64,000 nt of DNA, taken from Escherichia coli O157 typing phage 14. How positions within the stretch are numbered: position 1 is the stretch's first letter; each line of letters begins with the position of its first letter. The stretch lies in sequence record KP869112. One strand, 5' to 3'. Shown one piece after another: positions 1 to 64,000 of the stretch. The notes under the pieces were generated by a model, which saw only the letters and a program-made list of their open reading frames with translations, had not been told where the DNA came from and did no database searches. Position numbers and translations under genes: made by a program.

Positions 1-1
1 G

Positions 2-928
2 GCCGAGGCTAAGTATAATTATAAATATGATTACTCTAAGGTAGAGTATGTAAATGCTAAAACTAAAGTTGTGATTGTTTGTCCTGTTCACGGCGAGTTT
101 GAGCAAAAGCCTTATAACCATCTCCGCGAGGGGGGTTGCCGTAAGTGTGGAGGGACTGAGAGAAAGACTACTGAAGAGTGGATCGCTGAGGCAAAAGCGC
201 TTCATGGCGATAAGTATGATTACTCTCTTGTAAATTATAAAACCTGTAATGATAAAGTGGAGATAATCTGTAATACATGTGGTGCTCACTTCCCACAAAG
301 ACCTCATGACCATGCACCAAGTGGAAACGGTTGCCCCGAGTGCGGGAAGAAGAAGGTGGCCGAGGTTAGTAGGAAGACGCAGAGAAAGAAAGCATCTGAG
401 GTAGCTAAAAGGTTTGAGGCAAGAGCCAGAGCTATCCATAAAGATAAATACGATTATTCCAGGGTGGAATATGTTAATAGGGAGACAGAGGTCACTATCA
501 TCTGTCCGATTCACGGGGAGTTCACACAAAAACCGTTTGTCCACATCAACCAAAAAGCTGGCTGTCAAAAATGTGCTAAAGTCGGCTTCTTATCTCATGA
601 ACATGGTAGCCTTTATATCATGGTTGACGATCTGGAAGTACCAACTATGATGAAAATTGGTGTGAGTGTCCGGGTAGATGAACGAAGAAAAGATGTGTTA
701 AAAAGAGCTAAAAAAGCTGGTGCTAGATTCTCTGATCTACATGTTATAAAAACTTGGGAAGGAACAACAGACGACATGCAAACTTTAGAAAAAGCTATGC
801 ACCAAGCCTTGAGCCAATACAAAATCAACTTCACAGAGAAGTTTGATGGCTGTCGAGAGTTCTTCTACTACAGACCGGAGGTATTCGAGCTAGTAGAAGA
901 ACATTTGAAGAAATTTGCTAATAAATAA
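2..928 (+). CDS. T5orf172/GIY-YIG-like domain protein with tandem Cys/His zinc-binding repeats (homing-endonuclease-like), 5' partial
   Basis: Frame is open from window start; three repeats of KYDYS-V-Y...C-x-x-HGEF...GC-x-x-C; C-terminal LYIMV...KIGVS motif resembles T5orf172/GIY-YIG. Confidence 0.45.
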   Translation, partial: AEAKYNYKYDYSKVEYVNAKTKVVIVCPVHGEFEQKPYNHLREGGCRKCGGTERKTTEEWIAEAKALHGDKYDYSLVNYKTCNDKVEIICNTCGAHFPQRPHDHAPSGNGCPECGKKKVAEVSRKTQRKKASEVAKRFEARARAIHKDKYDYSRVEYVNRETEVTIICPIHGEFTQKPFVHINQKAGCQKCAKVGFLSHEHGSLYIMVDDLEVPTMMKIGVSVRVDERRKDVLKRAKKAGARFSDLHVIKTWEGTTDDMQTLEKAMHQALSQYKINFTEKFDGCREFFYYRPEVFELVEEHLKKFANK

Positions 929-989
929 TAACACACAAAGGGCCAGCTTTATTCTAGCCCTTCAGTCCGTTGTAAATTAAGGAGTTGTT

Positions 990-1115
990 ATGTCATCTGG
1001 TGGCTTTAAAGTAAAAATTTGTAAACACTGCGGTTGTAAGTGCAACCTTCGTTGGTGCAAGTCACTAGACGATTTTATTTGGCATTGCCCTAAATGTGAT
1101 GCGGAGTATCTATGA
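990..1115 (+). CDS. small zinc-ribbon protein (41 aa)
   Basis: AAGGAG 7 nt upstream of ATG; CxxC...CxxC cysteine pairs; stop overlaps nrdG start (ATGA); below the ORF-track size cutoff. Confidence 0.4.
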   Translation: MSSGGFKVKICKHCGCKCNLRWCKSLDDFIWHCPKCDAEYL

Positions 1116-1585
1116 ACATTGTCGGATACACAGAAATATCTTACACCGAAGGGCCAGGTATTAGAACTGCCTTGTGGGTATCTGGGTGCCCACACGCTTG
1201 CCCTGGTTGCTTTAATCAGGCATTTTGGTCAAAAGATAAGGGGAGGGAGTTCACTGAAGAAGATTTGCAAAAAATCTTGTCAGATTTAGATAACCCGTCT
1301 GTGTGCGGTATCTCTCTGCTGGGTGGAGAACCCTTAGCCTACTATAATGAGCCAGATATTATTAGCCTGATGGAGAAAATTAAGGAAAAATTTGGTGACA
1401 AGAAAACTATTCTTGTATATACTGGGTTCACATTTGATCATATCTCTAGTGATGTTCTTAAACTGGCTGATATCATCATTGACGGTAAGTATGTAAAAGA
1501 TTTACCAACCAAGAAACCGTTCCGAGGTAGCGATAACCAAAGAATGTTTAAAAAAGTAGCAGGCGGTTGGGTTCAGGTAGACTAG
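1112..1585 (+). CDS. nrdG: anaerobic ribonucleotide reductase activating protein (radical SAM)
   Basis: GPGIR motif and CPHACPGC radical-SAM cysteine cluster near N-terminus; size 157 aa typical of NrdG. Confidence 0.8.
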   Translation: MNIVGYTEISYTEGPGIRTALWVSGCPHACPGCFNQAFWSKDKGREFTEEDLQKILSDLDNPSVCGISLLGGEPLAYYNEPDIISLMEKIKEKFGDKKTILVYTGFTFDHISSDVLKLADIIIDGKYVKDLPTKKPFRGSDNQRMFKKVAGGWVQVD

Positions 1586-1588
1586 TTG

Positions 1589-1618
1589 TTGACAAAGCTT
1601 TGTTTAGATAGGTATAAT
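1589..1618 (+). promoter_or_regulatory. sigma70-like promoter (TTGACA-N18-TATAAT)
   Basis: Consensus -35 and -10 hexamers directly read downstream of nrdG. Confidence 0.6.
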
Positions 1619-1649
1619 TATCGTAAAATGAAAGCAGAGGAGGTGCCAA

Positions 1650-1763
1650 ATGGCTAAAAAAGCCTTGAAGAAGGCGTACAAAAAAGAGATTGCGCTTGAG
1701 CTTAAGAAAAAACACAAGCGTGAAAAGAAATATCATGAGGATGAAGAGGGGGTGCAACAGTGA
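1650..1763 (+). CDS. small basic protein (37 aa)
   Basis: GAGGAGGTG RBS upstream of ATG; Lys-rich; stop overlaps next start (GTGA). Confidence 0.3.
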   Translation: MAKKALKKAYKKEIALELKKKHKREKKYHEDEEGVQQ

Positions 1764-2110
1764 CACAAGAACGTATCGATTTGGCTAATAAGTTTGTAGA
1801 TCTCATTTTGCCACGGTTAGTTACTCAACATGCAGACGCTATTTCTACTAATCTTGATGGCTTACGCCTAATGCTGAATCGCACAGATGATCCTCGTATT
1901 CGAGCTGATTTAGAAGCCTCTGCCAACAAACTGGAAAAGTTCTTGCAAGTAGATACGCAAGAAGCCTTACACAAGATTATGGTGGAAGGTTTCTCTAAAG
2001 AATTTACCATTAAAGAGCTTAAGGAGCTGATCCACCAAGAAGAGATGAATATCCGAGTTCAGGCTGTTGCAAGCAGCATGGAAGCGGCTATTGAAAAACT
2101 GTTGCAGTAA
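1760..2110 (+). CDS. hypothetical protein (116 aa)
   Basis: GTG start preceded by GAGGGGGT; co-directional array. Confidence 0.5.
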   Translation: MTQERIDLANKFVDLILPRLVTQHADAISTNLDGLRLMLNRTDDPRIRADLEASANKLEKFLQVDTQEALHKIMVEGFSKEFTIKELKELIHQEEMNIRVQAVASSMEAAIEKLLQ

Positions 2111-2148
2111 AAGTACTTGGCACATCTCAATCTGAAAGGAGTCCCAAC

Positions 2149-2937
2149 ATGGGTCGAGCTAAAGAAACAAAACGCATGCGTGATGAAGCTAGAGAGGCTC
2201 GCAAATCTGATCGCCTGCGTAAGGCTGCTGAGAAATTTGCTGACGAACGAGAGCACACCGCTCCAGCTCTCCGACCAATGAATAAAAAGCAGCAAAAGTA
2301 TCTTGATTATCTAGGGTCACGTAAGATTATTATTGTAAACGGTGTGTTTGGATCCGGTAAGACATTCATGGCATCTGCATATGCAGGTGATCTTCTGCGT
2401 AAGAATGAGATTGATAAGATCATTGTTGCACGTCCTTATGTACAGACCGGAAAATCAAGCGGATACAAACCGGGAACGTCAATGCAGAAGCTTTGGCCTT
2501 ACCTTCGTAGTATGATGGACACTATTTGTCGTCGTGTTGGCAAAGGTGCTTTTGCCGCAATGCTGGGAGATGGTCAGAACAGCCGTATCGAGATTTGTGA
2601 AGTTGAAAGCATTCGTGGTCGTAGTTTCGATGAGCGATGCTTTGTCCTGATTGACGAGGCACAGCAAACTAACCCTGAAGAAATGTTGTCAATTATTACA
2701 AGGATCTCTGATCAGGCCACCCTTGTAATTATGGGTGATAATAGTCAACGTGACATCCCTGGTAAATCTGGCCTTGCATGGGTGACGGATTTCTTTACTC
2801 GTCATCCAGATCCTGAGGTTGGAATGATCAGCTTTGATAGTCCAGACGATGTCGTTCGTTCCGGGTTGGGCCGTCAGATTGCTCTCAATCTTATAGAGGA
2901 TCGTGCAAATCATATTTGGACCCCTGTTTCCGAGTAA
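2149..2937 (+). CDS. phoH: PhoH-like ATPase
   Basis: Walker A GVFGSGKT, Walker B VLIDEAQ, overall PhoH-like layout. Confidence 0.8.
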   Translation: MGRAKETKRMRDEAREARKSDRLRKAAEKFADEREHTAPALRPMNKKQQKYLDYLGSRKIIIVNGVFGSGKTFMASAYAGDLLRKNEIDKIIVARPYVQTGKSSGYKPGTSMQKLWPYLRSMMDTICRRVGKGAFAAMLGDGQNSRIEICEVESIRGRSFDERCFVLIDEAQQTNPEEMLSIITRISDQATLVIMGDNSQRDIPGKSGLAWVTDFFTRHPDPEVGMISFDSPDDVVRSGLGRQIALNLIEDRANHIWTPVSE

Positions 2938-2942
2938 TACAG

Positions 2943-2963
2943 AAGGGTGGTTATTCCACCCTT
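2943..2963 (+). terminator. possible hairpin terminator after phoH
   Basis: AGGGTGG-TTATT-CCACCCT stem-loop followed by weak T/A tract. Confidence 0.35.
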
Positions 2964-2981
2964 AAATATCTAAAACAGTTG

Positions 2982-3010
2982 TTGACAAACAGGTAAGCTT
3001 TAGATATTAT
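2982..3010 (+). promoter_or_regulatory. sigma70-like promoter (TTGACA-N17-TATTAT)
   Basis: Hexamers read directly; upstream of ORF 3041. Confidence 0.55.
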
Positions 3011-3040
3011 TATCGGACAAGACAAGTAGAAGGAGATAGT

Positions 3041-3352
3041 ATGGCTACAATACAAGAAAGACTGAATAAAATATACTGCCTGTTTGTCTATAAAGGCGAG
3101 ACAATTTTGGCAAATAAAGGATACAAGAATGTGTGGATCAAGGACAGTGGTGGTAATATAATCAACTTAGCGTTGCTACGTGAGCGCCGACACAGATTCT
3201 TTATCGAGTCTCGGATTATTGAAAGCAGCACCTGCTACAGAACCGGCGATAAAGTAATTGTTGACAATGATACGTGGTATGTGGTAGACTGGCAATCATT
3301 GAGCTGTGATGCTTCTGACAATCGTAAGTATTCCCTAGTGATTGCTAAATAA
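3041..3352 (+). CDS. hypothetical protein (103 aa)
   Basis: ORF with GGAGA RBS; downstream of promoter. Confidence 0.5.
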   Translation: MATIQERLNKIYCLFVYKGETILANKGYKNVWIKDSGGNIINLALLRERRHRFFIESRIIESSTCYRTGDKVIVDNDTWYVVDWQSLSCDASDNRKYSLVIAK

Positions 3353-3412
3353 AGGTAAATGTGAATCAGGTTTAAATAAATAGCTTTCAACTTCCAATAT
3401 TAAGGATTTCTC

Positions 3413-4462
3413 ATGAATTTAACACCTCGCAGCACCATGGTACACGGCATGAAAGAAAAACAGAACGGTTTCGAACCTATGAGTAATAAAATGTTTGGTA
3501 TGCCGGGTGGTATTATGGAAACATACAGCTACCCAACACCTGTTGTTGACCACGTTCTTTATATCGACGATTTGGAAGACTTACAAGATCATATGTCTCG
3601 TCTGCAGACGATCCGTATGGCTCAGCCGGAAGAAAGCATTCGGGTGATCATCAATAGCCCTGGGGGTTGCGTGCACATTGCAATGGCTTATCTGCAGGCA
3701 TTCCGCGAGTCTCAGGCAAGCGTTGTTGCACATGCTGAAGGGATGTGCTGCTCTGCTGGAACAATCTTATGGCTTGGTTGTAAAGAACGTACTGTGGCTC
3801 CGGACACAGAATTTATGTTCCACTACTATCAAGGTGGCACTTATGGTAACGGTGTGAACATGAATACTCAGGTCAGCTACTGGAAAAAACGTTTTGAACG
3901 CCTGATCGAAAAATACTACGGTGGGGTGCTGACAGAAGATGAGATCGCATCCATCACAGCTGGTGGCGAAGTGTGGTTGGACGGAGAAGAGCTGGCAGCA
4001 CGCACTGGAGCTATTATTCTGGATGAAGGCAACATACAACGCATCCAGAACGGACAAAAACCGAAAAAGCTTCTGGCAAAAGGTGATGAAGAGGGCGTGT
4101 TAGGTGAAGCAGGTCTTCCGGAGATTCACCAGTGCACATCTTTAGATGAGTTAGTTCATGCTGTTGAATCTGCAAAAGCGGGTGGTTCGAAAGGTGATGT
4201 TCACACTGTGTTCCTGAATCTGCAGATGGAAAGTGGCGAGACCGTCCGAATTGCCCTGGGTGAGATTACTTCAGAAGATCTGCAGAGATTCTCTGTCGTT
4301 GAACTTCAGGATATTCTGTCTCAATTGAAGACTACTCTGAACGGCGGTGAAGAGGTTAAGGTGAAAGATAAGACTCGCAAGCGTCTGGTGGATAATATTA
4401 TTAAAACAGCAAAAGAGCTCAATGAAAAAATCCTGGGCGCAGGAATTGTCGAAGAAGTTTAA
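3413..4462 (+). CDS. ClpP-like (S14 family) serine protease with C-terminal extension
   Basis: INSPGG motif, candidate active-site Ser in GMCCSAG and His in FMFHYYQGG, matching ClpP catalytic layout. Confidence 0.6.
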   Translation: MNLTPRSTMVHGMKEKQNGFEPMSNKMFGMPGGIMETYSYPTPVVDHVLYIDDLEDLQDHMSRLQTIRMAQPEESIRVIINSPGGCVHIAMAYLQAFRESQASVVAHAEGMCCSAGTILWLGCKERTVAPDTEFMFHYYQGGTYGNGVNMNTQVSYWKKRFERLIEKYYGGVLTEDEIASITAGGEVWLDGEELAARTGAIILDEGNIQRIQNGQKPKKLLAKGDEEGVLGEAGLPEIHQCTSLDELVHAVESAKAGGSKGDVHTVFLNLQMESGETVRIALGEITSEDLQRFSVVELQDILSQLKTTLNGGEEVKVKDKTRKRLVDNIIKTAKELNEKILGAGIVEEV

Positions 4463-4473
4463 ACATTAATTCT

Positions 4474-4497
4474 AAAGCCCTCTTCGGAGGGCTTTTA
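4474..4497 (+). terminator. rho-independent terminator
   Basis: AGCCCTC-TTCG-GAGGGCT hairpin followed by TTTTAT. Confidence 0.7.
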
Positions 4498-4513
4498 TGA
4501 TCTGGAGATTTGC

Positions 4514-5047
4514 ATGACTTGTGCTAGAAAACCTGATGAACAACGTAACGCCTACGATGAGTATGTGACACCGGAGTGGTGTGCAGAAGGGCTGTATGAC
4601 CTTATTCCGTTCCCAGAAGACTGGACCTACTTAGAGCCTTGCAGGAATAGTGCCTCAGGTGTGTTCTACTCCCGTATGCCGTTAGGATCTGCATGGGGAG
4701 AAATCCAAGAAGGTGTTGACTATCTGAATACAGAATACAACCATGTTGACTGTATTATCACCAACCCACCATACAGCTTGGCTCGTGAGTTTGTAGACAA
4801 GGCGTTGAAAGATGCTGACGTAGTTATTATGCTTTTACGTCTTAATTTTCTGGAAAGCAAAGCCAGATTTGAATGGTGGCTTGATAATGCACCTACCACT
4901 GTGATCACAATATCTAAGCGTCCGTCATTTCAATCAAATGGCAGAACTGACGGGCAAGCATATGCATATTTTGTGTGGGATAAGAAAAACCGTTTAGGCT
5001 TGCCGCCATTTATGTGGTTGGCACCCCCAGAGGTAGACCTGAAATGA
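4514..5047 (+). CDS. small phage Dam-like DNA N6-adenine methyltransferase
   Basis: YVTPEW and ITNPPY (NPPY catalytic motif) in a 177 aa protein. Confidence 0.55.
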   Translation: MTCARKPDEQRNAYDEYVTPEWCAEGLYDLIPFPEDWTYLEPCRNSASGVFYSRMPLGSAWGEIQEGVDYLNTEYNHVDCIITNPPYSLAREFVDKALKDADVVIMLLRLNFLESKARFEWWLDNAPTTVITISKRPSFQSNGRTDGQAYAYFVWDKKNRLGLPPFMWLAPPEVDLK

Positions 5048-5328
5048 AAATGAGTGCTAAGGACAAATTACACCAGTTAGCGCTAAAATGTCCTGTAACG
5101 CTCCCTGACGAGCTTAACTCCATTTATGATGCGATTGTAGGGGAGATACAAAATAAAGCGTTAGCAGGCTTTCTGGGATGCGGATTTTCGATAAATCTAC
5201 CCTCGCATCTCTCAGATTACTTCCCGCATATTGTTGGGGATTTGAGGGCAGGAGGTCTGCAGGTAGATGTTGTTGGCATCTCTCCAGAGAAAAATAATAC
5301 GGTTGCCTACTTGACAGTAACCTGGTAG
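5044..5328 (+). CDS. hypothetical protein
   Basis: Start chosen at internal ATG overlapping upstream stop (ATGA); ORF track 5014..5328. Confidence 0.45.
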   Translation: MKMSAKDKLHQLALKCPVTLPDELNSIYDAIVGEIQNKALAGFLGCGFSINLPSHLSDYFPHIVGDLRAGGLQVDVVGISPEKNNTVAYLTVTW

Positions 5329-5362
5329 TAGTGTATTGTTGTTCTCAACAAGGGGGTCATTT

Positions 5363-5602
5363 ATGTACAAGTCATTTTCAATTTACTCAAGACAGGCGAA
5401 ACACTACACAGAGATCCTGATTACTCAGAAAAAATCTGTAGAAGGTGAGTGGGAATATCACCATAAAATGTTGCGTCCAGATTGGGTTTTTGATAGACTT
5501 ATTGCCATGATCCCTCTTGGGGAAGTATACCCTCTGACAGGTGGGAGGGATGCTTGGGATTTAATTGATTACATAGATTCATTTAAGGAGCCCAGTGTAT
5601 GA
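5363..5602 (+). CDS. hypothetical protein
   Basis: Internal ATG with AAGGGGG RBS; ORF track 5336..5602. Confidence 0.4.
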   Translation: MYKSFSIYSRQAKHYTEILITQKKSVEGEWEYHHKMLRPDWVFDRLIAMIPLGEVYPLTGGRDAWDLIDYIDSFKEPSV

Positions 5603-5997
5603 AGATTGAGATCACTAAAGAAGGTAAGAAAGTGTCTGGAGACTATGCAACAGTAATTCGAGATTTAATGTTTGAAACCACCAAGTTCGGCACATCTAAA
5701 GTTGGTCAAACTGTTAGTGTGCAAGGCAATATCACCACAGGGGAGAAGATAATCATTGTAATCAAAGGGCAGGATCCTGTGGAAGGAACAGTGGGCCGAG
5801 GAGGATACCTGTGCATTTCTGAAGAGCCACGTATGCTGGTGGCTGACCACACTACAGGTGGGAAACGTGTGTGCGAGGCGAATGAGGTAATGATTATTCA
5901 ACCTGTTGATCCAGATGATCCAGCAACTTGGGTGGTAGGAAATGAAATCTTCTCCTTAGAAGAGTTATCCTTCCCAGCCCCACGCTCTGTTCAGTAA
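5599..5997 (+). CDS. hypothetical protein (132 aa)
   Basis: ORF overlapping upstream stop by 4 nt. Confidence 0.5.
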   Translation: MKIEITKEGKKVSGDYATVIRDLMFETTKFGTSKVGQTVSVQGNITTGEKIIIVIKGQDPVEGTVGRGGYLCISEEPRMLVADHTTGGKRVCEANEVMIIQPVDPDDPATWVVGNEIFSLEELSFPAPRSVQ

Positions 5998-6036
5998 TAA
6001 TTTATCTTACCATGGACGGTAGAAGCAGGAGGTAGC

Positions 6037-6270
6037 ATGAAAGTTAAATTTCTTACAGATTTAGGGTACCCTTCCTTGGTTGACTGCATTGGTAAAATTG
6101 TGGAAGCAAAACGGCTATCTGCAAACGATAATGTTGTCATGGTTAAGGGAAAAGATTTATTAGCTGCAGGTGCAGAGTCTGGCAGGATCTCTCCTGACTA
6201 TACATATTACTTATCTTTAAGTAATCTACCAGAACGAGGCGGCAAAGGCCTTGAAGTTGTGGAGGAGTGA
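6037..6270 (+). CDS. small acidic protein, MKVK-family paralog
   Basis: MKVKFL N-terminus, KGKDLLAAGA core, acidic EVVEE C-terminus shared with other family members. Confidence 0.5.
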   Translation: MKVKFLTDLGYPSLVDCIGKIVEAKRLSANDNVVMVKGKDLLAAGAESGRISPDYTYYLSLSNLPERGGKGLEVVEE

Positions 6271-6812
6271 CAGGTATGCTTCTGATTAACTGGGAAGACC
6301 TCTATGGGGACAAAGACCCTGTTGCGTTTGTTGATCGTAGATGGAGATACACTGAAGAACAACTGGCTGCAAAAAATTTAACTGCGAAACGCAGAAAGAT
6401 CATCCAGTGCAAGTACAAATACGCACAATTTGCTGCAAAAGTGTCTCCACAAATCGAGAGTTTTGTACTTAAATTGTATGACGAATACCTCAAGTTCAAA
6501 TTGGATTTTGTACAGGTGTACCGTGCACAGGTACGCCCAGATACCAACATATGTAGATGGAAGGTTGTTTGTGACGGTAAAGATTTGCCGCTCAGCTTGA
6601 CAATTGAGTGGCGTTATGGGTATCATGAGTGTGGTCTGTATGATATTTGGGATGTCATTGTAGATCCTGCTAAGTACCTGAACACAGAGGAGCTGGAATA
6701 TATCAATAAGGTTATTCTCGATATGTTTTTCAGATACACCCGTGAAAACTCTGAGAAAGAACGGGATGATTTTCTTGACACCATCAGCAACCATCTGCAG
6801 TATACAATTTAA
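6267..6812 (+). CDS. hypothetical protein (181 aa)
   Basis: ORF, 4-nt overlap with upstream gene. Confidence 0.5.
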   Translation: MTGMLLINWEDLYGDKDPVAFVDRRWRYTEEQLAAKNLTAKRRKIIQCKYKYAQFAAKVSPQIESFVLKLYDEYLKFKLDFVQVYRAQVRPDTNICRWKVVCDGKDLPLSLTIEWRYGYHECGLYDIWDVIVDPAKYLNTEELEYINKVILDMFFRYTRENSEKERDDFLDTISNHLQYTI

Positions 6813-6830
6813 CCTACAAAGGGAGGGCTA

Positions 6831-7067
6831 ATGAGTATAAATGTTGTGCTAATAGGCTACCTGGTAATAGCCGTTATAACAGCGGTATTCTTGACAGGTA
6901 TATGCATCGTGTCTAGACGAAAGGTGAAGTTTGATGATTTTATCACCATCATCACTGCTGCACCTTTTTGGCCTATTGTTATCTTCATCGTAATAATGTG
7001 CCTAGTTGATTACTACAAGAATATTCGTAAGGAGAAAAAGGAGAGTAGGGATGGAGACCGCACCTAA
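6831..7067 (+). CDS. small membrane protein (2 predicted TM helices)
   Basis: Hydrophobic stretches VVLIGYLVIAVITAVFL and FWPIVIFIVIMCL. Confidence 0.45.
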   Translation: MSINVVLIGYLVIAVITAVFLTGICIVSRRKVKFDDFITIITAAPFWPIVIFIVIMCLVDYYKNIRKEKKESRDGDRT

Positions 7068-7180
7068 AGCTGTTTATACTGTTCTTAAAGAGATTGCGTT
7101 CTACGCAGATCTTAGCCAGGCACCTTTATGGGAAAAGAGCATGTATTTAAAATGGTGCGTTAATTTAGGGAGACCTTCCA

Positions 7181-7669
7181 GTGTTTCAAGCCATGTTTAT
7201 TGAGATGCTATCTGGGGTATTGTTACTGGTAGCCATCTTAGGTGGTGCAGTTCTGATGTATAACTATCTTGAAAAAGGAGAAATTTTAACAAAATCTGGA
7301 AAGATAACTTTGATACCTCTTGATAGTAAAGGTAAAGACCCGTCACGACTTGTTATAGATGATTACGTTACAGGTGTGACGTTCGAGGTCTCTGTGGAGA
7401 GGTTAATACGCAGAGCTGGCGGCCCTTATGACCGAAGAGAGTATGTTTTCGATTCCGTTACAGAGATGGGGGAGCATCCGTCTTTAATGTTCAGGATGGT
7501 AATCAGGGATATGAGGTCATCTATAGATAGGATCGTAAAGGACATTAAGGAACCTTTTAGGGTAAAAGTTAAGAAGTTTTTTGATTCTAAGATTAACATA
7601 CTTGCTGTTGTGCTAGGCGTAATTCAACTTCTGTTAATTTTGCACTATTTTGAACTGTTGTTTAAGTAG
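7181..7669 (+). CDS. membrane protein (162 aa)
   Basis: N- and C-terminal hydrophobic helices. Confidence 0.45.
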   Translation: MFQAMFIEMLSGVLLLVAILGGAVLMYNYLEKGEILTKSGKITLIPLDSKGKDPSRLVIDDYVTGVTFEVSVERLIRRAGGPYDRREYVFDSVTEMGEHPSLMFRMVIRDMRSSIDRIVKDIKEPFRVKVKKFFDSKINILAVVLGVIQLLLILHYFELLFK

Positions 7670-7729
7670 TGTGCAACAAGGCACAAAGGATGTGCCATAA
7701 TTAAACAAATTAAGAAAGAGGTAGAGAGA

Positions 7730-8077
7730 ATGTCAAAGATTAAATCGATATTAATGTGGGTAGCTGTTGTGGCTTTTGTAGGATACTGGACTTGGGAAAC
7801 TGAATTAAAAGATATCGGATATACCAGTCTTGAGAGCAAGGCATGCATTGGCATAACCGATGCATTCAGGCAAAATGCTATGGATCACGAATGTGTCGAT
7901 GCAGATATAGATGAGAAACTATCTAAGGACAAGGATTTTTACCATGGTCATGCCTTGCTTGATAGTGGTGACACTGTAGAATTCTGGTCGTGGTTCCGTG
8001 AAGATGGAACAATAAAGACAGCAGTAAAGATTTCCAACAAAGAGTTAATGCTGTTGCAGCAGAAGGAGGCTCAATGA
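7730..8077 (+). CDS. hypothetical protein with N-terminal TM/signal anchor
   Basis: AAGAAAGAGG RBS; hydrophobic N-terminus. Confidence 0.5.
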   Translation: MSKIKSILMWVAVVAFVGYWTWETELKDIGYTSLESKACIGITDAFRQNAMDHECVDADIDEKLSKDKDFYHGHALLDSGDTVEFWSWFREDGTIKTAVKISNKELMLLQQKEAQ

Positions 8078-8361
8078 TCTGGATATCTTATACTGATGGC
8101 ACCATGCTGTATACTGCAGGTACCAGATATGAAGTTCAGGAGAACGATAAAAAATTTATCGTAAGAACATTTGACAAGGACGACAACCTTTTGCTAGAAT
8201 TGACTTACAAGGTTGGAGAGGTATCCAATATCCAATTGGATTGTGGTCATAAAGATAATCCACTCAAAAAACCTGGAATAGGCAAGGCTTCAGAAGAACG
8301 TTTGTCTCGTATTGCAGAAAGCGTTTCTCCCCAAAAATCCAAGAAGAGGATTAGAAAATGA
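8074..8361 (+). CDS. hypothetical protein (95 aa)
   Basis: ORF, 4-nt overlap junctions. Confidence 0.5.
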   Translation: MIWISYTDGTMLYTAGTRYEVQENDKKFIVRTFDKDDNLLLELTYKVGEVSNIQLDCGHKDNPLKKPGIGKASEERLSRIAESVSPQKSKKRIRK

Positions 8362-8558
8362 GTGACAAAATTCTTAAATTTAATACCTACTATGAGAATG
8401 ATTTGAACGATCTGTATTATATAGTGCGTAGCGAAAACCCAAATGTAGTTCTGTTTTGCCGAGAACCTTTCAAAAAAGAGGAGATTGAATCTACCATGAA
8501 TGTGGATCAGATTTCACACCTGCTGCTCCTTGGATCATTAAAAGAGGCAGTATTCTAA
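8358..8558 (+). CDS. hypothetical protein (66 aa)
   Basis: ORF, overlapping junction. Confidence 0.45.
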   Translation: MSDKILKFNTYYENDLNDLYYIVRSENPNVVLFCREPFKKEEIESTMNVDQISHLLLLGSLKEAVF

Positions 8559-8577
8559 ACCAGGGTGGAGGGTTTTT

Positions 8578-8763
8578 ATGAAGCATTATTGTCTGTCTGG
8601 TAGATTGGGTGCAGATTGTGATTGGGTTTTCTTAAAACTTGTCAGCATTCGAGAGTCCATCTCAGAAGAAGAGCAAGAAAGTGAGCTGATGTCATGGATC
8701 AACCATTACGGTAACACTTTTCGGCATGTTAAGGTAGAAGAGTTGCCAAGCGAGGCTGATTGA
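8578..8763 (+). CDS. hypothetical protein (61 aa)
   Basis: ORF with GGAGGG RBS. Confidence 0.4.
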   Translation: MKHYCLSGRLGADCDWVFLKLVSIRESISEEEQESELMSWINHYGNTFRHVKVEELPSEAD

Positions 8764-8858
8764 CTATGATTGCATCAATATTAACGTTTATGGGTGGCGT
8801 GGCATTCGGATTCATTGTTTGCCTGTTTATAGTGATTATGTCTATGCGAGGCTGAATT

Positions 8859-9155
8859 ATGAAACTTTTTGAGTGGTTTAAAAAGTTTAAATATAAAGCT
8901 GTAGCCATCGTGCCGTGGTCCATTCAGTGGGTTGATGAAGGTGGTCTACCAATACCTGGTGACAAAGATACTGGGTACTGGATTATGATGGAGAACGGGT
9001 TTGGAAAGCGAAAGTATACGTGCACAAACTCTACTCGATCTGCGCTTAATAGAGTGCCTGGTTACAAACTTATGGTTGTGTGGAAAATGTCAGGCGTGCC
9101 TCCAGCTAATGCTCAATTTCTTACTGACAATCCGACCACGGTAGAGGGAGATTGA
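8859..9155 (+). CDS. hypothetical protein (98 aa)
   Basis: ORF in co-directional array. Confidence 0.5.
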   Translation: MKLFEWFKKFKYKAVAIVPWSIQWVDEGGLPIPGDKDTGYWIMMENGFGKRKYTCTNSTRSALNRVPGYKLMVVWKMSGVPPANAQFLTDNPTTVEGD

Positions 9156-9439
9156 TAATGAAAAAGATTAACAGTGGTGAAGTTGAGTTTAAACTTGTCG
9201 GGAAAGGCACTTACTGGGAAGTTCGTCAAAAGGTATATTTGTTCGGTCTTATTCCCTATTGGTCTAAATTCTACTGGGGAGCTAACGAGTGGGGAAGATA
9301 CGCCACCAAATCAATGGCACTTATTGGTATAGCAGAGTACATTGCAGCCAGAGATAGGGTTGGAGACACTTATTACTATACTGCGGACGATATTCGTAAC
9401 AGTGTTTACGTCCCACAACCACCTGATGGAGACCGTTGA
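9152..9439 (+). CDS. hypothetical protein (95 aa)
   Basis: ORF, overlapping junctions. Confidence 0.5.
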   Translation: MIMKKINSGEVEFKLVGKGTYWEVRQKVYLFGLIPYWSKFYWGANEWGRYATKSMALIGIAEYIAARDRVGDTYYYTADDIRNSVYVPQPPDGDR

Positions 9440-9663
9440 TGAAAGTTAAAGTTTTAGATTCAAGCTTCTATATTGGTCAGGAGCCTTTAGTAGGAAAAGT
9501 GTTTACTGCTGTCCCTAACGAAGATTACCCTGACCTTTTAAAAATAAAAGGAGCAGATCTTATTGCCGCTGGTGCATCTCAGGAATGCTTTGACAGTCAG
9601 TGGACCTACAACTTTGCCCTAGGTGAGGATGTAGAGGTAGTGGAGGACGATCATGAAGGTTAA
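9436..9663 (+). CDS. small acidic protein, MKVK-family paralog
   Basis: MMKVKVLD...KGADLIAAGA...EVVEDD. Confidence 0.5.
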   Translation: MMKVKVLDSSFYIGQEPLVGKVFTAVPNEDYPDLLKIKGADLIAAGASQECFDSQWTYNFALGEDVEVVEDDHEG

Positions 9664-9907
9664 AATTCTTGATTCTAACGTCTACTTGGGACAATCCTTC
9701 CTGAATGGAAAGGTCGTTCCTGCGGTATACTTTGAAGGGTTGCCGTGGGATGATCCTGTGCGGCAACATCACAGTTATGTAGGCCACAACGTGGTGTTTA
9801 TCTTGGGATCAGACCTGATCACCGCTGGTGCACCTGAATATTATTTCGGGGAAGAGTCCTACTATGCCTTTGGGGTAGGGTCAGATGCAGATATTGTAGA
9901 GCTGTGA
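9653..9907 (+). CDS. small acidic protein, MKVK-family paralog
   Basis: MKVKILD...GSDLITAGA...DIVEL. Confidence 0.5.
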   Translation: MKVKILDSNVYLGQSFLNGKVVPAVYFEGLPWDDPVRQHHSYVGHNVVFILGSDLITAGAPEYYFGEESYYAFGVGSDADIVEL

Positions 9908-9919
9908 TGGGTAACCGTT

Positions 9920-10318
9920 GTGAAAAATAAACTGTTTAAAGTTACAATGAAAATTCGCGGGGCTTGGAGCGTAAAGCAAGGGCGTATTCCAGAATTTGAG
10001 AAAGACTTCTACGTAGTCTCCACCTCGGAGGAGGCTGCATGCTGGCAGGCTGGCTATGCCTATGCAAGAACCTGGTACGAAGGATACCAGACTGGGGGCT
10101 ATGACGGAGAAATTATCAGCAAGGGTGTAGAAGAAATTAATGTGTTGACAAGTGAAAAAGTTTTTGTTATAGTGCATCCAGATTCCAGAGTGAAGCATTA
10201 CTGGAATGCCAGAACAAAAACTTGGACACCGTTTGCAGATTCTGCTACGCCACTTTTAAACCAGAAAGCTCTTGACTCTGCCCCAAGTTATGGGGTTGTT
10301 GAAGAAAAGCTAAACTGA
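9920..10318 (+). CDS. hypothetical protein, paralog of 12125..12520
   Basis: Shared ...HYWNARTKTWTP... / ...YYWDVLNNEWTP... C-terminal region. Confidence 0.5.
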   Translation: MKNKLFKVTMKIRGAWSVKQGRIPEFEKDFYVVSTSEEAACWQAGYAYARTWYEGYQTGGYDGEIISKGVEEINVLTSEKVFVIVHPDSRVKHYWNARTKTWTPFADSATPLLNQKALDSAPSYGVVEEKLN

Positions 10319-10335
10319 AACAGTGAGGTGTCACC

Positions 10336-10626
10336 ATGATGGATTTAATTCTAAATATTGATAACGCAGGAGAGTTTAAAGACGAGGGTGTAACAAGCAT
10401 GGACAAACCCTGCTCTGCTAAGGTTGACTCAAAATGGACCTACAAGTTTGACGGAGAGATCTTCGCAAATGATGAGAAGGTTGTAGATGCTGCAGCCATT
10501 TTAAACGCTCTAGGGTACGACCCTGTGAATTCTTTGATCAAGGATCCTGTTGAGTTTGCAGAGTATGTTCGAAAAATGGCAGATCTTGCTGTGGATATTT
10601 TAAAAACTATCGACAACAAGCTGTAA
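10336..10626 (+). CDS. hypothetical protein (96 aa)
   Basis: ORF with GAGGTG RBS. Confidence 0.5.
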   Translation: MMDLILNIDNAGEFKDEGVTSMDKPCSAKVDSKWTYKFDGEIFANDEKVVDAAAILNALGYDPVNSLIKDPVEFAEYVRKMADLAVDILKTIDNKL

Positions 10627-10708
10627 AAACTGTTGACACAACGCTTCAGATTTAGTATCATTGTTTTCAAAGATGGTTTGGTTCCCTCTTCTTTAAAAGG
10701 AACACGTT

Positions 10709-11026
10709 ATGCAAATTGAAATCACTGGCAACGTAGAAATCACTGAAGGTATGGTGTCTTTCATTTCCCACAAAATGTCTAAGCTGGAGCGTTTGCACCC
10801 CTCTGCCAACTATGCACGTGTGAGTGTAAAAGTTGAAAATGATCACCAGGAAGTTATGGCGCTCATTTTTGACAATTCTGGAAAAGAAGTTATTGCCAAG
10901 GCTAAAGGTAGTGATGCTTACGAGGCAACTGACCGTATGGTAGATGTTGCAGCACGTCAGCTGGCTAAATGCGGTGGAAAGAAAGGTAAGGGGAAAGGCA
11001 AAGTAAAGATTGACTTTGGAGAATGA
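10709..11026 (+). CDS. hypothetical protein with Gly/Lys-rich C-terminus
   Basis: ORF preceded by promoter-like TTGACA-N17-TATCAT at about 10629-10657. Confidence 0.5.
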   Translation: MQIEITGNVEITEGMVSFISHKMSKLERLHPSANYARVSVKVENDHQEVMALIFDNSGKEVIAKAKGSDAYEATDRMVDVAARQLAKCGGKKGKGKGKVKIDFGE

Positions 11027-11163
11027 GGTGCTACAATGGGCGTGATTAAGAAACTAGTCCCAAATGTAGAGATTGCATGCTTTGAAATTATGTTTGCAAT
11101 CGCAGTTGTAGTTAATGTGTTAGGTTACGGCTATTAATATCAAATAATTGAGGAGACCTCTAA

Positions 11164-11433
11164 ATGAAAATTAAATTATTCAAAACTGAGCTGGCAGACA
11201 AAAACTGTGGACTGGTTGAAGGCATGATTGTCGAAGCACAACCAGTTGACTATATGAAGGTGGTTCGTGATGCCCTGGGTGAAGGTTTTGATCTGATGGA
11301 GCCAGCTCTGCGAGAAGATGTTATCGAGATGGCTAAAAAGCACACACCTGAAGGAATGGTGGTGTTTGTTGCACCAGGTAACGGAGAAGAGTTGATTGTA
11401 ACTCCGGATGTGTATGAGATTGTAGAGGAATAA
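11164..11433 (+). CDS. small acidic protein, MKVK-family paralog
   Basis: MKIKLF...EIVEE. Confidence 0.5.
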   Translation: MKIKLFKTELADKNCGLVEGMIVEAQPVDYMKVVRDALGEGFDLMEPALREDVIEMAKKHTPEGMVVFVAPGNGEELIVTPDVYEIVEE

Positions 11434-11524
11434 TCCTGCTTGGATTAGCATACTTCCTCGACAAGGAAGGTTTGTAATTATTTGTGGGAAAGGAATCCCA
11501 ATCTCTTACCATAGGTGATACTAT

Positions 11525-11788
11525 ATGATTGTTTATTTTAAAACTTCAGGTGGATACCCTGATTCTCAAAGCTTGATCGGAAAAACGTGCACAGCATACT
11601 CACCTCTTGATGAGGAGGTAGGCGATATTCTACGAAATATGTATCGGATTGATCCCCAAGAAGCCTTTGATCAAAACCTTGTATTTGTCAAGGGCTCAGA
11701 CATGAAGTCTTTGGGAGCATTCCCTGAAGCAGATGATGATGCCGTTTATTCGTTCATGACCCCTTTTGAAGCTATGGTTGTCGGGTGA
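11525..11788 (+). CDS. small acidic protein, MKVK-family-like
   Basis: VFVKGSDMKSLGAF core. Confidence 0.45.
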   Translation: MIVYFKTSGGYPDSQSLIGKTCTAYSPLDEEVGDILRNMYRIDPQEAFDQNLVFVKGSDMKSLGAFPEADDDAVYSFMTPFEAMVVG

Positions 11789-11792
11789 TAAT

Positions 11793-12125
11793 ATGAAAGT
11801 ACGCTTTATTGGTGAAACAATTCCTGTGCATCTCCGGTCGCCTGAGGATTCTGCAGATCTTGCATCTCAGAAAGCGAGAGGCTATGATAAGAAAGTAACC
11901 TCAACCGGTGTAGTGCTTGAGGCTACTAGTCTACCTGACCCTGCTGCATTCTTTAATCATTATGGGTACTATTTCAGCAATCTTATGAATATCGGTGAGC
12001 TTGTGTTTATTAGTGGTGGAGAGATTGTTAGCAAGCTTGGCGGCGATCCGGATGTCTTTCATGAAACCTGTCCTTTTGCATTTGTGGTAGGTTCAGATGT
12101 GGAAGTTATTGAGGAGGTGCGGTAA
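11793..12125 (+). CDS. small acidic protein, MKVK-family paralog
   Basis: Internal ATG (MKVRFIG) chosen; GSDVEVIEEV C-terminus; ORF track 11766..12125. Confidence 0.45.
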   Translation: MKVRFIGETIPVHLRSPEDSADLASQKARGYDKKVTSTGVVLEATSLPDPAAFFNHYGYYFSNLMNIGELVFISGGEIVSKLGGDPDVFHETCPFAFVVGSDVEVIEEVR

Positions 12126-12520
12126 TGGTAAGCCTATACCGTGTTGAGTATAGCTCAGATACTGTATACAACGTAAGAAGCAAAGATCGCAGCAACAGAG
12201 TGCAAGAAATGTATGTTCTTGCCGACAGTCCGTTATCTGCAGCGTTCAAGGCAGGGGCTCTTGCATCTCGTTGGAAATTTGAAGGCGGATCTTTCTATGA
12301 AGAAACCCTTGAAGATTCTGTTGTTATTTCTTCTGTAGAGGTTTCAGATGACTACGAAGGGAAAAAGTTCGTAATGCGGCACCCACACAGCAACATTGCG
12401 TACTACTGGGATGTTCTGAACAACGAGTGGACCCCAGATCTTCAGAAGGCCACTGTGCTAACACCGTTTTTGGCAGATAAGTTCCCACCAGAAGGTAATT
12501 TATCCGCACTGTTTCAGTAA
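12125..12520 (+). CDS. hypothetical protein, paralog of 9920..10318
   Basis: See 9920..10318. Confidence 0.5.
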   Translation: MVSLYRVEYSSDTVYNVRSKDRSNRVQEMYVLADSPLSAAFKAGALASRWKFEGGSFYEETLEDSVVISSVEVSDDYEGKKFVMRHPHSNIAYYWDVLNNEWTPDLQKATVLTPFLADKFPPEGNLSALFQ

Positions 12521-12596
12521 TTTTCTTGCACACAGGTGTTGACAACACCAACCCTGTGTGAAATAATACCTTCATCTTAACAAGACGGGAGACTGA

Positions 12597-12857
12597 TTGA
12601 TGAAGATTAAACTGAAAAACCTTGAAATGGCAGAGATTCAGGATGGTGTTGATTTCCGCTCTAAAGATGGTGACATCTTAGAGGTAAATCTTCCAACCTA
12701 CGAGCTGATTAAAGGTTTTGGCAACGTTCAGGAAGAGGATATTCCAGAAATTCTTATGATGTTGATTCTTGACGGAACTGTGTTTGTAGGTGAAGGTGAG
12801 AACGCTATTGCAATCCCAGGCCATTTTTATGAAGTAGTTGACGAAGAGGTGCTGTAA
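12597..12857 (+). CDS. small acidic protein, MKVK-family paralog
   Basis: MMKIKLKN...HFYEVVDEEVL; promoter-like TTGACA at about 12539. Confidence 0.5.
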   Translation: MMKIKLKNLEMAEIQDGVDFRSKDGDILEVNLPTYELIKGFGNVQEEDIPEILMMLILDGTVFVGEGENAIAIPGHFYEVVDEEVL

Positions 12858-13208
12858 ATGAAAGTAGAAATTACTGGTTTTGATGTTAGTGTGGTTCCGG
12901 AAGATATTTTAGCTAACTTACCGGAAGGTTTTGGTAACGGTGTTGTGGTGGATGCTGTTCCTCCTACCAAAGACATTCTGCTGCAGTATGGTGTAGCAGA
13001 GGAAGATGTCGATAAAGTTCTTACAATGATGGCAATCGATCGTGTTGTCGTTGTTAAAGGTCTCGATAATTTTGAGAGTGATCCTCTGATTATTCGCGGA
13101 GATGACTACAAAATCATCGATAATGAAGGCCAAGAGTTCTATGAGCCTTGTGCAGAAGATATTCTTAACTTATTACTGGAAGCAGGCACCGAAGAGGAGG
13201 ACGAATAA
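12858..13208 (+). CDS. small acidic protein (116 aa), MKV-type N-terminus
   Basis: MKVEITG...acidic C-terminus. Confidence 0.5.
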   Translation: MKVEITGFDVSVVPEDILANLPEGFGNGVVVDAVPPTKDILLQYGVAEEDVDKVLTMMAIDRVVVVKGLDNFESDPLIIRGDDYKIIDNEGQEFYEPCAEDILNLLLEAGTEEEDE

Positions 13209-13537
13209 TGAAGATTGACCAGTTACTGAAGGCTCGTGCAGAAAAAGCGTACACCATTAAGCTGACCAACCTGGTTCCTACTTGTCATCCGGATGTAGGT
13301 TGGCCCGAAGGTCTGGTAGAGGGAACTGTAACAGCTGCATACCTTCCTAACATCAAGTACCTTATGGAGATCTTAGAGATGGATGAGGAAACTGCAGAAC
13401 AGTTCCAGTTAGATATGAAACAGAGTGGGACTCTGGTTATTCACGGGTGGTATAATACTAAAGATGCAGAAGACCCTCTGGTAACTTCTAATCTGGCATA
13501 TGAAATCTTAGGGCCTTTGAACCTGGAGGAAGACTAA
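13208..13537 (+). CDS. small acidic protein (109 aa)
   Basis: ORF, overlapping junctions. Confidence 0.5.
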   Translation: MKIDQLLKARAEKAYTIKLTNLVPTCHPDVGWPEGLVEGTVTAAYLPNIKYLMEILEMDEETAEQFQLDMKQSGTLVIHGWYNTKDAEDPLVTSNLAYEILGPLNLEED

Positions 13538-13824
13538 TGAAAGATCTGGTTAAGATTAAGATTAAAGATACCAATGGAGAACTCAGCCATTTTGGAATTA
13601 ATGATGGTGACGAGCTGATCGCACACCTGCCTACTAAGGAGGTTGTAAGCAAAGCAGTTGCAGGAGAAGAAGCTGCAATGCAGGCTGCAGGTGTGGATGA
13701 AAACTATGTAGCTATGTGCATGTGCCGAGATCAGGTTGTTCTGTATAAAGCGTATCGACCAAACGGAGCCACGGAGTGGCTTGTATTCCGACCCGAAGGA
13801 TATGAAATCTTAGAGGCACTATGA
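13537..13824 (+). CDS. small acidic protein (95 aa)
   Basis: ORF, overlapping junctions. Confidence 0.5.
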   Translation: MKDLVKIKIKDTNGELSHFGINDGDELIAHLPTKEVVSKAVAGEEAAMQAAGVDENYVAMCMCRDQVVLYKAYRPNGATEWLVFRPEGYEILEAL

Positions 13825-13913
13825 TAAATCTTGCCAAGGTTGCAACGGCACTGCTAATTATTTGCTGGTCAGTAACCTTAACACTGTGTCTTGTATTTCA
13901 GTGAGGTGCTTGT

Positions 13914-14177
13914 ATGAACATCCTGATGTGGGTTATAGCAGTGGCGTTTGTTGCATGTTTTTGCTGCTGGGTTGCGGTGAGGATTTCTGTAGCTACCCTT
14001 CGGAAGTTGGGGTTCTCAGAATGGGATATTAATATCCTTTCTTTTCGCAATGAAACAATCTCAGCCGCCCTGCTTTGTAAGAAATTCAAGTGGGAACCTT
14101 GTGAGGTCATGAGCTATCTAAGAACAGGCGATATCCCTGAAAGATTTAAAAAAGTTCTTGACGGCAAGGATAAATGA
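13914..14177 (+). CDS. small membrane protein
   Basis: N-terminal hydrophobic helix ILMWVIAVAFVACFCCWVAV. Confidence 0.45.
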   Translation: MNILMWVIAVAFVACFCCWVAVRISVATLRKLGFSEWDINILSFRNETISAALLCKKFKWEPCEVMSYLRTGDIPERFKKVLDGKDK

Positions 14178-14332
14178 CAGTATAGTGACTAACAAGAGGT
14201 GAGGAGTGACTGATTTTACTGAAGCTTTAATGATGGCCTTGTCTGTTTTAGCGCTATCGGTGTGTTTTGGGGCGTTATTCACATCTCTGGTTAAAGTTTT
14301 ACATACAATATTATTACCCAAGGAGCGCAGTA

Positions 14333-14584
14333 ATGACGAAGATTGACTTGAATGCTGGCGATCATGTTGTTGTCAAATGCATTGGAGATTATCTTGGATT
14401 CACAATCGGCAATACTTACGAGGCGGTAGTGGCGAAGGTTTATCATGATAAAGTCCTCAGTCTTGTATTTGACTGCGATGATGATGGGGATGACCGATAC
14501 GTCTGTGAGGTGCTGGCACGAGACGATAGTGAAGACCAGAAATTTCTGGTTATTGAACTGAACGGTATTTTTGTAGAACGTTAA
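14333..14584 (+). CDS. hypothetical protein
   Basis: Internal ATG with AAGGAG RBS; ORF track 14267..14584. Confidence 0.45.
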   Translation: MTKIDLNAGDHVVVKCIGDYLGFTIGNTYEAVVAKVYHDKVLSLVFDCDDDGDDRYVCEVLARDDSEDQKFLVIELNGIFVER

Positions 14585-14612
14585 TTTAAAACAACATAAG
14601 GAGACTCTTACT

Positions 14613-14918
14613 ATGGCTAAATCTAAAGTTGAACTGTTCACCTCTCTTCCTTCTGACACTGCAGAGCGTGATCGCCTTCGCAAAACAATCGAAGAACTGG
14701 TGGAACTCCAACTTCAGATTAAAGATCTGAAAGATGCCATTAAGGATATCATTCTTGTTGAGAAGCAGGATCATTTGTATTCTCCTAAATTCATCAAATC
14801 TCTGGTGGCTACCGAGTTCGATATTCGATATGAGGCTGAAAAACGTCGAGCTAAAATCGAAGAAGAGGTTGAGCACATGTCTGAGGCAGACATTCTGTTC
14901 AAACGCTCTGTAGAATAA
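14613..14918 (+). CDS. hypothetical coiled-coil protein (101 aa)
   Basis: AAGGAGA RBS; charged heptad-like sequence. Confidence 0.5.
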   Translation: MAKSKVELFTSLPSDTAERDRLRKTIEELVELQLQIKDLKDAIKDIILVEKQDHLYSPKFIKSLVATEFDIRYEAEKRRAKIEEEVEHMSEADILFKRSVE

Positions 14919-14923
14919 TGACA

Positions 14924-14950
14924 AAGAGGGGGGGCTTAGGCCCCTCTTTT
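14924..14950 (+). terminator. rho-independent terminator
   Basis: AAGAGGGG...CCCCTCTT hairpin followed by T tract. Confidence 0.6.
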
Positions 14951-14974
14951 TACTATCTATGAAGGAGATTTGAG

Positions 14975-15307
14975 ATGGGCATGCCGATCACTGTAAAAGA
15001 ATTGAATGAACGTGATGCAGGTGGTCTATGGCCTGCACGAAAAATCCGTTGCATCCGTATGAAAGAGAACCTTGAACATCTTGAGCAACAGAAACGGATT
15101 GAGGTTGGTGATATTTTCGAAGTATTTTATTCTGATCGCCGTAACTGGGAAACCATTCAACCTTCCGGTCTTGTTCTTGCTAAGCTTGACACTGGAGAAG
15201 TGATTGTTCCTGGGTTGGATATTGTCTTCGAAATTATCCAGGAGTGGGATCCGGACAAGATTAGATACGAAGAGTTATTCGGTAAAGGTATTATCAAACC
15301 TGTGTGA
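14975..15307 (+). CDS. hypothetical protein (110 aa)
   Basis: AAGGAGA RBS. Confidence 0.5.
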   Translation: MGMPITVKELNERDAGGLWPARKIRCIRMKENLEHLEQQKRIEVGDIFEVFYSDRRNWETIQPSGLVLAKLDTGEVIVPGLDIVFEIIQEWDPDKIRYEELFGKGIIKPV

Positions 15308-15615
15308 GGTGGATTATGTCTACAAAGGCGGCTAAATACTCCTACATACCATCAACCTCTGCAGAGGTAGACTTTAGTTTCGATGTGTTTCCACTGTTTG
15401 AGGTGGTTCTGGCATACCCAACAATACTATCTACTCCTGAGTCACTTGTGCCTGTTAAGTTGCAGAACGCTATGCATTCTATGCACTACAACAATAAATG
15501 TAGGCACAGATGGTGTCAGGACGAGGAAAAAGATCTGGATAGTTTGAGAGATTTTGACAATCACCTTTTGACACCTTTCAGCTACTCCAACCTTGATAAG
15601 CCCTCATGGGTATAG
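15304..15615 (+). CDS. hypothetical protein (103 aa)
   Basis: 4-nt overlap with upstream gene. Confidence 0.5.
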   Translation: MRWIMSTKAAKYSYIPSTSAEVDFSFDVFPLFEVVLAYPTILSTPESLVPVKLQNAMHSMHYNNKCRHRWCQDEEKDLDSLRDFDNHLLTPFSYSNLDKPSWV

Positions 15616-15639
15616 CAAAATATCAAATTTAAGACACCT

Positions 15640-15668
15640 AGGACGCTCTGTGGCGTCCTTTTCTTTAT
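15640..15668 (+). terminator. rho-independent terminator
   Basis: AGGACGC-TCTGTG-GCGTCCT hairpin followed by TTTCTTT. Confidence 0.7.
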
Positions 15669-15828
15669 CTGGTGCACGATTGCATACCTTTGACAGATAA
15701 TCTCATTACAGAGCGTTTAAGAGCTTCCTACAAACAAATCTCTCTTTCGAGCGTAGCGAGAACGCACGTCCGTTTTGACCCAAATCACCATACGCTCGGA
15801 TTTTAACCAAACCCTCGCGGCGTTTCTA

Positions 15829-15857
15829 TTGACACATTACCGCTCCAGTGATAATAT
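15829..15857 (+). promoter_or_regulatory. sigma70-like promoter (TTGACA-N17-TAATAT)
   Basis: Hexamers read directly; a 29-codon hydrophobic ORF (15890..15979) and ORF 15976..16188 follow. Confidence 0.5.
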
Positions 15858-15975
15858 CCACACATAGTTTGTAGAATATGGGGTACACTATGAGAACATT
15901 GTCCGAAGTTTTGGTGGTGATCCTGATGATCATTACGTCCATAGCGGCTGTTGCCGGAATACTCACGGGTGGAAC

Positions 15976-16188
15976 ATGATAAACACACATGCATCTGAAG
16001 AGACATCCAAAGGAGTGACTATATGTCCCTTGGCTGAGCCAGTGAAAGAGGAAAACTTCGATTCTGAAGATTCTCCATCTTCGCTCCAGGTAGATCCTGA
16101 GGCTGATGACCTAACGTGGGAAGACATCGTAGATATCTGGTTCTCTATTATGCCTGAGCACGAAGAGTTCAGGGGTGGTAGACTATGA
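15976..16188 (+). CDS. small acidic protein (70 aa)
   Basis: ORF overlapping upstream mini-ORF stop (ATGA). Confidence 0.35.
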   Translation: MINTHASEETSKGVTICPLAEPVKEENFDSEDSPSSLQVDPEADDLTWEDIVDIWFSIMPEHEEFRGGRL

Positions 16189-16309
16189 AGCACCGAGCCC
16201 ACACAGGTTCCTCATGCTAAAGCATGGCCTGAAGAGGCAAACGTGCATAATTCCTGTACATTGGGACGTATAAAACCCTGTTCACATTCTCATTTCCAGA
16301 GGAGATTTC

Positions 16310-16525
16310 ATGAAGATAGAAATATTTGGTGGAGCTGACAATACTCGTGGCCTGATTTACCTTGAATTCGATGAATCATACCTGCCAGAGGTGTTAAATA
16401 TGGACTCTGTTGCTGATGCTTTGGGAGTAAGTCCTAAAGATCTCTACTCTGGTGCTGAGATTGATGGTTGGGAGGAGACCATGAACATTGATTTCAGTGA
16501 AGTAGGTGATGAACCACTGGACTGA
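16310..16525 (+). CDS. small acidic protein, MKVK-family-like
   Basis: MKIEIFGG...acidic C-terminus; GAGGAG RBS. Confidence 0.45.
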   Translation: MKIEIFGGADNTRGLIYLEFDESYLPEVLNMDSVADALGVSPKDLYSGAEIDGWEETMNIDFSEVGDEPLD

Positions 16526-18049
16526 CACACAATTAGCTACCCGGCTAAAGTGCTGGGAGCACCTATAACACATCTTTCAACTAAATTTCCTACCACCACA
16601 ATCACTTACCTCCCACACATGACTGTTTGCTTGTTTAGTGAGCAGTCATGCCTTGACATTCTTGCCTATCCTGATAAAATTAAGTTCTTCTCTTTTCTTT
16701 TACCGAGTAATTCGGGTTTTCTGTTCTCTTCGGTTTGAAGGGGTATGGAGATACACCTGAGTGAACAGGGTGAACAACCGAACCATTGGCTATGGCATTA
16801 GCATGGCGAAGCGGACGGGTGACGAAAGAGGGGCCGGAGGACACCAGTCACTGCCATATGATATATAGGTGATAACCTGAAGAGTCTGAATAAGTGTTTA
16901 AGTACCAGTCAGAGGAAAAGGTGAATGGTAGCCGAAGGGGGAGGGGGGTTTCTTGTATCTTTAATTTGTATATTATGTATACACTTGTAAACCAACACCA
17001 TCTGAATTTGCTTACCACACAAAGCGGATAGAGACAAATATTACCTATTAAACTTGAATTATTTATAGAAAATACCACAACACCACTTAAGTCTTTGATT
17101 TTACACATAAATCCTACAGATATTCACCCTCCATATTTAACATACTTGTAACATATCTATACCCAACCTGTCTGATCAACTCACCCAACTACATCCTCCA
17201 TATTTCCCCTGTCTGTACTACCCCTGCCCAGCCGGGAGTCCCGTCATATCTGGCTTTCCAGCAAATATCACACCCACAAATATCATTGCCTGAAGAGGGT
17301 TTCATCCCATAATACATGCCTTACCTGAAGAGCGCTTCATACACCACGTAAATTTTTTAATTGACCTGCAATTTTCCCGTCATGACCCCCTGCCCCGCCA
17401 GAGAGGTTGACTTTTCCCACACAGACCTGAAGAGCCAGCCAGAAATATCTGAACAGGTCCAGTTATACCACGATTTTGACCTGACCGACAGGAGTGCCTC
17501 CCTGTCAGGAGCCGGTAGCGACTGGAGTGCTGCCAGGCGGACGAAATGGGAATACTTCTCATTCTTATAATAATTCTCAAATATCGAGGCAGTGAGGCAA
17601 ATTAATAGGTGAGGCCGTTCACACAGTGGCACAACATTTGCAACCTATCTTGTGGGGTGAATGAGAATACCTATCATTGTGAGAATAGTTATCATTACGG
17701 GCAATTTAACATAATACCCATTATGCGCACCACTGGCGATACATACAGGGGTTGATAACATGAGTTACTGTTTACGCACATAACAATTATATTTCTTACT
17801 ATTTGTGTGGGATATAGTTAGCAGCCGATAGATTAGATATTGACCTGTAGACTTCCAACCGTCTAGACGTCTAAACGCCCACACAACAAGGCTTATACAT
17901 ACATCACTGAATGTAAACAGGACCGCAAAAATGCTACCATACAAGCTTGTAAATTTTTCATGCAGCACTTGACAAAGAGGAGGAAAACTTGTCTGACACA
18001 CTGGGCACAACATAACATACTGCAGCACAATATGACACAATAACGACTG

Positions 18050-18400
18050 TTATTATTTCATGTTTCACTGTTCACGTATAGATTGTTCCCGCATAGACTG
18101 TTTACGCCTGGATAGTTCACGCATAGATGATAAGCCATGCCATTCGTTTGCATGACAATAATTAACTTGTTTACAATAGATGACATAATATAAAAGCAGG
18201 GCAACTATTAGAAGATCATAGTTGCCTTGCTTGTTATGTCATGATTAACTAAATACAAGGCAACTATGATCTGATTAATAGATTGCAGACAAACTATCAC
18301 GGGGGTGATTGTTACTGCTTTTATATTATGTCGCGACTCCGTCGCGCCATGCCATTCGTTTGCATAGTTGCCTTATTGTTACAGATAAAATAATTGTATT
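18050..18400. repeat. cluster of direct and inverted short repeats in large non-coding region
   Basis: Four GTT(C/T)ACGCATAGA-like direct repeats at about 18060-18130; GGCAACTAT/ATAGTTGCC x4; CATGCCATTCGTTTGCAT x2; GACATAATATAAAAGCAG inverted pair. Confidence 0.6.
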
Positions 18401-18985
18401 GTTAATTATTTCTTATCTTTCTATTAGTCATCTAATGATTTCAGTTAGTATAGTAACGTACAGTAAACATTAGACGACTAAAGATTTCTCTGCTTATAAT
18501 AACCTAACGTGACAATTCCGGACTGTTTACGAAAAATGTTGACACCTGAGCTGATTTATGTTATGCAGTTTACACGAATAATTATTTTATGCAGGTATTG
18601 ACTATTCTGTTATTCTATGGTTGGAATAAATACTTAGCAGGCTATAGAATGGTGAGCGTACGTAAATTCTAAGATCTGGCGGCTATAGTTATGCCCGATT
18701 TTTCACGTAGAAAACGCTTTTATGAGTGTGTAAGTGTATGACTTATAAAGATTTTTAGTTGTTGACAAGATACTGAAGATGTGCATCAGGTTAAATTTTG
18801 TGCAATAGCGGCATTACGTGCAATTTTGGAAGGAAAAACGTGTAAAAAATGGCGCTGCTACCACACAATGAAAGATTATGCAATAGCTATTTTACATGTA
18901 TGTTTGTACAGTGGTGGTAATTGATGGCTTGTCGATTATTCCACTTGCCAGGCTGGGCCGTTTGTGGTAGGGGAAATACAGACAA

Positions 18986-19012
18986 AAAGAAAGGGGCCTT
19001 TTAAAGCCCCTG
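18986..19012 (-). terminator. rho-independent terminator (minus strand)
   Basis: GGGGC...GCCCC hairpin followed on minus strand by TTTCTTTTTG. Confidence 0.6.
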
Positions 19013-19029
19013 ATAGTTTAGTTAATAAA

Positions 19030-19449
19030 TTATAATGATTCGTATATTTCAAAAATCCGATTTGCCAGGTCGTTACGGTACCGGAATTTTTCTTCACGTT
19101 TGATCATTAGATCTTTGAAGCCGTATTCTTTAAGCACTTCATTAACTTTATAGCGGCATACCCTCATATTGTCTTGCGCGTCACCGATAAACTTGTTGCT
19201 ATGGTGCATGGCTTTAATTTCTTCTTCCAGGACCAGGGCAACTATGCGGACCGGATCAAGCTGATAGGCGGTAACATCCATGCGGCATTGTAAACGGCTT
19301 TTTACGTCTGCCACCGGGTATACTGCAACCTCTTCCCCGTCAACATTGACAATAATTAGTTTACCATCGATTTCGAATCCTTTCGCCGCCGGACCGTGAC
19401 AAAAAGCGTTATCAAAGCTATATGCCGGATTATTAGATTTGATGTTCAT
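19030..19449 (-). CDS. hypothetical protein (139 aa)
   Basis: ORF at distal end of minus-strand array; terminator downstream. Confidence 0.5.
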   Translation of the reverse strand: MNIKSNNPAYSFDNAFCHGPAAKGFEIDGKLIIVNVDGEEVAVYPVADVKSRLQCRMDVTAYQLDPVRIVALVLEEEIKAMHHSNKFIGDAQDNMRVCRYKVNEVLKEYGFKDLMIKREEKFRYRNDLANRIFEIYESL

Positions 19450-19596
19450 GGTGTTTTTACCTCTTAGTTAATTTTCTTACAACTTCCCTTCAAAAAAGAA
19501 TATAGCAAAACTGCCGATCCTTGTCAACCAAGGATAGCATAATTTTTATGTGATCAAGGGGCTTTATTGCCCCCTCTGATCGTGCAACTTGTTGTA

Positions 19597-19860
19597 TTAT
19601 TTGTTGCTCATCCAGTTTTCCCAGGCTGCCTGATAATCTGCCTCACTGCGGCGGATCTCTTCTTGCTCTTCAAGTCGGATCTCTTCTTCCAGGTACCCCA
19701 AGATGTCAGCCTTTTTGGTCTGGCGTAGCATCCAGTCATCTTTTTTGCGGGTAAAGATCTTATAAGCTTTCTCGCAAACCTCTTTTTTGCTACCTTTTTG
19801 GACTTCAAGAATTCTGTAGGCCATGTACTGAACTAATTTAAGCTGATCCAGACGTTTCAT
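19597..19860 (-). CDS. hypothetical charged protein (87 aa)
   Basis: Conserved leader (AGAGGAAACATC-ATG). Confidence 0.5.
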   Translation of the reverse strand: MKRLDQLKLVQYMAYRILEVQKGSKKEVCEKAYKIFTRKKDDWMLRQTKKADILGYLEEEIRLEEQEEIRRSEADYQAAWENWMSNK

Positions 19861-19937
19861 GATGTTTCCTCTTTATGTGGTTCGTTTTGATTAGTTGATA
19901 ATACAGCAGTTCGCAGATCAGTCTTTAGCAATTCATG

Positions 19938-20156
19938 CTATTTACTCACAAGGGTGTCGAAAACAAATTTTTCTTTATTGTCTAAACTCACGTATCCGAT
20001 TCGACCACGCAAGCCGCAAGTAGTGCCGTACTCGTAACCATTAAGGCCTTTAACCTTCCAATCCGTACCCATTAAAACCGCATTATATTCCTGACCAACT
20101 ACAAAAGCGCCCCCAGTCGATTCAATGCAAACAACTTTAATTTTACGGGTTGTCAT
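19938..20156 (-). CDS. hypothetical protein (72 aa)
   Basis: Conserved leader motif upstream. Confidence 0.5.
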   Translation of the reverse strand: MTTRKIKVVCIESTGGAFVVGQEYNAVLMGTDWKVKGLNGYEYGTTCGLRGRIGYVSLDNKEKFVFDTLVSK

Positions 20157-20216
20157 TTTCTTTCTCTCTTTGTGTGGTTCTGATTAGTGGGCCTTTTGGC
20201 CCGTGTCATTATCTTA

Positions 20217-20489
20217 TTACTTGCGGCGGCAGAATTCAAGCGTTTTTAATTGATAATCTTCCTCAGCCTGGAGTACGACCGCCTCGATCATTTCGTTGGC
20301 ATTGTTAAAGCCATAACCTTTAGCGAACTCATCCGCGCCACCTTCGTGATCATGTTCTGCGTTCATCGCTTCCACAAAATGGAATTCCAAATTGTTGAGG
20401 TAGGGGCTTGATGTTCCGTCCTCTTTTTCGATGAGATCCCAAATAGCATTAAAACGTGATTCGACTTCTTGATTAATCCAGCTTGACAT
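20217..20489 (-). CDS. hypothetical acidic protein (90 aa)
   Basis: Promoter, hairpin, CACACAACAACCAGAAGAGAGGAAAACATT leader, ATG. Confidence 0.5.
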   Translation of the reverse strand: MSSWINQEVESRFNAIWDLIEKEDGTSSPYLNNLEFHFVEAMNAEHDHEGGADEFAKGYGFNNANEMIEAVVLQAEEDYQLKTLEFCRRK

Positions 20490-20543
20490 AATGTTTTCCT
20501 CTCTTCTGGTTGTTGTGTGGGCACTTTTGCCCCTTCAAGATAA

Positions 20544-20572
20544 ATGTTACCCCACCCCCTGGCAGATGTCAA
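20544..20572 (-). promoter_or_regulatory. sigma70-like promoter on minus strand (TTGACA-N17-TAACAT)
   Basis: Hexamers read on reverse complement upstream of 20217..20489. Confidence 0.5.
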
Positions 20573-20700
20573 CGGTTTTTATAGTTCTTATATGACAGGC
20601 ACCCCCGGTGATTGTCTCCCCCCGTCGCCAGGTGCCTGCCGTGGAATAAGTATAACAAAAAACAGGACCATTGCAAGCCCTGTTTTGTAGTTTATAAATA

Positions 20701-20892
20701 TTATATTTTTTCGCCTATGTAGTCCGGTCGGTTTTTCTCTGTCATGCGCTTTAGCAATTCTTGAATAATCCATATTGCGGTCAATGTCTCATCTTCACGC
20801 TTTGAGTCAACATAATCAGGATCGTTTATAACCTTTGTTTGATTATGATATCTCAATACCGCCAACACTTTTACAGCTTCATCAGTGGTCAT
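20701..20892 (-). CDS. hypothetical protein (63 aa)
   Basis: ORF in minus array. Confidence 0.4.
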   Translation of the reverse strand: MTTDEAVKVLAVLRYHNQTKVINDPDYVDSKREDETLTAIWIIQELLKRMTEKNRPDYIGEKI

Positions 20893-21037
20893 TATCGCAC
20901 CTAAAACAATGAGTTAATATATAACACCAGATCGCTGACCACTAGAATAACACTGATCAGCACATACCTAACCATAAGGGGAAAGAGCGCCAATATTGCC
21001 ACCACAATCCCCAAGGTGATGATTATCTTTTTCATGG

Positions 21038-21322
21038 TTAACGGTTCACGTAAGTTTTCCCGTTCACGGTTATGGGCAGATCCTCCAGGTCTGGGTCTTC
21101 CTTAAGGTCGCGAGCAAGCTCACCGCACCGGATACCCTCGAATCCGTAGTACTCTGTTGTACCGTCATTAAAAGTTTTAGCGGCAAGGCATAAGCGATAA
21201 GTAACCCCGATTTGATTGACGGCATGGATATCCGTTAGATCAACCTCTTTTGCCAGCTCTTTAGCCATTACAGGCGCATTAAGTCCAACAACCAGGGCAA
21301 CCACTGCGATCATCTTTTTCAT
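21038..21322 (-). CDS. secreted/periplasmic small protein with signal peptide
   Basis: MKKMIAVVALVVGLNAPVMA N-terminus resembles Sec signal peptide. Confidence 0.5.
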   Translation of the reverse strand: MKKMIAVVALVVGLNAPVMAKELAKEVDLTDIHAVNQIGVTYRLCLAAKTFNDGTTEYYGFEGIRCGELARDLKEDPDLEDLPITVNGKTYVNR

Positions 21323-21413
21323 TGTGTCTATCCTCTTTCTGCTACGTTTAAGGCGGCGGTAACCGCCTGTTTATGCTTTGTTGGTTAATTTTCAGGTATC
21401 TGTATAAATTAAA

Positions 21414-21638
21414 CTATGCTGTACGCTCAACTATAACAACGGTTTGGGGGATCTCACCTTCCACCACTAGTAAGGCCTTTTTCTGCGTGATGGATATCTT
21501 TACCCGTTGCAGCGTGGCGGTGAAGTCTTTCATTTCGTCACGTGGTGTTTTAGTGCAATGCCAGATCTCAGGCTTACCTATTTGCAAGCCGCGTAAAAAT
21601 TCTGTTTTACCTGTCTTATTCGTGATCATTTTATTCAC
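21414..21638 (-). CDS. hypothetical protein (74 aa)
   Basis: ORF in minus array. Confidence 0.45.
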   Translation of the reverse strand: MNKMITNKTGKTEFLRGLQIGKPEIWHCTKTPRDEMKDFTATLQRVKISITQKKALLVVEGEIPQTVVIVERTA

Positions 21639-22086
21639 CTTAACCGATACCGTGGGAAGATAGGATCATGTTAGCCATAGTTGCAACCACTCCAACCGAT
21701 AATGCCAGGCCAACTACTACAACCGTGAAAATTTTCTCTAACATGATTCTACCCTCATTAATGGGCGTTGCCTTATTGCCCCGCCCTACGAAATACATTC
21801 TACCCGATTTGTAATTGTTGTCAAACTATTTTAACGATAATCATCATATGCTTTATTTACCTGGCGAATATAACATTCAAAAGCCAGATCAATAGATTTA
21901 TATTCACGAATATACTCACCATAGGAAACCACATACATTTCTATAGCTTCCTCATATGCGAGGAGAATAGAATCTAAGCCTACGATCTCAGTCTTTGCAA
22001 TAATAGCCATGATTTTTATCCTCTTTGTGGTTGGTGGGGCTTGTTGCCCCCCTTTGATTTATATATTACAGTCTTATATGGTCATG

Positions 22087-22320
22087 TCAACTATTTTCAA
22101 AAAATTTTTCTGCTGTGATATTTTTCCCGGTCGGATTCGCTACTTTCAAAATTTTATCATGTACTGGACGCCCAAAAGAATAAGATCCGTATACAGTAAA
22201 CCAATAATCGCCGTCAGGCTGTACTATTACCGCCGCATATGGTACGCCTTTTTCGTTTTTGCTGACAAAATAGATCACATTGCCATTAATAGCCTCAGCG
22301 CGTTTAATTTGTTCCATCAT
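22087..22320 (-). CDS. hypothetical protein (77 aa)
   Basis: Leader motif (AAAGAGAGGTAAATCATC-ATG). Confidence 0.5.
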   Translation of the reverse strand: MMEQIKRAEAINGNVIYFVSKNEKGVPYAAVIVQPDGDYWFTVYGSYSFGRPVHDKILKVANPTGKNITAEKFFENS

Positions 22321-22374
22321 GATGATTTACCTCTCTTTATTTTCATAATTGGGGCCTTTTCGGCCCCGCCAGGT

Positions 22375-22659
22375 TTATTTATTGATAGCGTGCAGCGGGA
22401 AAGGTACGCCAGGTTGATAGATAACTTTTACAACCTCATCAGGGCAAAAGAAATTGCAGAATTCCCCCTGATAAGCCTCATCCTCTTTCAATTCTTCATC
22501 AACATACTCAAAAAAGTAGTCAACACTTGGATAATCTTGCCCTGGGTTATAGTCAACCATTGTCAGGACCAGTTCAAGATCGTTGCGTAGGATATGCATA
22601 CCCGCTTTTAAGTATTTTGCTTCCATTTCTACTACATCGCCAGCGGTAACAATAGCCAT
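22375..22659 (-). CDS. hypothetical acidic protein (94 aa)
   Basis: Leader hairpin plus RBS upstream. Confidence 0.5.
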   Translation of the reverse strand: MAIVTAGDVVEMEAKYLKAGMHILRNDLELVLTMVDYNPGQDYPSVDYFFEYVDEELKEDEAYQGEFCNFFCPDEVVKVIYQPGVPFPLHAINK

Positions 22660-22861
22660 GGTTTTAACTCCTATCTATCCGGTTAATGATTGGGGGGCCT
22701 CCCCCCTGACACGTCCTATTATCCATATTGTAGGGCTTGATGCAAGTACTTCTTTAAAAAATTTTTAAGCGCCTTGGGGCCGCTGTAACGCTAAAATAAT
22801 AAAGGCCATGCAACCGCATAGCCTTTATGTGATTATATCACTGCAGGACCTGCTAGAGGCC

Positions 22862-23212
22862 TTATTTTGCATTCTTGCCTGTATTGCCGCCACGGTACCA
22901 GCGTTTGCGGTGAAAATGGTAATAATCACCCTCGGCATTAAACATCAGATGATTTTCAATAACCAGCTTACGAAGGTGGGCCGGATCTTGTTCCATTCTT
23001 GCCAGATTCCGGCGGCTGTTACGTAAGCGTATAAATTCCATATTCAGGCCGTTGATTGCAGCATGGATGTCAAAGTAACCACCTTTGAGACGTTCACGCA
23101 TGGCGTTAAGCTCAACACAATATACAGATTTCTCACAAATCAAGGTATTAGCTAGGGCGCGGACCTGGGCAAGGGGGTTAAGCTCATTAAGGTAATATAG
23201 TTTGACTTTCAT
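22862..23212 (-). CDS. hypothetical basic protein (116 aa)
   Basis: ORF in minus array. Confidence 0.5.
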   Translation of the reverse strand: MKVKLYYLNELNPLAQVRALANTLICEKSVYCVELNAMRERLKGGYFDIHAAINGLNMEFIRLRNSRRNLARMEQDPAHLRKLVIENHLMFNAEGDYYHFHRKRWYRGGNTGKNAK

Positions 23213-23229
23213 AAAATCGCCTGCTGAAA

Positions 23230-23538
23230 TTAGTTTGAGAAAACATCGTTCACAATAGCGATCACAATGCCGCCCACCTTGTCACGGTCAACAATGCACA
23301 AATCACCATGGATCATGCGGTAGTCTGGATGATCTTTCACAGAATAGTCAATAAGTGTTTTCTTGTCGTCCAGCTTCGTAACTTCCATTCTCATAACGAT
23401 ATGAGAATCATCAAAGGCATTATTCCGAAAAGTCATAGCCTGACCGCCAGGGCACCCGGTGATCTCCACTTCCACACCATCTACGATCTGACCATCAAAG
23501 AAATAAAGATTATTAGCCTGGATAAACATGTCTATCAC
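23230..23538 (-). CDS. hypothetical protein (102 aa)
   Basis: Downstream of conserved promoter-operator element. Confidence 0.5.
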   Translation of the reverse strand: MIDMFIQANNLYFFDGQIVDGVEVEITGCPGGQAMTFRNNAFDDSHIVMRMEVTKLDDKKTLIDYSVKDHPDYRMIHGDLCIVDRDKVGGIVIAIVNDVFSN

Positions 23539-23573
23539 TCCTTGTTAACTGCGTGGTATTTTAACAGGGTTTA

Positions 23574-23620
23574 AATTTACTTTATTGATGGCCCTGGAGT
23601 CAAGGCCATCTAAAAATAAA
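23574..23620 (-). promoter_or_regulatory. conserved promoter-operator element (copy 1 of 3)
   Basis: TTGACT-N18-TAAATT on minus strand with 24-bp hyphenated palindrome GATGGCCCTGGAGTCAAGGCCATC over the -35. Confidence 0.5.
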
Positions 23621-23622
23621 TT

Positions 23623-23823
23623 TTACAGGCCTACAATCTCTTTGATTCGTTTAACCGCTGCCTCAGCGCCTTGGGGGTAAAAATTATGGTAACCAATCAC
23701 GCGAGTGATACTAATCGCCGTTTGATGATCTTCATAGTCGCCCTTGAAGATTTCTTGACCGTCAATCAGCACGGCAATTTTTTCTTCTTTTTTGAAGTTA
23801 ATAACGCGGATATTGTTGCTCAT
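23623..23823 (-). CDS. hypothetical protein (66 aa)
   Basis: Leader motif AGGAGAAACAAA-ATG. Confidence 0.45.
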   Translation of the reverse strand: MSNNIRVINFKKEEKIAVLIDGQEIFKGDYEDHQTAISITRVIGYHNFYPQGAEAAVKRIKEIVGL

Positions 23824-24078
23824 TTTGTTTCTCCTTTCTGGTTTTTGTGTTGGTGGGGATGTTTCCCCGTTGATTGTTATTATCCATATTGCGGACCAGA
23901 TTGCAACACCCTGGAAGAAAAATTTTTTGAAAAAGTTAAGCCCCCCATGATCGGGGGCGTTATCAGTTACTTATAGCAATAAAGTACATTCCTACCCCTA
24001 ACAATATTTCAAGGGCGATGATCTCAAGCCATACCATAACCTGGCGCACCTTATCGGTGCGGGGCTTATCCTTGGTTG

Positions 24079-24324
24079 TCATCGTCTCCCCCTTTCCTCC
24101 TGGTAGTAGTGACGTAGTTTACAATGGCCCCCAGGAGTACCATCACCACGCACATCATAAGAAAAATTATCTCTGTCGTTGTTCGATCCATTGTTATAAA
24201 ATTCCTCAAGATCAGGCCTGAAAATAAAGCGTTCGTTATTGAATCCATCACGCCAGGCGGCTGGCTTCAAATCTTCATTAAAGGGATTAATTAACGTGGT
24301 ATTATTTAAACGGCTGGCCCACAT
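24079..24324 (-). CDS. hypothetical Asn/Asp-rich protein
   Basis: Internal ATG with GAGAGG RBS chosen; ORF track 24079..24342. Confidence 0.35.
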   Translation of the reverse strand: MWASRLNNTTLINPFNEDLKPAAWRDGFNNERFIFRPDLEEFYNNGSNNDRDNFSYDVRGDGTPGGHCKLRHYYQEERGRR

Positions 24325-24673
24325 ATTTTCTATTCCTCTCAAATAGGCGATCCGCCTCAGTTAAACATATCTCATGGGCTTGATCTCTGGTTTTAGCCTC
24401 ATCAAAAACTTGTTGTGCCAGGCTGCAGCGCAAGGAGACCGGAAGATCACTATAATAGGCGTTAACAAAAGTTTGGGCGTCATACAGGTCGGAAAATACT
24501 TTACCCTTCTTATTATTATCCTTGTCAACAATTGCAAGGATAACTAGTACAATGGTTGCAACCACCCCCAAGAAAATAGATATAATAAACCATAAAAAGG
24601 CGGATCTACCCATCTTGCCAGCTATCCAGGCGTTGAACAAGGCAACTACTACAGCCAAAATAATAAATTCCAT
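24302..24673 (-). CDS. small membrane protein (2 TM helices)
   Basis: Start at internal ATG (MEFIILAVV) with AAGAGG RBS; ORF track 24302..24811. Confidence 0.45.
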   Translation of the reverse strand: MEFIILAVVVALFNAWIAGKMGRSAFLWFIISIFLGVVATIVLVILAIVDKDNNKKGKVFSDLYDAQTFVNAYYSDLPVSLRCSLAQQVFDEAKTRDQAHEICLTEADRLFERNRKYVGQPFK

Positions 24674-24740
24674 TCTATGTACCTCTTTTGCAGTTCTGTT
24701 TAACAATAAGGCGGCAAATATGCCGCCGCCTGTTACCTGA

Positions 24741-25121
24741 TTAAAAACTATCGCCGTAAATCTTCCCGCTTTCTGCCCACACCACCACGCGGGGCATACT
24801 ATCCCACACATCTTGTTTTAGATTGAGCGCGTGCAATTCTTCGATGGTGCCCATACCGGGCACGGGCTGATTGTATACTGCAAAACGACCACCCGCATAA
24901 TCATAGGCTAGAATTAAATCACACTGGATCATCTTTTTGATCATGGCATTAAGCATGGCGTTAGCCGCATACTGATCACGTTTTAAAGGCAACTCTTTGA
25001 TTAGTTTGCGATAGTTTTCGATATGGTCGCACACTGTTTCACGCGGAAGATCTTTCATATCCTCGCGAAAGGTAACCAGGTTAAACATAACGGTGTAAAT
25101 AGCTTTGGTAGTGTTTTTCAT
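24741..25121 (-). CDS. hypothetical protein (126 aa)
   Basis: Leader motif upstream. Confidence 0.5.
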   Translation of the reverse strand: MKNTTKAIYTVMFNLVTFREDMKDLPRETVCDHIENYRKLIKELPLKRDQYAANAMLNAMIKKMIQCDLILAYDYAGGRFAVYNQPVPGMGTIEELHALNLKQDVWDSMPRVVVWAESGKIYGDSF

Positions 25122-25210
25122 GATGTTTTCCTCTTTGTTTTGTGTGGGGGCAAACGTCTTGCCCCTTGAGTTTTAATATAGCAGGTTTTTAGGTTATTGC
25201 AACACTTTAT

Positions 25211-25834
25211 TTATGAAAAAGTCATCTCGCCATATTCATCCACATCAAACCGCCAATCATTGGCCTCGATAAGGCCGATCAGGTTTTCGGTGGTGAATTG
25301 TTCAAGATAGGCTTGCTCCAGGTCTACGTAAACCTTGCGGGATAACTCCCGTACCGTCTCGGTGATCAGCTCTTCCAGCTCTTCAACTTTATCCTCTTGC
25401 TTGGTGGTCAGGTCTAGCCAATTGGTATCGATGCACCCGCCTATTGTGTTTTCGTGATGATAATGGCTAAACGGGATACGTTCAACGCTGGCTGACAGTT
25501 CGCCATCATGCATTGTGCCGAACAAGTGTCTAATTAAGCGGAATTTTGTAAGCGCTTTAACCTTACGCAAGAATTTTTCTAAGTTTACATTTTCAGCGCT
25601 AATTGATGCGCCGTCGCCTTGACACCAAAAGCCGGACCAATGTATTTCGGTATCTTCAAGGCCATACTCTGGAAAAACATATTCTTTATAGTACTCAATT
25701 ACACTTTCTGCAAAAAAGTTATCCCCGCTGTGTTCTTCTCTTTCGCGGACCATTTCAACAGCTTTTTCTTTTTGTTCGTCGGTCAGCACGTCGAAAGATA
25801 AATTGTAACCTGTAGTAATGTTAACGGTGGTCAT
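25211..25834 (-). CDS. hypothetical acidic protein (207 aa)
   Basis: ORF with leader motif; Glu/Asp-rich. Confidence 0.5.
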   Translation of the reverse strand: MTTVNITTGYNLSFDVLTDEQKEKAVEMVREREEHSGDNFFAESVIEYYKEYVFPEYGLEDTEIHWSGFWCQGDGASISAENVNLEKFLRKVKALTKFRLIRHLFGTMHDGELSASVERIPFSHYHHENTIGGCIDTNWLDLTTKQEDKVEELEELITETVRELSRKVYVDLEQAYLEQFTTENLIGLIEANDWRFDVDEYGEMTFS

Positions 25835-26142
25835 GATATTTTCTCCTATTTTCTTTGTTAGTGGCGGGNNNNNNNNNNNNNNNNNNNNNNNNNNNNNNNN
25901 NNNNNNNNNNNNNNNNNNNNNNNNNNNNNNNNNNNNNNNNNNNNNNNNNNNNNNNNNNNNNNNNNNNNNNNNNNNNNNNNNNNNNNNNNNNNNNNNNNNN
26001 NNNNNNNNNNNNNNNNNNNNNNNNNNNNNNNNNNNNNNNNNNNNNNNNNNNNNNNNNNNNNNNNNNNNNNNNNNNNNNNNNNNNNNNNNNNNNNNNNNNN
26101 NNNNNNNNNNNNNNNNNNNNNNNNNNNNNNNNNNNNNNNNNN

Positions 26143-26295
26143 TTTAATCACTGGACGGCCTTGCCAGTGCCCTTGGAGAAAGCGCGCTTTAACTTTATCG
26201 GTGGAACTATCACGCCACCAAACGGCTTTATTATTGCAGTAGTAAAAATTATTCAGGACAACATCGACTTTATCAAAATTTTTTAATTTACGCAT
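26143..26295 (-). CDS. hypothetical protein, 3' end lost in assembly gap
   Basis: ORF runs into N-run 25862-26142; leader motif upstream. Confidence 0.35.
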
Positions 26296-26506
26296 GGCGT
26301 TTACTCCTTCCTTCTTGCTTTGATGTGGTTAGTATATCCGGACTATCCCAAGGTGTCAAGCTTTAAATAGAATCACTGTCAATAATATTTTTAACGCCAT
26401 AAAACGGCCCTAGACGCTGTTTTCAGGTTAAGAAAGGGGATTGCATAGGTAGGGGCCTTTATGGCGCTTGTAGGGCCAACCAGGGGCGCTATCGGCGGGA
26501 TAGAAA

Positions 26507-26532
26507 TAAAAAGCCCCGCACAATGGCGGGGC
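26507..26532 (-). terminator. rho-independent terminator (minus strand)
   Basis: GCCCCGC-CATTGTG-GCGGGGC hairpin followed by TTTTTATTTC on minus strand. Confidence 0.7.
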
Positions 26533-26540
26533 GTTGGTTG

Positions 26541-26738
26541 CTATTTGTCTTTGTGGCGGTATCGTTCCGCCTGTCGTTCACGTTCCAAAAGCAGGCCCGG
26601 TAATTTGCGATCATAGTGATTTCTCCAGATCTTCCCGAACCTTTTCGGTTTATTCGGTTTATTGTTACGCTGGCGGCGTTCCGGCAGCTCTTCGGAATCG
26701 TGGGGGCGCTTTACAATTTTTTCGAAATTAATTTTCAT
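26541..26738 (-). CDS. small basic protein (65 aa)
   Basis: Internal ATG with AAGGGGGCG RBS; Arg/Lys-rich; ORF track 26541..26762. Confidence 0.45.
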   Translation of the reverse strand: MKINFEKIVKRPHDSEELPERRQRNNKPNKPKRFGKIWRNHYDRKLPGLLLERERQAERYRHKDK

Positions 26739-27081
26739 AAACGCCCCCTTTACTGATCTCAATATTTGCCTGAATCGCCCGGATACGACGTTTTATAGTC
26801 TCCTGATCCTTGCAATCATATCCCCAAAAGTCTACGATTTTTGCGCCGCCAGCCTTTAAGCGGTATAATGTTTCTTGCATCTTGTAAGCTGGGATCGGTC
26901 TCGGTGTTACCTGGTCCCCTTTCTCATCCTTGTACTTGATAATGTAGTCTTCATTGTCGTTGAATACCCAAAATGGGTATTCTGTAAGCGCGTTGCTCTC
27001 TTTTTCGTTTTTGGATTGGATCTTGTTTACAATTAAAGCCGTAGCAATAGCGCCAATAATAAAACTTGCCCCGCTGATCAT
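26728..27081 (-). CDS. hypothetical protein with N-terminal TM helix
   Basis: Internal ATG with AAGGAG RBS; ORF track 26728..27099. Confidence 0.45.
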   Translation of the reverse strand: MISGASFIIGAIATALIVNKIQSKNEKESNALTEYPFWVFNDNEDYIIKYKDEKGDQVTPRPIPAYKMQETLYRLKAGGAKIVDFWGYDCKDQETIKRRIRAIQANIEISKGGVYEN

Positions 27082-27157
27082 GTTACTTTCTCCTTTCATT
27101 GTGCTGATAAACTATCTTTATAGATGGCCCTGCTACCAGGACCACCGAAAAAACAGT

Positions 27158-27403
27158 TTATTTGACGATACCGACAAAACAGATCCCGCCTTCCCCTATA
27201 TAGGCAACATCGGTAATTTTATAATTTGTCAAGATCCGCGTGTTCAGATCATTAATAAAATCGGTCATCGCGTTGGTGTAGTTGTCTTCCGTGTCTAAGG
27301 CATAATCCCAGGTGTAAACCTTTTTACGTCCGAAGCCTTTTACCATGATACGGGCGCTTTTGGTGTTGGTAGGGGCATAATATTTGGTGATTAGTGCTGC
27401 CAT
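27158..27403 (-). CDS. hypothetical protein (81 aa)
   Basis: Downstream of conserved promoter-operator element. Confidence 0.5.
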   Translation of the reverse strand: MAALITKYYAPTNTKSARIMVKGFGRKKVYTWDYALDTEDNYTNAMTDFINDLNTRILTNYKITDVAYIGEGGICFVGIVK

Positions 27404-27444
27404 GGTTTTAACTCCTCTGAATTAGTTCAGTGTTAACAGTATAA

Positions 27445-27490
27445 AGTTTACTTTATTGATGGCCCTGAAGTCAAGGCCATCTAAAAATAA
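27445..27490 (-). promoter_or_regulatory. conserved promoter-operator element (copy 2 of 3)
   Basis: 46 bp identical to 28055-28100; TTGACT-N18-TAAACT with palindrome GATGGCCCTGAAGTCAAGGCCATC. Confidence 0.5.
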
Positions 27491-27492
27491 TC

Positions 27493-27834
27493 TTACTCGT
27501 TTTCTTCCAGCTCTGCAAGCTCTTCTTTTGCTTCTTCTAACTCTGTCTGTAGTTCCTGGTATTCTTCATCGTCCTCAATATCCAGGCTGTCGATGTAGTC
27601 GCTAAATCCGCAGCGGTAAGCGATAGGATCTAGCTCCTCGAGGATACGCGACGGAAGAAAAGAAATGTTTCCGATCATAATTTCGCCGTAGATCTCGTCT
27701 AACCATTCATCATAGTTTTCGTCGTACTTGTCCTCGTCGATTTCAAAGTTATCGATCTTATTCTCAAGGTCTGCGATCTGTTTTTTCAGCGCGGCGATCT
27801 GCATGGCTTTTTCTGCGGCGGTCATAGTAGTCAT
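27493..27834 (-). CDS. hypothetical acidic coiled-coil protein (113 aa)
   Basis: Leader motif upstream. Confidence 0.5.
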   Translation of the reverse strand: MTTMTAAEKAMQIAALKKQIADLENKIDNFEIDEDKYDENYDEWLDEIYGEIMIGNISFLPSRILEELDPIAYRCGFSDYIDSLDIEDDEEYQELQTELEEAKEELAELEENE

Positions 27835-28054
27835 GGTGTTTTTCTCCTTTTGTGTGTTCTGGGAAGTTTTCCCGTCTATGTGTTTAGTATACTGATCTAA
27901 GTTAGCTTGTCAATTAAAAGTTTAAGAAAAATTTTGCGATACCGTTGGCGCTACCCATCAACATTTGCGCCAGGATGTAACCAATGATGCAAACGATAAT
28001 AGTTACCTTTGTGTGCTGGCGTGTAGTACTCATCTTTAAGCCCCCTTTCCGCTC

Positions 28055-28100
28055 AACTGTGGTTAGTTTACTTTATTGATGGCCCTGAAGTCAAGGCCAT
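28055..28100 (-). promoter_or_regulatory. conserved promoter-operator element (copy 3 of 3)
   Basis: Identical to 27445-27490; a 36-codon hydrophobic ORF follows on minus strand (about 27925-28033). Confidence 0.5.
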
Positions 28101-28112
28101 CTAAAAATAAAC

Positions 28113-28517
28113 TCAGTAAGTTTTCAGTACTTTACCGTCCAACCTGTCAAGCTGGATCTCGATAGCTGCAGAAAACCTATTGTAAACCACATCGCCCATA
28201 GAATCCAACCAGTCTATGACATTATACACTTGCTCTTTGTTCTTGCAGGTCCGGATCCGTTTCATGATGTAAGCCGGATCAATATTGGTACTCTCGTTGG
28301 TGTTCCCCTGTACCTGGTTTGCCGTATTAGTTACATCTTTAATGGCCTTTACCACCACCTGGAATGGCTTTAAGGTGCCTTTTGCGTTCATCTCACGCGC
28401 TTTTGCGGCGCGGTTGTTATATGTTACACAACGGCGGCAAATGTTGACCAAATGCATATCAATAATTTTTTCATCGTTTGCCAGTTCGTTCATGATGCGG
28501 CGTACGTTCTTATTCAT
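28113..28517 (-). CDS. hypothetical protein (134 aa)
   Basis: Leader motif with hairpin GGCGGGAATGTTTCCCGCC. Confidence 0.5.
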   Translation of the reverse strand: MNKNVRRIMNELANDEKIIDMHLVNICRRCVTYNNRAAKAREMNAKGTLKPFQVVVKAIKDVTNTANQVQGNTNESTNIDPAYIMKRIRTCKNKEQVYNVIDWLDSMGDVVYNRFSAAIEIQLDRLDGKVLKTY

Positions 28518-28600
28518 GATCTTTTTCCTTTGTGTTGGCGGGAAACATTCCCGCCTTTTGTGCCTAGTTTACTTTAATTTTGCAGCGTGTCAATAATTTT

Positions 28601-28999
28601 TTATTCATGGGCGCATGTTACAATGTGCTTTTTATAGCCCAGGTGGTCAGCAAGTGCCGACAAAAACTCTTCTTCGTAGATCCAGCCGTCGGCAGTGATC
28701 CCCATAGCATTTAATGCGCTCTCAAGTGCTGCGTTAGCTTTATCATAACCGTGACCGCTCGCCTTGCCGCCAGTATAGCCGTACTTATTGTTCTTGTTGT
28801 CGTGTATCCAAAAAACGCAGTAGTAAGTGTTCCCGCTGGCGGCGGCATAATACCGGATCTCAGCTACTTCGTGCAAATTATTGTCATCGTCCAGGCCCAC
28901 CAGATTATAAGCCTTGTAAAATCCACGATCACGGCGGCAGTTCTTGACATCAGAAAAAGAAAAGTCTGCATTATCAAAATTAAAGGTAGTGGTTTTCAT
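28601..28999 (-). CDS. hypothetical protein (132 aa)
   Basis: Leader motif upstream. Confidence 0.5.
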   Translation of the reverse strand: MKTTTFNFDNADFSFSDVKNCRRDRGFYKAYNLVGLDDDNNLHEVAEIRYYAAASGNTYYCVFWIHDNKNNKYGYTGGKASGHGYDKANAALESALNAMGITADGWIYEEEFLSALADHLGYKKHIVTCAHE

Positions 29000-29063
29000 G
29001 ATTTTATCCTCTTAGTGTCTTTTGTGCTTTTAGTGTATTTGGTGTCGGACTATATGTCAATAC

Positions 29064-29261
29064 TTATTTTTTATTAAACCAGTGGTTGATCTGACCTTTT
29101 GTCAGGGCGCAACGATTAAGCTGTTGCAGGGTATAGCTATGACCGCGACGAAATTTATAAAGGCCTTGCCCGTTGTTGATGGTTACATCCACCCGGCAAA
29201 TCACTTGATTGGTGACCACCTGGCGAGTGTTGCGACGTACTTTGATCCCGTATGCGTTCAT
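29064..29261 (-). CDS. small basic protein (65 aa)
   Basis: Internal ATG preceded by AAGAGGATAAATTT leader; ORF track 29064..29339. Confidence 0.4.
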   Translation of the reverse strand: MNAYGIKVRRNTRQVVTNQVICRVDVTINNGQGLYKFRRGHSYTLQQLNRCALTKGQINHWFNKK

Positions 29262-29946
29262 AAATTTATCCTCTTTACTGGTTAGTGCGGTGTTGTTCAC
29301 CTTGTAGGGTAATAATACCATGATTAACCTTGTTGTCAACGACTATTTTAAATTATTTTTATGATAGAATCCACCTGCCGCCCCCGCCAGGTTAACCACC
29401 ATTTTTTCGTACTCTTCTTTATGTTCCAACGCTCCCGCCATAGCCTTTTCAACCAGGGCGATAGCCTCAGCGTCATTAATCGCTACATTTTCCAGGGGAT
29501 CATATTACCTTTCATTTTTGTACCTCCTCTCCAGTTGTTGCCTACCCTATAGCATAGCCCTACCAGGTTTGCAAGCTTTCACTCTCCCCTGCCAGGCTGG
29601 CCCCGCCAGGTCCTGGCAGTGGGCGCACCTGGTTATAATTTTTTTTTTGAAAGGTGTTGACAGCGGCCCCGCCAGGTGGCACAATATACCTATCGAAAGG
29701 ACGGCAGGCACCGGTGACGGGGGAGACAACCACCGGGGATGGGCGCTGCATAAAATGAGAACGGTTATCATTATCATTTAAAAATTTATGCAAAAAATCC
29801 TTGCTTTCTTTGTCCTGTGTGATACTATAATAACAAGCCGGGGCAACAGGGGCCGGGAGACAATCACCGGGCCTGCCCGTTATTCTGCAAACGAGAATGA
29901 TTATCATTCAAAATTCTAAATGAGAACTCCTCACATTTAATAAATT

Positions 29947-29964
29947 TAATTAGCATGCTAATTA
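29947..29964. repeat. 18-bp perfect palindrome TAATTAGCATGCTAATTA
   Basis: Read directly; lies in AT-rich intergenic region. Confidence 0.7.
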
Positions 29965-30019
29965 CCCTCCGTAACAATTTCCTATAAAACAGTATCCCAT
30001 AAAATATTCCCATATAGAA

Positions 30020-30480
30020 ATTTTAAAAATCCATTTCTGAAAACGAAAAATCGATTTCGTCCCCAAAAATTTCAGGTCGAGATCCGGAACGATTTCCAGA
30101 AAATCCGATTCAGAAAACGAAAAACAGATCGAGTACTGAGAAATTTATCGAGAAAAATTTTCAGAAAATCCAAGCCCTGAAATGAAAAGTAGATCGAGTA
30201 CCTGGAAAGCTGCACCGCAACTTCAAGATAGTGGTTAGATTGTTACCATAGAAGGTCAAGGGTAAGTGGAGGAAGTTCTGGTAGAGGGAGGTTAGCATGT
30301 GTGGGAAATCTATAATGGTGGCCTGGAATATGGTGCAAACGATAGGATGAGTTATTCAGCTTGTCGCGCCTACTCTGAAAAATCCATTTTAGTTTTCGAT
30401 CCATTTTCTGATTTTCTAAGAATTTTAAAATATCCAGCCTGGTGAAATATCAAAAGGAGGAAATCCATTTTAGAAATCCC
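30020..30480. repeat. cluster of degenerate direct repeats (GAAAATCC / CTGAAAACGAAAAA / AGATCGAGTAC)
   Basis: At least seven related copies in 460 bp of non-coding DNA. Confidence 0.55.
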
Positions 30481-30513
30481 CCTTATACTTGATATGCCAG
30501 GAATTTTCAAGTA

Positions 30514-30843
30514 TCAGTTGTCTTTGTTTTTAGGTTTGTACATGCGCAGAGGTATGGTCTTTGTAACATTCCATTTCCTCAACCCTTCCCAGCTCCAGTT
30601 GTGGGCGTGGTATCCGGTTATGCATGCACTACTGGGGTGATCGTAAGCATAAGAGAACGCTAAGCGCACCAGGTGGGGCCAGTCCTTCCATGGTTGTGGA
30701 CCGTAAGCTTTTCTCCAACACCGACACAAACTAAATGTCTCAAGGATAGGAAGGATAACAAACCCATACACTGTCACCAAAATAGCCAGCGCAATGATTG
30801 TCAGGAATACATACCCTGCAGTTGAAACGATGATCTCTGTCAT
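30514..30843 (-). CDS. membrane protein (109 aa)
   Basis: N-terminal TM helix VFLTIIALAILVTVYGFVILPIL. Confidence 0.5.
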   Translation of the reverse strand: MTEIIVSTAGYVFLTIIALAILVTVYGFVILPILETFSLCRCWRKAYGPQPWKDWPHLVRLAFSYAYDHPSSACITGYHAHNWSWEGLRKWNVTKTIPLRMYKPKNKDN

Positions 30844-31043
30844 TTGTCGTCCCCTTTCTTACGAATATAGATGTGAGAGCCTGCCTGTATATAAATTTCT
30901 CGACCATCCTCTGCAAAGATATGAAATACACGATCACCTTCGTACTCGATACGAGATATCTTCATAATGGTCTTTCCACCTGGGATACGGATCTCGTCTC
31001 CCACAGCGATGTTCCATGCAGATTTAAGCTTAAACATCTGCAC
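30840..31043 (-). CDS. hypothetical protein (67 aa)
   Basis: Overlapping-junction ORF. Confidence 0.45.
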   Translation of the reverse strand: MQMFKLKSAWNIAVGDEIRIPGGKTIMKISRIEYEGDRVFHIFAEDGREIYIQAGSHIYIRKKGDDK

Positions 31044-31275
31044 CCTCCTTTGGGAACTTAAACTCTGGCATAGCCATATACGCTACAACAGGGTTGTGAT
31101 CAAAGTAGAACTGACCGTTAATTATCCCGGTTTTGTCCACATAGTTACCAGATCCTGCAAGAACAACCTCGCAAGCTCCGAAATCCACCTTGCCATTCTC
31201 ATCTGCCATGGCTACAATATACTTTCCTAGAGGCATGTTTTTAACGCCGTCTACAAATGTCCACCCTTTGTTCAT
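31030..31275 (-). CDS. hypothetical protein (81 aa)
   Basis: ORF in minus array. Confidence 0.45.
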   Translation of the reverse strand: MNKGWTFVDGVKNMPLGKYIVAMADENGKVDFGACEVVLAGSGNYVDKTGIINGQFYFDHNPVVAYMAMPEFKFPKEGADV

Positions 31276-31296
31276 AACTTTATCTCCTGCATTCTC

Positions 31297-31629
31297 TTAA
31301 GGTAACCAGTAAACAATCTCACCTTTCAGCTTCATGTCGTTTCCAACATAAATTTGCCAGCCATCCATCTTAGCAACTGTAGGCCCAAAGTCATCCGCAC
31401 CTCTTACCTCTTTCCAGGCTCCGTAGTCAGGTTGCCAGATATAGAATCCACCTTCTTTGTCCCATGCTCCGTACACTACGTTTAACAGGTTTCCCATTGC
31501 AACAATGGTGGGCCGTGGGAATAATACATCTACAGATGCGCCACAATTTCGGGTATCTTTTAAGTTGCAATCCCAAAAGATGTCTGCCAGTGTGGCAGCG
31601 ATAGCTTTACGTCTTTCTAATGTTACCAT
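31297..31629 (-). CDS. hypothetical protein (110 aa)
   Basis: ORF in minus array. Confidence 0.5.
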   Translation of the reverse strand: MVTLERRKAIAATLADIFWDCNLKDTRNCGASVDVLFPRPTIVAMGNLLNVVYGAWDKEGGFYIWQPDYGAWKEVRGADDFGPTVAKMDGWQIYVGNDMKLKGEIVYWLP

Positions 31630-31638
31630 ATATCATAC

Positions 31639-31830
31639 TCACTTGTTGTTAATAAGTTCTAAAACTTTCTGTCTTACTTTGTCAAGGTCTGTTGATTCAA
31701 AAACTGTACGATATCCCCAACTTTGCCCATAGGAGTGACTGCAATCCCCGTAGCACCATTGCTCAATTTGATAGTATTCAAGGAACGGGTGCTGTCTAAC
31801 TATGATACCATCCCGGTTAAAAATTACCAT
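31639..31830 (-). CDS. hypothetical protein (63 aa)
   Basis: ORF in minus array. Confidence 0.4.
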   Translation of the reverse strand: MVIFNRDGIIVRQHPFLEYYQIEQWCYGDCSHSYGQSWGYRTVFESTDLDKVRQKVLELINNK

Positions 31831-31893
31831 AATACATCACTCTCTGTTAGTTTATGCGTATATTATACACTGCAGTTTTCAGATGTCAACCTC

Positions 31894-32145
31894 TTACAGA
31901 TTGCTCCAGTACAATCGGCATTTACATTTTGGGCAATGAGGTTCTTTTATGTAATAACCGTCAGTCTTTGGAACACTTTTTGGTGCAGTTTTAAGATTGT
32001 ACCTGGTAAAACATCGGAAGCAGGTTACCTCTCCCACCTGTTGATCGTTGATCCACTCACCGGAGTAAAGTTCTTTCTTGTTTCTCATAATTCTCTCCCA
32101 AATCCTCTGCAATCTTATACCAAAATCTCCAGCCAGAAAGCACAC
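31894..32145 (-). CDS. small zinc-ribbon-like protein
   Basis: CxxC...CxxC pairs (CFRCF...CPKCKC). Confidence 0.45.
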   Translation of the reverse strand: MCFLAGDFGIRLQRIWERIMRNKKELYSGEWINDQQVGEVTCFRCFTRYNLKTAPKSVPKTDGYYIKEPHCPKCKCRLYWSNL

Positions 32146-32339
32146 GGGAACACTTTGAGGATTGAATCTTTACCTGGTTCAGCAGTTCTTTTTCCGTAGG
32201 GTAGGTAGAAATACCCTCCTGCAGATTCGAACACAGCCCCTTCGGTTGTATCTATCACAGCTAGAATTAAGATTTTAGTCTCCACAGTGCTCTCCTCTCT
32301 TAGTTGTCGTGGAAACTATATCACCTCAGAAGATGGCCG

Positions 32340-32798
32340 TCAACACTTTTTGTACTCCACCACGACAATATCTATGTCGAAAGTGGCAAGGTTAATAACG
32401 TCCTCTACGTGTTCCCACTTCAAACCGCCTATGCCGCACCCGATCTTAGGGATGTAGAATGGTAAAGTCGATCCGCTGAATACTTCATTGACTAGCTCAA
32501 AGCCTTTCAGGATTGAGAAATACTCAGCATTAGGTCCTGGGTAGAACTGGGTATATAGATTGATTCCGTAGACAATACCTATCGGAGATAAGTGCTCCCA
32601 TCGGGAGAACGCACCCAGTTTACTTAGGCAACCGTATCTAGTCTCTTTGTCGGCTGACAGTGCTTGAGGAAACTCACGGGCAATCTGTTTTGCTATACCC
32701 TTGCCCATTGTGTGGAAGCAGTTACAACCGTGGATCAGGTGACCAGCACCGCTCTTAAAAAGGGAGATTAAATCTCCCTCTACAGTATCAATAATCAC
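32340..32798 (-). CDS. macro domain protein (ADP-ribose binding/processing)
   Basis: V-EGDL...HGCNCF...MGKGIA and C-terminal IPKIGCGIGG match macro-domain signatures; GTG start with GAGGAG RBS chosen (ORF track 32340..32879). Confidence 0.5.
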   Translation of the reverse strand: MIIDTVEGDLISLFKSGAGHLIHGCNCFHTMGKGIAKQIAREFPQALSADKETRYGCLSKLGAFSRWEHLSPIGIVYGINLYTQFYPGPNAEYFSILKGFELVNEVFSGSTLPFYIPKIGCGIGGLKWEHVEDVINLATFDIDIVVVEYKKC

Positions 32799-33213
32799 GG
32801 TAAGCCAGCTCCTCTTCCGCAATTTCAAAAAACTCAGTCCAGCACTGTGGCATATTGGAGTTACCGAAGTGGCTTTCATAGTAAAGGTTCTTACCGCTAG
32901 GAAGGTAGAAATCTGTTACCTCATAAAATCCACAATCGTCGCACTCACCTTCTTCAAACTTGGCCTTAACCTTAATACCGAGGAAGGTGAAAAGTTTATG
33001 GACATCTTCAGTTTCGAACTCCCAGGGAATGTTGTTTTCCGCATCGGTGTAGAACTGGATCAGCAGACCATTGTCCAGTTTACCAAAATACTCTGTGAAG
33101 TAACTTCCTTCCCAGAAATCTTTATGACAAATAATATCCATGCGTTTGCCCATAATAATGGTGTGAGCGTTTTGGGCATCGTCACGAATCAGTTTTGGCA
33201 TTTCATAGATCAT
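32788..33213 (-). CDS. hypothetical protein (141 aa)
   Basis: ORF in minus array. Confidence 0.5.
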   Translation of the reverse strand: MIYEMPKLIRDDAQNAHTIIMGKRMDIICHKDFWEGSYFTEYFGKLDNGLLIQFYTDAENNIPWEFETEDVHKLFTFLGIKVKAKFEEGECDDCGFYEVTDFYLPSGKNLYYESHFGNSNMPQCWTEFFEIAEEELAYRDY

Positions 33214-33281
33214 CTTAGTTCTCCGGGTTCAACAGGTGGTGGCGCTACAGGAAGATCATAAAACATAGCTATCACAGTCTC

Positions 33282-33479
33282 TTACACAGGAATTGCTTCA
33301 AACAGGCCGTTATCTATACCGTCCTTCAGATAGAGATTATATTCTATGTCGGTATCTGTGTAAAGGGCAGCATCCAGCATTCTATCTGTGAGTCCATCCA
33401 TTGGGTGGAGAAACCACCACCCACGCCAGTCAAAGTAACAGCCTGGTGCATCTTCTCTTACACGGATTCGATAAATCAT
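33282..33479 (-). CDS. hypothetical protein (65 aa)
   Basis: ORF in minus array. Confidence 0.4.
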   Translation of the reverse strand: MIYRIRVREDAPGCYFDWRGWWFLHPMDGLTDRMLDAALYTDTDIEYNLYLKDGIDNGLFEAIPV

Positions 33480-33575
33480 GGGCAGTGGCCTCCTGTCAGT
33501 TATACATCCCAGTTTTCTTCGTTCATCACGTCCTCCCGTTCTATGAAGTTATAATTGCACACCTTTCAACCTGTG

Positions 33576-33992
33576 TCAACAGAAAACTTCAACAAATTCT
33601 TCCACAGTTTTAATGTCGTGGGAAAAAGGTTTACGGCTATAACGGGCAATAGCACTATCAACCACCGCCCGGTACTCTAAATCTTCAGAGTATTTCATGA
33701 AGCATTGTAGCGTCTCTGGACAGATAGCTAAATAGCTCCACCACCCCTCTTCAGATTGGTAGTCGAATCCCATACTCTCCAACCATGAAGCGTACACACC
33801 TGCACCCTCTAGCCAGTGGGTATTTTCATCAAGAAATTTATTCACCGACATGTGTGCTTCCAGGCACTCGTCAAGCTCTTTTCCGTTAACCAGCCATGCA
33901 CTGACTGTGGCGCATCCGAGGTCTACAGATTGAGTTGACAGGTTATATTGGTCATAGTTCTCAGGTTTAACAATGATATCTTCTAATGTCAT
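33576..33992 (-). CDS. hypothetical protein (138 aa)
   Basis: ORF in minus array. Confidence 0.5.
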   Translation of the reverse strand: MTLEDIIVKPENYDQYNLSTQSVDLGCATVSAWLVNGKELDECLEAHMSVNKFLDENTHWLEGAGVYASWLESMGFDYQSEEGWWSYLAICPETLQCFMKYSEDLEYRAVVDSAIARYSRKPFSHDIKTVEEFVEVFC

Positions 33993-34054
33993 TTTTCAGA
34001 TCTCCTTATACAAAAATGCCCCACCCTTTCGGGCAGGGCTATGTTAACTAGATG

Positions 34055-35281
34055 TTAAAACGGTATGTCATCATCAAAGGCGTACTGTGCTGGATTCTGA
34101 TCCATCGGGTCATCTTCCTCATCATTTACAGGAGGAGCGTCTACAGTGTTTTGCTGTGGAGCTGCTTCCTGTTTGGCAGCCTGAGGTTCTTGATGGTCAG
34201 TTGACCCAGCACCGTTCTTGATCCAATCGTACAACGGCTCAGCCAGATTAGTCAAGACATCTTTTGCTTCTGCAGTAATTGCCACTGCAAAATCATCAAC
34301 TTTCGTTTTCTTGTCAATACGGCGACAAGCGTTCAACACCGCATTACCGACACTGGCACCTACTTCATCTTCAGTTCGGTTGGTGGCTTGAGCATACTCT
34401 TTCTTAAGCTCAATAGTGACTACGTGTAGTGTTTTAGCCACTCCTAGTGGGTCGTCTACCTTAAACCCGCGATCCAGGATGATTTGCAACGCATTGATGC
34501 TATGCCCCGTTTCCACACCGATAGGGTCGTAAGAGGATTTACGCTTGCCACCAGAGCCTTGAGTGCCGTTCTCTGCCTTAGGAGGATAGGCCTTGAAACC
34601 ACTGATAATGTTTCCGGTGTCTTTGTCAACAATGGCTGCAACACGACCACCTACCACCAGGTCTTTAAGCTGCTCATCAGTTACAACCATAGCACCTTCG
34701 CCAATCTTGTGGTCATTAACAGTAACCACGTTGCCAACAATCTGAGTCACATCACCATAGATGCGTAAAACGTCCTGATTGGCATTCTGCTGAGGTTTCT
34801 GCTTCTGGCCTTGTGATTGTGCACCTTGTTGCTGTTTTTGCTGCTGAGTCGCTGCTGGAGCCTCTCCTGCACCCAGCTTAACCATCTTAGCCAGTGAGCC
34901 CTTGTAATAGGTCTTACCGTTATGCTCGTTTGCCTTCAAAGGGATATTTACGATCCATCCTGGCGTTACGGTTTCCCACTTGTCATCAATCTTAACAGAG
35001 ACAGAGTCTTGATGACCTGGTTTAAGCAGCTTATCACCCATGCTGATCCAGACTTCTTCACCACCTTGAAGCAGGTTATCAGAGGAATCCAGTTCAGAAA
35101 TCAGTAAAGAGATGGTGTGGCTGGATTCAATTTTCTTACCTTGCCACACAGTGGTTTTAATACCTGTTGTAGGATCAGCACCTTTGATAGGCTTGATGCT
35201 AACACGTTTAATCATGCCGTGAGCCAGTAAAACAGTTTCACGCGGATTCATTGGGTTAGCGAATTGTTGAATAACGCTCAT
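34055..35281 (-). CDS. single-stranded DNA-binding protein-like, with SSB-type C-terminal tail
   Basis: Terminal DDDIPF hexapeptide identical to the bacterial SSB tip; Gln/Gly-rich linker; sits in replication block. Confidence 0.5.
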   Translation of the reverse strand: MSVIQQFANPMNPRETVLLAHGMIKRVSIKPIKGADPTTGIKTTVWQGKKIESSHTISLLISELDSSDNLLQGGEEVWISMGDKLLKPGHQDSVSVKIDDKWETVTPGWIVNIPLKANEHNGKTYYKGSLAKMVKLGAGEAPAATQQQKQQQGAQSQGQKQKPQQNANQDVLRIYGDVTQIVGNVVTVNDHKIGEGAMVVTDEQLKDLVVGGRVAAIVDKDTGNIISGFKAYPPKAENGTQGSGGKRKSSYDPIGVETGHSINALQIILDRGFKVDDPLGVAKTLHVVTIELKKEYAQATNRTEDEVGASVGNAVLNACRRIDKKTKVDDFAVAITAEAKDVLTNLAEPLYDWIKNGAGSTDHQEPQAAKQEAAPQQNTVDAPPVNDEEDDPMDQNPAQYAFDDDIPF

Positions 35282-35646
35282 TATTTGTCTCCTTGTTCTT
35301 CGTTAGTGCTTGCCGTGTGTGCGAACCCTGCTTGAATTAATTTGTCCTGAACTTGAGCCAACAGGCCCATTGCAAAACTTGTGGTCCCAGAGAGGGCCAT
35401 CAGCATATCCCGTTGTTGAGCTACCCAACCTAAGGCATAGTCCAAACGACGATATTTTTCTTCTTCACGCAAAGCTTGGAATAATTGTTCAGCCTCTGGC
35501 TGTTGTGTGAGCTCCTGAAGTCTTCCCATGAAAGAAGAAAGCACTAGCAGAAGAGACACTTGATCTTTACTTAACCCTAAGAAAAATTCTTGAGGTTGTT
35601 CTTGCTCGTTCATCGCAACCGACGCTTGATCGTTCATTTGTTCCAT
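35281..35646 (-). CDS. hypothetical protein (121 aa)
   Basis: Overlapping junction with SSB-like gene. Confidence 0.5.
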   Translation of the reverse strand: MEQMNDQASVAMNEQEQPQEFFLGLSKDQVSLLLVLSSFMGRLQELTQQPEAEQLFQALREEEKYRRLDYALGWVAQQRDMLMALSGTTSFAMGLLAQVQDKLIQAGFAHTASTNEEQGDK

Positions 35647-35729
35647 TATGGAATCTCCGATTTTATTTGAACAACATAGAAGGAGACACTATTTTAGCAT
35701 CCCCTTCTGTAAATTACAATAGGTATTTG

Positions 35730-35975
35730 TTAGCCAATCACTTCGAAAGTTCCCCAATTCCCGTCCAGCAGGCAGGTGATCGGATCTCCATCGTCGTCAA
35801 AGATTTCAAAGTTTTCAGCATCCAGGATGTGGCCCTCGAACACAATACTCTCGTCGCCACCACCAGAAATAACAGCGTATTCCTTACCTTGAGTCAAGTT
35901 TTGACACCCTTTGCCACCAAAACCTACTTCCACACAACGTACTTTCTGTCCTGCGCGAGCAACTACTTCAGCCAT
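35730..35975 (-). CDS. small acidic protein (81 aa)
   Basis: ORF in minus array. Confidence 0.45.
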   Translation of the reverse strand: MAEVVARAGQKVRCVEVGFGGKGCQNLTQGKEYAVISGGGDESIVFEGHILDAENFEIFDDDGDPITCLLDGNWGTFEVIG

Positions 35976-35992
35976 CTTAAGGTCTCCTGATA

Positions 35993-36313
35993 TTAATCGT
36001 CAAGTTCAAAATAGATTTTAACAGCTTCATCAAAGATTGGAATCCCGATGTTGTTGATAAGCTGCCAAACTACCATATCTTTACCTGGGTCTGGGAGAAT
36101 GTCAACCTTTCTCCATGCGCTGTATATCCAGTTCGGACCACCTTCTGCACTAACTGGCAGATTTTCACCAGCCTCCTGCAGATACTTATACAGCAAAAGA
36201 TATTCTGGATACTCTAGAACACTGTCCTCTGTAGTGTATAGCAGTTCACGGTATACTTTTAAGAACCCTGCGGGGGTGATGTTTTCAGTCTTCATTTGCT
36301 GCCTCTCCTGCAT
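35993..36313 (-). CDS. hypothetical protein (106 aa)
   Basis: ORF in minus array. Confidence 0.5.
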   Translation of the reverse strand: MQERQQMKTENITPAGFLKVYRELLYTTEDSVLEYPEYLLLYKYLQEAGENLPVSAEGGPNWIYSAWRKVDILPDPGKDMVVWQLINNIGIPIFDEAVKIYFELDD

Positions 36314-36677
36314 TCATCAGATCTGCCATAGCGTCACCAACGAAGAGAACAACCACATCGTTGACAGCGTCAGTATCATCTTTGTTGACGTTGCTGAATT
36401 TAGGACACACAGCAATGATCATATAGACACCGTTACCCACCTGAACTGTCCGTGTGGTGCACATCATGGCGGTATTTGTGCCTTCTTTGAAGGCGAAGCC
36501 TTGAAGACGCTCCTCTAAAGTGTTACCGGTAGATTTCAGAAGCGCCAGCTCGTCCAAGGCATAGATGATGTCTCCGGAAGTTAGTGTTGCCTTGCCATCA
36601 GACACCATAATCACTCCATCAGCACCGTCAAGCTTAGAGGCTTCAAAGATATCAATATCCCAAATATTTTTCATCAC
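36285..36677 (-). CDS. hypothetical protein (130 aa)
   Basis: ORF in minus array. Confidence 0.5.
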   Translation of the reverse strand: MMKNIWDIDIFEASKLDGADGVIMVSDGKATLTSGDIIYALDELALLKSTGNTLEERLQGFAFKEGTNTAMMCTTRTVQVGNGVYMIIAVCPKFSNVNKDDTDAVNDVVVLFVGDAMADLMNAGEAANED

Positions 36678-36994
36678 GCTTCCTCGTCGTCTAAGGAGTT
36701 GAAGATTTCACCGAAGTATTCTAAGACTTCTAGCTCCCGTGTGGTGCAGAAAACACAGTCACCGTTGTCATCCTCGATAACGGCCTCTTTACCCAGAATA
36801 TCTACTTCAAGTTCATCGTTCAACAGGACGGCCCCTGTGTAAACTTTGTCAGCTGTGCAGTCCCGAAAAGCAAAGTCCTTCTCCAGATAGTCTGGCTTAA
36901 CCTTGGCTTTAATTCGTTGGTATTGTTTGGTCATTGCTGTGGTCCCCTTTCGTTTTGATAGGGCCATTATATTAGGCCCTATCACTGTTGTCAA
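36674..36994 (-). CDS. small Cys-containing acidic protein, paralog of 36998..37252
   Basis: Shared AF(K/R)DCT...(D/G)D(C/S)V(F/W)CT motifs. Confidence 0.5.
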   Translation of the reverse strand: MTTVIGPNIMALSKRKGTTAMTKQYQRIKAKVKPDYLEKDFAFRDCTADKVYTGAVLLNDELEVDILGKEAVIEDDNGDCVFCTTRELEVLEYFGEIFNSLDDEEA

Positions 36995-36997
36995 GTA

Positions 36998-37252
36998 TTA
37001 ATGTTCAGGTTTTACAAAAACGACTTCATTAACAGTGCACCAGACAGAGTCTCCTTCATCATCTTTAAAGGTAAGGCACTGTGCCGAGTTTTCCAGCTCA
37101 TCGATCTCTTCTTGTGATAAAGGGGCCCCTTCTTCCAGAAGGGCTTTTACCAGAGGGTTCTCACAAAACTCTGCTTCATAAATTGCACCGACTGTGCAAT
37201 CTTTAAAAGCTCGGTCATTTGCAACGCATTCTGGCTTCAAAGTAATTTTCAT
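36998..37252 (-). CDS. small Cys-containing acidic protein, paralog of 36674..36994
   Basis: See 36674..36994. Confidence 0.5.
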   Translation of the reverse strand: MKITLKPECVANDRAFKDCTVGAIYEAEFCENPLVKALLEEGAPLSQEEIDELENSAQCLTFKDDEGDSVWCTVNEVVFVKPEH

Positions 37253-37328
37253 CTTGGCAGTCTCCTTAGTTATTTAAAAATCAACGCTCTGTTTGTGTGA
37301 AGCATCTTATATCTAATCTTACTTCTTG

Positions 37329-37727
37329 TCAATGGCTATTTTCAATCAGCCACACAGGGTCGAGGTAAATTTGTTGGCGTGTTGCCCAATGACAAACTTC
37401 ATTGTACATCTGAATCTCTTTGTCCGTCAGTTCACGAATAGGCTCATCTATACCCTCATTTTTGTGGTAATCCCAGTCGGCATCGATTTCCCACAACCAT
37501 GACTTGTTGTCACCACGCTTACGCACACAGAAGTCACCAGGACGGCCTGCCAGTGCATTTAAGAACTCGTTCTCCGCTCGCTCCTGGAGAATACTAAGGA
37601 GCAAAACGTTGGAGCATGACCGTAAAATATGCTTCAGCTCACAATCATCAATCTCAACTTCAATACGTTGTTTGACTGTGTGGGTACCTTTTACTAACAT
37701 CCTACCTCCTCTAAACGAACTCTGCAA
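37329..37727 (-). CDS. hypothetical protein (132 aa)
   Basis: ORF in minus array. Confidence 0.5.
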   Translation of the reverse strand: MQSSFRGGRMLVKGTHTVKQRIEVEIDDCELKHILRSCSNVLLLSILQERAENEFLNALAGRPGDFCVRKRGDNKSWLWEIDADWDYHKNEGIDEPIRELTDKEIQMYNEVCHWATRQQIYLDPVWLIENSH

Positions 37728-37905
37728 GAGTTGTGTTGTTCACTGCACCGCAGTAAATGGAATATCCCAGCCCATTATAGTGTAAAAACCACGGCGTGCC
37801 GAAATTATCTTTCACGTAGACATCGCCGTTGTTTGTAAAGGGCCAATATTCTTCACCAAGGGTAAAATACCTATTCATACCCTCAGCCAGATACTTTACT
37901 TTCAT
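37711..37905 (-). CDS. hypothetical protein (64 aa)
   Basis: ORF in minus array. Confidence 0.4.
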   Translation of the reverse strand: MKVKYLAEGMNRYFTLGEEYWPFTNNGDVYVKDNFGTPWFLHYNGLGYSIYCGAVNNTTLAEFV

Positions 37906-38129
37906 AGGCCCTCTTCAACAGCTACAAACTTGGCAAGCAGGCTGGTTCCGTAGATATGATACTCACCGTTTGCCAGATGGGAGATAAACCAGGCAATCCC
38001 TTCCTCGTCTTTAATCATCTTGTTTGCACGATTTTTATCGTAATAAACCTCGTAGGTCTCTCCTTCTTTAAAGAAGGACAGGTCTGTCATCTTTTCTTCT
38101 ACAAAAGTAGCTTTAACCAAAGTTGTCAT
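37902..38129 (-). CDS. hypothetical protein (75 aa)
   Basis: 4-nt overlap junctions. Confidence 0.45.
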   Translation of the reverse strand: MTTLVKATFVEEKMTDLSFFKEGETYEVYYDKNRANKMIKDEEGIAWFISHLANGEYHIYGTSLLAKFVAVEEGL

Positions 38130-38410
38130 TGATCGGTCTCCTTCTTGTTAAGTCTGAATACTGCAATAATAGCATTCCCAAGGTGCAGTGTCAAGTCATT
38201 TCCAAGATACCACAGCATCCCACGGTCATCTTTAATGAAAGGGTAACAATCTGGTGCCTTCCAGACATTGTACACTTTCCCAACCTGAAAGAAATCAGGA
38301 CCTGTTGGGATTTTGGTGCCAGGCCACACTTGAGATACCTGAACACACTCCACCTGCATAATAACAGGAATGGTCATGGATGTAAATGTTTTTGTTGGCT
38401 CTACTACCAT
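38126..38410 (-). CDS. hypothetical protein
   Basis: Internal ATG with AGAGGAG leader chosen to avoid overlap with polymerase 3' end; ORF track 38126..38500. Confidence 0.4.
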   Translation of the reverse strand: MVVEPTKTFTSMTIPVIMQVECVQVSQVWPGTKIPTGPDFFQVGKVYNVWKAPDCYPFIKDDRGMLWYLGNDLTLHLGNAIIAVFRLNKKETDQ

Positions 38411-38459
38411 AAAAGTCTCCTCTTTGCTCAACAGCACCTCCCTGTGCTGATAGTTTACA

Positions 38460-41237
38460 TTAGTGACAATCACCCCAGTTACGACCACACAAGTATTCAC
38501 CTGTGATCTGGAACGGGACTCCCATCATTTTAGAAGCTTGCCAGAAGCAATGCACCACCATTTCACCTACAGGGCTCCAGATAAGTTCAAGCTTTCCGTC
38601 ATCGTTCAGGATAGGATCGTACACCGTGTTTCCGTCTCTGTCAACCACTTCGTTTCCGTCCTCATCCTTGCGTGCCTTTTTGTACTTATGACCGTCGAAC
38701 ACATGAAGTTTGGCCTCCTGCTCTGCCTTAAATGCTTCCAGTTCTTCAATTGTGTCGAAGGTGTACACAGTCTTATACTTCGGTGTGTCAGGCACTTGAA
38801 GCTGATATTCGTCATGGTAATAGATAATACGACGGACACCTTCATCGTACCACCCACGCTTCACCATTTGGTGGTGCATGAGTATCCCAACTAAGTCACA
38901 CAGCGATGCACCACCATTCTGTTGGTATGCATTAAGTAAAGAGTGTTTAGATCGGGTCCAGATAGCATGACCATCAAAAGAGTAGATAAACTTCTTACCT
39001 GTTGCTTCCCAGAATTTCTCCAGATCCTCTTTGCGCCCCTTAAGACCAGGGTTGGCATCCCAGAGTGCATCGATTACCCTTTGTCCCAACTCTGGAGAGA
39101 TGTCCAGCATATCTGCAACTTTATCTTTTTGTGCCCCGTACATAACCCCATACGTGATAGGTTTACCGTCGTTACGAGACACCTCTCTGCCTGCTACTTT
39201 TGTATATGCCTCAGCATTGTTTTGGTGTGCGTCCCCGTTACTTACAACATCATAATACAAGCCGTTGTCGAACTCAAAGGCACCCCAAGCCCCGATAAGC
39301 TGCTCTAAGTTGGACCCGTCAATACCGATCTCAAAGTATCCAGGAGGAACACCCCACAAGCTACGCATCTCCTTACCCATAACCACTTTAGGAGAGGGTT
39401 TAGGCATGTTTGCACAAATGCTGTGTTTCTGTCTGGAAGTGTTTGTTAATCCGGAGCTTTTAGCAGGAAGCTTATGGTCAATCTTCAAGCGTGGGTGATT
39501 AAGAAGACCAGTATCAACCTTATCCTCCTTGATTGGATCAAGGACCGATCTGCGGTTTCGCAATGATAACCACAAGACGATATCCTTAGCCATCTCTCCG
39601 TTCAATTTTTCAAGATTCGGACATAGGTGTCCAAACGTATCTTTCAGTTGCGGAGAAGTAATAAGTGCCCTAGCTTTTCTACGTATTTTCCCGAATACTT
39701 CCTTTTTAATCCTTTCGGAGTTAGGAAAGCTTCGGAACTTGTGCACTGTTGTCTGAAACTTAGCATCAGTTTTGTTCCAGAAGTTGATAATTAGGTCACA
39801 ATACTCTGACTCTAAAAGCTCGTCCATGTATGCATATACTCGTGCATCAACATCTGCATCAGGTAGAGCTTTCTTCTTGCTGTCTTTAGTTACATCCTTA
39901 GTTCTCCACATTGTCGGAAGCCAACCAGCACTGATCAGGTATCGCTTAATGTCGTCCTGATTGCTGATTTTCATAGGTATCTTGCAGTCCGGCATTCGCT
40001 TCTGCTGTAGATCACTTATTGCCTGATCCATCAGCTCTTTAGGTAAAGGTTGTGGTGTGGAAGTGCCCTTAATATAGCCTCTCAAGAAATCAGCCATCTT
40101 ATCAGGGTCTTTGCAGCCCATCTCTTCACACCATTTTATCCCCATCTTACTGACATCTCCTGTGGAGGTAAATGCTCGCTTAGGCTGGGCTTTGAACTCT
40201 AAAGCGCTCATGTCTACAGGATAGCCAAGCTTATCTTTTAACCATTTCCAACCATTATTGGAGATTGTCCCATCTTGGTTAAACGGCTTTTCAGGGAACT
40301 TGGGCCGCTGAGACATTGACAGCTCTTTTAAAGGTAGTTGTGGTTCAACACGATCAGCTATTTCTTTCATCCACGCATCACAACGGTCACGTAAAGCAAT
40401 AGCTCCATCTATGTCAAAATACACACCCTGACGGGCCTGCAGCTCCATCAGGAAGTGCTGCAGCATGCCTCGGCGTAGTGCGTTCTTCCAGGTGATCTTC
40501 TTGAACCCTTTCGGCTTCTCTTTGGCAGGATCGTACATAAAGTTCTGCATGTCAGATTTGCCGTAGAATACACCTTTTGATTCCGCTACCAGCTCTTTCC
40601 AGAGCAGCTCCTGGATGATAACGTCCTCGAATACACGATCCACATACTTCCACAATGGAAGATCGCGCCAGTCATCAATTTGAACTTTCTGGTTACCAAG
40701 GGCGTAGCCCCATGCCATAAGGCCGTGAGGACCAACAGGCTGCATTTTCTTAGTAACCGGGTTGAATACGGAGTCCGGACAACCTTTTGGTAAAGGGCGA
40801 TCAGGCCACAAGATTCGGCTCATCGCCAACGTATCAAACAGGTTAACCTGGTGGTCGTTGATAGTCCCCATACATTTAGGATCACGGAACATATCAAAAT
40901 GAATACCGGATAATCTCTCCATCAGCATAAAGTCATAACTGTAGCAGTTATGGCAGTTCAAAGCTGTTGGTGACCAGTCGGAATTTCCTGTAAGCCAACC
41001 TTCCAACTCCGAAAAATCTGCTATGCGAACTTCAAAATCCTTATAAAGAGTTTTCTTTGCCAGAATAAAGTTCTTGGCCTTCTCTATATCCTCCTCGGAG
41101 TAGTGTGTGCGGTCATTCAGAGGAAGGAACAGCATAAAACGGTTCTTATTCAGCTCTTTAAACAGGCCGCAGTGATAATAAAGATCTGGGTCTTCCAGCA
41201 AACCGGATGACTCAAAATCGAACGACCACATGCTCAT
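38460..41237 (-). CDS. family A DNA polymerase with 3'-5' exonuclease domain
   Basis: N-terminal FDFE (Exo I DxE), KPITYGVMYGAQ (motif B YG) and YYHDEYQ (motif C HDE) characteristic of Pol I family. Confidence 0.85.
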   Translation of the reverse strand: MSMWSFDFESSGLLEDPDLYYHCGLFKELNKNRFMLFLPLNDRTHYSEEDIEKAKNFILAKKTLYKDFEVRIADFSELEGWLTGNSDWSPTALNCHNCYSYDFMLMERLSGIHFDMFRDPKCMGTINDHQVNLFDTLAMSRILWPDRPLPKGCPDSVFNPVTKKMQPVGPHGLMAWGYALGNQKVQIDDWRDLPLWKYVDRVFEDVIIQELLWKELVAESKGVFYGKSDMQNFMYDPAKEKPKGFKKITWKNALRRGMLQHFLMELQARQGVYFDIDGAIALRDRCDAWMKEIADRVEPQLPLKELSMSQRPKFPEKPFNQDGTISNNGWKWLKDKLGYPVDMSALEFKAQPKRAFTSTGDVSKMGIKWCEEMGCKDPDKMADFLRGYIKGTSTPQPLPKELMDQAISDLQQKRMPDCKIPMKISNQDDIKRYLISAGWLPTMWRTKDVTKDSKKKALPDADVDARVYAYMDELLESEYCDLIINFWNKTDAKFQTTVHKFRSFPNSERIKKEVFGKIRRKARALITSPQLKDTFGHLCPNLEKLNGEMAKDIVLWLSLRNRRSVLDPIKEDKVDTGLLNHPRLKIDHKLPAKSSGLTNTSRQKHSICANMPKPSPKVVMGKEMRSLWGVPPGYFEIGIDGSNLEQLIGAWGAFEFDNGLYYDVVSNGDAHQNNAEAYTKVAGREVSRNDGKPITYGVMYGAQKDKVADMLDISPELGQRVIDALWDANPGLKGRKEDLEKFWEATGKKFIYSFDGHAIWTRSKHSLLNAYQQNGGASLCDLVGILMHHQMVKRGWYDEGVRRIIYYHDEYQLQVPDTPKYKTVYTFDTIEELEAFKAEQEAKLHVFDGHKYKKARKDEDGNEVVDRDGNTVYDPILNDDGKLELIWSPVGEMVVHCFWQASKMMGVPFQITGEYLCGRNWGDCH

Positions 41238-41295
41238 ATACAGTTCTCCTTAAAGGGGAGGCAGTTGTACTACCCCTCCCACTCTTTGTTAAACA

Positions 41296-43374
41296 TTAAA
41301 AAGGTGTTTCATCATCCTCAAAACCAGGAACATGGTCAGAGGACGGATCATCGTACTGGAGGTCTTCCTGCGTGTCAACAGGCTTAACAGTAGGAGTTAC
41401 AACCTTATCAGCCACAACCTTGCCCATAGGTGTTTCTACAACTGCATGCTCCTGATCCTCAAACATAGCCTGAGGTCTCCAAACAACCTCCCCACCTTCT
41501 CCATCTGTAAACATTTGCATTTCTTTGTCCCAGTACCAATTACTGGCATCATGGAACTTACCTGTATGTGGGTCCATAACCAAAGTGTCTGCAATACCCA
41601 ATGTTTTTGCTGGACGGTTTTTAAGACCTACTAAACGGACACGCCCACGAGAACGATCCACCATTTCTTCGGCCTCGACACCTATGACTACCCAACTCAA
41701 CTGTTCAAGCCCAGCCGATCCTCGCAAATTCTCTTTTCGCACAGGATACCAGAAAGGTAACGGGTTACCATCCTTGTCTTTAGGAGGCACAATCTCTGTA
41801 CGTTTGAGGTGAGCGATCACCAAGATAAACACATTAAACTGCTTACAAAACGCAGCCAGTTGGGTCATAGCTATGTCCAGTTCTTTTCGCTCATCCTTAA
41901 CATTAAGACCTGAAATTACCATGGACAGGTGATCCAGCACAATATAACGACAATGGTACAGGCAAACCATTTGCTTAAGCTTGGTAATCAACTCGTCCAC
42001 CGGAATAGATCCGAAATGTTTGAACACTTTGATTTTTCCAGCTTTTGCCCATGATTGGTGAATCTCTGCGTGTTCTTGATCAGTTAAAAACTGGCTAGGA
42101 TCTTCAACAAACTCTTTAACATCAAACCCTAACTGGTTTGCATACAAGGAGTTAATTGCTTCCTCTGGGTCCTCCTCAAGATGGATCATGCATAGACGAT
42201 CATCCTCTTCGTAGTCATCGGCCTTCGGGCATGTCGGGTCCATCAAGTATCTTGCAATACAATGTTCCAGTTTTTTAGCTACAGTTGTTTTACCGCCCCC
42301 TGATGGCCCTGTAAGCATTACGAGTGTCCCTTTGTGCAAGCCTTTTAGCATTTTTTGCAGTTTTGGGAACTCTGCACTGATATCTACCCCGTTGGAAGTC
42401 TTTTTCCGCAAAGACTCGATAGAGAAGTCTTCTAAATCCGACACAGCATCAGGCACATATTTAACAGGGTGCCGGAACATGTTGACAATATCTTCCAGCT
42501 TTTTAGCCTTCAGCATGTCTCGGATATCTTTTACACCGTCAGGGTCATTTACTTCACCAGGGTATTCTACGTGGTAAACGTTATCAGCCATCAAAAATGC
42601 TGCGATATTGTGCGTGGCCTCAACACCTTTAATGACGTGTTTTTGCTTCTCTACCTCGTTAGCTGCATCGTTATCCATTGCCAGCACAACTGTTCCATAG
42701 CTACGGATAAACTTCTCATTGTTTGCAAAAGTATCTACTGCGTTTGCACATCCACAGTTAATTCCAACAAAAGGCAGGCAGGGTTTTCCTGCCAGATCAC
42801 CACCGTTGATAACTGCGTCGATCCCGTCCTGGACCTCTTTAGCCCACTGCTTCACCTTTGCCGGGGCTTTAGCGTTGGTGAGAATCCCTTTTACTTGTAT
42901 CTGATATGCAGCCTGCCATGCTGCAATAACATCACCTTCTCCCTCACAAACGTTAATCTGCTTACGGTTGTTGGAAGATGCACACAGCTTTTGACCAAAC
43001 ATCTGGGAGTTGGCCTTTACGATGCCAACAACGGAGAAATGGCCCCTTTGCTCTTTAGGAATAGTCCAGTCACGCTTTTTGAAACCAGACAGATTTCCAT
43101 AGCGGTCGTAATATGGGAAATATGTTGCAGTGACTGTCACACCGTCTTCTTGGGACAATGCTGATCGCACACCAAAATATTGTGCAGCCATAAGACCGAT
43201 ATTTTGTTGTGGGACAGGGACAATTTTAGTATTTTCTAAAACAGTCTCTACAGTTTCAACTTCTTTTTCATCACGATAGTCTCGTTTCACACTTCCCCCA
43301 CTTTTATACTTAGTTGCTTTCGGGTTTGGCTCACCGAAACGGTTGTATGCAGATGCCATAAATTTACTTCCCAT
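41296..43374 (-). CDS. bifunctional primase-helicase (Toprim plus DnaB-like helicase)
   Basis: Walker A LTGPSGGGKTT, Walker B-like, N-terminal EGEGD Toprim-like motif; immediately upstream of the polymerase gene. Confidence 0.75.
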   Translation of the reverse strand: MGSKFMASAYNRFGEPNPKATKYKSGGSVKRDYRDEKEVETVETVLENTKIVPVPQQNIGLMAAQYFGVRSALSQEDGVTVTATYFPYYDRYGNLSGFKKRDWTIPKEQRGHFSVVGIVKANSQMFGQKLCASSNNRKQINVCEGEGDVIAAWQAAYQIQVKGILTNAKAPAKVKQWAKEVQDGIDAVINGGDLAGKPCLPFVGINCGCANAVDTFANNEKFIRSYGTVVLAMDNDAANEVEKQKHVIKGVEATHNIAAFLMADNVYHVEYPGEVNDPDGVKDIRDMLKAKKLEDIVNMFRHPVKYVPDAVSDLEDFSIESLRKKTSNGVDISAEFPKLQKMLKGLHKGTLVMLTGPSGGGKTTVAKKLEHCIARYLMDPTCPKADDYEEDDRLCMIHLEEDPEEAINSLYANQLGFDVKEFVEDPSQFLTDQEHAEIHQSWAKAGKIKVFKHFGSIPVDELITKLKQMVCLYHCRYIVLDHLSMVISGLNVKDERKELDIAMTQLAAFCKQFNVFILVIAHLKRTEIVPPKDKDGNPLPFWYPVRKENLRGSAGLEQLSWVVIGVEAEEMVDRSRGRVRLVGLKNRPAKTLGIADTLVMDPHTGKFHDASNWYWDKEMQMFTDGEGGEVVWRPQAMFEDQEHAVVETPMGKVVADKVVTPTVKPVDTQEDLQYDDPSSDHVPGFEDDETPF

Positions 43375-44158
43375 TAATTCTGCTCCTTACTACAGGCTCG
43401 TTTGCTAAGAATACGGCTTTTGCCCAGCCACGTGGTGTGAGGCTTCGGATCATCTTCGTTCTTGCACTCTTTCCACCCAGCTTGGCGTGTTGCATGGAAT
43501 ACCCGCTAACCGCGTCAACTATTTGCGGGACAGGTTTTGTGGCCGGGATTATAAATCCATTACCTATCCAGCCGCAAGTTATTTTTGGATAGGCATCACG
43601 TGGAGCTATAAATTCAGGAAACCAAGGGTTTACATCATCCTCCGGTAAATACCCGCCATAGTCAGAAGGATGAAAACGGTAATCAGGTTTGCGCCACAGT
43701 GTGGACATAACACCAACAGGATTCTCTACATGCCACGGGCAATCGTAAATCTCTCCCAGCTCTTCCGCAACCCGAGCATCCTTTACAGCATTAATTTGGA
43801 TCATGGGGTCCTTAGCCAGCTTTTTCTTAAAATGTGCAGCACCTGATACCGCTAAATGCGTGCACGGAGGAAATGCAAGAATAAAGTCTGGGGCTGGGTA
43901 CATGCAAAAAGTTTCCTGAGGGAACCATGGGTCAATCCAATAATCCACATAGTGGATGTTGGGATGATCGGTTATCACCTCTGCATAACTGCCGTGATCA
44001 GCACCTTCTGCATTGAAGCATAGGCACAGGTACCCAGCTTTTGCCCAGTCAATGACTGCACCACCAGACCCGTCAAATAGACTCCACACAACACCTTTGT
44101 GGTGGTGTTCTTTGTAGATAAATTTCAATTTGCTGTCTCCTAATGCAAAAAGCCCCAC
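43364..44158 (-). CDS. DNA cytosine-5 methyltransferase-like protein (divergent)
   Basis: LFDGSGG (motif I-like), FPPCTHLAVSG (PC catalytic motif IV-like), VENPVG (ENV motif VI). Confidence 0.5.
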   Translation of the reverse strand: MGLFALGDSKLKFIYKEHHHKGVVWSLFDGSGGAVIDWAKAGYLCLCFNAEGADHGSYAEVITDHPNIHYVDYWIDPWFPQETFCMYPAPDFILAFPPCTHLAVSGAAHFKKKLAKDPMIQINAVKDARVAEELGEIYDCPWHVENPVGVMSTLWRKPDYRFHPSDYGGYLPEDDVNPWFPEFIAPRDAYPKITCGWIGNGFIIPATKPVPQIVDAVSGYSMQHAKLGGKSARTKMIRSLTPRGWAKAVFLANEPVVRSRINGK

Positions 44159-44179
44159 CCTTTCGGGCAGGGCCTAGTG

Positions 44180-44662
44180 TTAAACCCGGATACCTATTGT
44201 ATACTCGGTGGATACCAATGTCAAATCTAAATTTAAAATTTCTTGCATCTCATAGTATGCGTCCAGGGTGAGATACATTTCCCCATCCTTTTCTACATAC
44301 TTGTCCAAGTGCTTGAGGCATTTCGGATAACTATCGAGTGCAGCTTTCAGACACTCAAACTCTGTGCTGTTGATGAGTCCTTCCATCTTGGCTACCCGTT
44401 CTGGGGTAACGATAGCACTGTAGTGAGATTTAGCTTCCTGAATGCAATGGGTCCAAGCATCAACTTTCTCTTCGAAAAGTCCGAAGAATTTCTTTTTGGT
44501 GAGCTTCAGATTCTTTAAGTGCTTAAGCACTCGGTTGCCGATCACAGCCACATCACGAAACTTAAGGATCACTTTGTCGATATCCTCGCGGCCTATTTTC
44601 ACAAAGCAAGCCTCACACATTTCAGGAGCTGCGTAACCTACTTTCCACATAAAATCTGACAT
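44180..44662 (-). CDS. hypothetical protein (160 aa)
   Basis: ORF in minus array. Confidence 0.5.
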   Translation of the reverse strand: MSDFMWKVGYAAPEMCEACFVKIGREDIDKVILKFRDVAVIGNRVLKHLKNLKLTKKKFFGLFEEKVDAWTHCIQEAKSHYSAIVTPERVAKMEGLINSTEFECLKAALDSYPKCLKHLDKYVEKDGEMYLTLDAYYEMQEILNLDLTLVSTEYTIGIRV

Positions 44663-44674
44663 AACACTATCTCC

Positions 44675-45073
44675 TTATTCTTCCTGAAAAGCAACGATAT
44701 CATATGAACTTGCAGACGATCCTGGTGAAGAATGACTCCAGTCTAGGTCATCAGAGTAGTCAGCGTACTGTGCACCACTACGTAGTTTATATTTTACCCA
44801 CTTACCTGGTGCAGGGTTTTCACCACCTTCCCATACTTCCCAGCCTTCTGGCAGGCCGTCCTGGGGATAGTCATCCACCTCACTAATAATCTTAGGGTTT
44901 GGCACCAAGATCCCTGCAGGCTCTTCCTTACGGATAAGTGTCCACACAACGTAGGTGTCTGAGCAGGCGCATGATAGCAAAGTATATCCACTATTCAGAA
45001 CTTCTGCAAGCTCTTTTTCAGCATCTTCCAATTTGGTTAAGTGGTATTGGATAACCTTCACACCTGTAATCAT
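44675..45073 (-). CDS. hypothetical protein (132 aa)
   Basis: ORF in minus array. Confidence 0.5.
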   Translation of the reverse strand: MITGVKVIQYHLTKLEDAEKELAEVLNSGYTLLSCACSDTYVVWTLIRKEEPAGILVPNPKIISEVDDYPQDGLPEGWEVWEGGENPAPGKWVKYKLRSGAQYADYSDDLDWSHSSPGSSASSYDIVAFQEE

Positions 45074-45378
45074 CAGAAACCTCCCACTTCTTCAGCAAAT
45101 GCAGCTGCTGTCGTCGCTGCATCCAGATAGGACTCTAGTTCACGGGCTGCACGTTTGTAAATTGAGTGTCGCAAATCGTTTGGCAGTTGGTGGAAGTCCA
45201 CCTCTTCACCGTTGTGGTAAACATGCACATCGGTGATTTGTCTAAATCCGTAACAGTCAACATCAGAATCCCGGCACTCCGGATCTGGCAACTGAACAAC
45301 TGCCTGAGCTTCCACAGTAAACATATCGTCAAGTTCGAAATCGATTTCAAAAGTGTATGGTTTATAACGTTTCATCAT
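45073..45378 (-). CDS. hypothetical protein (101 aa)
   Basis: ORF overlapping junction. Confidence 0.5.
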   Translation of the reverse strand: MMKRYKPYTFEIDFELDDMFTVEAQAVVQLPDPECRDSDVDCYGFRQITDVHVYHNGEEVDFHQLPNDLRHSIYKRAARELESYLDAATTAAAFAEEVGGF

Positions 45379-45391
45379 TTGATTGTACTCT

Positions 45392-45676
45392 TTATTGATC
45401 AGAATTATCTTTCGTAATTAAGGTCTGGGTAAGTTTGTAATAGCGGAAGCCACCGCCACCTTGCCAGCTTGCAGACTTAGAAATACCACCTTGATCTTCA
45501 CCATCAATCACTTTTTGCAAGCGAGGGATAATATGGGTATGACAATGATCACCCAGTTCGATCAAGATCCAACGTCTTTTCATCTTGTGGGCTACAGCAG
45601 CAGTAGTTCCCGAACCGCCGAATGAATCCAATACCAAATCACCTTCTCGCGTACACATTTCGAGAATCCGCTTCAA
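45392..45676 (-). CDS. C-terminal segment of split N6-adenine/N4-cytosine DNA methyltransferase (SAM-binding motif I)
   Basis: Frame contains WKKPEALLKRILEMCTREGDLVLDSFGGSGTT (FxGxG SAM-binding motif); no plausible independent start. Confidence 0.5.
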   Translation of the reverse strand: MKRILEMCTREGDLVLDSFGGSGTTAAVAHKMKRRWILIELGDHCHTHIIPRLQKVIDGEDQGGISKSASWQGGGGFRYYKLTQTLITKDNSDQ

Positions 45677-46716
45677 AAGCGCTTCTGGTTTTTTCCATTT
45701 TTGAAACTAACGCCGCCTTCATTTGCTATTCCATTCCAACTAATGTCTGTCCAAACATCAGTTATTAGTTCCGCAGGTCGCATCTCACCGTCAATTTCCA
45801 AAAGCCTGTTGGAGTAAAAGACCATTTGCCTACCATTTGCGATATAAAATCCTTCAACATCCTCATTCGGATGTACATAAACCTTATCCCTATCTTTCTT
45901 TGACTTCTCGATAGTTTCTTTTCTCTTTATTTTAGCGCCACCACCAATTGCAACAGATTGAAATACACGTTCTGCATTATCAATTGCGAATTGTGCTAAT
46001 TCATCATCGAATGTGTCAGGCAGTTTTTTCTTAGCTTCTTTTGCATCTTTATAGCCATTGGCCTTTGCAAACGCATCGGCAATACCGCACCACGTCCAAT
46101 TTTTATAATGGTCATCCGGGTTTAATAGGTATTTGTTATATCCTGTATCATACCCTTTAGGTATATAGATTTTGTTAAGCGGTTTCTGGGTGCGATCTTT
46201 TGCATATACAAGCAAAAAGTTTGCTGTGGAGAAAACTGTGGCTCCTGTTGCCTTAAATCCCGAAGGGAAATTTGTGGTCATCGATATGGTATTTAACTGA
46301 TTTGCACGACCAAAAATCTCGTCCATCAAAACTTTTAAATACGCCATTTCGCAATCATCTAAGTGAACGAATATTACCCCATCATCACTTAGAAGATTAC
46401 GAATTATTTCTAACCTATCCCTCATTAAGCCCAGCCAAACGGAATGCTCCAGGCTATCATCGTAGTGCTCAAAAGCCCTCCCGGTATTGAATGGTGGGTC
46501 TATGTAAACACACTTCACTTTGCCTGCATACTCTTGCTCTAGCGCCTTCAATGCTAATAAGTTATCTCCAAAAATCAGTTTATTATCAAAAATATCGTTT
46601 TCGGTCACTTTCTGGCTGTGGTAAGACTTGCTAGAATCTTCTAACAAAATGTGCTGCTCTAACTTTTTGCGCTCGTTTTTACCTATCCAGGTAAGTTCTA
46701 ATTTGGTTTTACTCAT
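45673..46716 (-). CDS. N-terminal segment of split beta-class DNA methyltransferase (DPPF catalytic motif)
   Basis: VYIDPPFNTG motif IV; ends 4 nt into the downstream frame carrying motif I. Confidence 0.6.
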   Translation of the reverse strand: MSKTKLELTWIGKNERKKLEQHILLEDSSKSYHSQKVTENDIFDNKLIFGDNLLALKALEQEYAGKVKCVYIDPPFNTGRAFEHYDDSLEHSVWLGLMRDRLEIIRNLLSDDGVIFVHLDDCEMAYLKVLMDEIFGRANQLNTISMTTNFPSGFKATGATVFSTANFLLVYAKDRTQKPLNKIYIPKGYDTGYNKYLLNPDDHYKNWTWCGIADAFAKANGYKDAKEAKKKLPDTFDDELAQFAIDNAERVFQSVAIGGGAKIKRKETIEKSKKDRDKVYVHPNEDVEGFYIANGRQMVFYSNRLLEIDGEMRPAELITDVWTDISWNGIANEGGVSFKNGKNQKRF

Positions 46717-46774
46717 CGTTTGGTGCTCTCCTTAGTTTTTGTGGGGAGGAGTGCCTCCCCTTTATACTCACATC

Positions 46775-47119
46775 TTACTGCTCAAGGTCTTCAGAGTCAA
46801 GCTCAAAAAGAATCAAACTGTGCATGCCTGCAGAGAGATCAACACACCCTGCAACAATAAGGGTTTGATAGTAAGGTTCAGCACCCTCAATGTCTTCGTT
46901 AAAATCCACAACAAGGTAGTCACCTTTGTTAAAGGTGTATTTGTCCGATGTAAACGCAAAACCTGCCCAGTCCCCTACTGCAGGATCTTTATCAGTCACC
47001 TTTGTTAGCAGTAGATCTTTTTCACGAGATCTTTTAGTAAAATCGTGAATCACAACATCCTTCTCTTCAGGAGTTGGATTGCCGCACACGTAGTTAACGA
47101 TATTTCTCCACAAACTCAT
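46775..47119 (-). CDS. hypothetical protein (114 aa)
   Basis: 4-nt overlap with helicase gene. Confidence 0.5.
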   Translation of the reverse strand: MSLWRNIVNYVCGNPTPEEKDVVIHDFTKRSREKDLLLTKVTDKDPAVGDWAGFAFTSDKYTFNKGDYLVVDFNEDIEGAEPYYQTLIVAGCVDLSAGMHSLILFELDSEDLEQ

Positions 47120-48486
47120 ACGTCCCCCTCTTCTGCTCTGGTTTCAAAATCTTTCCTGACAATTTTGTCTAAGTCAGGGAATGTTGTATTGTAAAACTCT
47201 ACGACTCGCGGGTCAACAATAATGTCAACCTCTCTTAGTGGACGCAACAAGTTTATTCCTTGTATTGTCTTAACTCTACTCAAAGCGACATACGTCATCC
47301 CAGGAGAGAAAGCTCCGTTCTTTCCAAGGTCTAGGTTGTAACAATCTAGTGTAAGTCCTTGACTTTTATGAGATGTTACGGCGTACCCAGATTTCAGAGG
47401 AAGTTGCTTGTATGACCCAATCACTACCCTCTCTATAAACTTCTCCATCTTCCTTTCTGCAATGTTGTATCTCTGAGATGGCTTATACTCGTTATTCTCC
47501 CACAACCTCTGCTCTATGTCAACCTGTGTTCCATCTTCAAGCTCTACCACCACCGCCTTGTTCTTAAATTTAACAATTGTAGCACGTGTTCCGTTAACAT
47601 AATAAGGTACTTTGTGCGTCGGGTCAACATCGTTGGCGGTTATCATAACTTTCATGCCAATTTTCAACTTCATCTCCTGCTCAACTGGCAGGGTGGAGGG
47701 AAACTTACCCTTCATTTCACCAGTGTATACCTTCTCTGGGGCGTTGATGGCATCATAGAACCTTCTGTTCACTTCCTCTGCTTGTTTGTTGGTGGCGCAA
47801 ATTGTGAGAGCGTCTGTTGGTACACCTCCTTTGTAACAGCGAGCATTAAGTTCTGCTACAACCTCTTTTATGCGACGACCCTCACGAACACAGTTGAGCA
47901 TTGTAGCAAATCGAACAGACTCCTGTCGGAACTGATCTATTAGGGCTATGTTGTGGAGGTCAAGCTCTTTCCAAGATTCGGTATAGCAACACAGGTCCGT
48001 ATGGTAGAAGTTGAAGTAGGCTTCCTTCTCCATAGAAGAGACAACAGGAGGTGCCTGGTAAAAATCGCCAAACAATATGACCTGTATGCCTCCGAAAGGT
48101 TTGTCATTTTTTCGAAGGAAGCGGAGTTTCCTATCCATCTCTATAAACTTATCAGCACGGATCATAGAGATTTCATCGATAATTAGGATGGTAAATGCCT
48201 TGCTTTTCAAAGGCTTTGCTGTTTTTGCCCTTATTGCGGTCCAGTCCGACTCCATGCTCACACCTGCTGCAAGATCGAAGGTTCGGTGTGCTGTTGCTCC
48301 ATTAACGTTTAAAGCGGCTACCCCTGTCGGGGCAACCGTTATGCAAGAGTCTCCATACATTGACTGGATCATGTTGATGAGGTACGTCTTCCCACAACCT
48401 GCGGGTCCTGAAACGAAGACATTCTCACCGCTCATGATTGCAACGAGGGCAGCATCTGTGCCTACATCATACTGCCCTTTTTCCAT
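47116..48486 (-). CDS. SF1 DNA helicase (Dda/RecD/PIF1-like)
   Basis: Walker A SGPAGCGKTY, Walker B ILIIDEISM, C-terminal SH3-like region typical of Dda-type helicases. Confidence 0.7.
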   Translation of the reverse strand: MEKGQYDVGTDAALVAIMSGENVFVSGPAGCGKTYLINMIQSMYGDSCITVAPTGVAALNVNGATAHRTFDLAAGVSMESDWTAIRAKTAKPLKSKAFTILIIDEISMIRADKFIEMDRKLRFLRKNDKPFGGIQVILFGDFYQAPPVVSSMEKEAYFNFYHTDLCCYTESWKELDLHNIALIDQFRQESVRFATMLNCVREGRRIKEVVAELNARCYKGGVPTDALTICATNKQAEEVNRRFYDAINAPEKVYTGEMKGKFPSTLPVEQEMKLKIGMKVMITANDVDPTHKVPYYVNGTRATIVKFKNKAVVVELEDGTQVDIEQRLWENNEYKPSQRYNIAERKMEKFIERVVIGSYKQLPLKSGYAVTSHKSQGLTLDCYNLDLGKNGAFSPGMTYVALSRVKTIQGINLLRPLREVDIIVDPRVVEFYNTTFPDLDKIVRKDFETRAEEGDV

Positions 48487-49691
48487 TACGCCTCCTCGTA
48501 AAGAATGTCGATAGTGTTACCGTCACGATCAACTACATATTCAATAGGGTCTCCATCTTTGCGTGCTTCCGGAGCTACCACAATCTCATAGCGGCATGCA
48601 CGGCACTTAGCGCTATTGTGTTGGTATGGCACACTAACCACATCTGCAGGATCAACCATAACAGTCATTACAGTGCCGTAGCTCTTTGCATACTCTTTGC
48701 TGGCGCAGTGTAAGCCATAGGAGCACGCAGCTTCCGGATCATCCTCTACAAAGTTACGAGGCATGGATACAAAAGCACCCTGGTATTGTGGAACTTTACC
48801 ACTGTGCCAATCCACCCACTTGCTGCCGTTAAACTGAACCCCTTTGTAGCAAATTATTCGACCATCTTCTGCAATCTGGATATCGTTGGCCTGCATAAAA
48901 TCGTAGAGCATGTTTACAGATTTTGCAGAAGGATTGCGTAGCAGGCGAACGAGGAATTTCACATAGCGGTCATCCAGCGTTCCGTCTGCATAATCTTTCT
49001 CAATTTTCTTTGCAATGGTGGATCGCATCTCTACACCGTAGTAGTAGAGCTTACCATCTTTCATGATCAGGTTGTCTGCAAGTGTGGTGAACTCATTCTT
49101 GCGTTCCAGCCAGACAAGGATTTCACCAATTGCCTCATCATATTCCTGAACAGAGATATGGTCGAAGACTTTCTGGTAAACTTCCTCACTTTCGCTGCGG
49201 CGAATTTCAAAAATGCCTTCGTTGCAGGTGATCTGGAGGAGTTCCCCACAAATAACTACCAAAGGCTCGATGCTTCGAGTCTGTTGCTGAGACACACTGC
49301 TCACCACCTCCAGCACCGGATCTTTGACTTCTACTAAAGGTTCTTCTGACTTGATTGCTACCCCAGTGAACCCCACACCGTGAACAACACACAGTGGGTA
49401 TACCACGCCCCAACGTTTAACGGAACCTTCGCCTAAATCTAAGATCATAGCGTACTTACCGTTATCTTCCAGACCGTATCGAAATAAACGGGCCTCTTCG
49501 CGGGTTTCAAAATCCTCACGGGTGTAGCAGACGCTGTCACGGTCAGGATCGAACAACTCTGGGGCACCAACTGCCAGTGTCCAGGTTGTGTCGCCTTTCT
49601 CAATGGCACATGTGAAACCCTTCTTCTCAAGTTCTGCACGGCGGTCTCGTGCTTCTTTACGGGTTTTGAAATGTTCGTAGATGAAAATCAT
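48486..49691 (-). CDS. hypothetical protein, possible rIIB-like by position
   Basis: Directly downstream of the rIIA-like GHKL ATPase gene in the same orientation, as in rIIA-rIIB pairs; no motif evidence. Confidence 0.3.
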   Translation of the reverse strand: MIFIYEHFKTRKEARDRRAELEKKGFTCAIEKGDTTWTLAVGAPELFDPDRDSVCYTREDFETREEARLFRYGLEDNGKYAMILDLGEGSVKRWGVVYPLCVVHGVGFTGVAIKSEEPLVEVKDPVLEVVSSVSQQQTRSIEPLVVICGELLQITCNEGIFEIRRSESEEVYQKVFDHISVQEYDEAIGEILVWLERKNEFTTLADNLIMKDGKLYYYGVEMRSTIAKKIEKDYADGTLDDRYVKFLVRLLRNPSAKSVNMLYDFMQANDIQIAEDGRIICYKGVQFNGSKWVDWHSGKVPQYQGAFVSMPRNFVEDDPEAACSYGLHCASKEYAKSYGTVMTVMVDPADVVSVPYQHNSAKCRACRYEIVVAPEARKDGDPIEYVVDRDGNTIDILYEEA

Positions 49692-49701
49692 CTTGGTCTC
49701 C

Positions 49702-51684
49702 TTATTTGATGTTATTCTTTGTATCGATCAGTTCACGGTATTCAATCATAGCAGGAGTGTCCCAATATTTCAAGCCCACATGCTTCAAAAGTGGATATTT
49801 CTTTTCCAATCTTGCAATATAGGCCTTCCCGCACTTAACCCGGTTGGCGATTAAGATTTTGGCACGATGATTTAGCTCACTGTGCTTCCACGCGGTGTTA
49901 CCTTCCCACTTGTGGAAATGTGGCCGATAATTTCCAAAATCCTGCATGGGGATAATTTTCCCTAATTGTCTATACAGGCTGTCATATGAAGTTTCATTTG
50001 CTGCGCGAGTCAGTAAGAATTTCCAAGCATCCTCTTTCAACAAATGTTCCACATTCTTCTCTGTAACATACTGGCAATCAGGATCAGTCCAAAGCAGACG
50101 AGATTCTGATACCAGGTACAGATCTTCACCTTCAGGAATCTGGAGTGCAGCACGCACACGGTCATAATTTTGCTGGTAGATGTTACTCATCTGGCCCAGC
50201 CAGCAGCTTCCCCGTTGGATATCCCCCTCATAAGGGATGCAATGCTTAATCTTCTTGAACTCTGCCTTCGTGAGGCGCTCACGATGGAAGTAGCCATCCT
50301 CTCTAAGCTTCTTAACCCAGTAGCCTGGCTCGTAACGAGTTTTGGTTTCACCTTTCTTCGCAGGTCGGCGTGGAAGCTCCGATAACAATTTGACCGTATC
50401 TGCAAAGAACGGATGGTGTGCCGCCTCTTTAAACTCTTTCACCAGATCCTTGTTCCGGCAATAGAAAACGTTGCGTCCGGTGATCTCGCTTAAGTAGTTA
50501 CACTTATTCCGGTTATATTTGCCGTCTCCGTCGTTAAATACAAGGTATACACCTCGTAAGAACTCCGACTTTCCGTAACGAGCATAGCCTATGCGGCCTT
50601 TATTTAAGCCGCCAGCGAAAATTTCACAATCGCCTAAGTCGCCAAGCCCTGTTTCTTCCCAACGGTTCCACATAAAGTTTTTGCCGAAGATGTGTCCGAA
50701 CACTCCACTGTTCTTCATCATCTCACGTGCTTCTGAGGATGTTTTTGCTGTCTCCAATTCCGCAACAACTTCTGCCCCACGAAGACGTATACCTTCTTTG
50801 ACAAAGGCCTCCAGGCGATCCTGGAATCCACCATCGTCGTGCCCCTCTATGGTCCATTCGCGCCCAGGGTTAATATTGCAATCCCCGATAGGGATCTCTA
50901 CACAGATTGCAGGGTAGTCTGTCAATGTTTCCAGAAACTTAGAGCGGTAAGGTTGGTGTCCCATCACCACACGGCTCTCATCAGAGCTGGTATAACCTTT
51001 CAGGATGGTCATTTTCCAACCATCTTTCTCGTAGTGATACTGCGCCTCAACCTTGTCACCTTCCAGCATCTTACTGGTCATAGGGTCGGTAACGGTAAAC
51101 GGAAACTTTGCATAGCGTAGGCATGACGCAATAGCAGTGCGATATTTCAGAACATGCTCTTTCTTAACATGGAACTGAACTTTTACCCCGTTGTGCTCTT
51201 CAGTCTTCCGCTCGCGGATCTTGGTAACGTTTGGGATACCCTGATCCAAGAACAACAGATATGTGCTTTCAACACCGTTGTGCACACTGATCACATCGAA
51301 AGTGTCCACCATGCTGAACGGGGCCTTTGAACCTACACCTTTATTACCTACCAGAGCGTTGCTGTTGCGCTTGGTTGACTCCCCGAGGTTCATGAAAGTG
51401 TTGCGGACCATCTCTTCCGACATGCCCAATCCAACGTCCTGCACAAAGAAGTATGGTTCAAGGTCTGTAGGAGAGTGAATGATGATCGGTACATCACCCC
51501 GTCCAGACTCAACATGGGAGTCCACAGCATTGAAGATTGGTTCACGGCAGCTTGCCAGCACCTTATCTTCGTAAATCCCTTTAATGATTAGCCCAAAAGT
51601 CTCTTTGTTCAGAGAAATTGAGCCCCTGGTGACCTCCATATTTCCGGTTAGTACTGCTTTAGTTTCATTACTGTTTACAATCAT
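49702..51684 (-). CDS. rIIA: GHKL-family ATPase, rIIA-like
   Basis: Bergerat-fold motifs EPIFNAVD (N box), DVGLGM (G1), GNKGVGSKAPF (G2) in N-terminal third of a 660 aa protein. Confidence 0.5.
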   Translation of the reverse strand: MIVNSNETKAVLTGNMEVTRGSISLNKETFGLIIKGIYEDKVLASCREPIFNAVDSHVESGRGDVPIIIHSPTDLEPYFFVQDVGLGMSEEMVRNTFMNLGESTKRNSNALVGNKGVGSKAPFSMVDTFDVISVHNGVESTYLLFLDQGIPNVTKIRERKTEEHNGVKVQFHVKKEHVLKYRTAIASCLRYAKFPFTVTDPMTSKMLEGDKVEAQYHYEKDGWKMTILKGYTSSDESRVVMGHQPYRSKFLETLTDYPAICVEIPIGDCNINPGREWTIEGHDDGGFQDRLEAFVKEGIRLRGAEVVAELETAKTSSEAREMMKNSGVFGHIFGKNFMWNRWEETGLGDLGDCEIFAGGLNKGRIGYARYGKSEFLRGVYLVFNDGDGKYNRNKCNYLSEITGRNVFYCRNKDLVKEFKEAAHHPFFADTVKLLSELPRRPAKKGETKTRYEPGYWVKKLREDGYFHRERLTKAEFKKIKHCIPYEGDIQRGSCWLGQMSNIYQQNYDRVRAALQIPEGEDLYLVSESRLLWTDPDCQYVTEKNVEHLLKEDAWKFLLTRAANETSYDSLYRQLGKIIPMQDFGNYRPHFHKWEGNTAWKHSELNHRAKILIANRVKCGKAYIARLEKKYPLLKHVGLKYWDTPAMIEYRELIDTKNNIK

Positions 51685-52181
51685 TTATTGCGCTCCTTGT
51701 AGTAGATATGACTCCCGAATTGAGCTGTCCTCTGCATCTTTTTTGCCCATTTCGGTCGTACTTTGGTTGTATGGTAGTGTGTTGCTCCACCTGTTATGTC
51801 CATAGCCATGTATGCAACATGGTTGTTATTATAGACCTTTAGAAGCATCTTTGCAAGACTTTTAGCGTGATCCCATGAATCTTTTTCTGTCACCTTAAAA
51901 GTTTTGCCGTGGTTTGTCCACGAAAACTGGTTAGGTTGGTAGACAATCTTTCTTATAGTGTCTGGGTATTTGGGGTGAGATTTCCTGTTTAGTGTGGCAA
52001 ACCCTGATGCCAGCATACCCATCGTGCCATCCCCTCTAGCCTCCCTGTAGATATTGCATGCCAGAATGTTTTCCTTAGTAGCTGAGGGCTTGCAAGTATG
52101 ATATACTTTTTGTTTTGGTGCTGCAACAACAGGCAGCGATAAAAATGCGCTCAAAATAATAGCAAAGATCTTAATTTTCAC
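51681..52181 (-). CDS. SleB/CwlJ-like cell wall hydrolase with signal peptide
   Basis: N-terminal signal sequence MKIKIFAIILSAFLSLPVVAA; NIYREARGDG motif typical of the family. Confidence 0.55.
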   Translation of the reverse strand: MKIKIFAIILSAFLSLPVVAAPKQKVYHTCKPSATKENILACNIYREARGDGTMGMLASGFATLNRKSHPKYPDTIRKIVYQPNQFSWTNHGKTFKVTEKDSWDHAKSLAKMLLKVYNNNHVAYMAMDITGGATHYHTTKVRPKWAKKMQRTAQFGSHIYYKERNK

Positions 52182-52230
52182 AATAACTCCAAATAGAAAA
52201 TCCCCGCCGAAGCGGGGGAGGTCTTAGAAA

Positions 52231-52611
52231 TTAATCGTAGTGTGCCAAAATCTCTCCATCGTTGCAAGTTCCCTCTACAAAGTTATGAAGATTCATGCAC
52301 TCATCTTGATAGAAGAATTTACCGCTTTTCAGCCGTAAGCCAAACAACTCCGCATCTCCACGATGGCAAGCCTCTACAAGTTCATAGATTTCATACGGCA
52401 ACTCTCCGTCGTCATGGAAGAACCCAGCCTTATCGTTGACATAGATGAAGAAATAATCACTGCTGTCGCAAGCGTCCAATATTTTAAACCAGATTTCATC
52501 TACATCTTTTTCTCGGATATCGATCACGCAAGTGGAGCTGCATTCGTACTCCTTCTCCGGCTCCTCGGTCAATACCACCAGGTAGTTTCCCCGCTTACCT
52601 ACTTTAGCCAT
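52231..52611 (-). CDS. hypothetical acidic protein (126 aa)
   Basis: ORF in minus array. Confidence 0.5.
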   Translation of the reverse strand: MAKVGKRGNYLVVLTEEPEKEYECSSTCVIDIREKDVDEIWFKILDACDSSDYFFIYVNDKAGFFHDDGELPYEIYELVEACHRGDAELFGLRLKSGKFFYQDECMNLHNFVEGTCNDGEILAHYD

Positions 52612-52620
52612 ACAACCTCC

Positions 52621-53805
52621 TTAAGCTTTAGCCAAAATGGCGCTAAACTCTTCACCAAACTCTTTTACAATCTTCATCAGGTTTGGGTATGCTTTGATCA
52701 GCTGAGCAACGATCTTGTCACGACCTTTACCGATAAGCAAGGCATTTCCTAAGGCATTAGGTTTCATCATCGCCATAAAGACTGAAAATACAAAATCTCG
52801 GTTCTCGTCCTTGAAGTTTTCCCAAAGGAAATCGAGAAAGTTTGCCACACAGCTAACAAGATCTTCGTCGGAGATACTTGCATTTTCCATCATATTACGA
52901 ATAGCGATGCAACCTTCAGATCCAAGAATCCACAAGATGTCTGGCTGTTTAGGACCTACGTATTCTTTGCAACCTCCTGCCATAATCCGACCGATTTCCG
53001 GTAAGTTGCGTTTCTTGGTGTGGTAAGTCCAGATCTCTACCGCTGCAGTGTGACCAATAGCACCTTGCAGAAGAACACGGGCCATAGCGTCAGAAATAAT
53101 ACCGCTGTCAAAATCGTGCAAGATATCAGATGCAGCAACCCAAGATCGCGGTGTGGCAAAAGATGGACAATTAATCTCAGCCATGGCCTCATAATTATCG
53201 ATAGCTGATGGAACTCTTTTCAGATATCCAATTACAGAGGAGTGCACCCCATTAAGGAATGCGTAGTCCTCAATAAACACCTCTGCATTGCTTGTAACCT
53301 CTACAATGATAAAACGGTTAGCCAGAGGGGCTTCGAGCGCCGAAAGAACCGCACCATCTGTAGAACGGTTACCAGCAGCCACAAAAACAGAACCCTTAGG
53401 GAATGCATAGGTACCGCACTTGTGGTCAAGCATAATTTGCATTGCAACCTTTTGCAGGTAGTTATCTGCATGAGTGAGCTCATCCAGAAAGATAATTCCG
53501 CTCCAGTCAGGATCCGCAGGCCAAAATTCTGGAATTGCAAACACTGTACGTGTAGTTCCATCCGCTTCTACAGGGATAGGTAGCCCAGATAAGTCGGCAG
53601 GATCTTTATCTGACAGTCGCACGTCAACAAGGTTGTCATCTCGCTCACCGAACATATTATCAGCGATCTGCTTCATCACCTGGCTTTTACCCACACCCAT
53701 TGGTCCCAAAATTAGGACAGATCGGCTATGACGTTGGGCAAACTGAATAATAGCTGGCAACTCACGGACAGTGATTTGACCACTTTCGAATACGTTTCTT
53801 GACAT
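52621..53805 (-). CDS. MoxR/AAA_5-type AAA+ ATPase
   Basis: Walker A LILGPMGVGKSQ, Walker B IIFLDELTHA. Confidence 0.65.
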   Translation of the reverse strand: MSRNVFESGQITVRELPAIIQFAQRHSRSVLILGPMGVGKSQVMKQIADNMFGERDDNLVDVRLSDKDPADLSGLPIPVEADGTTRTVFAIPEFWPADPDWSGIIFLDELTHADNYLQKVAMQIMLDHKCGTYAFPKGSVFVAAGNRSTDGAVLSALEAPLANRFIIVEVTSNAEVFIEDYAFLNGVHSSVIGYLKRVPSAIDNYEAMAEINCPSFATPRSWVAASDILHDFDSGIISDAMARVLLQGAIGHTAAVEIWTYHTKKRNLPEIGRIMAGGCKEYVGPKQPDILWILGSEGCIAIRNMMENASISDEDLVSCVANFLDFLWENFKDENRDFVFSVFMAMMKPNALGNALLIGKGRDKIVAQLIKAYPNLMKIVKEFGEEFSAILAKA

Positions 53806-54074
53806 TAGTAAAAGTCCTCTACTTGTGTGTAAGTGTTTTCAAAGTTTTCCAAAACAGATATCACATCGGATCTGTCAATATCATACGTGACTCTCCAGTT
53901 GTACGCAACCCTTTCTGCTGTTGCCTCTTCTGGCGCTAGTCGTCTGCTGGCATAAAAGAGTGTTGGAGTACACTTTCTTGCTTGCCCTCTAACTTTCCCA
54001 TAATAATATCTGTGAATATCTTTGTCAAAATTTAACTCTTTTTCTGCACGAAGTTCATATTGCTGGTATAACAT
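53805..54074 (-). CDS. hypothetical protein (89 aa)
   Basis: ORF in minus array. Confidence 0.45.
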   Translation of the reverse strand: MLYQQYELRAEKELNFDKDIHRYYYGKVRGQARKCTPTLFYASRRLAPEEATAERVAYNWRVTYDIDRSDVISVLENFENTYTQVEDFY

Positions 54075-54118
54075 CTCTACTACTCCTTAAGCAGCATCCT
54101 TGCCGCCATTCCTGCCCA

Positions 54119-54499
54119 CTAAAATGCAGTCCGAATCCAGACAAGGTTCTTATCTGCCCAATCATAGAGGCAAGTCATTGCACTATTGAATTGCTCACAC
54201 GGAGGATAATCTTCTTCCATCTGACGCATAGCAGAGCCTTGTGGGTAAAGCTCCCGTGCTGCAAACCACGCGTCGTAGTCATCAACGGTGTCGAAGTAGT
54301 ATACAACATCCTCCAACTCAGGATCGAACTTTGAACTATCAGGATCCAGTTGTTCAGGGAACTTGGAGCGTAACTTGCCAGCCACAATACTTGCCAACTC
54401 GCTAACATGCTTATTGTCCCACTCCACTAGCTTCCCGTCTTCAGTGATGCGTCCTAACCACTGATCATGAAGGTCAACTGTTGTCTTCCACAGGGCCAT
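54119..54499 (-). CDS. hypothetical acidic protein (126 aa)
   Basis: ORF in minus array. Confidence 0.5.
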   Translation of the reverse strand: MALWKTTVDLHDQWLGRITEDGKLVEWDNKHVSELASIVAGKLRSKFPEQLDPDSSKFDPELEDVVYYFDTVDDYDAWFAARELYPQGSAMRQMEEDYPPCEQFNSAMTCLYDWADKNLVWIRTAF

Positions 54500-54501
54500 T
54501 A

Positions 54502-54759
54502 TCAGTCCACCTCTTCTTCTCGTTGTAGTTCAAGATACCCGTAGGTCTGGACATCTTCAAGGGTGTGGAACTCCCCATCTGCCGCTAATGCACGAACAAC
54601 TTGGCACAAAACCTTATGAGGAACTTCATCCAGACCAAGATTCAGTGCAGGGAACACCTTATCTAAGTCAACAAAATAAATGAACTGTAGCTCACCAGCT
54701 TCAAAAGGTGTATCTTCAATAAACATCTTCTCGGCATTAGTCAAGATCTGCACTTTCAT
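54502..54759 (-). CDS. small acidic protein, MKV-type N-terminus
   Basis: MKVQIL...REEEVD resembles the MKVK family. Confidence 0.45.
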   Translation of the reverse strand: MKVQILTNAEKMFIEDTPFEAGELQFIYFVDLDKVFPALNLGLDEVPHKVLCQVVRALAADGEFHTLEDVQTYGYLELQREEEVD

Positions 54760-55136
54760 TATTCTACCTCCTCTTCTTTTTCTTCGGCATTAGTTTCATG
54801 GCTACCCCACTCTGGAGTTTCCACCTCGATAGTAAACTCACGCACTACACGGTAATTGCCCATGAAGCGCTCCACTTCGTCAAGGCTTATGGAGAAGCCA
54901 TTGGCAACCAGGTCTGCAGCACCCTCTTCTACCAGGTAGTCCAGATTGGCTTCCAGAGCTTCAGGTTCAAACCCTGTCAATGCAATCAGATAACCTTTCC
55001 CTTCATCAGGGAGGACAATACAGCCCAACTGATTTTCTTTAAAAAGGCAGTGACCATCATTATTGATTGGGTGTTCATTGCAGTAAATAGCTGCACGATA
55101 AGTAACTTTAGACATCGGTAAGGTCTCCTTAGGCAA
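54759..55136 (-). CDS. hypothetical acidic protein (125 aa)
   Basis: ORF in minus array. Confidence 0.5.
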   Translation of the reverse strand: MPKETLPMSKVTYRAAIYCNEHPINNDGHCLFKENQLGCIVLPDEGKGYLIALTGFEPEALEANLDYLVEEGAADLVANGFSISLDEVERFMGNYRVVREFTIEVETPEWGSHETNAEEKEEEVE

Positions 55137-55407
55137 TTGTCATTTTACATTCTTGAAATTTTAACACAAGACGGTGATTGTGTCTAGTGTCTAAAAAGAT
55201 TTTTTCAACCATCAGGTACACGGTATAACCGTCCATCTTGTTGACAACAAAATCTCCAGGGTAAGGGAGAGTGTCCCCTGGGCTGGGAAAACATAACCCG
55301 CTCAGAAAGGCATCGTCAGTGGTGGACTTAATAGATTTCCACACACTGTCTGCCTGAACATGCTCACCGACGTAATATACATTACCACATGCCTTCATCA
55401 TAGTCAA
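55129..55407 (-). CDS. hypothetical protein (92 aa)
   Basis: ORF overlapping junctions. Confidence 0.45.
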   Translation of the reverse strand: MTMMKACGNVYYVGEHVQADSVWKSIKSTTDDAFLSGLCFPSPGDTLPYPGDFVVNKMDGYTVYLMVEKIFLDTRHNHRLVLKFQECKMTIA

Positions 55408-56303
55408 ATCCCCGCATAAATTAAACTTGTATCAGTATACTTCTTTAACGGGTAAATATCCTGTCCGTAAATGTAGTCATTAAACACCTCATCTACCCAA
55501 AGACTGCATTTATACCCCATCATTTCTAAAACGCCCATCTCTTCATCAGTGAATTTATCACCACTCTTGCAGGATGTCAATACCTCATTTTGTACTCTTG
55601 CCAGTTCAAAAATGTTGTTAGCAATGTCACTATTAACGATCAGGTATTCACCCAAAGGGTGTGCGGCATTAAAGATGCACAGTGGGAGGTTGACGTAATA
55701 GTCCCCAGGTGTATAGAAATTGTTGAGGTCCTTCACCAGAACATTCTTATCAGTCACTTCATTTATAACATCGTGCATATCGCACATCTTTATATGCTTG
55801 AGGATTCCATCTCCCATCACAAAATAAAAACTTGCTGAGATACTCTCGGCATAGATCTTACTGGACCCGTTGTAGTTGTATTTTACGCGAATACTCACGG
55901 GAGTTTTTCCTGTCGCGTTAGCCATCATCCAAAGGAACGGAAGTTCAAACTTCTCTTCTGAGGAAACAAAAGGTGAAGTTGCCAGAGATCGGAAACCTCC
56001 AGAAAAGTTGAAAGTCACAGAACCGCTCCGGCGGTATGATACCGCGTATTCTACTTTTATATCGACATACCCGTTGGAATAGGTGTGTCCTTCATTATCT
56101 AAATATGTCCACTTATCAGACCCAGATACCAATCTACGCTCAATAACCTTCATCACTATAGGAATTAGTGGGTTGGTACAAACCGCTTTTGAAGTAGCTT
56201 TAGCATCTAAAGCCTCGTAAATTGCAGAAAGGATGTCTCCAGCTGAGAGATTGGTTGTTATATCCTGTTGCCACCGAGTACTAAAACTGTTAAGATTTGC
56301 CAT
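55404..56303 (-). CDS. hypothetical protein (299 aa)
   Basis: First gene of minus array; promoter upstream. Confidence 0.55.
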   Translation of the reverse strand: MANLNSFSTRWQQDITTNLSAGDILSAIYEALDAKATSKAVCTNPLIPIVMKVIERRLVSGSDKWTYLDNEGHTYSNGYVDIKVEYAVSYRRSGSVTFNFSGGFRSLATSPFVSSEEKFELPFLWMMANATGKTPVSIRVKYNYNGSSKIYAESISASFYFVMGDGILKHIKMCDMHDVINEVTDKNVLVKDLNNFYTPGDYYVNLPLCIFNAAHPLGEYLIVNSDIANNIFELARVQNEVLTSCKSGDKFTDEEMGVLEMMGYKCSLWVDEVFNDYIYGQDIYPLKKYTDTSLIYAGI

Positions 56304-56343
56304 GAGTGAGTGCTCCTATGTTGGTTTTCTTTTGAATGGGTGC

Positions 56344-56372
56344 ACTATATCGGAGATTTAGAGTAAAGTCAA
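56344..56372 (-). promoter_or_regulatory. sigma70-like promoter on minus strand (TTGACT-N17-TATAGT)
   Basis: Read on reverse complement upstream of 55404..56303. Confidence 0.5.
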
Positions 56373-56385
56373 CACGTTTTTGATG

Positions 56386-56414
56386 TTGACATCTGTTGAG
56401 ACAATTGATACGAT
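56386..56414 (+). promoter_or_regulatory. sigma70-like promoter on plus strand (TTGACA-N17-TACGAT)
   Basis: Divergent from the minus promoter; upstream of 56446 start. Confidence 0.45.
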
Positions 56415-56445
56415 TTCTTCACTTACAGAGCACGAGAGACAACTC

Positions 56446-57423
56446 ATGAATCTTGAAAAATATTATACACCAGAAGAGTTAGAGCGCTTGCTCAAAAAAT
56501 ATAGACGCAAACAGAATAACGCACGGAAACGAGATATAGAGTTCGACCTGTCGTGGGAAGAATACCTCCTATTTGGTAAAAAACTTTTAGGGGAGGGGGT
56601 ATGCGACTACACCCTTATACCTTTCGACATGCACACAGATGAGAACGGACTGGGAAATCCTTTCTACCCATCTTTGGAGCGTATAGATGATGAAGGTCCT
56701 TACGCAATTGACAATTGTTGTGTGGTAGGGTTGAGGTGCAATGCTCTGAAAGACTGTCTGGTAGATAAAAAGACTGCAATCCTGATTAAAGACAAAACTG
56801 ATCGAAAAATTGTCCAGCAGATGATGCTCCACCTGAGCGAAGAGCGTATGGAGAAATTGAAAGGTGATTATACTTTTGAAGATTTCATCTTGCAATACGG
56901 GACAGAAGAAGATAAACTAGCACTATTTGACGAAGAGGAAGAAGATATGTCACCGATGCAGGATTTTAAAAATTTCATGGCTGATCGTGCAGCCAACAAA
57001 CACATTTCAGACATCGTAAACGAGACTGTGACAGAAGAAATTGAAGAACAGACCTCTGAAGAAGAAAAAGAGCCTCAGGAGGTTGAAGAGGAGATTGCAG
57101 AAGAGGTTCCTGCACTGCCTGATGATGTTGAGATTGCTAAGGCTTACACTTTCTATTGTCAAACGTTCTACGATGCAGGTATGAAAGTTGATCTGTCGTT
57201 CAGCCAATTTAAGAGTTCGTATATTCGCAAATGCTGTGCTTTAACTGGTGAACGTCTCGGAGCTGGACTTAAACCACTGTTGGTGACCGACTGGAATAAA
57301 GGTTTCACTAAAGGAAACTTTATGGTAGTATCTCCAATTATGGAGAAAGCTATGACAGATCTTATGAAGACCACCCGCATGACAATGACCGAGTTGGCAG
57401 GTATTTTCAAACACGTTAAATAA
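56446..57423 (+). CDS. HNH-type (HNH_3-like) endonuclease domain protein, possible free-standing homing endonuclease
   Basis: PSLERIDDEGPYAIDNCCVVGLRCNALK resembles SLDRIDxxKGY...N HNH_3 motif, a second degenerate copy near C-terminus; start at internal ATG downstream of promoter (ORF track 56380..57423). Confidence 0.4.
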   Translation: MNLEKYYTPEELERLLKKYRRKQNNARKRDIEFDLSWEEYLLFGKKLLGEGVCDYTLIPFDMHTDENGLGNPFYPSLERIDDEGPYAIDNCCVVGLRCNALKDCLVDKKTAILIKDKTDRKIVQQMMLHLSEERMEKLKGDYTFEDFILQYGTEEDKLALFDEEEEDMSPMQDFKNFMADRAANKHISDIVNETVTEEIEEQTSEEEKEPQEVEEEIAEEVPALPDDVEIAKAYTFYCQTFYDAGMKVDLSFSQFKSSYIRKCCALTGERLGAGLKPLLVTDWNKGFTKGNFMVVSPIMEKAMTDLMKTTRMTMTELAGIFKHVK

Positions 57424-57435
57424 TGACAGGGGCCA

Positions 57436-58917
57436 ATGGCCCCTTCTGGAGTTTTAATGGATAGCAGAAGTTCAGAAATCATTGCCTCACAGAAAGATGA
57501 TGCCCTGAGAATGTTGCAGGCTGCACGTATGTATCTCCTTGAAAAGCTGCCGTTTTATGGCACACTACTGTCAGGGTTGCAGTTCGTAGAAAACCACACA
57601 TGGTGCTCCACCATGGCAACCGACCATAAACGCATCTATTACAGTCCTGAGTTCATTATGGGATTGGCTGATGAACGCAAGGCTATTCTTAAGGCTTCTC
57701 TAACTGACGAGCAGTTTGAGATGGCTGAAGTTTTCTATTCCCCAAAATCTGTGAAAGAGGTGGCCTTCCTTCTGTCACATGAGGTGGGACATATTATCTG
57801 TGATCACCTGGTCCGTGGTAAAAGCTTTGAGCCGGAACTGTTCAATATTGCTTGTGATCACGTTATCAACACAGGTCTTGTGGTTGACTTTAGCAAGCCC
57901 CCTTGTGTTTTCTTCCCGAAGGGGAAAAGCACTACGTTCGTGAAAGGTAAGCCTTTTGGATTCTTAGCCAGCTGCTACTGCGACATGAAGTTTCATGGAT
58001 GGATTGCTGAGAACGTCTATGCAGTTCTTGATAAGCAAAGAGATCAGAATAACGGTAAAAGTAAGAGCGGTAAAGGTGAGAACTCTCAAGGAGATAAGCG
58101 ACAAACCGATGATCACATGAGTGGTAACGGTGGCACCAGTGATGATCTTGGAAAGGCTATGGGGTATGATCAGCCACAACCTGTAATCAGTCAATCTGAT
58201 AAAGATCAGGCCATGCAGGACTCTGGCGATATGCTGGAGGCAGCAATGCAAGCTTCCGGAGGCCGTTGCCCTGAGGCGGTTCGTGAGTTTGTCAAGAATA
58301 GAGGTAAGCCTGTAATCAATTATATAGACATCATCAAGCAACGCATGTTGTCTAAACGAAAGGCTGAACTGACCTACAGAAAACCTGGTCGCCGATCTGG
58401 GTCTTTGACCAGCACAATGCGAAAAGTTGGGGCTATAAACAAGAACCAGCACGTTATTGTTCCTGGTCGTAATCCGGAAAACACCATAGATATTGTGGTA
58501 GCTTTAGACGTTTCTGGCTCGATCTCTCAAAGAACTTTAAAGAAAATGTTCAATGAAATCACCGGATTGTGCAATCTGTATAAAGAGTTTAAGGTTACAA
58601 TGTTCTGTTGGTCAACCGAGATTGGAGAGGTCAAAGTATACACTCGCGGCAACATAGACGAGATGATCAACTATGAGGTCCACTCAACATGGGGCACAAC
58701 AGCTGCTTGCGTGTTCGAGTATCTGGATGCCAACATACCAAATGCAAAAGATGTCATCGTCCTGACCGACCTATACTTTGAGCATAACTTTGAACAAAAG
58801 GCTGTTGACAACAAGTGGAAAAAGTACGATACTTTATGGGTTCTCACCGAAGGGTATAATAAAAATTATATCCCGAGCTTTGGGAAAACTGTGGAATTAA
58901 TCGAGTACGCCAAGTAA
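57436..58917 (+). CDS. metallopeptidase-like (HExxH) plus von Willebrand factor A domain protein
   Basis: SHEVGHIICDH zinc-binding HExxH motif; C-terminal LDVSGS MIDAS motif of VWA domains. Confidence 0.6.
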   Translation: MAPSGVLMDSRSSEIIASQKDDALRMLQAARMYLLEKLPFYGTLLSGLQFVENHTWCSTMATDHKRIYYSPEFIMGLADERKAILKASLTDEQFEMAEVFYSPKSVKEVAFLLSHEVGHIICDHLVRGKSFEPELFNIACDHVINTGLVVDFSKPPCVFFPKGKSTTFVKGKPFGFLASCYCDMKFHGWIAENVYAVLDKQRDQNNGKSKSGKGENSQGDKRQTDDHMSGNGGTSDDLGKAMGYDQPQPVISQSDKDQAMQDSGDMLEAAMQASGGRCPEAVREFVKNRGKPVINYIDIIKQRMLSKRKAELTYRKPGRRSGSLTSTMRKVGAINKNQHVIVPGRNPENTIDIVVALDVSGSISQRTLKKMFNEITGLCNLYKEFKVTMFCWSTEIGEVKVYTRGNIDEMINYEVHSTWGTTAACVFEYLDANIPNAKDVIVLTDLYFEHNFEQKAVDNKWKKYDTLWVLTEGYNKNYIPSFGKTVELIEYAK

Positions 58918-58923
58918 GAGAGG

Positions 58924-59190
58924 ATGTTATTTATGGCAACAGAGGTAGTAATCAAAGCTGAACGCCCAGTTAAAAAAGCTATCAACACGTTCCCTGTAGG
59001 AACAATTGTGAGCATGATCACAGAGTCAGGCCGTATATCTACACTGCTGATTGTGAAATCTGCATGTTCTTCTTGTGTGTGGGCTTACGATCTGGACGAG
59101 AAAGAACTAAAAGATTTTGTTGGGGAGCTGAAAGCAACCGAGCTCGATGCTCGTATCGAAGTATTTGGTGAAACTATGGAGGAGGAGTAA
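58924..59190 (+). CDS. hypothetical protein (88 aa)
   Basis: ORF in plus array. Confidence 0.5.
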   Translation: MLFMATEVVIKAERPVKKAINTFPVGTIVSMITESGRISTLLIVKSACSSCVWAYDLDEKELKDFVGELKATELDARIEVFGETMEEE

Positions 59191-59453
59191 TGACCACGAA
59201 AATCACTATTGCAGAACCGAAAGCTAACACGCAACCTATCGAAAAATTTAAATGTGGTGAGGTGGTAACATTTACACCAGACAATGAAGATGCTAAGATT
59301 TTCGCCATGGTCACAGCTGAGTGGATGTGCGACAATACCACACAGGTTCTGCGTTTTGACACCTATCTTACCGATGAAATCAGGAACGACAAGATCGTGA
59401 CTGGTGTTGATACTGAGATTGTTTTCTACAAGAGCTTTTTAGAGGGTTTCTAA
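59190..59453 (+). CDS. hypothetical protein (87 aa)
   Basis: ORF overlapping junction. Confidence 0.5.
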   Translation: MTTKITIAEPKANTQPIEKFKCGEVVTFTPDNEDAKIFAMVTAEWMCDNTTQVLRFDTYLTDEIRNDKIVTGVDTEIVFYKSFLEGF

Positions 59454-59454
59454 T

Positions 59455-59688
59455 ATGGCGAAAATTCGTAAATTATCCAACAATCAGGTTGTGAAAGACT
59501 TTGAATCTGGAGAGATTCTATATGTTCGTGATGCAGATGACGAAGGTGAAGATCTTGTTATGTTGGTGGGGCACGCTGAGGACGGATGCATCCAAGCTGT
59601 TTTTCTTGAAACAGCTATGGTGCACTGGATAGAGCTGGACTTGAAAGCACGAAAACCTAAAGCAGAAATCCTGATTTACGAAGATTAA
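59455..59688 (+). CDS. small acidic protein (77 aa), duplicated in inverted repeat
   Basis: Near-identical copy encoded on minus strand at 63792..64000. Confidence 0.5.
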   Translation: MAKIRKLSNNQVVKDFESGEILYVRDADDEGEDLVMLVGHAEDGCIQAVFLETAMVHWIELDLKARKPKAEILIYED

Positions 59689-59768
59689 CAAAAAGGAGAT
59701 AGCCGTGTTGAGCAAGCGTGAATGCGACAGCATTAGCCTGAATTCTTATAAGAAACAATGGTTTGGGG
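59480..59768. repeat. inverted repeat, copy A
   Basis: Reverse complement matches 63712-64000 with one mismatch (59624 vs 63856); repeat runs beyond window end and into the N-gap. Confidence 0.85.
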
Positions 59769-60154
59769 TAGAAGTTTGCCGACTGCGGCTAGGCTCCTAC
59801 CTGAACTTCGTTTATTATGAGAGCGATAGTCGTATCGTTTCTTATGAAGTGTTCTACACTAAGAACACCTTCGAACTGCGCCGTAAAGTGGAGGGTGGGA
59901 GAACTACCCCCCAGAATAATTGGGAAACTATCCTACCTACAGATGTTATAGGAAGTCCCCTGAATGTATCTGAAGATGAAAATCTTATGGTTCATGCTAT
60001 GATGGGACTTGACAGCTTAGAGCTGGCGATCTATGATATGTCCATCGAAGCAGTTAAGCTGGACTACATCGAAAACACTTTAGAGGAAGGTATCAAGAGG
60101 TTTCTCAGTGAGAAATTAAAAGACCACTTTCATAAGGAGCTATACCTGTTATGA
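59705..60154 (+). CDS. hypothetical protein (149 aa)
   Basis: GTG start with AAGGAGA RBS; partly inside inverted repeat. Confidence 0.45.
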   Translation: MLSKRECDSISLNSYKKQWFGVEVCRLRLGSYLNFVYYESDSRIVSYEVFYTKNTFELRRKVEGGRTTPQNNWETILPTDVIGSPLNVSEDENLMVHAMMGLDSLELAIYDMSIEAVKLDYIENTLEEGIKRFLSEKLKDHFHKELYLL

Positions 60155-60396
60155 AGACCCGTAAAGAACGTAACAAAATTTTACCTGGAGCTCTAGAACA
60201 CCTGATGAAGTGCAGATCTATCTGGCACTCTGCCAAGGAAGGGCAGAAGGTGGTTGTGGTTAGTGACAATACCAACCCGTTTGGAGATTATACCACCATG
60301 ATGGCCCCATATGTCCGTGATGGAGTTGTGGAAGTGGTCCCTTACAACGGTCTGCATGAACGGCACTTTGAAAGCACTTTGCTAGTGGAGCTATAG
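60151..60396 (+). CDS. hypothetical protein (81 aa)
   Basis: 4-nt overlap. Confidence 0.45.
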   Translation: MKTRKERNKILPGALEHLMKCRSIWHSAKEGQKVVVVSDNTNPFGDYTTMMAPYVRDGVVEVVPYNGLHERHFESTLLVEL

Positions 60397-60398
60397 TC

Positions 60399-60965
60399 AT
60401 GGCGGTCAATGTGGCTTACAACACAGGAAAGCTTGACAGAGACATTGGGTGTCTTGTCCTTTCAGATACAGAAGAGTATTGGGGTTATGGGTTGCTGTCA
60501 GACCCACACCCGAGCAACCTTGTATCAACAGTGCTATACCGCTACGACCCTGTGCCAACGGTACACGACAAAGACATTCACGACCTTCGGATCAAGTGTC
60601 TGGAAGATCTGCTGAACAATGGTTGCAACGATCTGCGGGTAGCCAAAGAGAAGCTTACAAACATTCACAAAGAGGAAGTGATGAGCACTCTCAGTAAGAG
60701 ATCAGTGCACAAAAAGATGATGCTGAACTTTGCAATGGGTATCTACATGGACGGGTATAAGGGCGGGGACCCGATTCTCAAGCTTCGCTGCCCAACACTA
60801 TGGGAAAGAGTGGTTGACAGTAAGGACGGTACTGCCCTGCTCGAACTCCACACTGCAGGTTGGATTTGGCGGTACGTAGACGGATACCCTCTGTGGGCAT
60901 GTGGACCTGGGGAATTTGTTGACAGACCTAGCGCGGTGGTGGACTTACTATTGCAGTTTGAATAA
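60399..60965 (+). CDS. hypothetical protein (188 aa)
   Basis: ORF in plus array. Confidence 0.5.
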   Translation: MAVNVAYNTGKLDRDIGCLVLSDTEEYWGYGLLSDPHPSNLVSTVLYRYDPVPTVHDKDIHDLRIKCLEDLLNNGCNDLRVAKEKLTNIHKEEVMSTLSKRSVHKKMMLNFAMGIYMDGYKGGDPILKLRCPTLWERVVDSKDGTALLELHTAGWIWRYVDGYPLWACGPGEFVDRPSAVVDLLLQFE

Positions 60966-61022
60966 AAAGGTGGGTTATAAGGTATTCATACACCTACCAA
61001 CAATACAACAGGAGAGACTGAG

Positions 61023-61298
61023 ATGACGAAAGAAGAGGCCGACGTATTAGATTTTGCACTAGAGGCTACGCAGGAGGCTTTGGTGTTAGCTTGGAAAATG
61101 AACCAGCGTGCTGCAGAATGCAACCGCCGCATCAATGAGATTCTAGGCATGTCTATGTATGATTTCACTATGCATGCCGGGGAGATTCCTGAATTAACTG
61201 CAGAGATGAATGATCTTGACAATAAAATTAATATCATTCTGAAGACGGCAGAAACAACTCACCAAACCGCCCGTAAATTTATCAACGAGAAGGTGTGA
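61023..61298 (+). CDS. hypothetical protein (91 aa)
   Basis: GGAGAGA RBS. Confidence 0.5.
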   Translation: MTKEEADVLDFALEATQEALVLAWKMNQRAAECNRRINEILGMSMYDFTMHAGEIPELTAEMNDLDNKINIILKTAETTHQTARKFINEKV

Positions 61299-61765
61299 AT
61301 ATGGACTACAGCTACTGCGGGGAAGAAGTTCCTTTTAACTACAGCAATCTTACCACAAGCAATCCGTATGAGACTCGCCACGGCACGCACATCATTGCCA
61401 TTGACTTTGATGGAACGTTTAATGCGAGCCCTTTCATCTTCTCCCGCCTGATCAGGGATCTGAAGAAGGAGGGGTGGACAGTCTACCTTGTGACTTTCCG
61501 ATTCATCACTCAAGACAACGTAGACATTGAGTATTGGCGCAAGGAGTTGGACGTAGGTGTGTTCTACACAGGCGGTGTGCAGAAGGCAGCCTACTTGGCG
61601 CAGTTTGATATCTACCCAGATATCTGGATTGATGATTCTCCGGCATGTATTCCGGCTAAGAATCAGTTAGAGTTTGCAATGAAGGAGATCGAGTATAAGT
61701 CTGCGGCTAAGCGGAACGGATGGCCCTTTATTATTGAAGATTACCCAGATCCTGAACCGGAGTAA
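61295..61765 (+). CDS. HAD-superfamily hydrolase, 5'(3')-deoxyribonucleotidase-like
   Basis: IIAIDFDGTF (HAD motif I DxDGT) and IWIDDSP (motif IV DD). Confidence 0.55.
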   Translation: MNMDYSYCGEEVPFNYSNLTTSNPYETRHGTHIIAIDFDGTFNASPFIFSRLIRDLKKEGWTVYLVTFRFITQDNVDIEYWRKELDVGVFYTGGVQKAAYLAQFDIYPDIWIDDSPACIPAKNQLEFAMKEIEYKSAAKRNGWPFIIEDYPDPEPE

Positions 61766-62010
61766 GAGCCATGAGGCGAAGATATCATTACCTGATGTGG
61801 AAGTTATATCAAAATGCTGCCAAAGCCTATCATATCATGTTTGGCAATGACGATCACCACATCATGTTACATCTCACCGCTATTGAGCATCACAATGAGT
61901 GGATTCATGCAATCGTGGCAGGTGATAAAGACTTTAAGTAAAATATACCTCAAAAACGTATAGTGCGGCTTTCTCTAGACGGAGACTGATTAAATGTGCA
62001 AGTGTAAATC

Positions 62011-63258
62011 TTATAATTGGAAAGTTAAAGGTGCCAAGCGCCCAAATGTTGTCGTTGATGTGCCTAAGAAACCTTCCCTGTGGATCCCTTGAAAATAAAC
62101 GCTTTCTGTCCAGCTTACTGGCTCTGTCTGTTCAACAAACTTAGCTGTTGCCAGCGCTCTGTAATGAATAAAATTGGCCCTAGGACTATTATTAGCAGAT
62201 TGAGCACCAATATCGTTACACAGGTTTCTGGAGAAACCACGGTACTGTTTTGTACCATTATTGAAGAAAATTCCACTAGTCCCGTACCCGCGAGCCATAA
62301 TTACTTCATGGGTATAGGTGATGTTAAGGCTTCTCCACGTGTCGTCACCCCAAACATCCTGACCATAAAACACATTAACAAGCTGTTGGTCATCAGGTTT
62401 GTGCATCCTTTCTGTGGCTATAATTGCACCATTAGGTCCACACATGAACCCTTTCCATGTCTCGCCCACCGGGATGCCTTTAAACTGGTCAAGAGTCACA
62501 TGCTCGGCTGGATAAACTAGTGTGTTTTTGCTGTTATTTCTTAAGAAATCGTAACCTGCAATCCAGAATCCGTTAGGACCACCAAAAATAACCGAGTTGT
62601 CATGAACTTCACAATTAATTCTTGGATTTTTCCAAGGACCTGTCTCTGGACTTTCAGATGTTTCACCGATCTTAACTGGAGTAGCGTGTTGACTTTTGTC
62701 AACATGAAGAGAGCCGTAAGTATTATTGCCAGAGCCGTACAGGTGAAGCATACCATCAGCCTCTGGTGCAGCAATTACCCACACTGTATTGTTTACGCCA
62801 CCCATTACTTCAACAAGTCTCTCAGGATGGGTGTCCAAATGCAACCCTGTTACGATCTGTTCCGGCAAAGGTGTCCACTCTCTGACACAAACATCGTTTC
62901 CACCTGCTGCCTCCGATCCGATAAGACCAGCTGTGCAACCAATATAGAAAAATTTATTATCGAATGTGCGGATTACAAATGCACGGTCAGCTCTCCAAAC
63001 ATGGTCTACGTTCCAAGCTGCCTCATTAGGATAGTTTATTGTATCAAGATCTCCAGTCCGACACTCTCCGAACCTATTATAGCCAGTAATATTAAGCTGA
63101 CCATCATCAAAAAGTATAGCTAAGCTATTTACATAGGATACTGTGTTGCTTGTACCATCACTGTTGTCTATTGGGTATGACAGAACAGCAAGTTCCTTAA
63201 TTCCACCCCTCTTATCGAGGAAATGACGACCAAGTTTTAGCAAAGGGATTGGAAGCAT
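62011..63258 (-). CDS. hypothetical Gly/Asn-rich protein (415 aa)
   Basis: Long ORF; composition reminiscent of beta-rich structural or carbohydrate-binding proteins but no diagnostic motif. Confidence 0.5.
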   Translation of the reverse strand: MLPIPLLKLGRHFLDKRGGIKELAVLSYPIDNSDGTSNTVSYVNSLAILFDDGQLNITGYNRFGECRTGDLDTINYPNEAAWNVDHVWRADRAFVIRTFDNKFFYIGCTAGLIGSEAAGGNDVCVREWTPLPEQIVTGLHLDTHPERLVEVMGGVNNTVWVIAAPEADGMLHLYGSGNNTYGSLHVDKSQHATPVKIGETSESPETGPWKNPRINCEVHDNSVIFGGPNGFWIAGYDFLRNNSKNTLVYPAEHVTLDQFKGIPVGETWKGFMCGPNGAIIATERMHKPDDQQLVNVFYGQDVWGDDTWRSLNITYTHEVIMARGYGTSGIFFNNGTKQYRGFSRNLCNDIGAQSANNSPRANFIHYRALATAKFVEQTEPVSWTESVYFQGIHREGFLGTSTTTFGRLAPLTFQL

Positions 63259-63306
63259 TGTGTTCTCCAGATAAGAAAACCGCCCCGTCAGGAGCGGTTA
63301 GATATA

Positions 63307-63611
63307 TTAACGTTGTGCAATTACTACGTCTACAATATCACCAACACCACAATACGTTAATTGCAGCAAGGTAACACTGTTAGCCTTGTTGTTAATAACA
63401 GGTGTTGCCGACAGGATAGCATACTTATCGTGCAAAGTCACGTTGTGACCTACAGCATCCTGAATGACATAGATAACTGCAGTGAATGGATAAGGTTTAT
63501 CTTCCGCTGATGTCCCAGGCCACTGTCCTATTGTAAAATCCCCTTTCGCGTGGACAACATACATGCTGGCCTGCCCGTTAGGTGTCCATGTCCCACTGGA
63601 CGCGTCAACCT
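63307..63611 (-). CDS. hypothetical protein, 5' end lost in assembly gap
   Basis: ORF runs into N-run 63612-63711. Confidence 0.4.
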
Positions 63612-63711
63612 NNNNNNNNNNNNNNNNNNNNNNNNNNNNNNNNNNNNNNNNNNNNNNNNNNNNNNNNNNNNNNNNNNNNNNNNNNNNNNNNNNNNNNNNN
63701 NNNNNNNNNNN

Positions 63712-64000
63712 CCCCAAACCATTGTTTCTTATAAGAATTCAGGCTAATGCTGTCGCATTCACGCTTGCTCAACACGGCTATCTCCTTTTTGTTAATCTTC
63801 GTAAATCAGGATTTCTGCTTTAGGTTTTCGTGCTTTCAAGTCCAGCTCTATCCAGCGCACCATAGCTGTTTCAAGAAAAACAGCTTGGATGCATCCGTCC
63901 TCAGCGTGCCCCACCAACATAACAAGATCTTCACCTTCGTCATCTGCATCACGAACATATAGAATCTCTCCAGATTCAAAGTCTTTCACAACCTGATTGT
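63712..64000. repeat. inverted repeat, copy B
   Basis: Reverse complement of 59480-59768; starts immediately after N-gap. Confidence 0.85.
63792..64000 (-). CDS. small acidic protein, duplicate of 59455..59688 (5' partial at window end)
   Basis: Translation identical to copy A except His to Arg at one position. Confidence 0.45.
   Translation of the reverse strand, partial: NQVVKDFESGEILYVRDADDEGEDLVMLVGHAEDGCIQAVFLETAMVRWIELDLKARKPKAEILIYED

Follow-up and report, generated by a model that had tools for sequence, protein, structure and literature searches.

Arms, spacer and genes at the window's right end

The 64,000-nucleotide stretch analyzed here (hereafter the window, from record KP869112) is a draft genome of a Vequintavirus (rV5-like) phage, and all of its best matches are to Vequintavirus. 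Its pattern of genes present and absent agrees with that listed for 'Phage 14' in Table S5 of PMC4429339. The window is collinear with phage JES2013 (NC_022323) over positions 86983-136910 and 1-19476 of that genome, at 92-100% identity, and it shares the canonical gene order around the repeat with rV5, JES2013 and typing phage 5 (KP869103). It differs from JES2013 in lacking positions 12375-17933 and the AP2/HNH gene at 127716-128441, and also in carrying N gaps, among them one of 274 N, and what appears to be a redundant contig. No tRNA genes were found in the window.

Near the right end of the window lie two arms of 289 nt each that are mutually reverse-complementary (Table 1). Their sole mismatch, at 59624 (A) and 63856, had been noted in a preliminary description of the sequence, and both a repeat search and direct comparison showed that account of the arms to be exact. 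Self-BLAST of the whole window revealed no other long repeat besides this pair, whose expected occurrence by chance is effectively zero. It is likewise correct that copy B begins directly after the 100-N run (63612-63711) and continues to the last base of the window. The repeat thus has a natural boundary at neither end, one being an N spacer and the other the window end. Copy A sits in a 37-kb unbroken stretch collinear with JES2013. Sequence at both contig breaks (59769 onward; 63512-63611) and in the JES2013 region that matches the 274-N gap contained no repeats or microhomology.

The repeat starts 25 nt into a 77-codon open reading frame (ORF) and ends 64 nt into the next one. Because it begins inside the first of these, the start codon is absent from the copy; hence, the earlier statement that a small gene is duplicated in opposite orientation holds for the orientation of the copy, but not for the gene, which is incomplete. 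The ORF at 61295-61765 had been labeled a HAD nucleotidase. A DxDGT motif is visible by eye, and the sequences IAIDFDGT and WIDD would fit HAD motifs I and IV, but profile support is absent, with no Pfam match even at E <= 10, no NCBIfam match and no PDB sequence match. The PHROG families matched by this ORF have no assigned function, and a single-sequence AF2 model was unusable (pLDDT 34.6). Finally, two ORFs described as Gly/Asn-rich do exist, but as pieces of two lateral tail-fibre genes, one comprising the N-terminal ~400 residues left by a deletion and the other the C-terminal ~100 codons.

Table 1. Features at the right end of the window (window coordinates)
Feature	Position	Strand	Remarks
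77-aa hypothetical protein (JES2013 ORF15, phrog_12046)	59455..59688	+	With the SNP, codon 57 reads CGC (Arg) in place of CAC (His)
Copy A	59480..59768	+	Within main contig; corresponds to JES2013 9779-10067 at 100% identity; allele A at 59624
149-aa protein (JES2013 ORF16, phrog_6790, annotated 'tail protein')	59705..60154	+	Only the first 64 nt inside the repeat
154/156-aa ORF (JES2013 ORF20)	61295..61765	+	DxDGT motif; no HAD profile match
Truncated giant Ig-like/intimin-type lateral tail fibre	62011..63258	-	415 aa, of which the first ~394-400 are native
Deletion junction	62058..62077	.	5.56 kb, JES2013 12375-17933 missing; 10-nt microhomology ATGTGCCTAA
3' end of 581-aa lateral tail fibre gene	63307..63611	-	C-terminal ~100 codons; cut by contig end
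100-N spacer	63612..63711	.	Between concatenated contigs
Copy B	63712..64000	-	Very likely a stand-alone 289-nt contig, reversed; equals copy A with one central SNP at 63856

Relatives and a sibling record

Each of 117 related phage records contains the 289-nt sequence as a single copy, as does each of 20 independent 20-kb contexts drawn from Logan, ENA and NCBI assemblies, in which the gene order is identical. The viral contig collection searched did not contain a conserved 50-mer from the repeat. At the site corresponding to 59624, 29 of 30 relatives carry allele A; the G allele nevertheless exists in nature, in phage AlexBoehm. The window itself is a mosaic whose left part, up to 62077, is 100% JES2013-like and whose remaining right part is 100% MaxBurger/HeinrichReichert-like.

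Evidence on how such records were assembled comes from KP869102 (E. coli O157 typing phage 4), a sibling record that consists of nine contigs with 10-N and 100-N runs between them. In this record, the contigs on either side of a 100-N run do not follow one another in genomic order and orientation, and the assembler's own gaps have other lengths. Neighbouring contigs share overlaps of exactly 144 nt (k-1), and there are redundant contigs that are 95-98% identical to their twins. One redundant contig, at 16131-16440, shows its first mismatch at position 145. Another, at 140835-141123, is exactly 289 nt long, reversed and located at the tail of the record with 100-N spacers on both sides, and it differs from its twin at 140734-140446 by one mismatch, again at position 145. 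This last contig therefore resembles copy B in its length of 2 x 145 - 1, in its single difference at position 145, in its reversed orientation after a 100-N spacer, and in having a twin inside a larger contig. It is derived, however, from another locus, corresponding to JES2013 120709-120997 rather than to 9779-10067 as for copy B.

An independent assembly also bears on the spacer in the window. A Logan contig of SRR1391173 stops 21 nt before the 100-N run, which indicates that the spacer marks a real contig end. The 100-N gap does not imply adjacency of the contigs that flank it.

Origin of the second copy

Copy B is very likely a leftover bubble-arm contig from a de Bruijn graph assembly of short reads with k = 145, and not a chromosomal neighbour of copy A. 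The mismatch at 63856 is flanked by 144 nt on either side and so falls at the exact center of the copy, which makes 289 equal to 2k-1 for k = 145 and places the single difference at position k. An arbitrary cut at the window end would produce exact centering with a probability of about 1/289. The sequence of copy B is the copy A haplotype with one private SNP. Its twin lies well inside a long contig, its inner end abuts the N run, and its outer end coincides with the window end. The value of k was read off the data, from the 144-nt overlaps in the sibling record together with the 289-nt arms. The sibling assemblies, including KP869102, were made with Velvet, for which a k range of 90-120, not 145, is stated (PMC4429339). 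We infer both the assembler and its k value for the window. Base 64000 is probably the end of both the contig and the record, as is suggested by the symmetry of copy B and by the sibling record.

A plausible course of events would begin with a read set that holds two alleles at one site, A and G at 59624 (His57 versus Arg in the 77-aa hypothetical protein), where the second allele could come from a variant carried by a minority of the phage stock or from a recurrent sequencing error. The assembler would retain the major allele in the main contig, as copy A, and would emit the minor-allele path as a separate node containing every 145-mer with the variant base, a node that is centered on the variant and 2 x 145 - 1 = 289 nt long. 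If the record was then built by concatenating scaffolds and leftover contigs arbitrarily, without regard to order or orientation and with 100-N spacers between them, and if the minor-allele contig happened to be placed last and reversed, an apparent inverted repeat around 3.9 kb would result. In a textbook bubble the main path is split as well. The main path is unsplit here, which suggests that the assembler resolved it and left the minor arm orphaned.

It follows from the exactly central SNP, and from a length equal to that of the sibling's complete contig, that the repeat very probably measures exactly 289 nt, contradicting the earlier expectation that it extends beyond what is seen. The suggestion of a scaffold artefact was right in spirit, but what follows the spacer does not appear to be a mis-join or a unique contig in the wrong orientation; it is very probably a redundant 2k-1 SNP-bubble contig. 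In all likelihood, then, the inverted repeat is an assembly leftover and not a feature of the phage. Because no invertible or recombinogenic element would be present, it would carry no biological importance. Its interest is instead practical, in that draft phage records concatenated with N spacers contain orphaned variant contigs of length 2k-1, which look like inverted or direct repeats. A sole mismatch that is exactly central, combined with a length of 2k-1, offers a quick flag for such contigs that requires no reads.

Alternatively, copy B could belong to a closely related second phage, present through a mixed stock or cross-contamination, as the beginning of one of its longer contigs, and would then represent an orthologue rather than a bubble arm. 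The divergence of redundant contigs from their twins in KP869102 is suggestive of mixed populations in the project, and both the mosaic structure on either side of 62077 and the natural occurrence of the G allele in AlexBoehm would fit such a source. However, copy B is identical to copy A except for the central SNP, AlexBoehm differs from copy B at one other position, and the exactly central difference and the 289-nt length would both have to be coincidences. We regard a second phage as a very unlikely source. Cross-contamination by typing phage 4 or 5, which belong to the same project, was rejected because their sequences show 3 and 6 differences from copy B, respectively.

Another explanation is a scaffolder mis-join, wherein read pairs truly connect the main contig's end with the inverted copy, either through a foldback junction in a sub-population of molecules or through chimeric library fragments. 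The window assembly and the Logan assembly both break near 63590-63611, so the reads do branch there, and the 274-N gap in the window is typical of scaffolding with estimated gap sizes. Nevertheless, 100-N runs in the sibling record join contigs without any genomic adjacency, a 289-nt node with a central SNP is explained without a junction, and the two break points lack microhomology or repeats. True linkage of this kind is thus extremely unlikely.

A genuine inverted duplication or an invertible segment, which the preliminary description had also entertained, would place copies of at least 289 bp around 3.9 kb or more of DNA able to flip by recombination, whether homologous or site-specific. 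In favor of this reading, the record does contain two inverted copies that are nearly identical, the 5.56 kb deletion is a real rearrangement situated only 1.5 kb from the gap, and the presence of tail-fibre gene fragments between the arms is reminiscent of the G segment of Mu and the C segment of P1. In these two systems, a serine invertase gene (Gin or Cin) adjoins the segment, short crossover sites lie in the fibre gene at the boundary between its constant and variable parts, and the segment carries alternative C-terminal exons in opposite orientations. The likeness is superficial and goes no further than inverted repeats around a few kilobases of a myophage genome that include tail-fibre coding sequence. 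When the ten ORFs in 57436-63258, among them every complete ORF between the arms, were scanned against Pfam and PHROG, no recombinase or transposase was found, and no recombinase is annotated in the matching part of JES2013. Hence, no invertase of the Gin/Cin/Pin/Min type adjoins the segment, and no ORF of the segment matches a transposase family, whereas an insertion sequence or composite transposon with terminal inverted repeats would encode a transposase between or within the repeats. Furthermore, the arms do not coincide with crossover sites at a constant/variable junction of a fibre gene, but consist of sequence from the small hypothetical gene and 64 nt at the 5' end of its neighbour, which are unrelated to the fibres, and the fibre pieces themselves are products of a deletion and a contig end.

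Conservation of both copies would also be expected of a functional segment, but relatives hold one per genome (137 of 137 in the phage records and long contigs together). If the duplication were genuine and the gap short, then the first ~480 codons of the 581-aa fibre gene would be missing and the structural module would no longer be connected. Finally, an exactly central mismatch and a length of 2k-1, with the same pattern in the sibling's leftover contig, argue against a natural duplication. A genuine or invertible segment is thus contradicted by several lines of evidence and is exceedingly improbable. Similarly improbable is the proposal that both copies are real in at least part of the stock, through a foldback duplication of the ORF15/ORF16 region that was joined beyond the tail-fibre gene and arose with the 5.56 kb deletion in a headful-packaging phage; the 2k-1 geometry would then be coincidental.

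Truncated tail fibres and the 5.56 kb deletion

The two fibre fragments correspond to much larger genes in related phages. The Ig-like fibre matches positions 1-408 of the 1878 positions in the phrog_15684 profile, and relatives carry a gene of 1872-1878 aa (~1875 aa) in the place of this 415-aa product. The counterpart of the second fragment is annotated in relatives as 'lateral tail fiber protein with glycosidase domain', and homologues of this 581-aa fibre are matched by PF26208/PF26209.

The deletion at 62077, which lies only 1.5 kb from the gap, takes out JES2013 ORF23-25 together with some 78% of the gene for the Ig-like fibre, as compared with all relatives. Its junction is present in none of the 117 phage records, and it was not found in exact-match scans of viral, genome and metagenome contig collections. 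The same junction does occur, at 100% identity, in the independent Logan contig of SRR1391173, which is identical to the window over 2474 nt, and the deletion is therefore a real feature. Although it falls outside the question of the repeat, the loss of the greater part of the Ig-like lateral tail fibre could bear on the typing phage's narrower lytic spectrum.

Origin of the inverted repeat

Megablast of the window against 50,697 phage records assigned it to the rV5-like E. coli myophages (Vequintavirus), and the complete genome of phage JES2013 (NC_022323) was aligned to it locally (see table). Repeat analysis of the region and a base-by-base comparison showed that the two arms of the inverted repeat (copy A, inside the main contig, and copy B, after a run of 100 N) are reverse complements across 289 nt with a single mismatch, A at 59624 versus the complement of 63856, exactly as the preliminary description had them. 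Self-BLAST of the whole 64-kb window revealed no other long repeat. The piece after the spacer maps to JES2013 in reverse and so covers a second time, inverted, a sequence that lies 4 kb further upstream. The repeat extends from codon 9 to codon 77 of the gene for a hypothetical 77-aa protein, then across a 16-nt spacer and 64 nt into the neighbouring gene. At codon 57 of the 77-aa protein, the mismatch changes CAC (His) to CGC (Arg).

Coordinates of features in the window and their JES2013 counterparts
Window	Feature	JES2013	Remarks
1029-49701	aligned block	86983-136910	collinear
23574-23609, 27445-27490, 28065-28110	conserved intergenic element ATGGCCTTGACTTCAGGGCCATCAATAAAGTAAACT, three copies		minus strand; ~36-46 nt
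25869-26142	274 N	111825-111972	stands in for about 148 bases
49702-62076	aligned block	1-12374	100% identity over final 4 kb
59455-59688	77-aa hypothetical protein		phrog_12046
59480-59768	copy A
59705-60154	gene next to 77-aa gene		phrog_6790
62058-62077	deletion junction		10-nt microhomology ATGTGCCTAA; affects 61994-63258
62058-63611	aligned block	17934-19476	follows 5.56 kb deletion
	415-aa ORF		minus strand; matches phrog_15684 profile positions 1-408 of 1878
	C-terminal ~100 codons of 581-aa lateral tail fibre gene		minus strand
63612-63711	100 N	no counterpart
63712-64000	copy B	10067 down to 9779	reverse orientation

The mismatch in copy B is flanked by 144 nt on each side (63712-63855 and 63857-64000). 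Taken together, all k-mers holding one variant base yield a sequence 2k-1 long with the variant at its centre, and 289 = 2 x 145 - 1. An arbitrary cut by the window end in a longer repeat would leave the mismatch at the exact centre in only about 1/289 of cases, so the position of this sole mismatch speaks against the earlier suggestion that the repeat extends further.

The same signature is evident in KP869102, the "partial genome" of the rV5-like E. coli O157 typing phage 4 (TP4). Dissection of the full record yielded nine contigs out of genomic order, joined by 10-N and 100-N runs. At its tail a reversed contig (140835-141123), precisely 289 nt long, sits between 100-N spacers; its twin (140734-140446) differs by a single mismatch at position 145. 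The first mismatch in a redundant contig (16131-16440) likewise falls at position 145, and contig 138992-140734 shares precisely 144 nt, or k-1, at its end with the beginning of contig 1. The value k = 145 was taken from the sequences themselves and not from PMC4429339, which describes Velvet assembly into 1-7 contigs per phage and states k = 90-120. Redundant variant contigs of 289, 310, 484 and 1743 nt (95-99.7% identity to their twins) inflate KP869102 to 141.7 kb, which suggests that the sampled phage population was mixed.

Since KP869102 shows both k = 145 and leftovers after 100 N, this pipeline signature completely explains copy B. A de Bruijn graph assembler would have emitted the minor arm of a SNP bubble unmerged, giving 289 nt at k = 145, and the same pipeline would have appended this leftover contig after 100 N. 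Copy B is very probably such an orphan 2k-1 bubble arm. The 100 N is a concatenation mark, and N runs of any other length (10 N, 274 N) are scaffolding gaps left by the assembler itself. The inverted repeat is an assembly artefact, not a phage feature; the preliminary description was right in spirit in allowing for one, whereas there is no support for its longer repeat, its duplicated gene, its invertible segment or its HAD nucleotidase.

A genuine inverted duplication is unseen in relatives. The 289-nt query occurs in exactly one place per record in 117 phage records, and exact-protein look-ups of two genes retrieved 20 independent long contigs (Logan, ENA and NCBI assemblies), each with one repeat copy per 20-kb context. 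All 20 share the gene order 77 aa, 149 aa, 81 aa, 188 aa and so on, followed on the opposite strand by the ~1875-aa and 581-aa fibres. Of 30 relatives, 29 carry the copy A allele at the mismatch; G occurs solely in AlexBoehm, which differs from copy B at one further position, and copy B is therefore the copy A haplotype with one private SNP. Cross-contamination from typing phages 4 and 5 was excluded as its source (3 and 6 differences).

Invertible segments of the Mu G/Gin and P1 C/Cin types need a serine invertase next to them, crossover sites within a fibre gene and alternative C-terminal exons, whereas the window has none of the three; ten ORFs scanned gave zero matches to recombinase, invertase or transposase families. 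The terminal repeats of IS elements or transposons need a transposase, which is absent from the segment.

The interval separating the arms holds JES2013 ORF16-21, all small and hypothetical, as well as an ORF23 stump of 32 codons. Solely the IAIDFDGT and WIDD motifs, spotted by eye, favour a HAD label for the ORF at 61295-61765; this ORF has no Pfam match even at E <= 10, no NCBIfam match and no PDB sequence match, and its single-sequence AlphaFold model (pLDDT 34.6) is unusable.

Deletion in the lateral tail fibre gene

Relative to every related phage, 5.56 kb is missing (JES2013 12375-17933). The deletion takes out ORF23-25, except for the stump, and about 78% of the gene for the giant Ig-like/intimin-type lateral tail fibre (phrog_15684), cutting its ~1875-aa product to 415 aa. 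The junction occurs in none of the 117 phage records and is also missing from three large contig collections. An exact-sequence look-up retrieved the truncated protein from a single contig, Logan SRR1391173_307 (2474 nt). This contig matches window 63590-61117 with 100% identity and, in an independent read assembly, crosses the junction without branching. The deletion is real: this contig carries the junction, and the microhomology is far too short for collapse at k = 31 (Logan) or k = 145. The deletion form is apparently dominant in the phage stock.

A sharp mosaic boundary separates 58000-62076, with 100% identity to JES2013, from 62077-63611, with 99.0%; the latter is 100% identical to MaxBurger, HeinrichReichert, PMBT16 and "Campylobacter phage C12". 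This mosaicism could reflect natural recombination or a mixed-stock consensus. About 16 unannotated UNVERIFIED records (MG0656xx; "Campylobacter phage C7, C9, C12, C15, A12a...") show 96-100% identity to E. coli Vequintaviruses, and their host labels look doubtful.

Other features of the window

The window lacks both an ORF23 homologue and the AP2/HNH homing-endonuclease gene (JES2013 127716-128441), the latter being precisely missing at 41234-41238 in the alignment. As is typical of a mobile endonuclease gene, it is present in some Vequintaviruses and absent from others. Table S5 of PMC4429339 gives the AP2 gene for phage 4 only, and PROKKA4_00064, which corresponds to ECTP4_00494, the ORF23 homologue, as present in phages 4 and 5 and missing from phage 14. 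With this pattern of genes, typing phage 14 is the most probable source of the window. RefSeq entries of relatives and PHROGs label a 493-aa protein (57436-58917) "HNH endonuclease"; Pfam finds DUF2201_N (putative metallopeptidase) and a VWA-like DUF2201 domain, and the HNH label appears to be a propagated annotation error.

The TP4 assembly breaks in the same interval as the 274-N run (JES2013 111695/111814), where no repeat that might cause the recurrent break was found in JES2013. Three copies of the ATGGCCTTGACTTCAGGGCCATCAATAAAGTAAACT element, with zero expected by chance, lie in the early-gene cluster. In this element, probably a repeated promoter/operator of early genes, a palindrome, ATGGCC...GGCCAT, overlaps a promoter-like TTGACT-N18-TAAACT.
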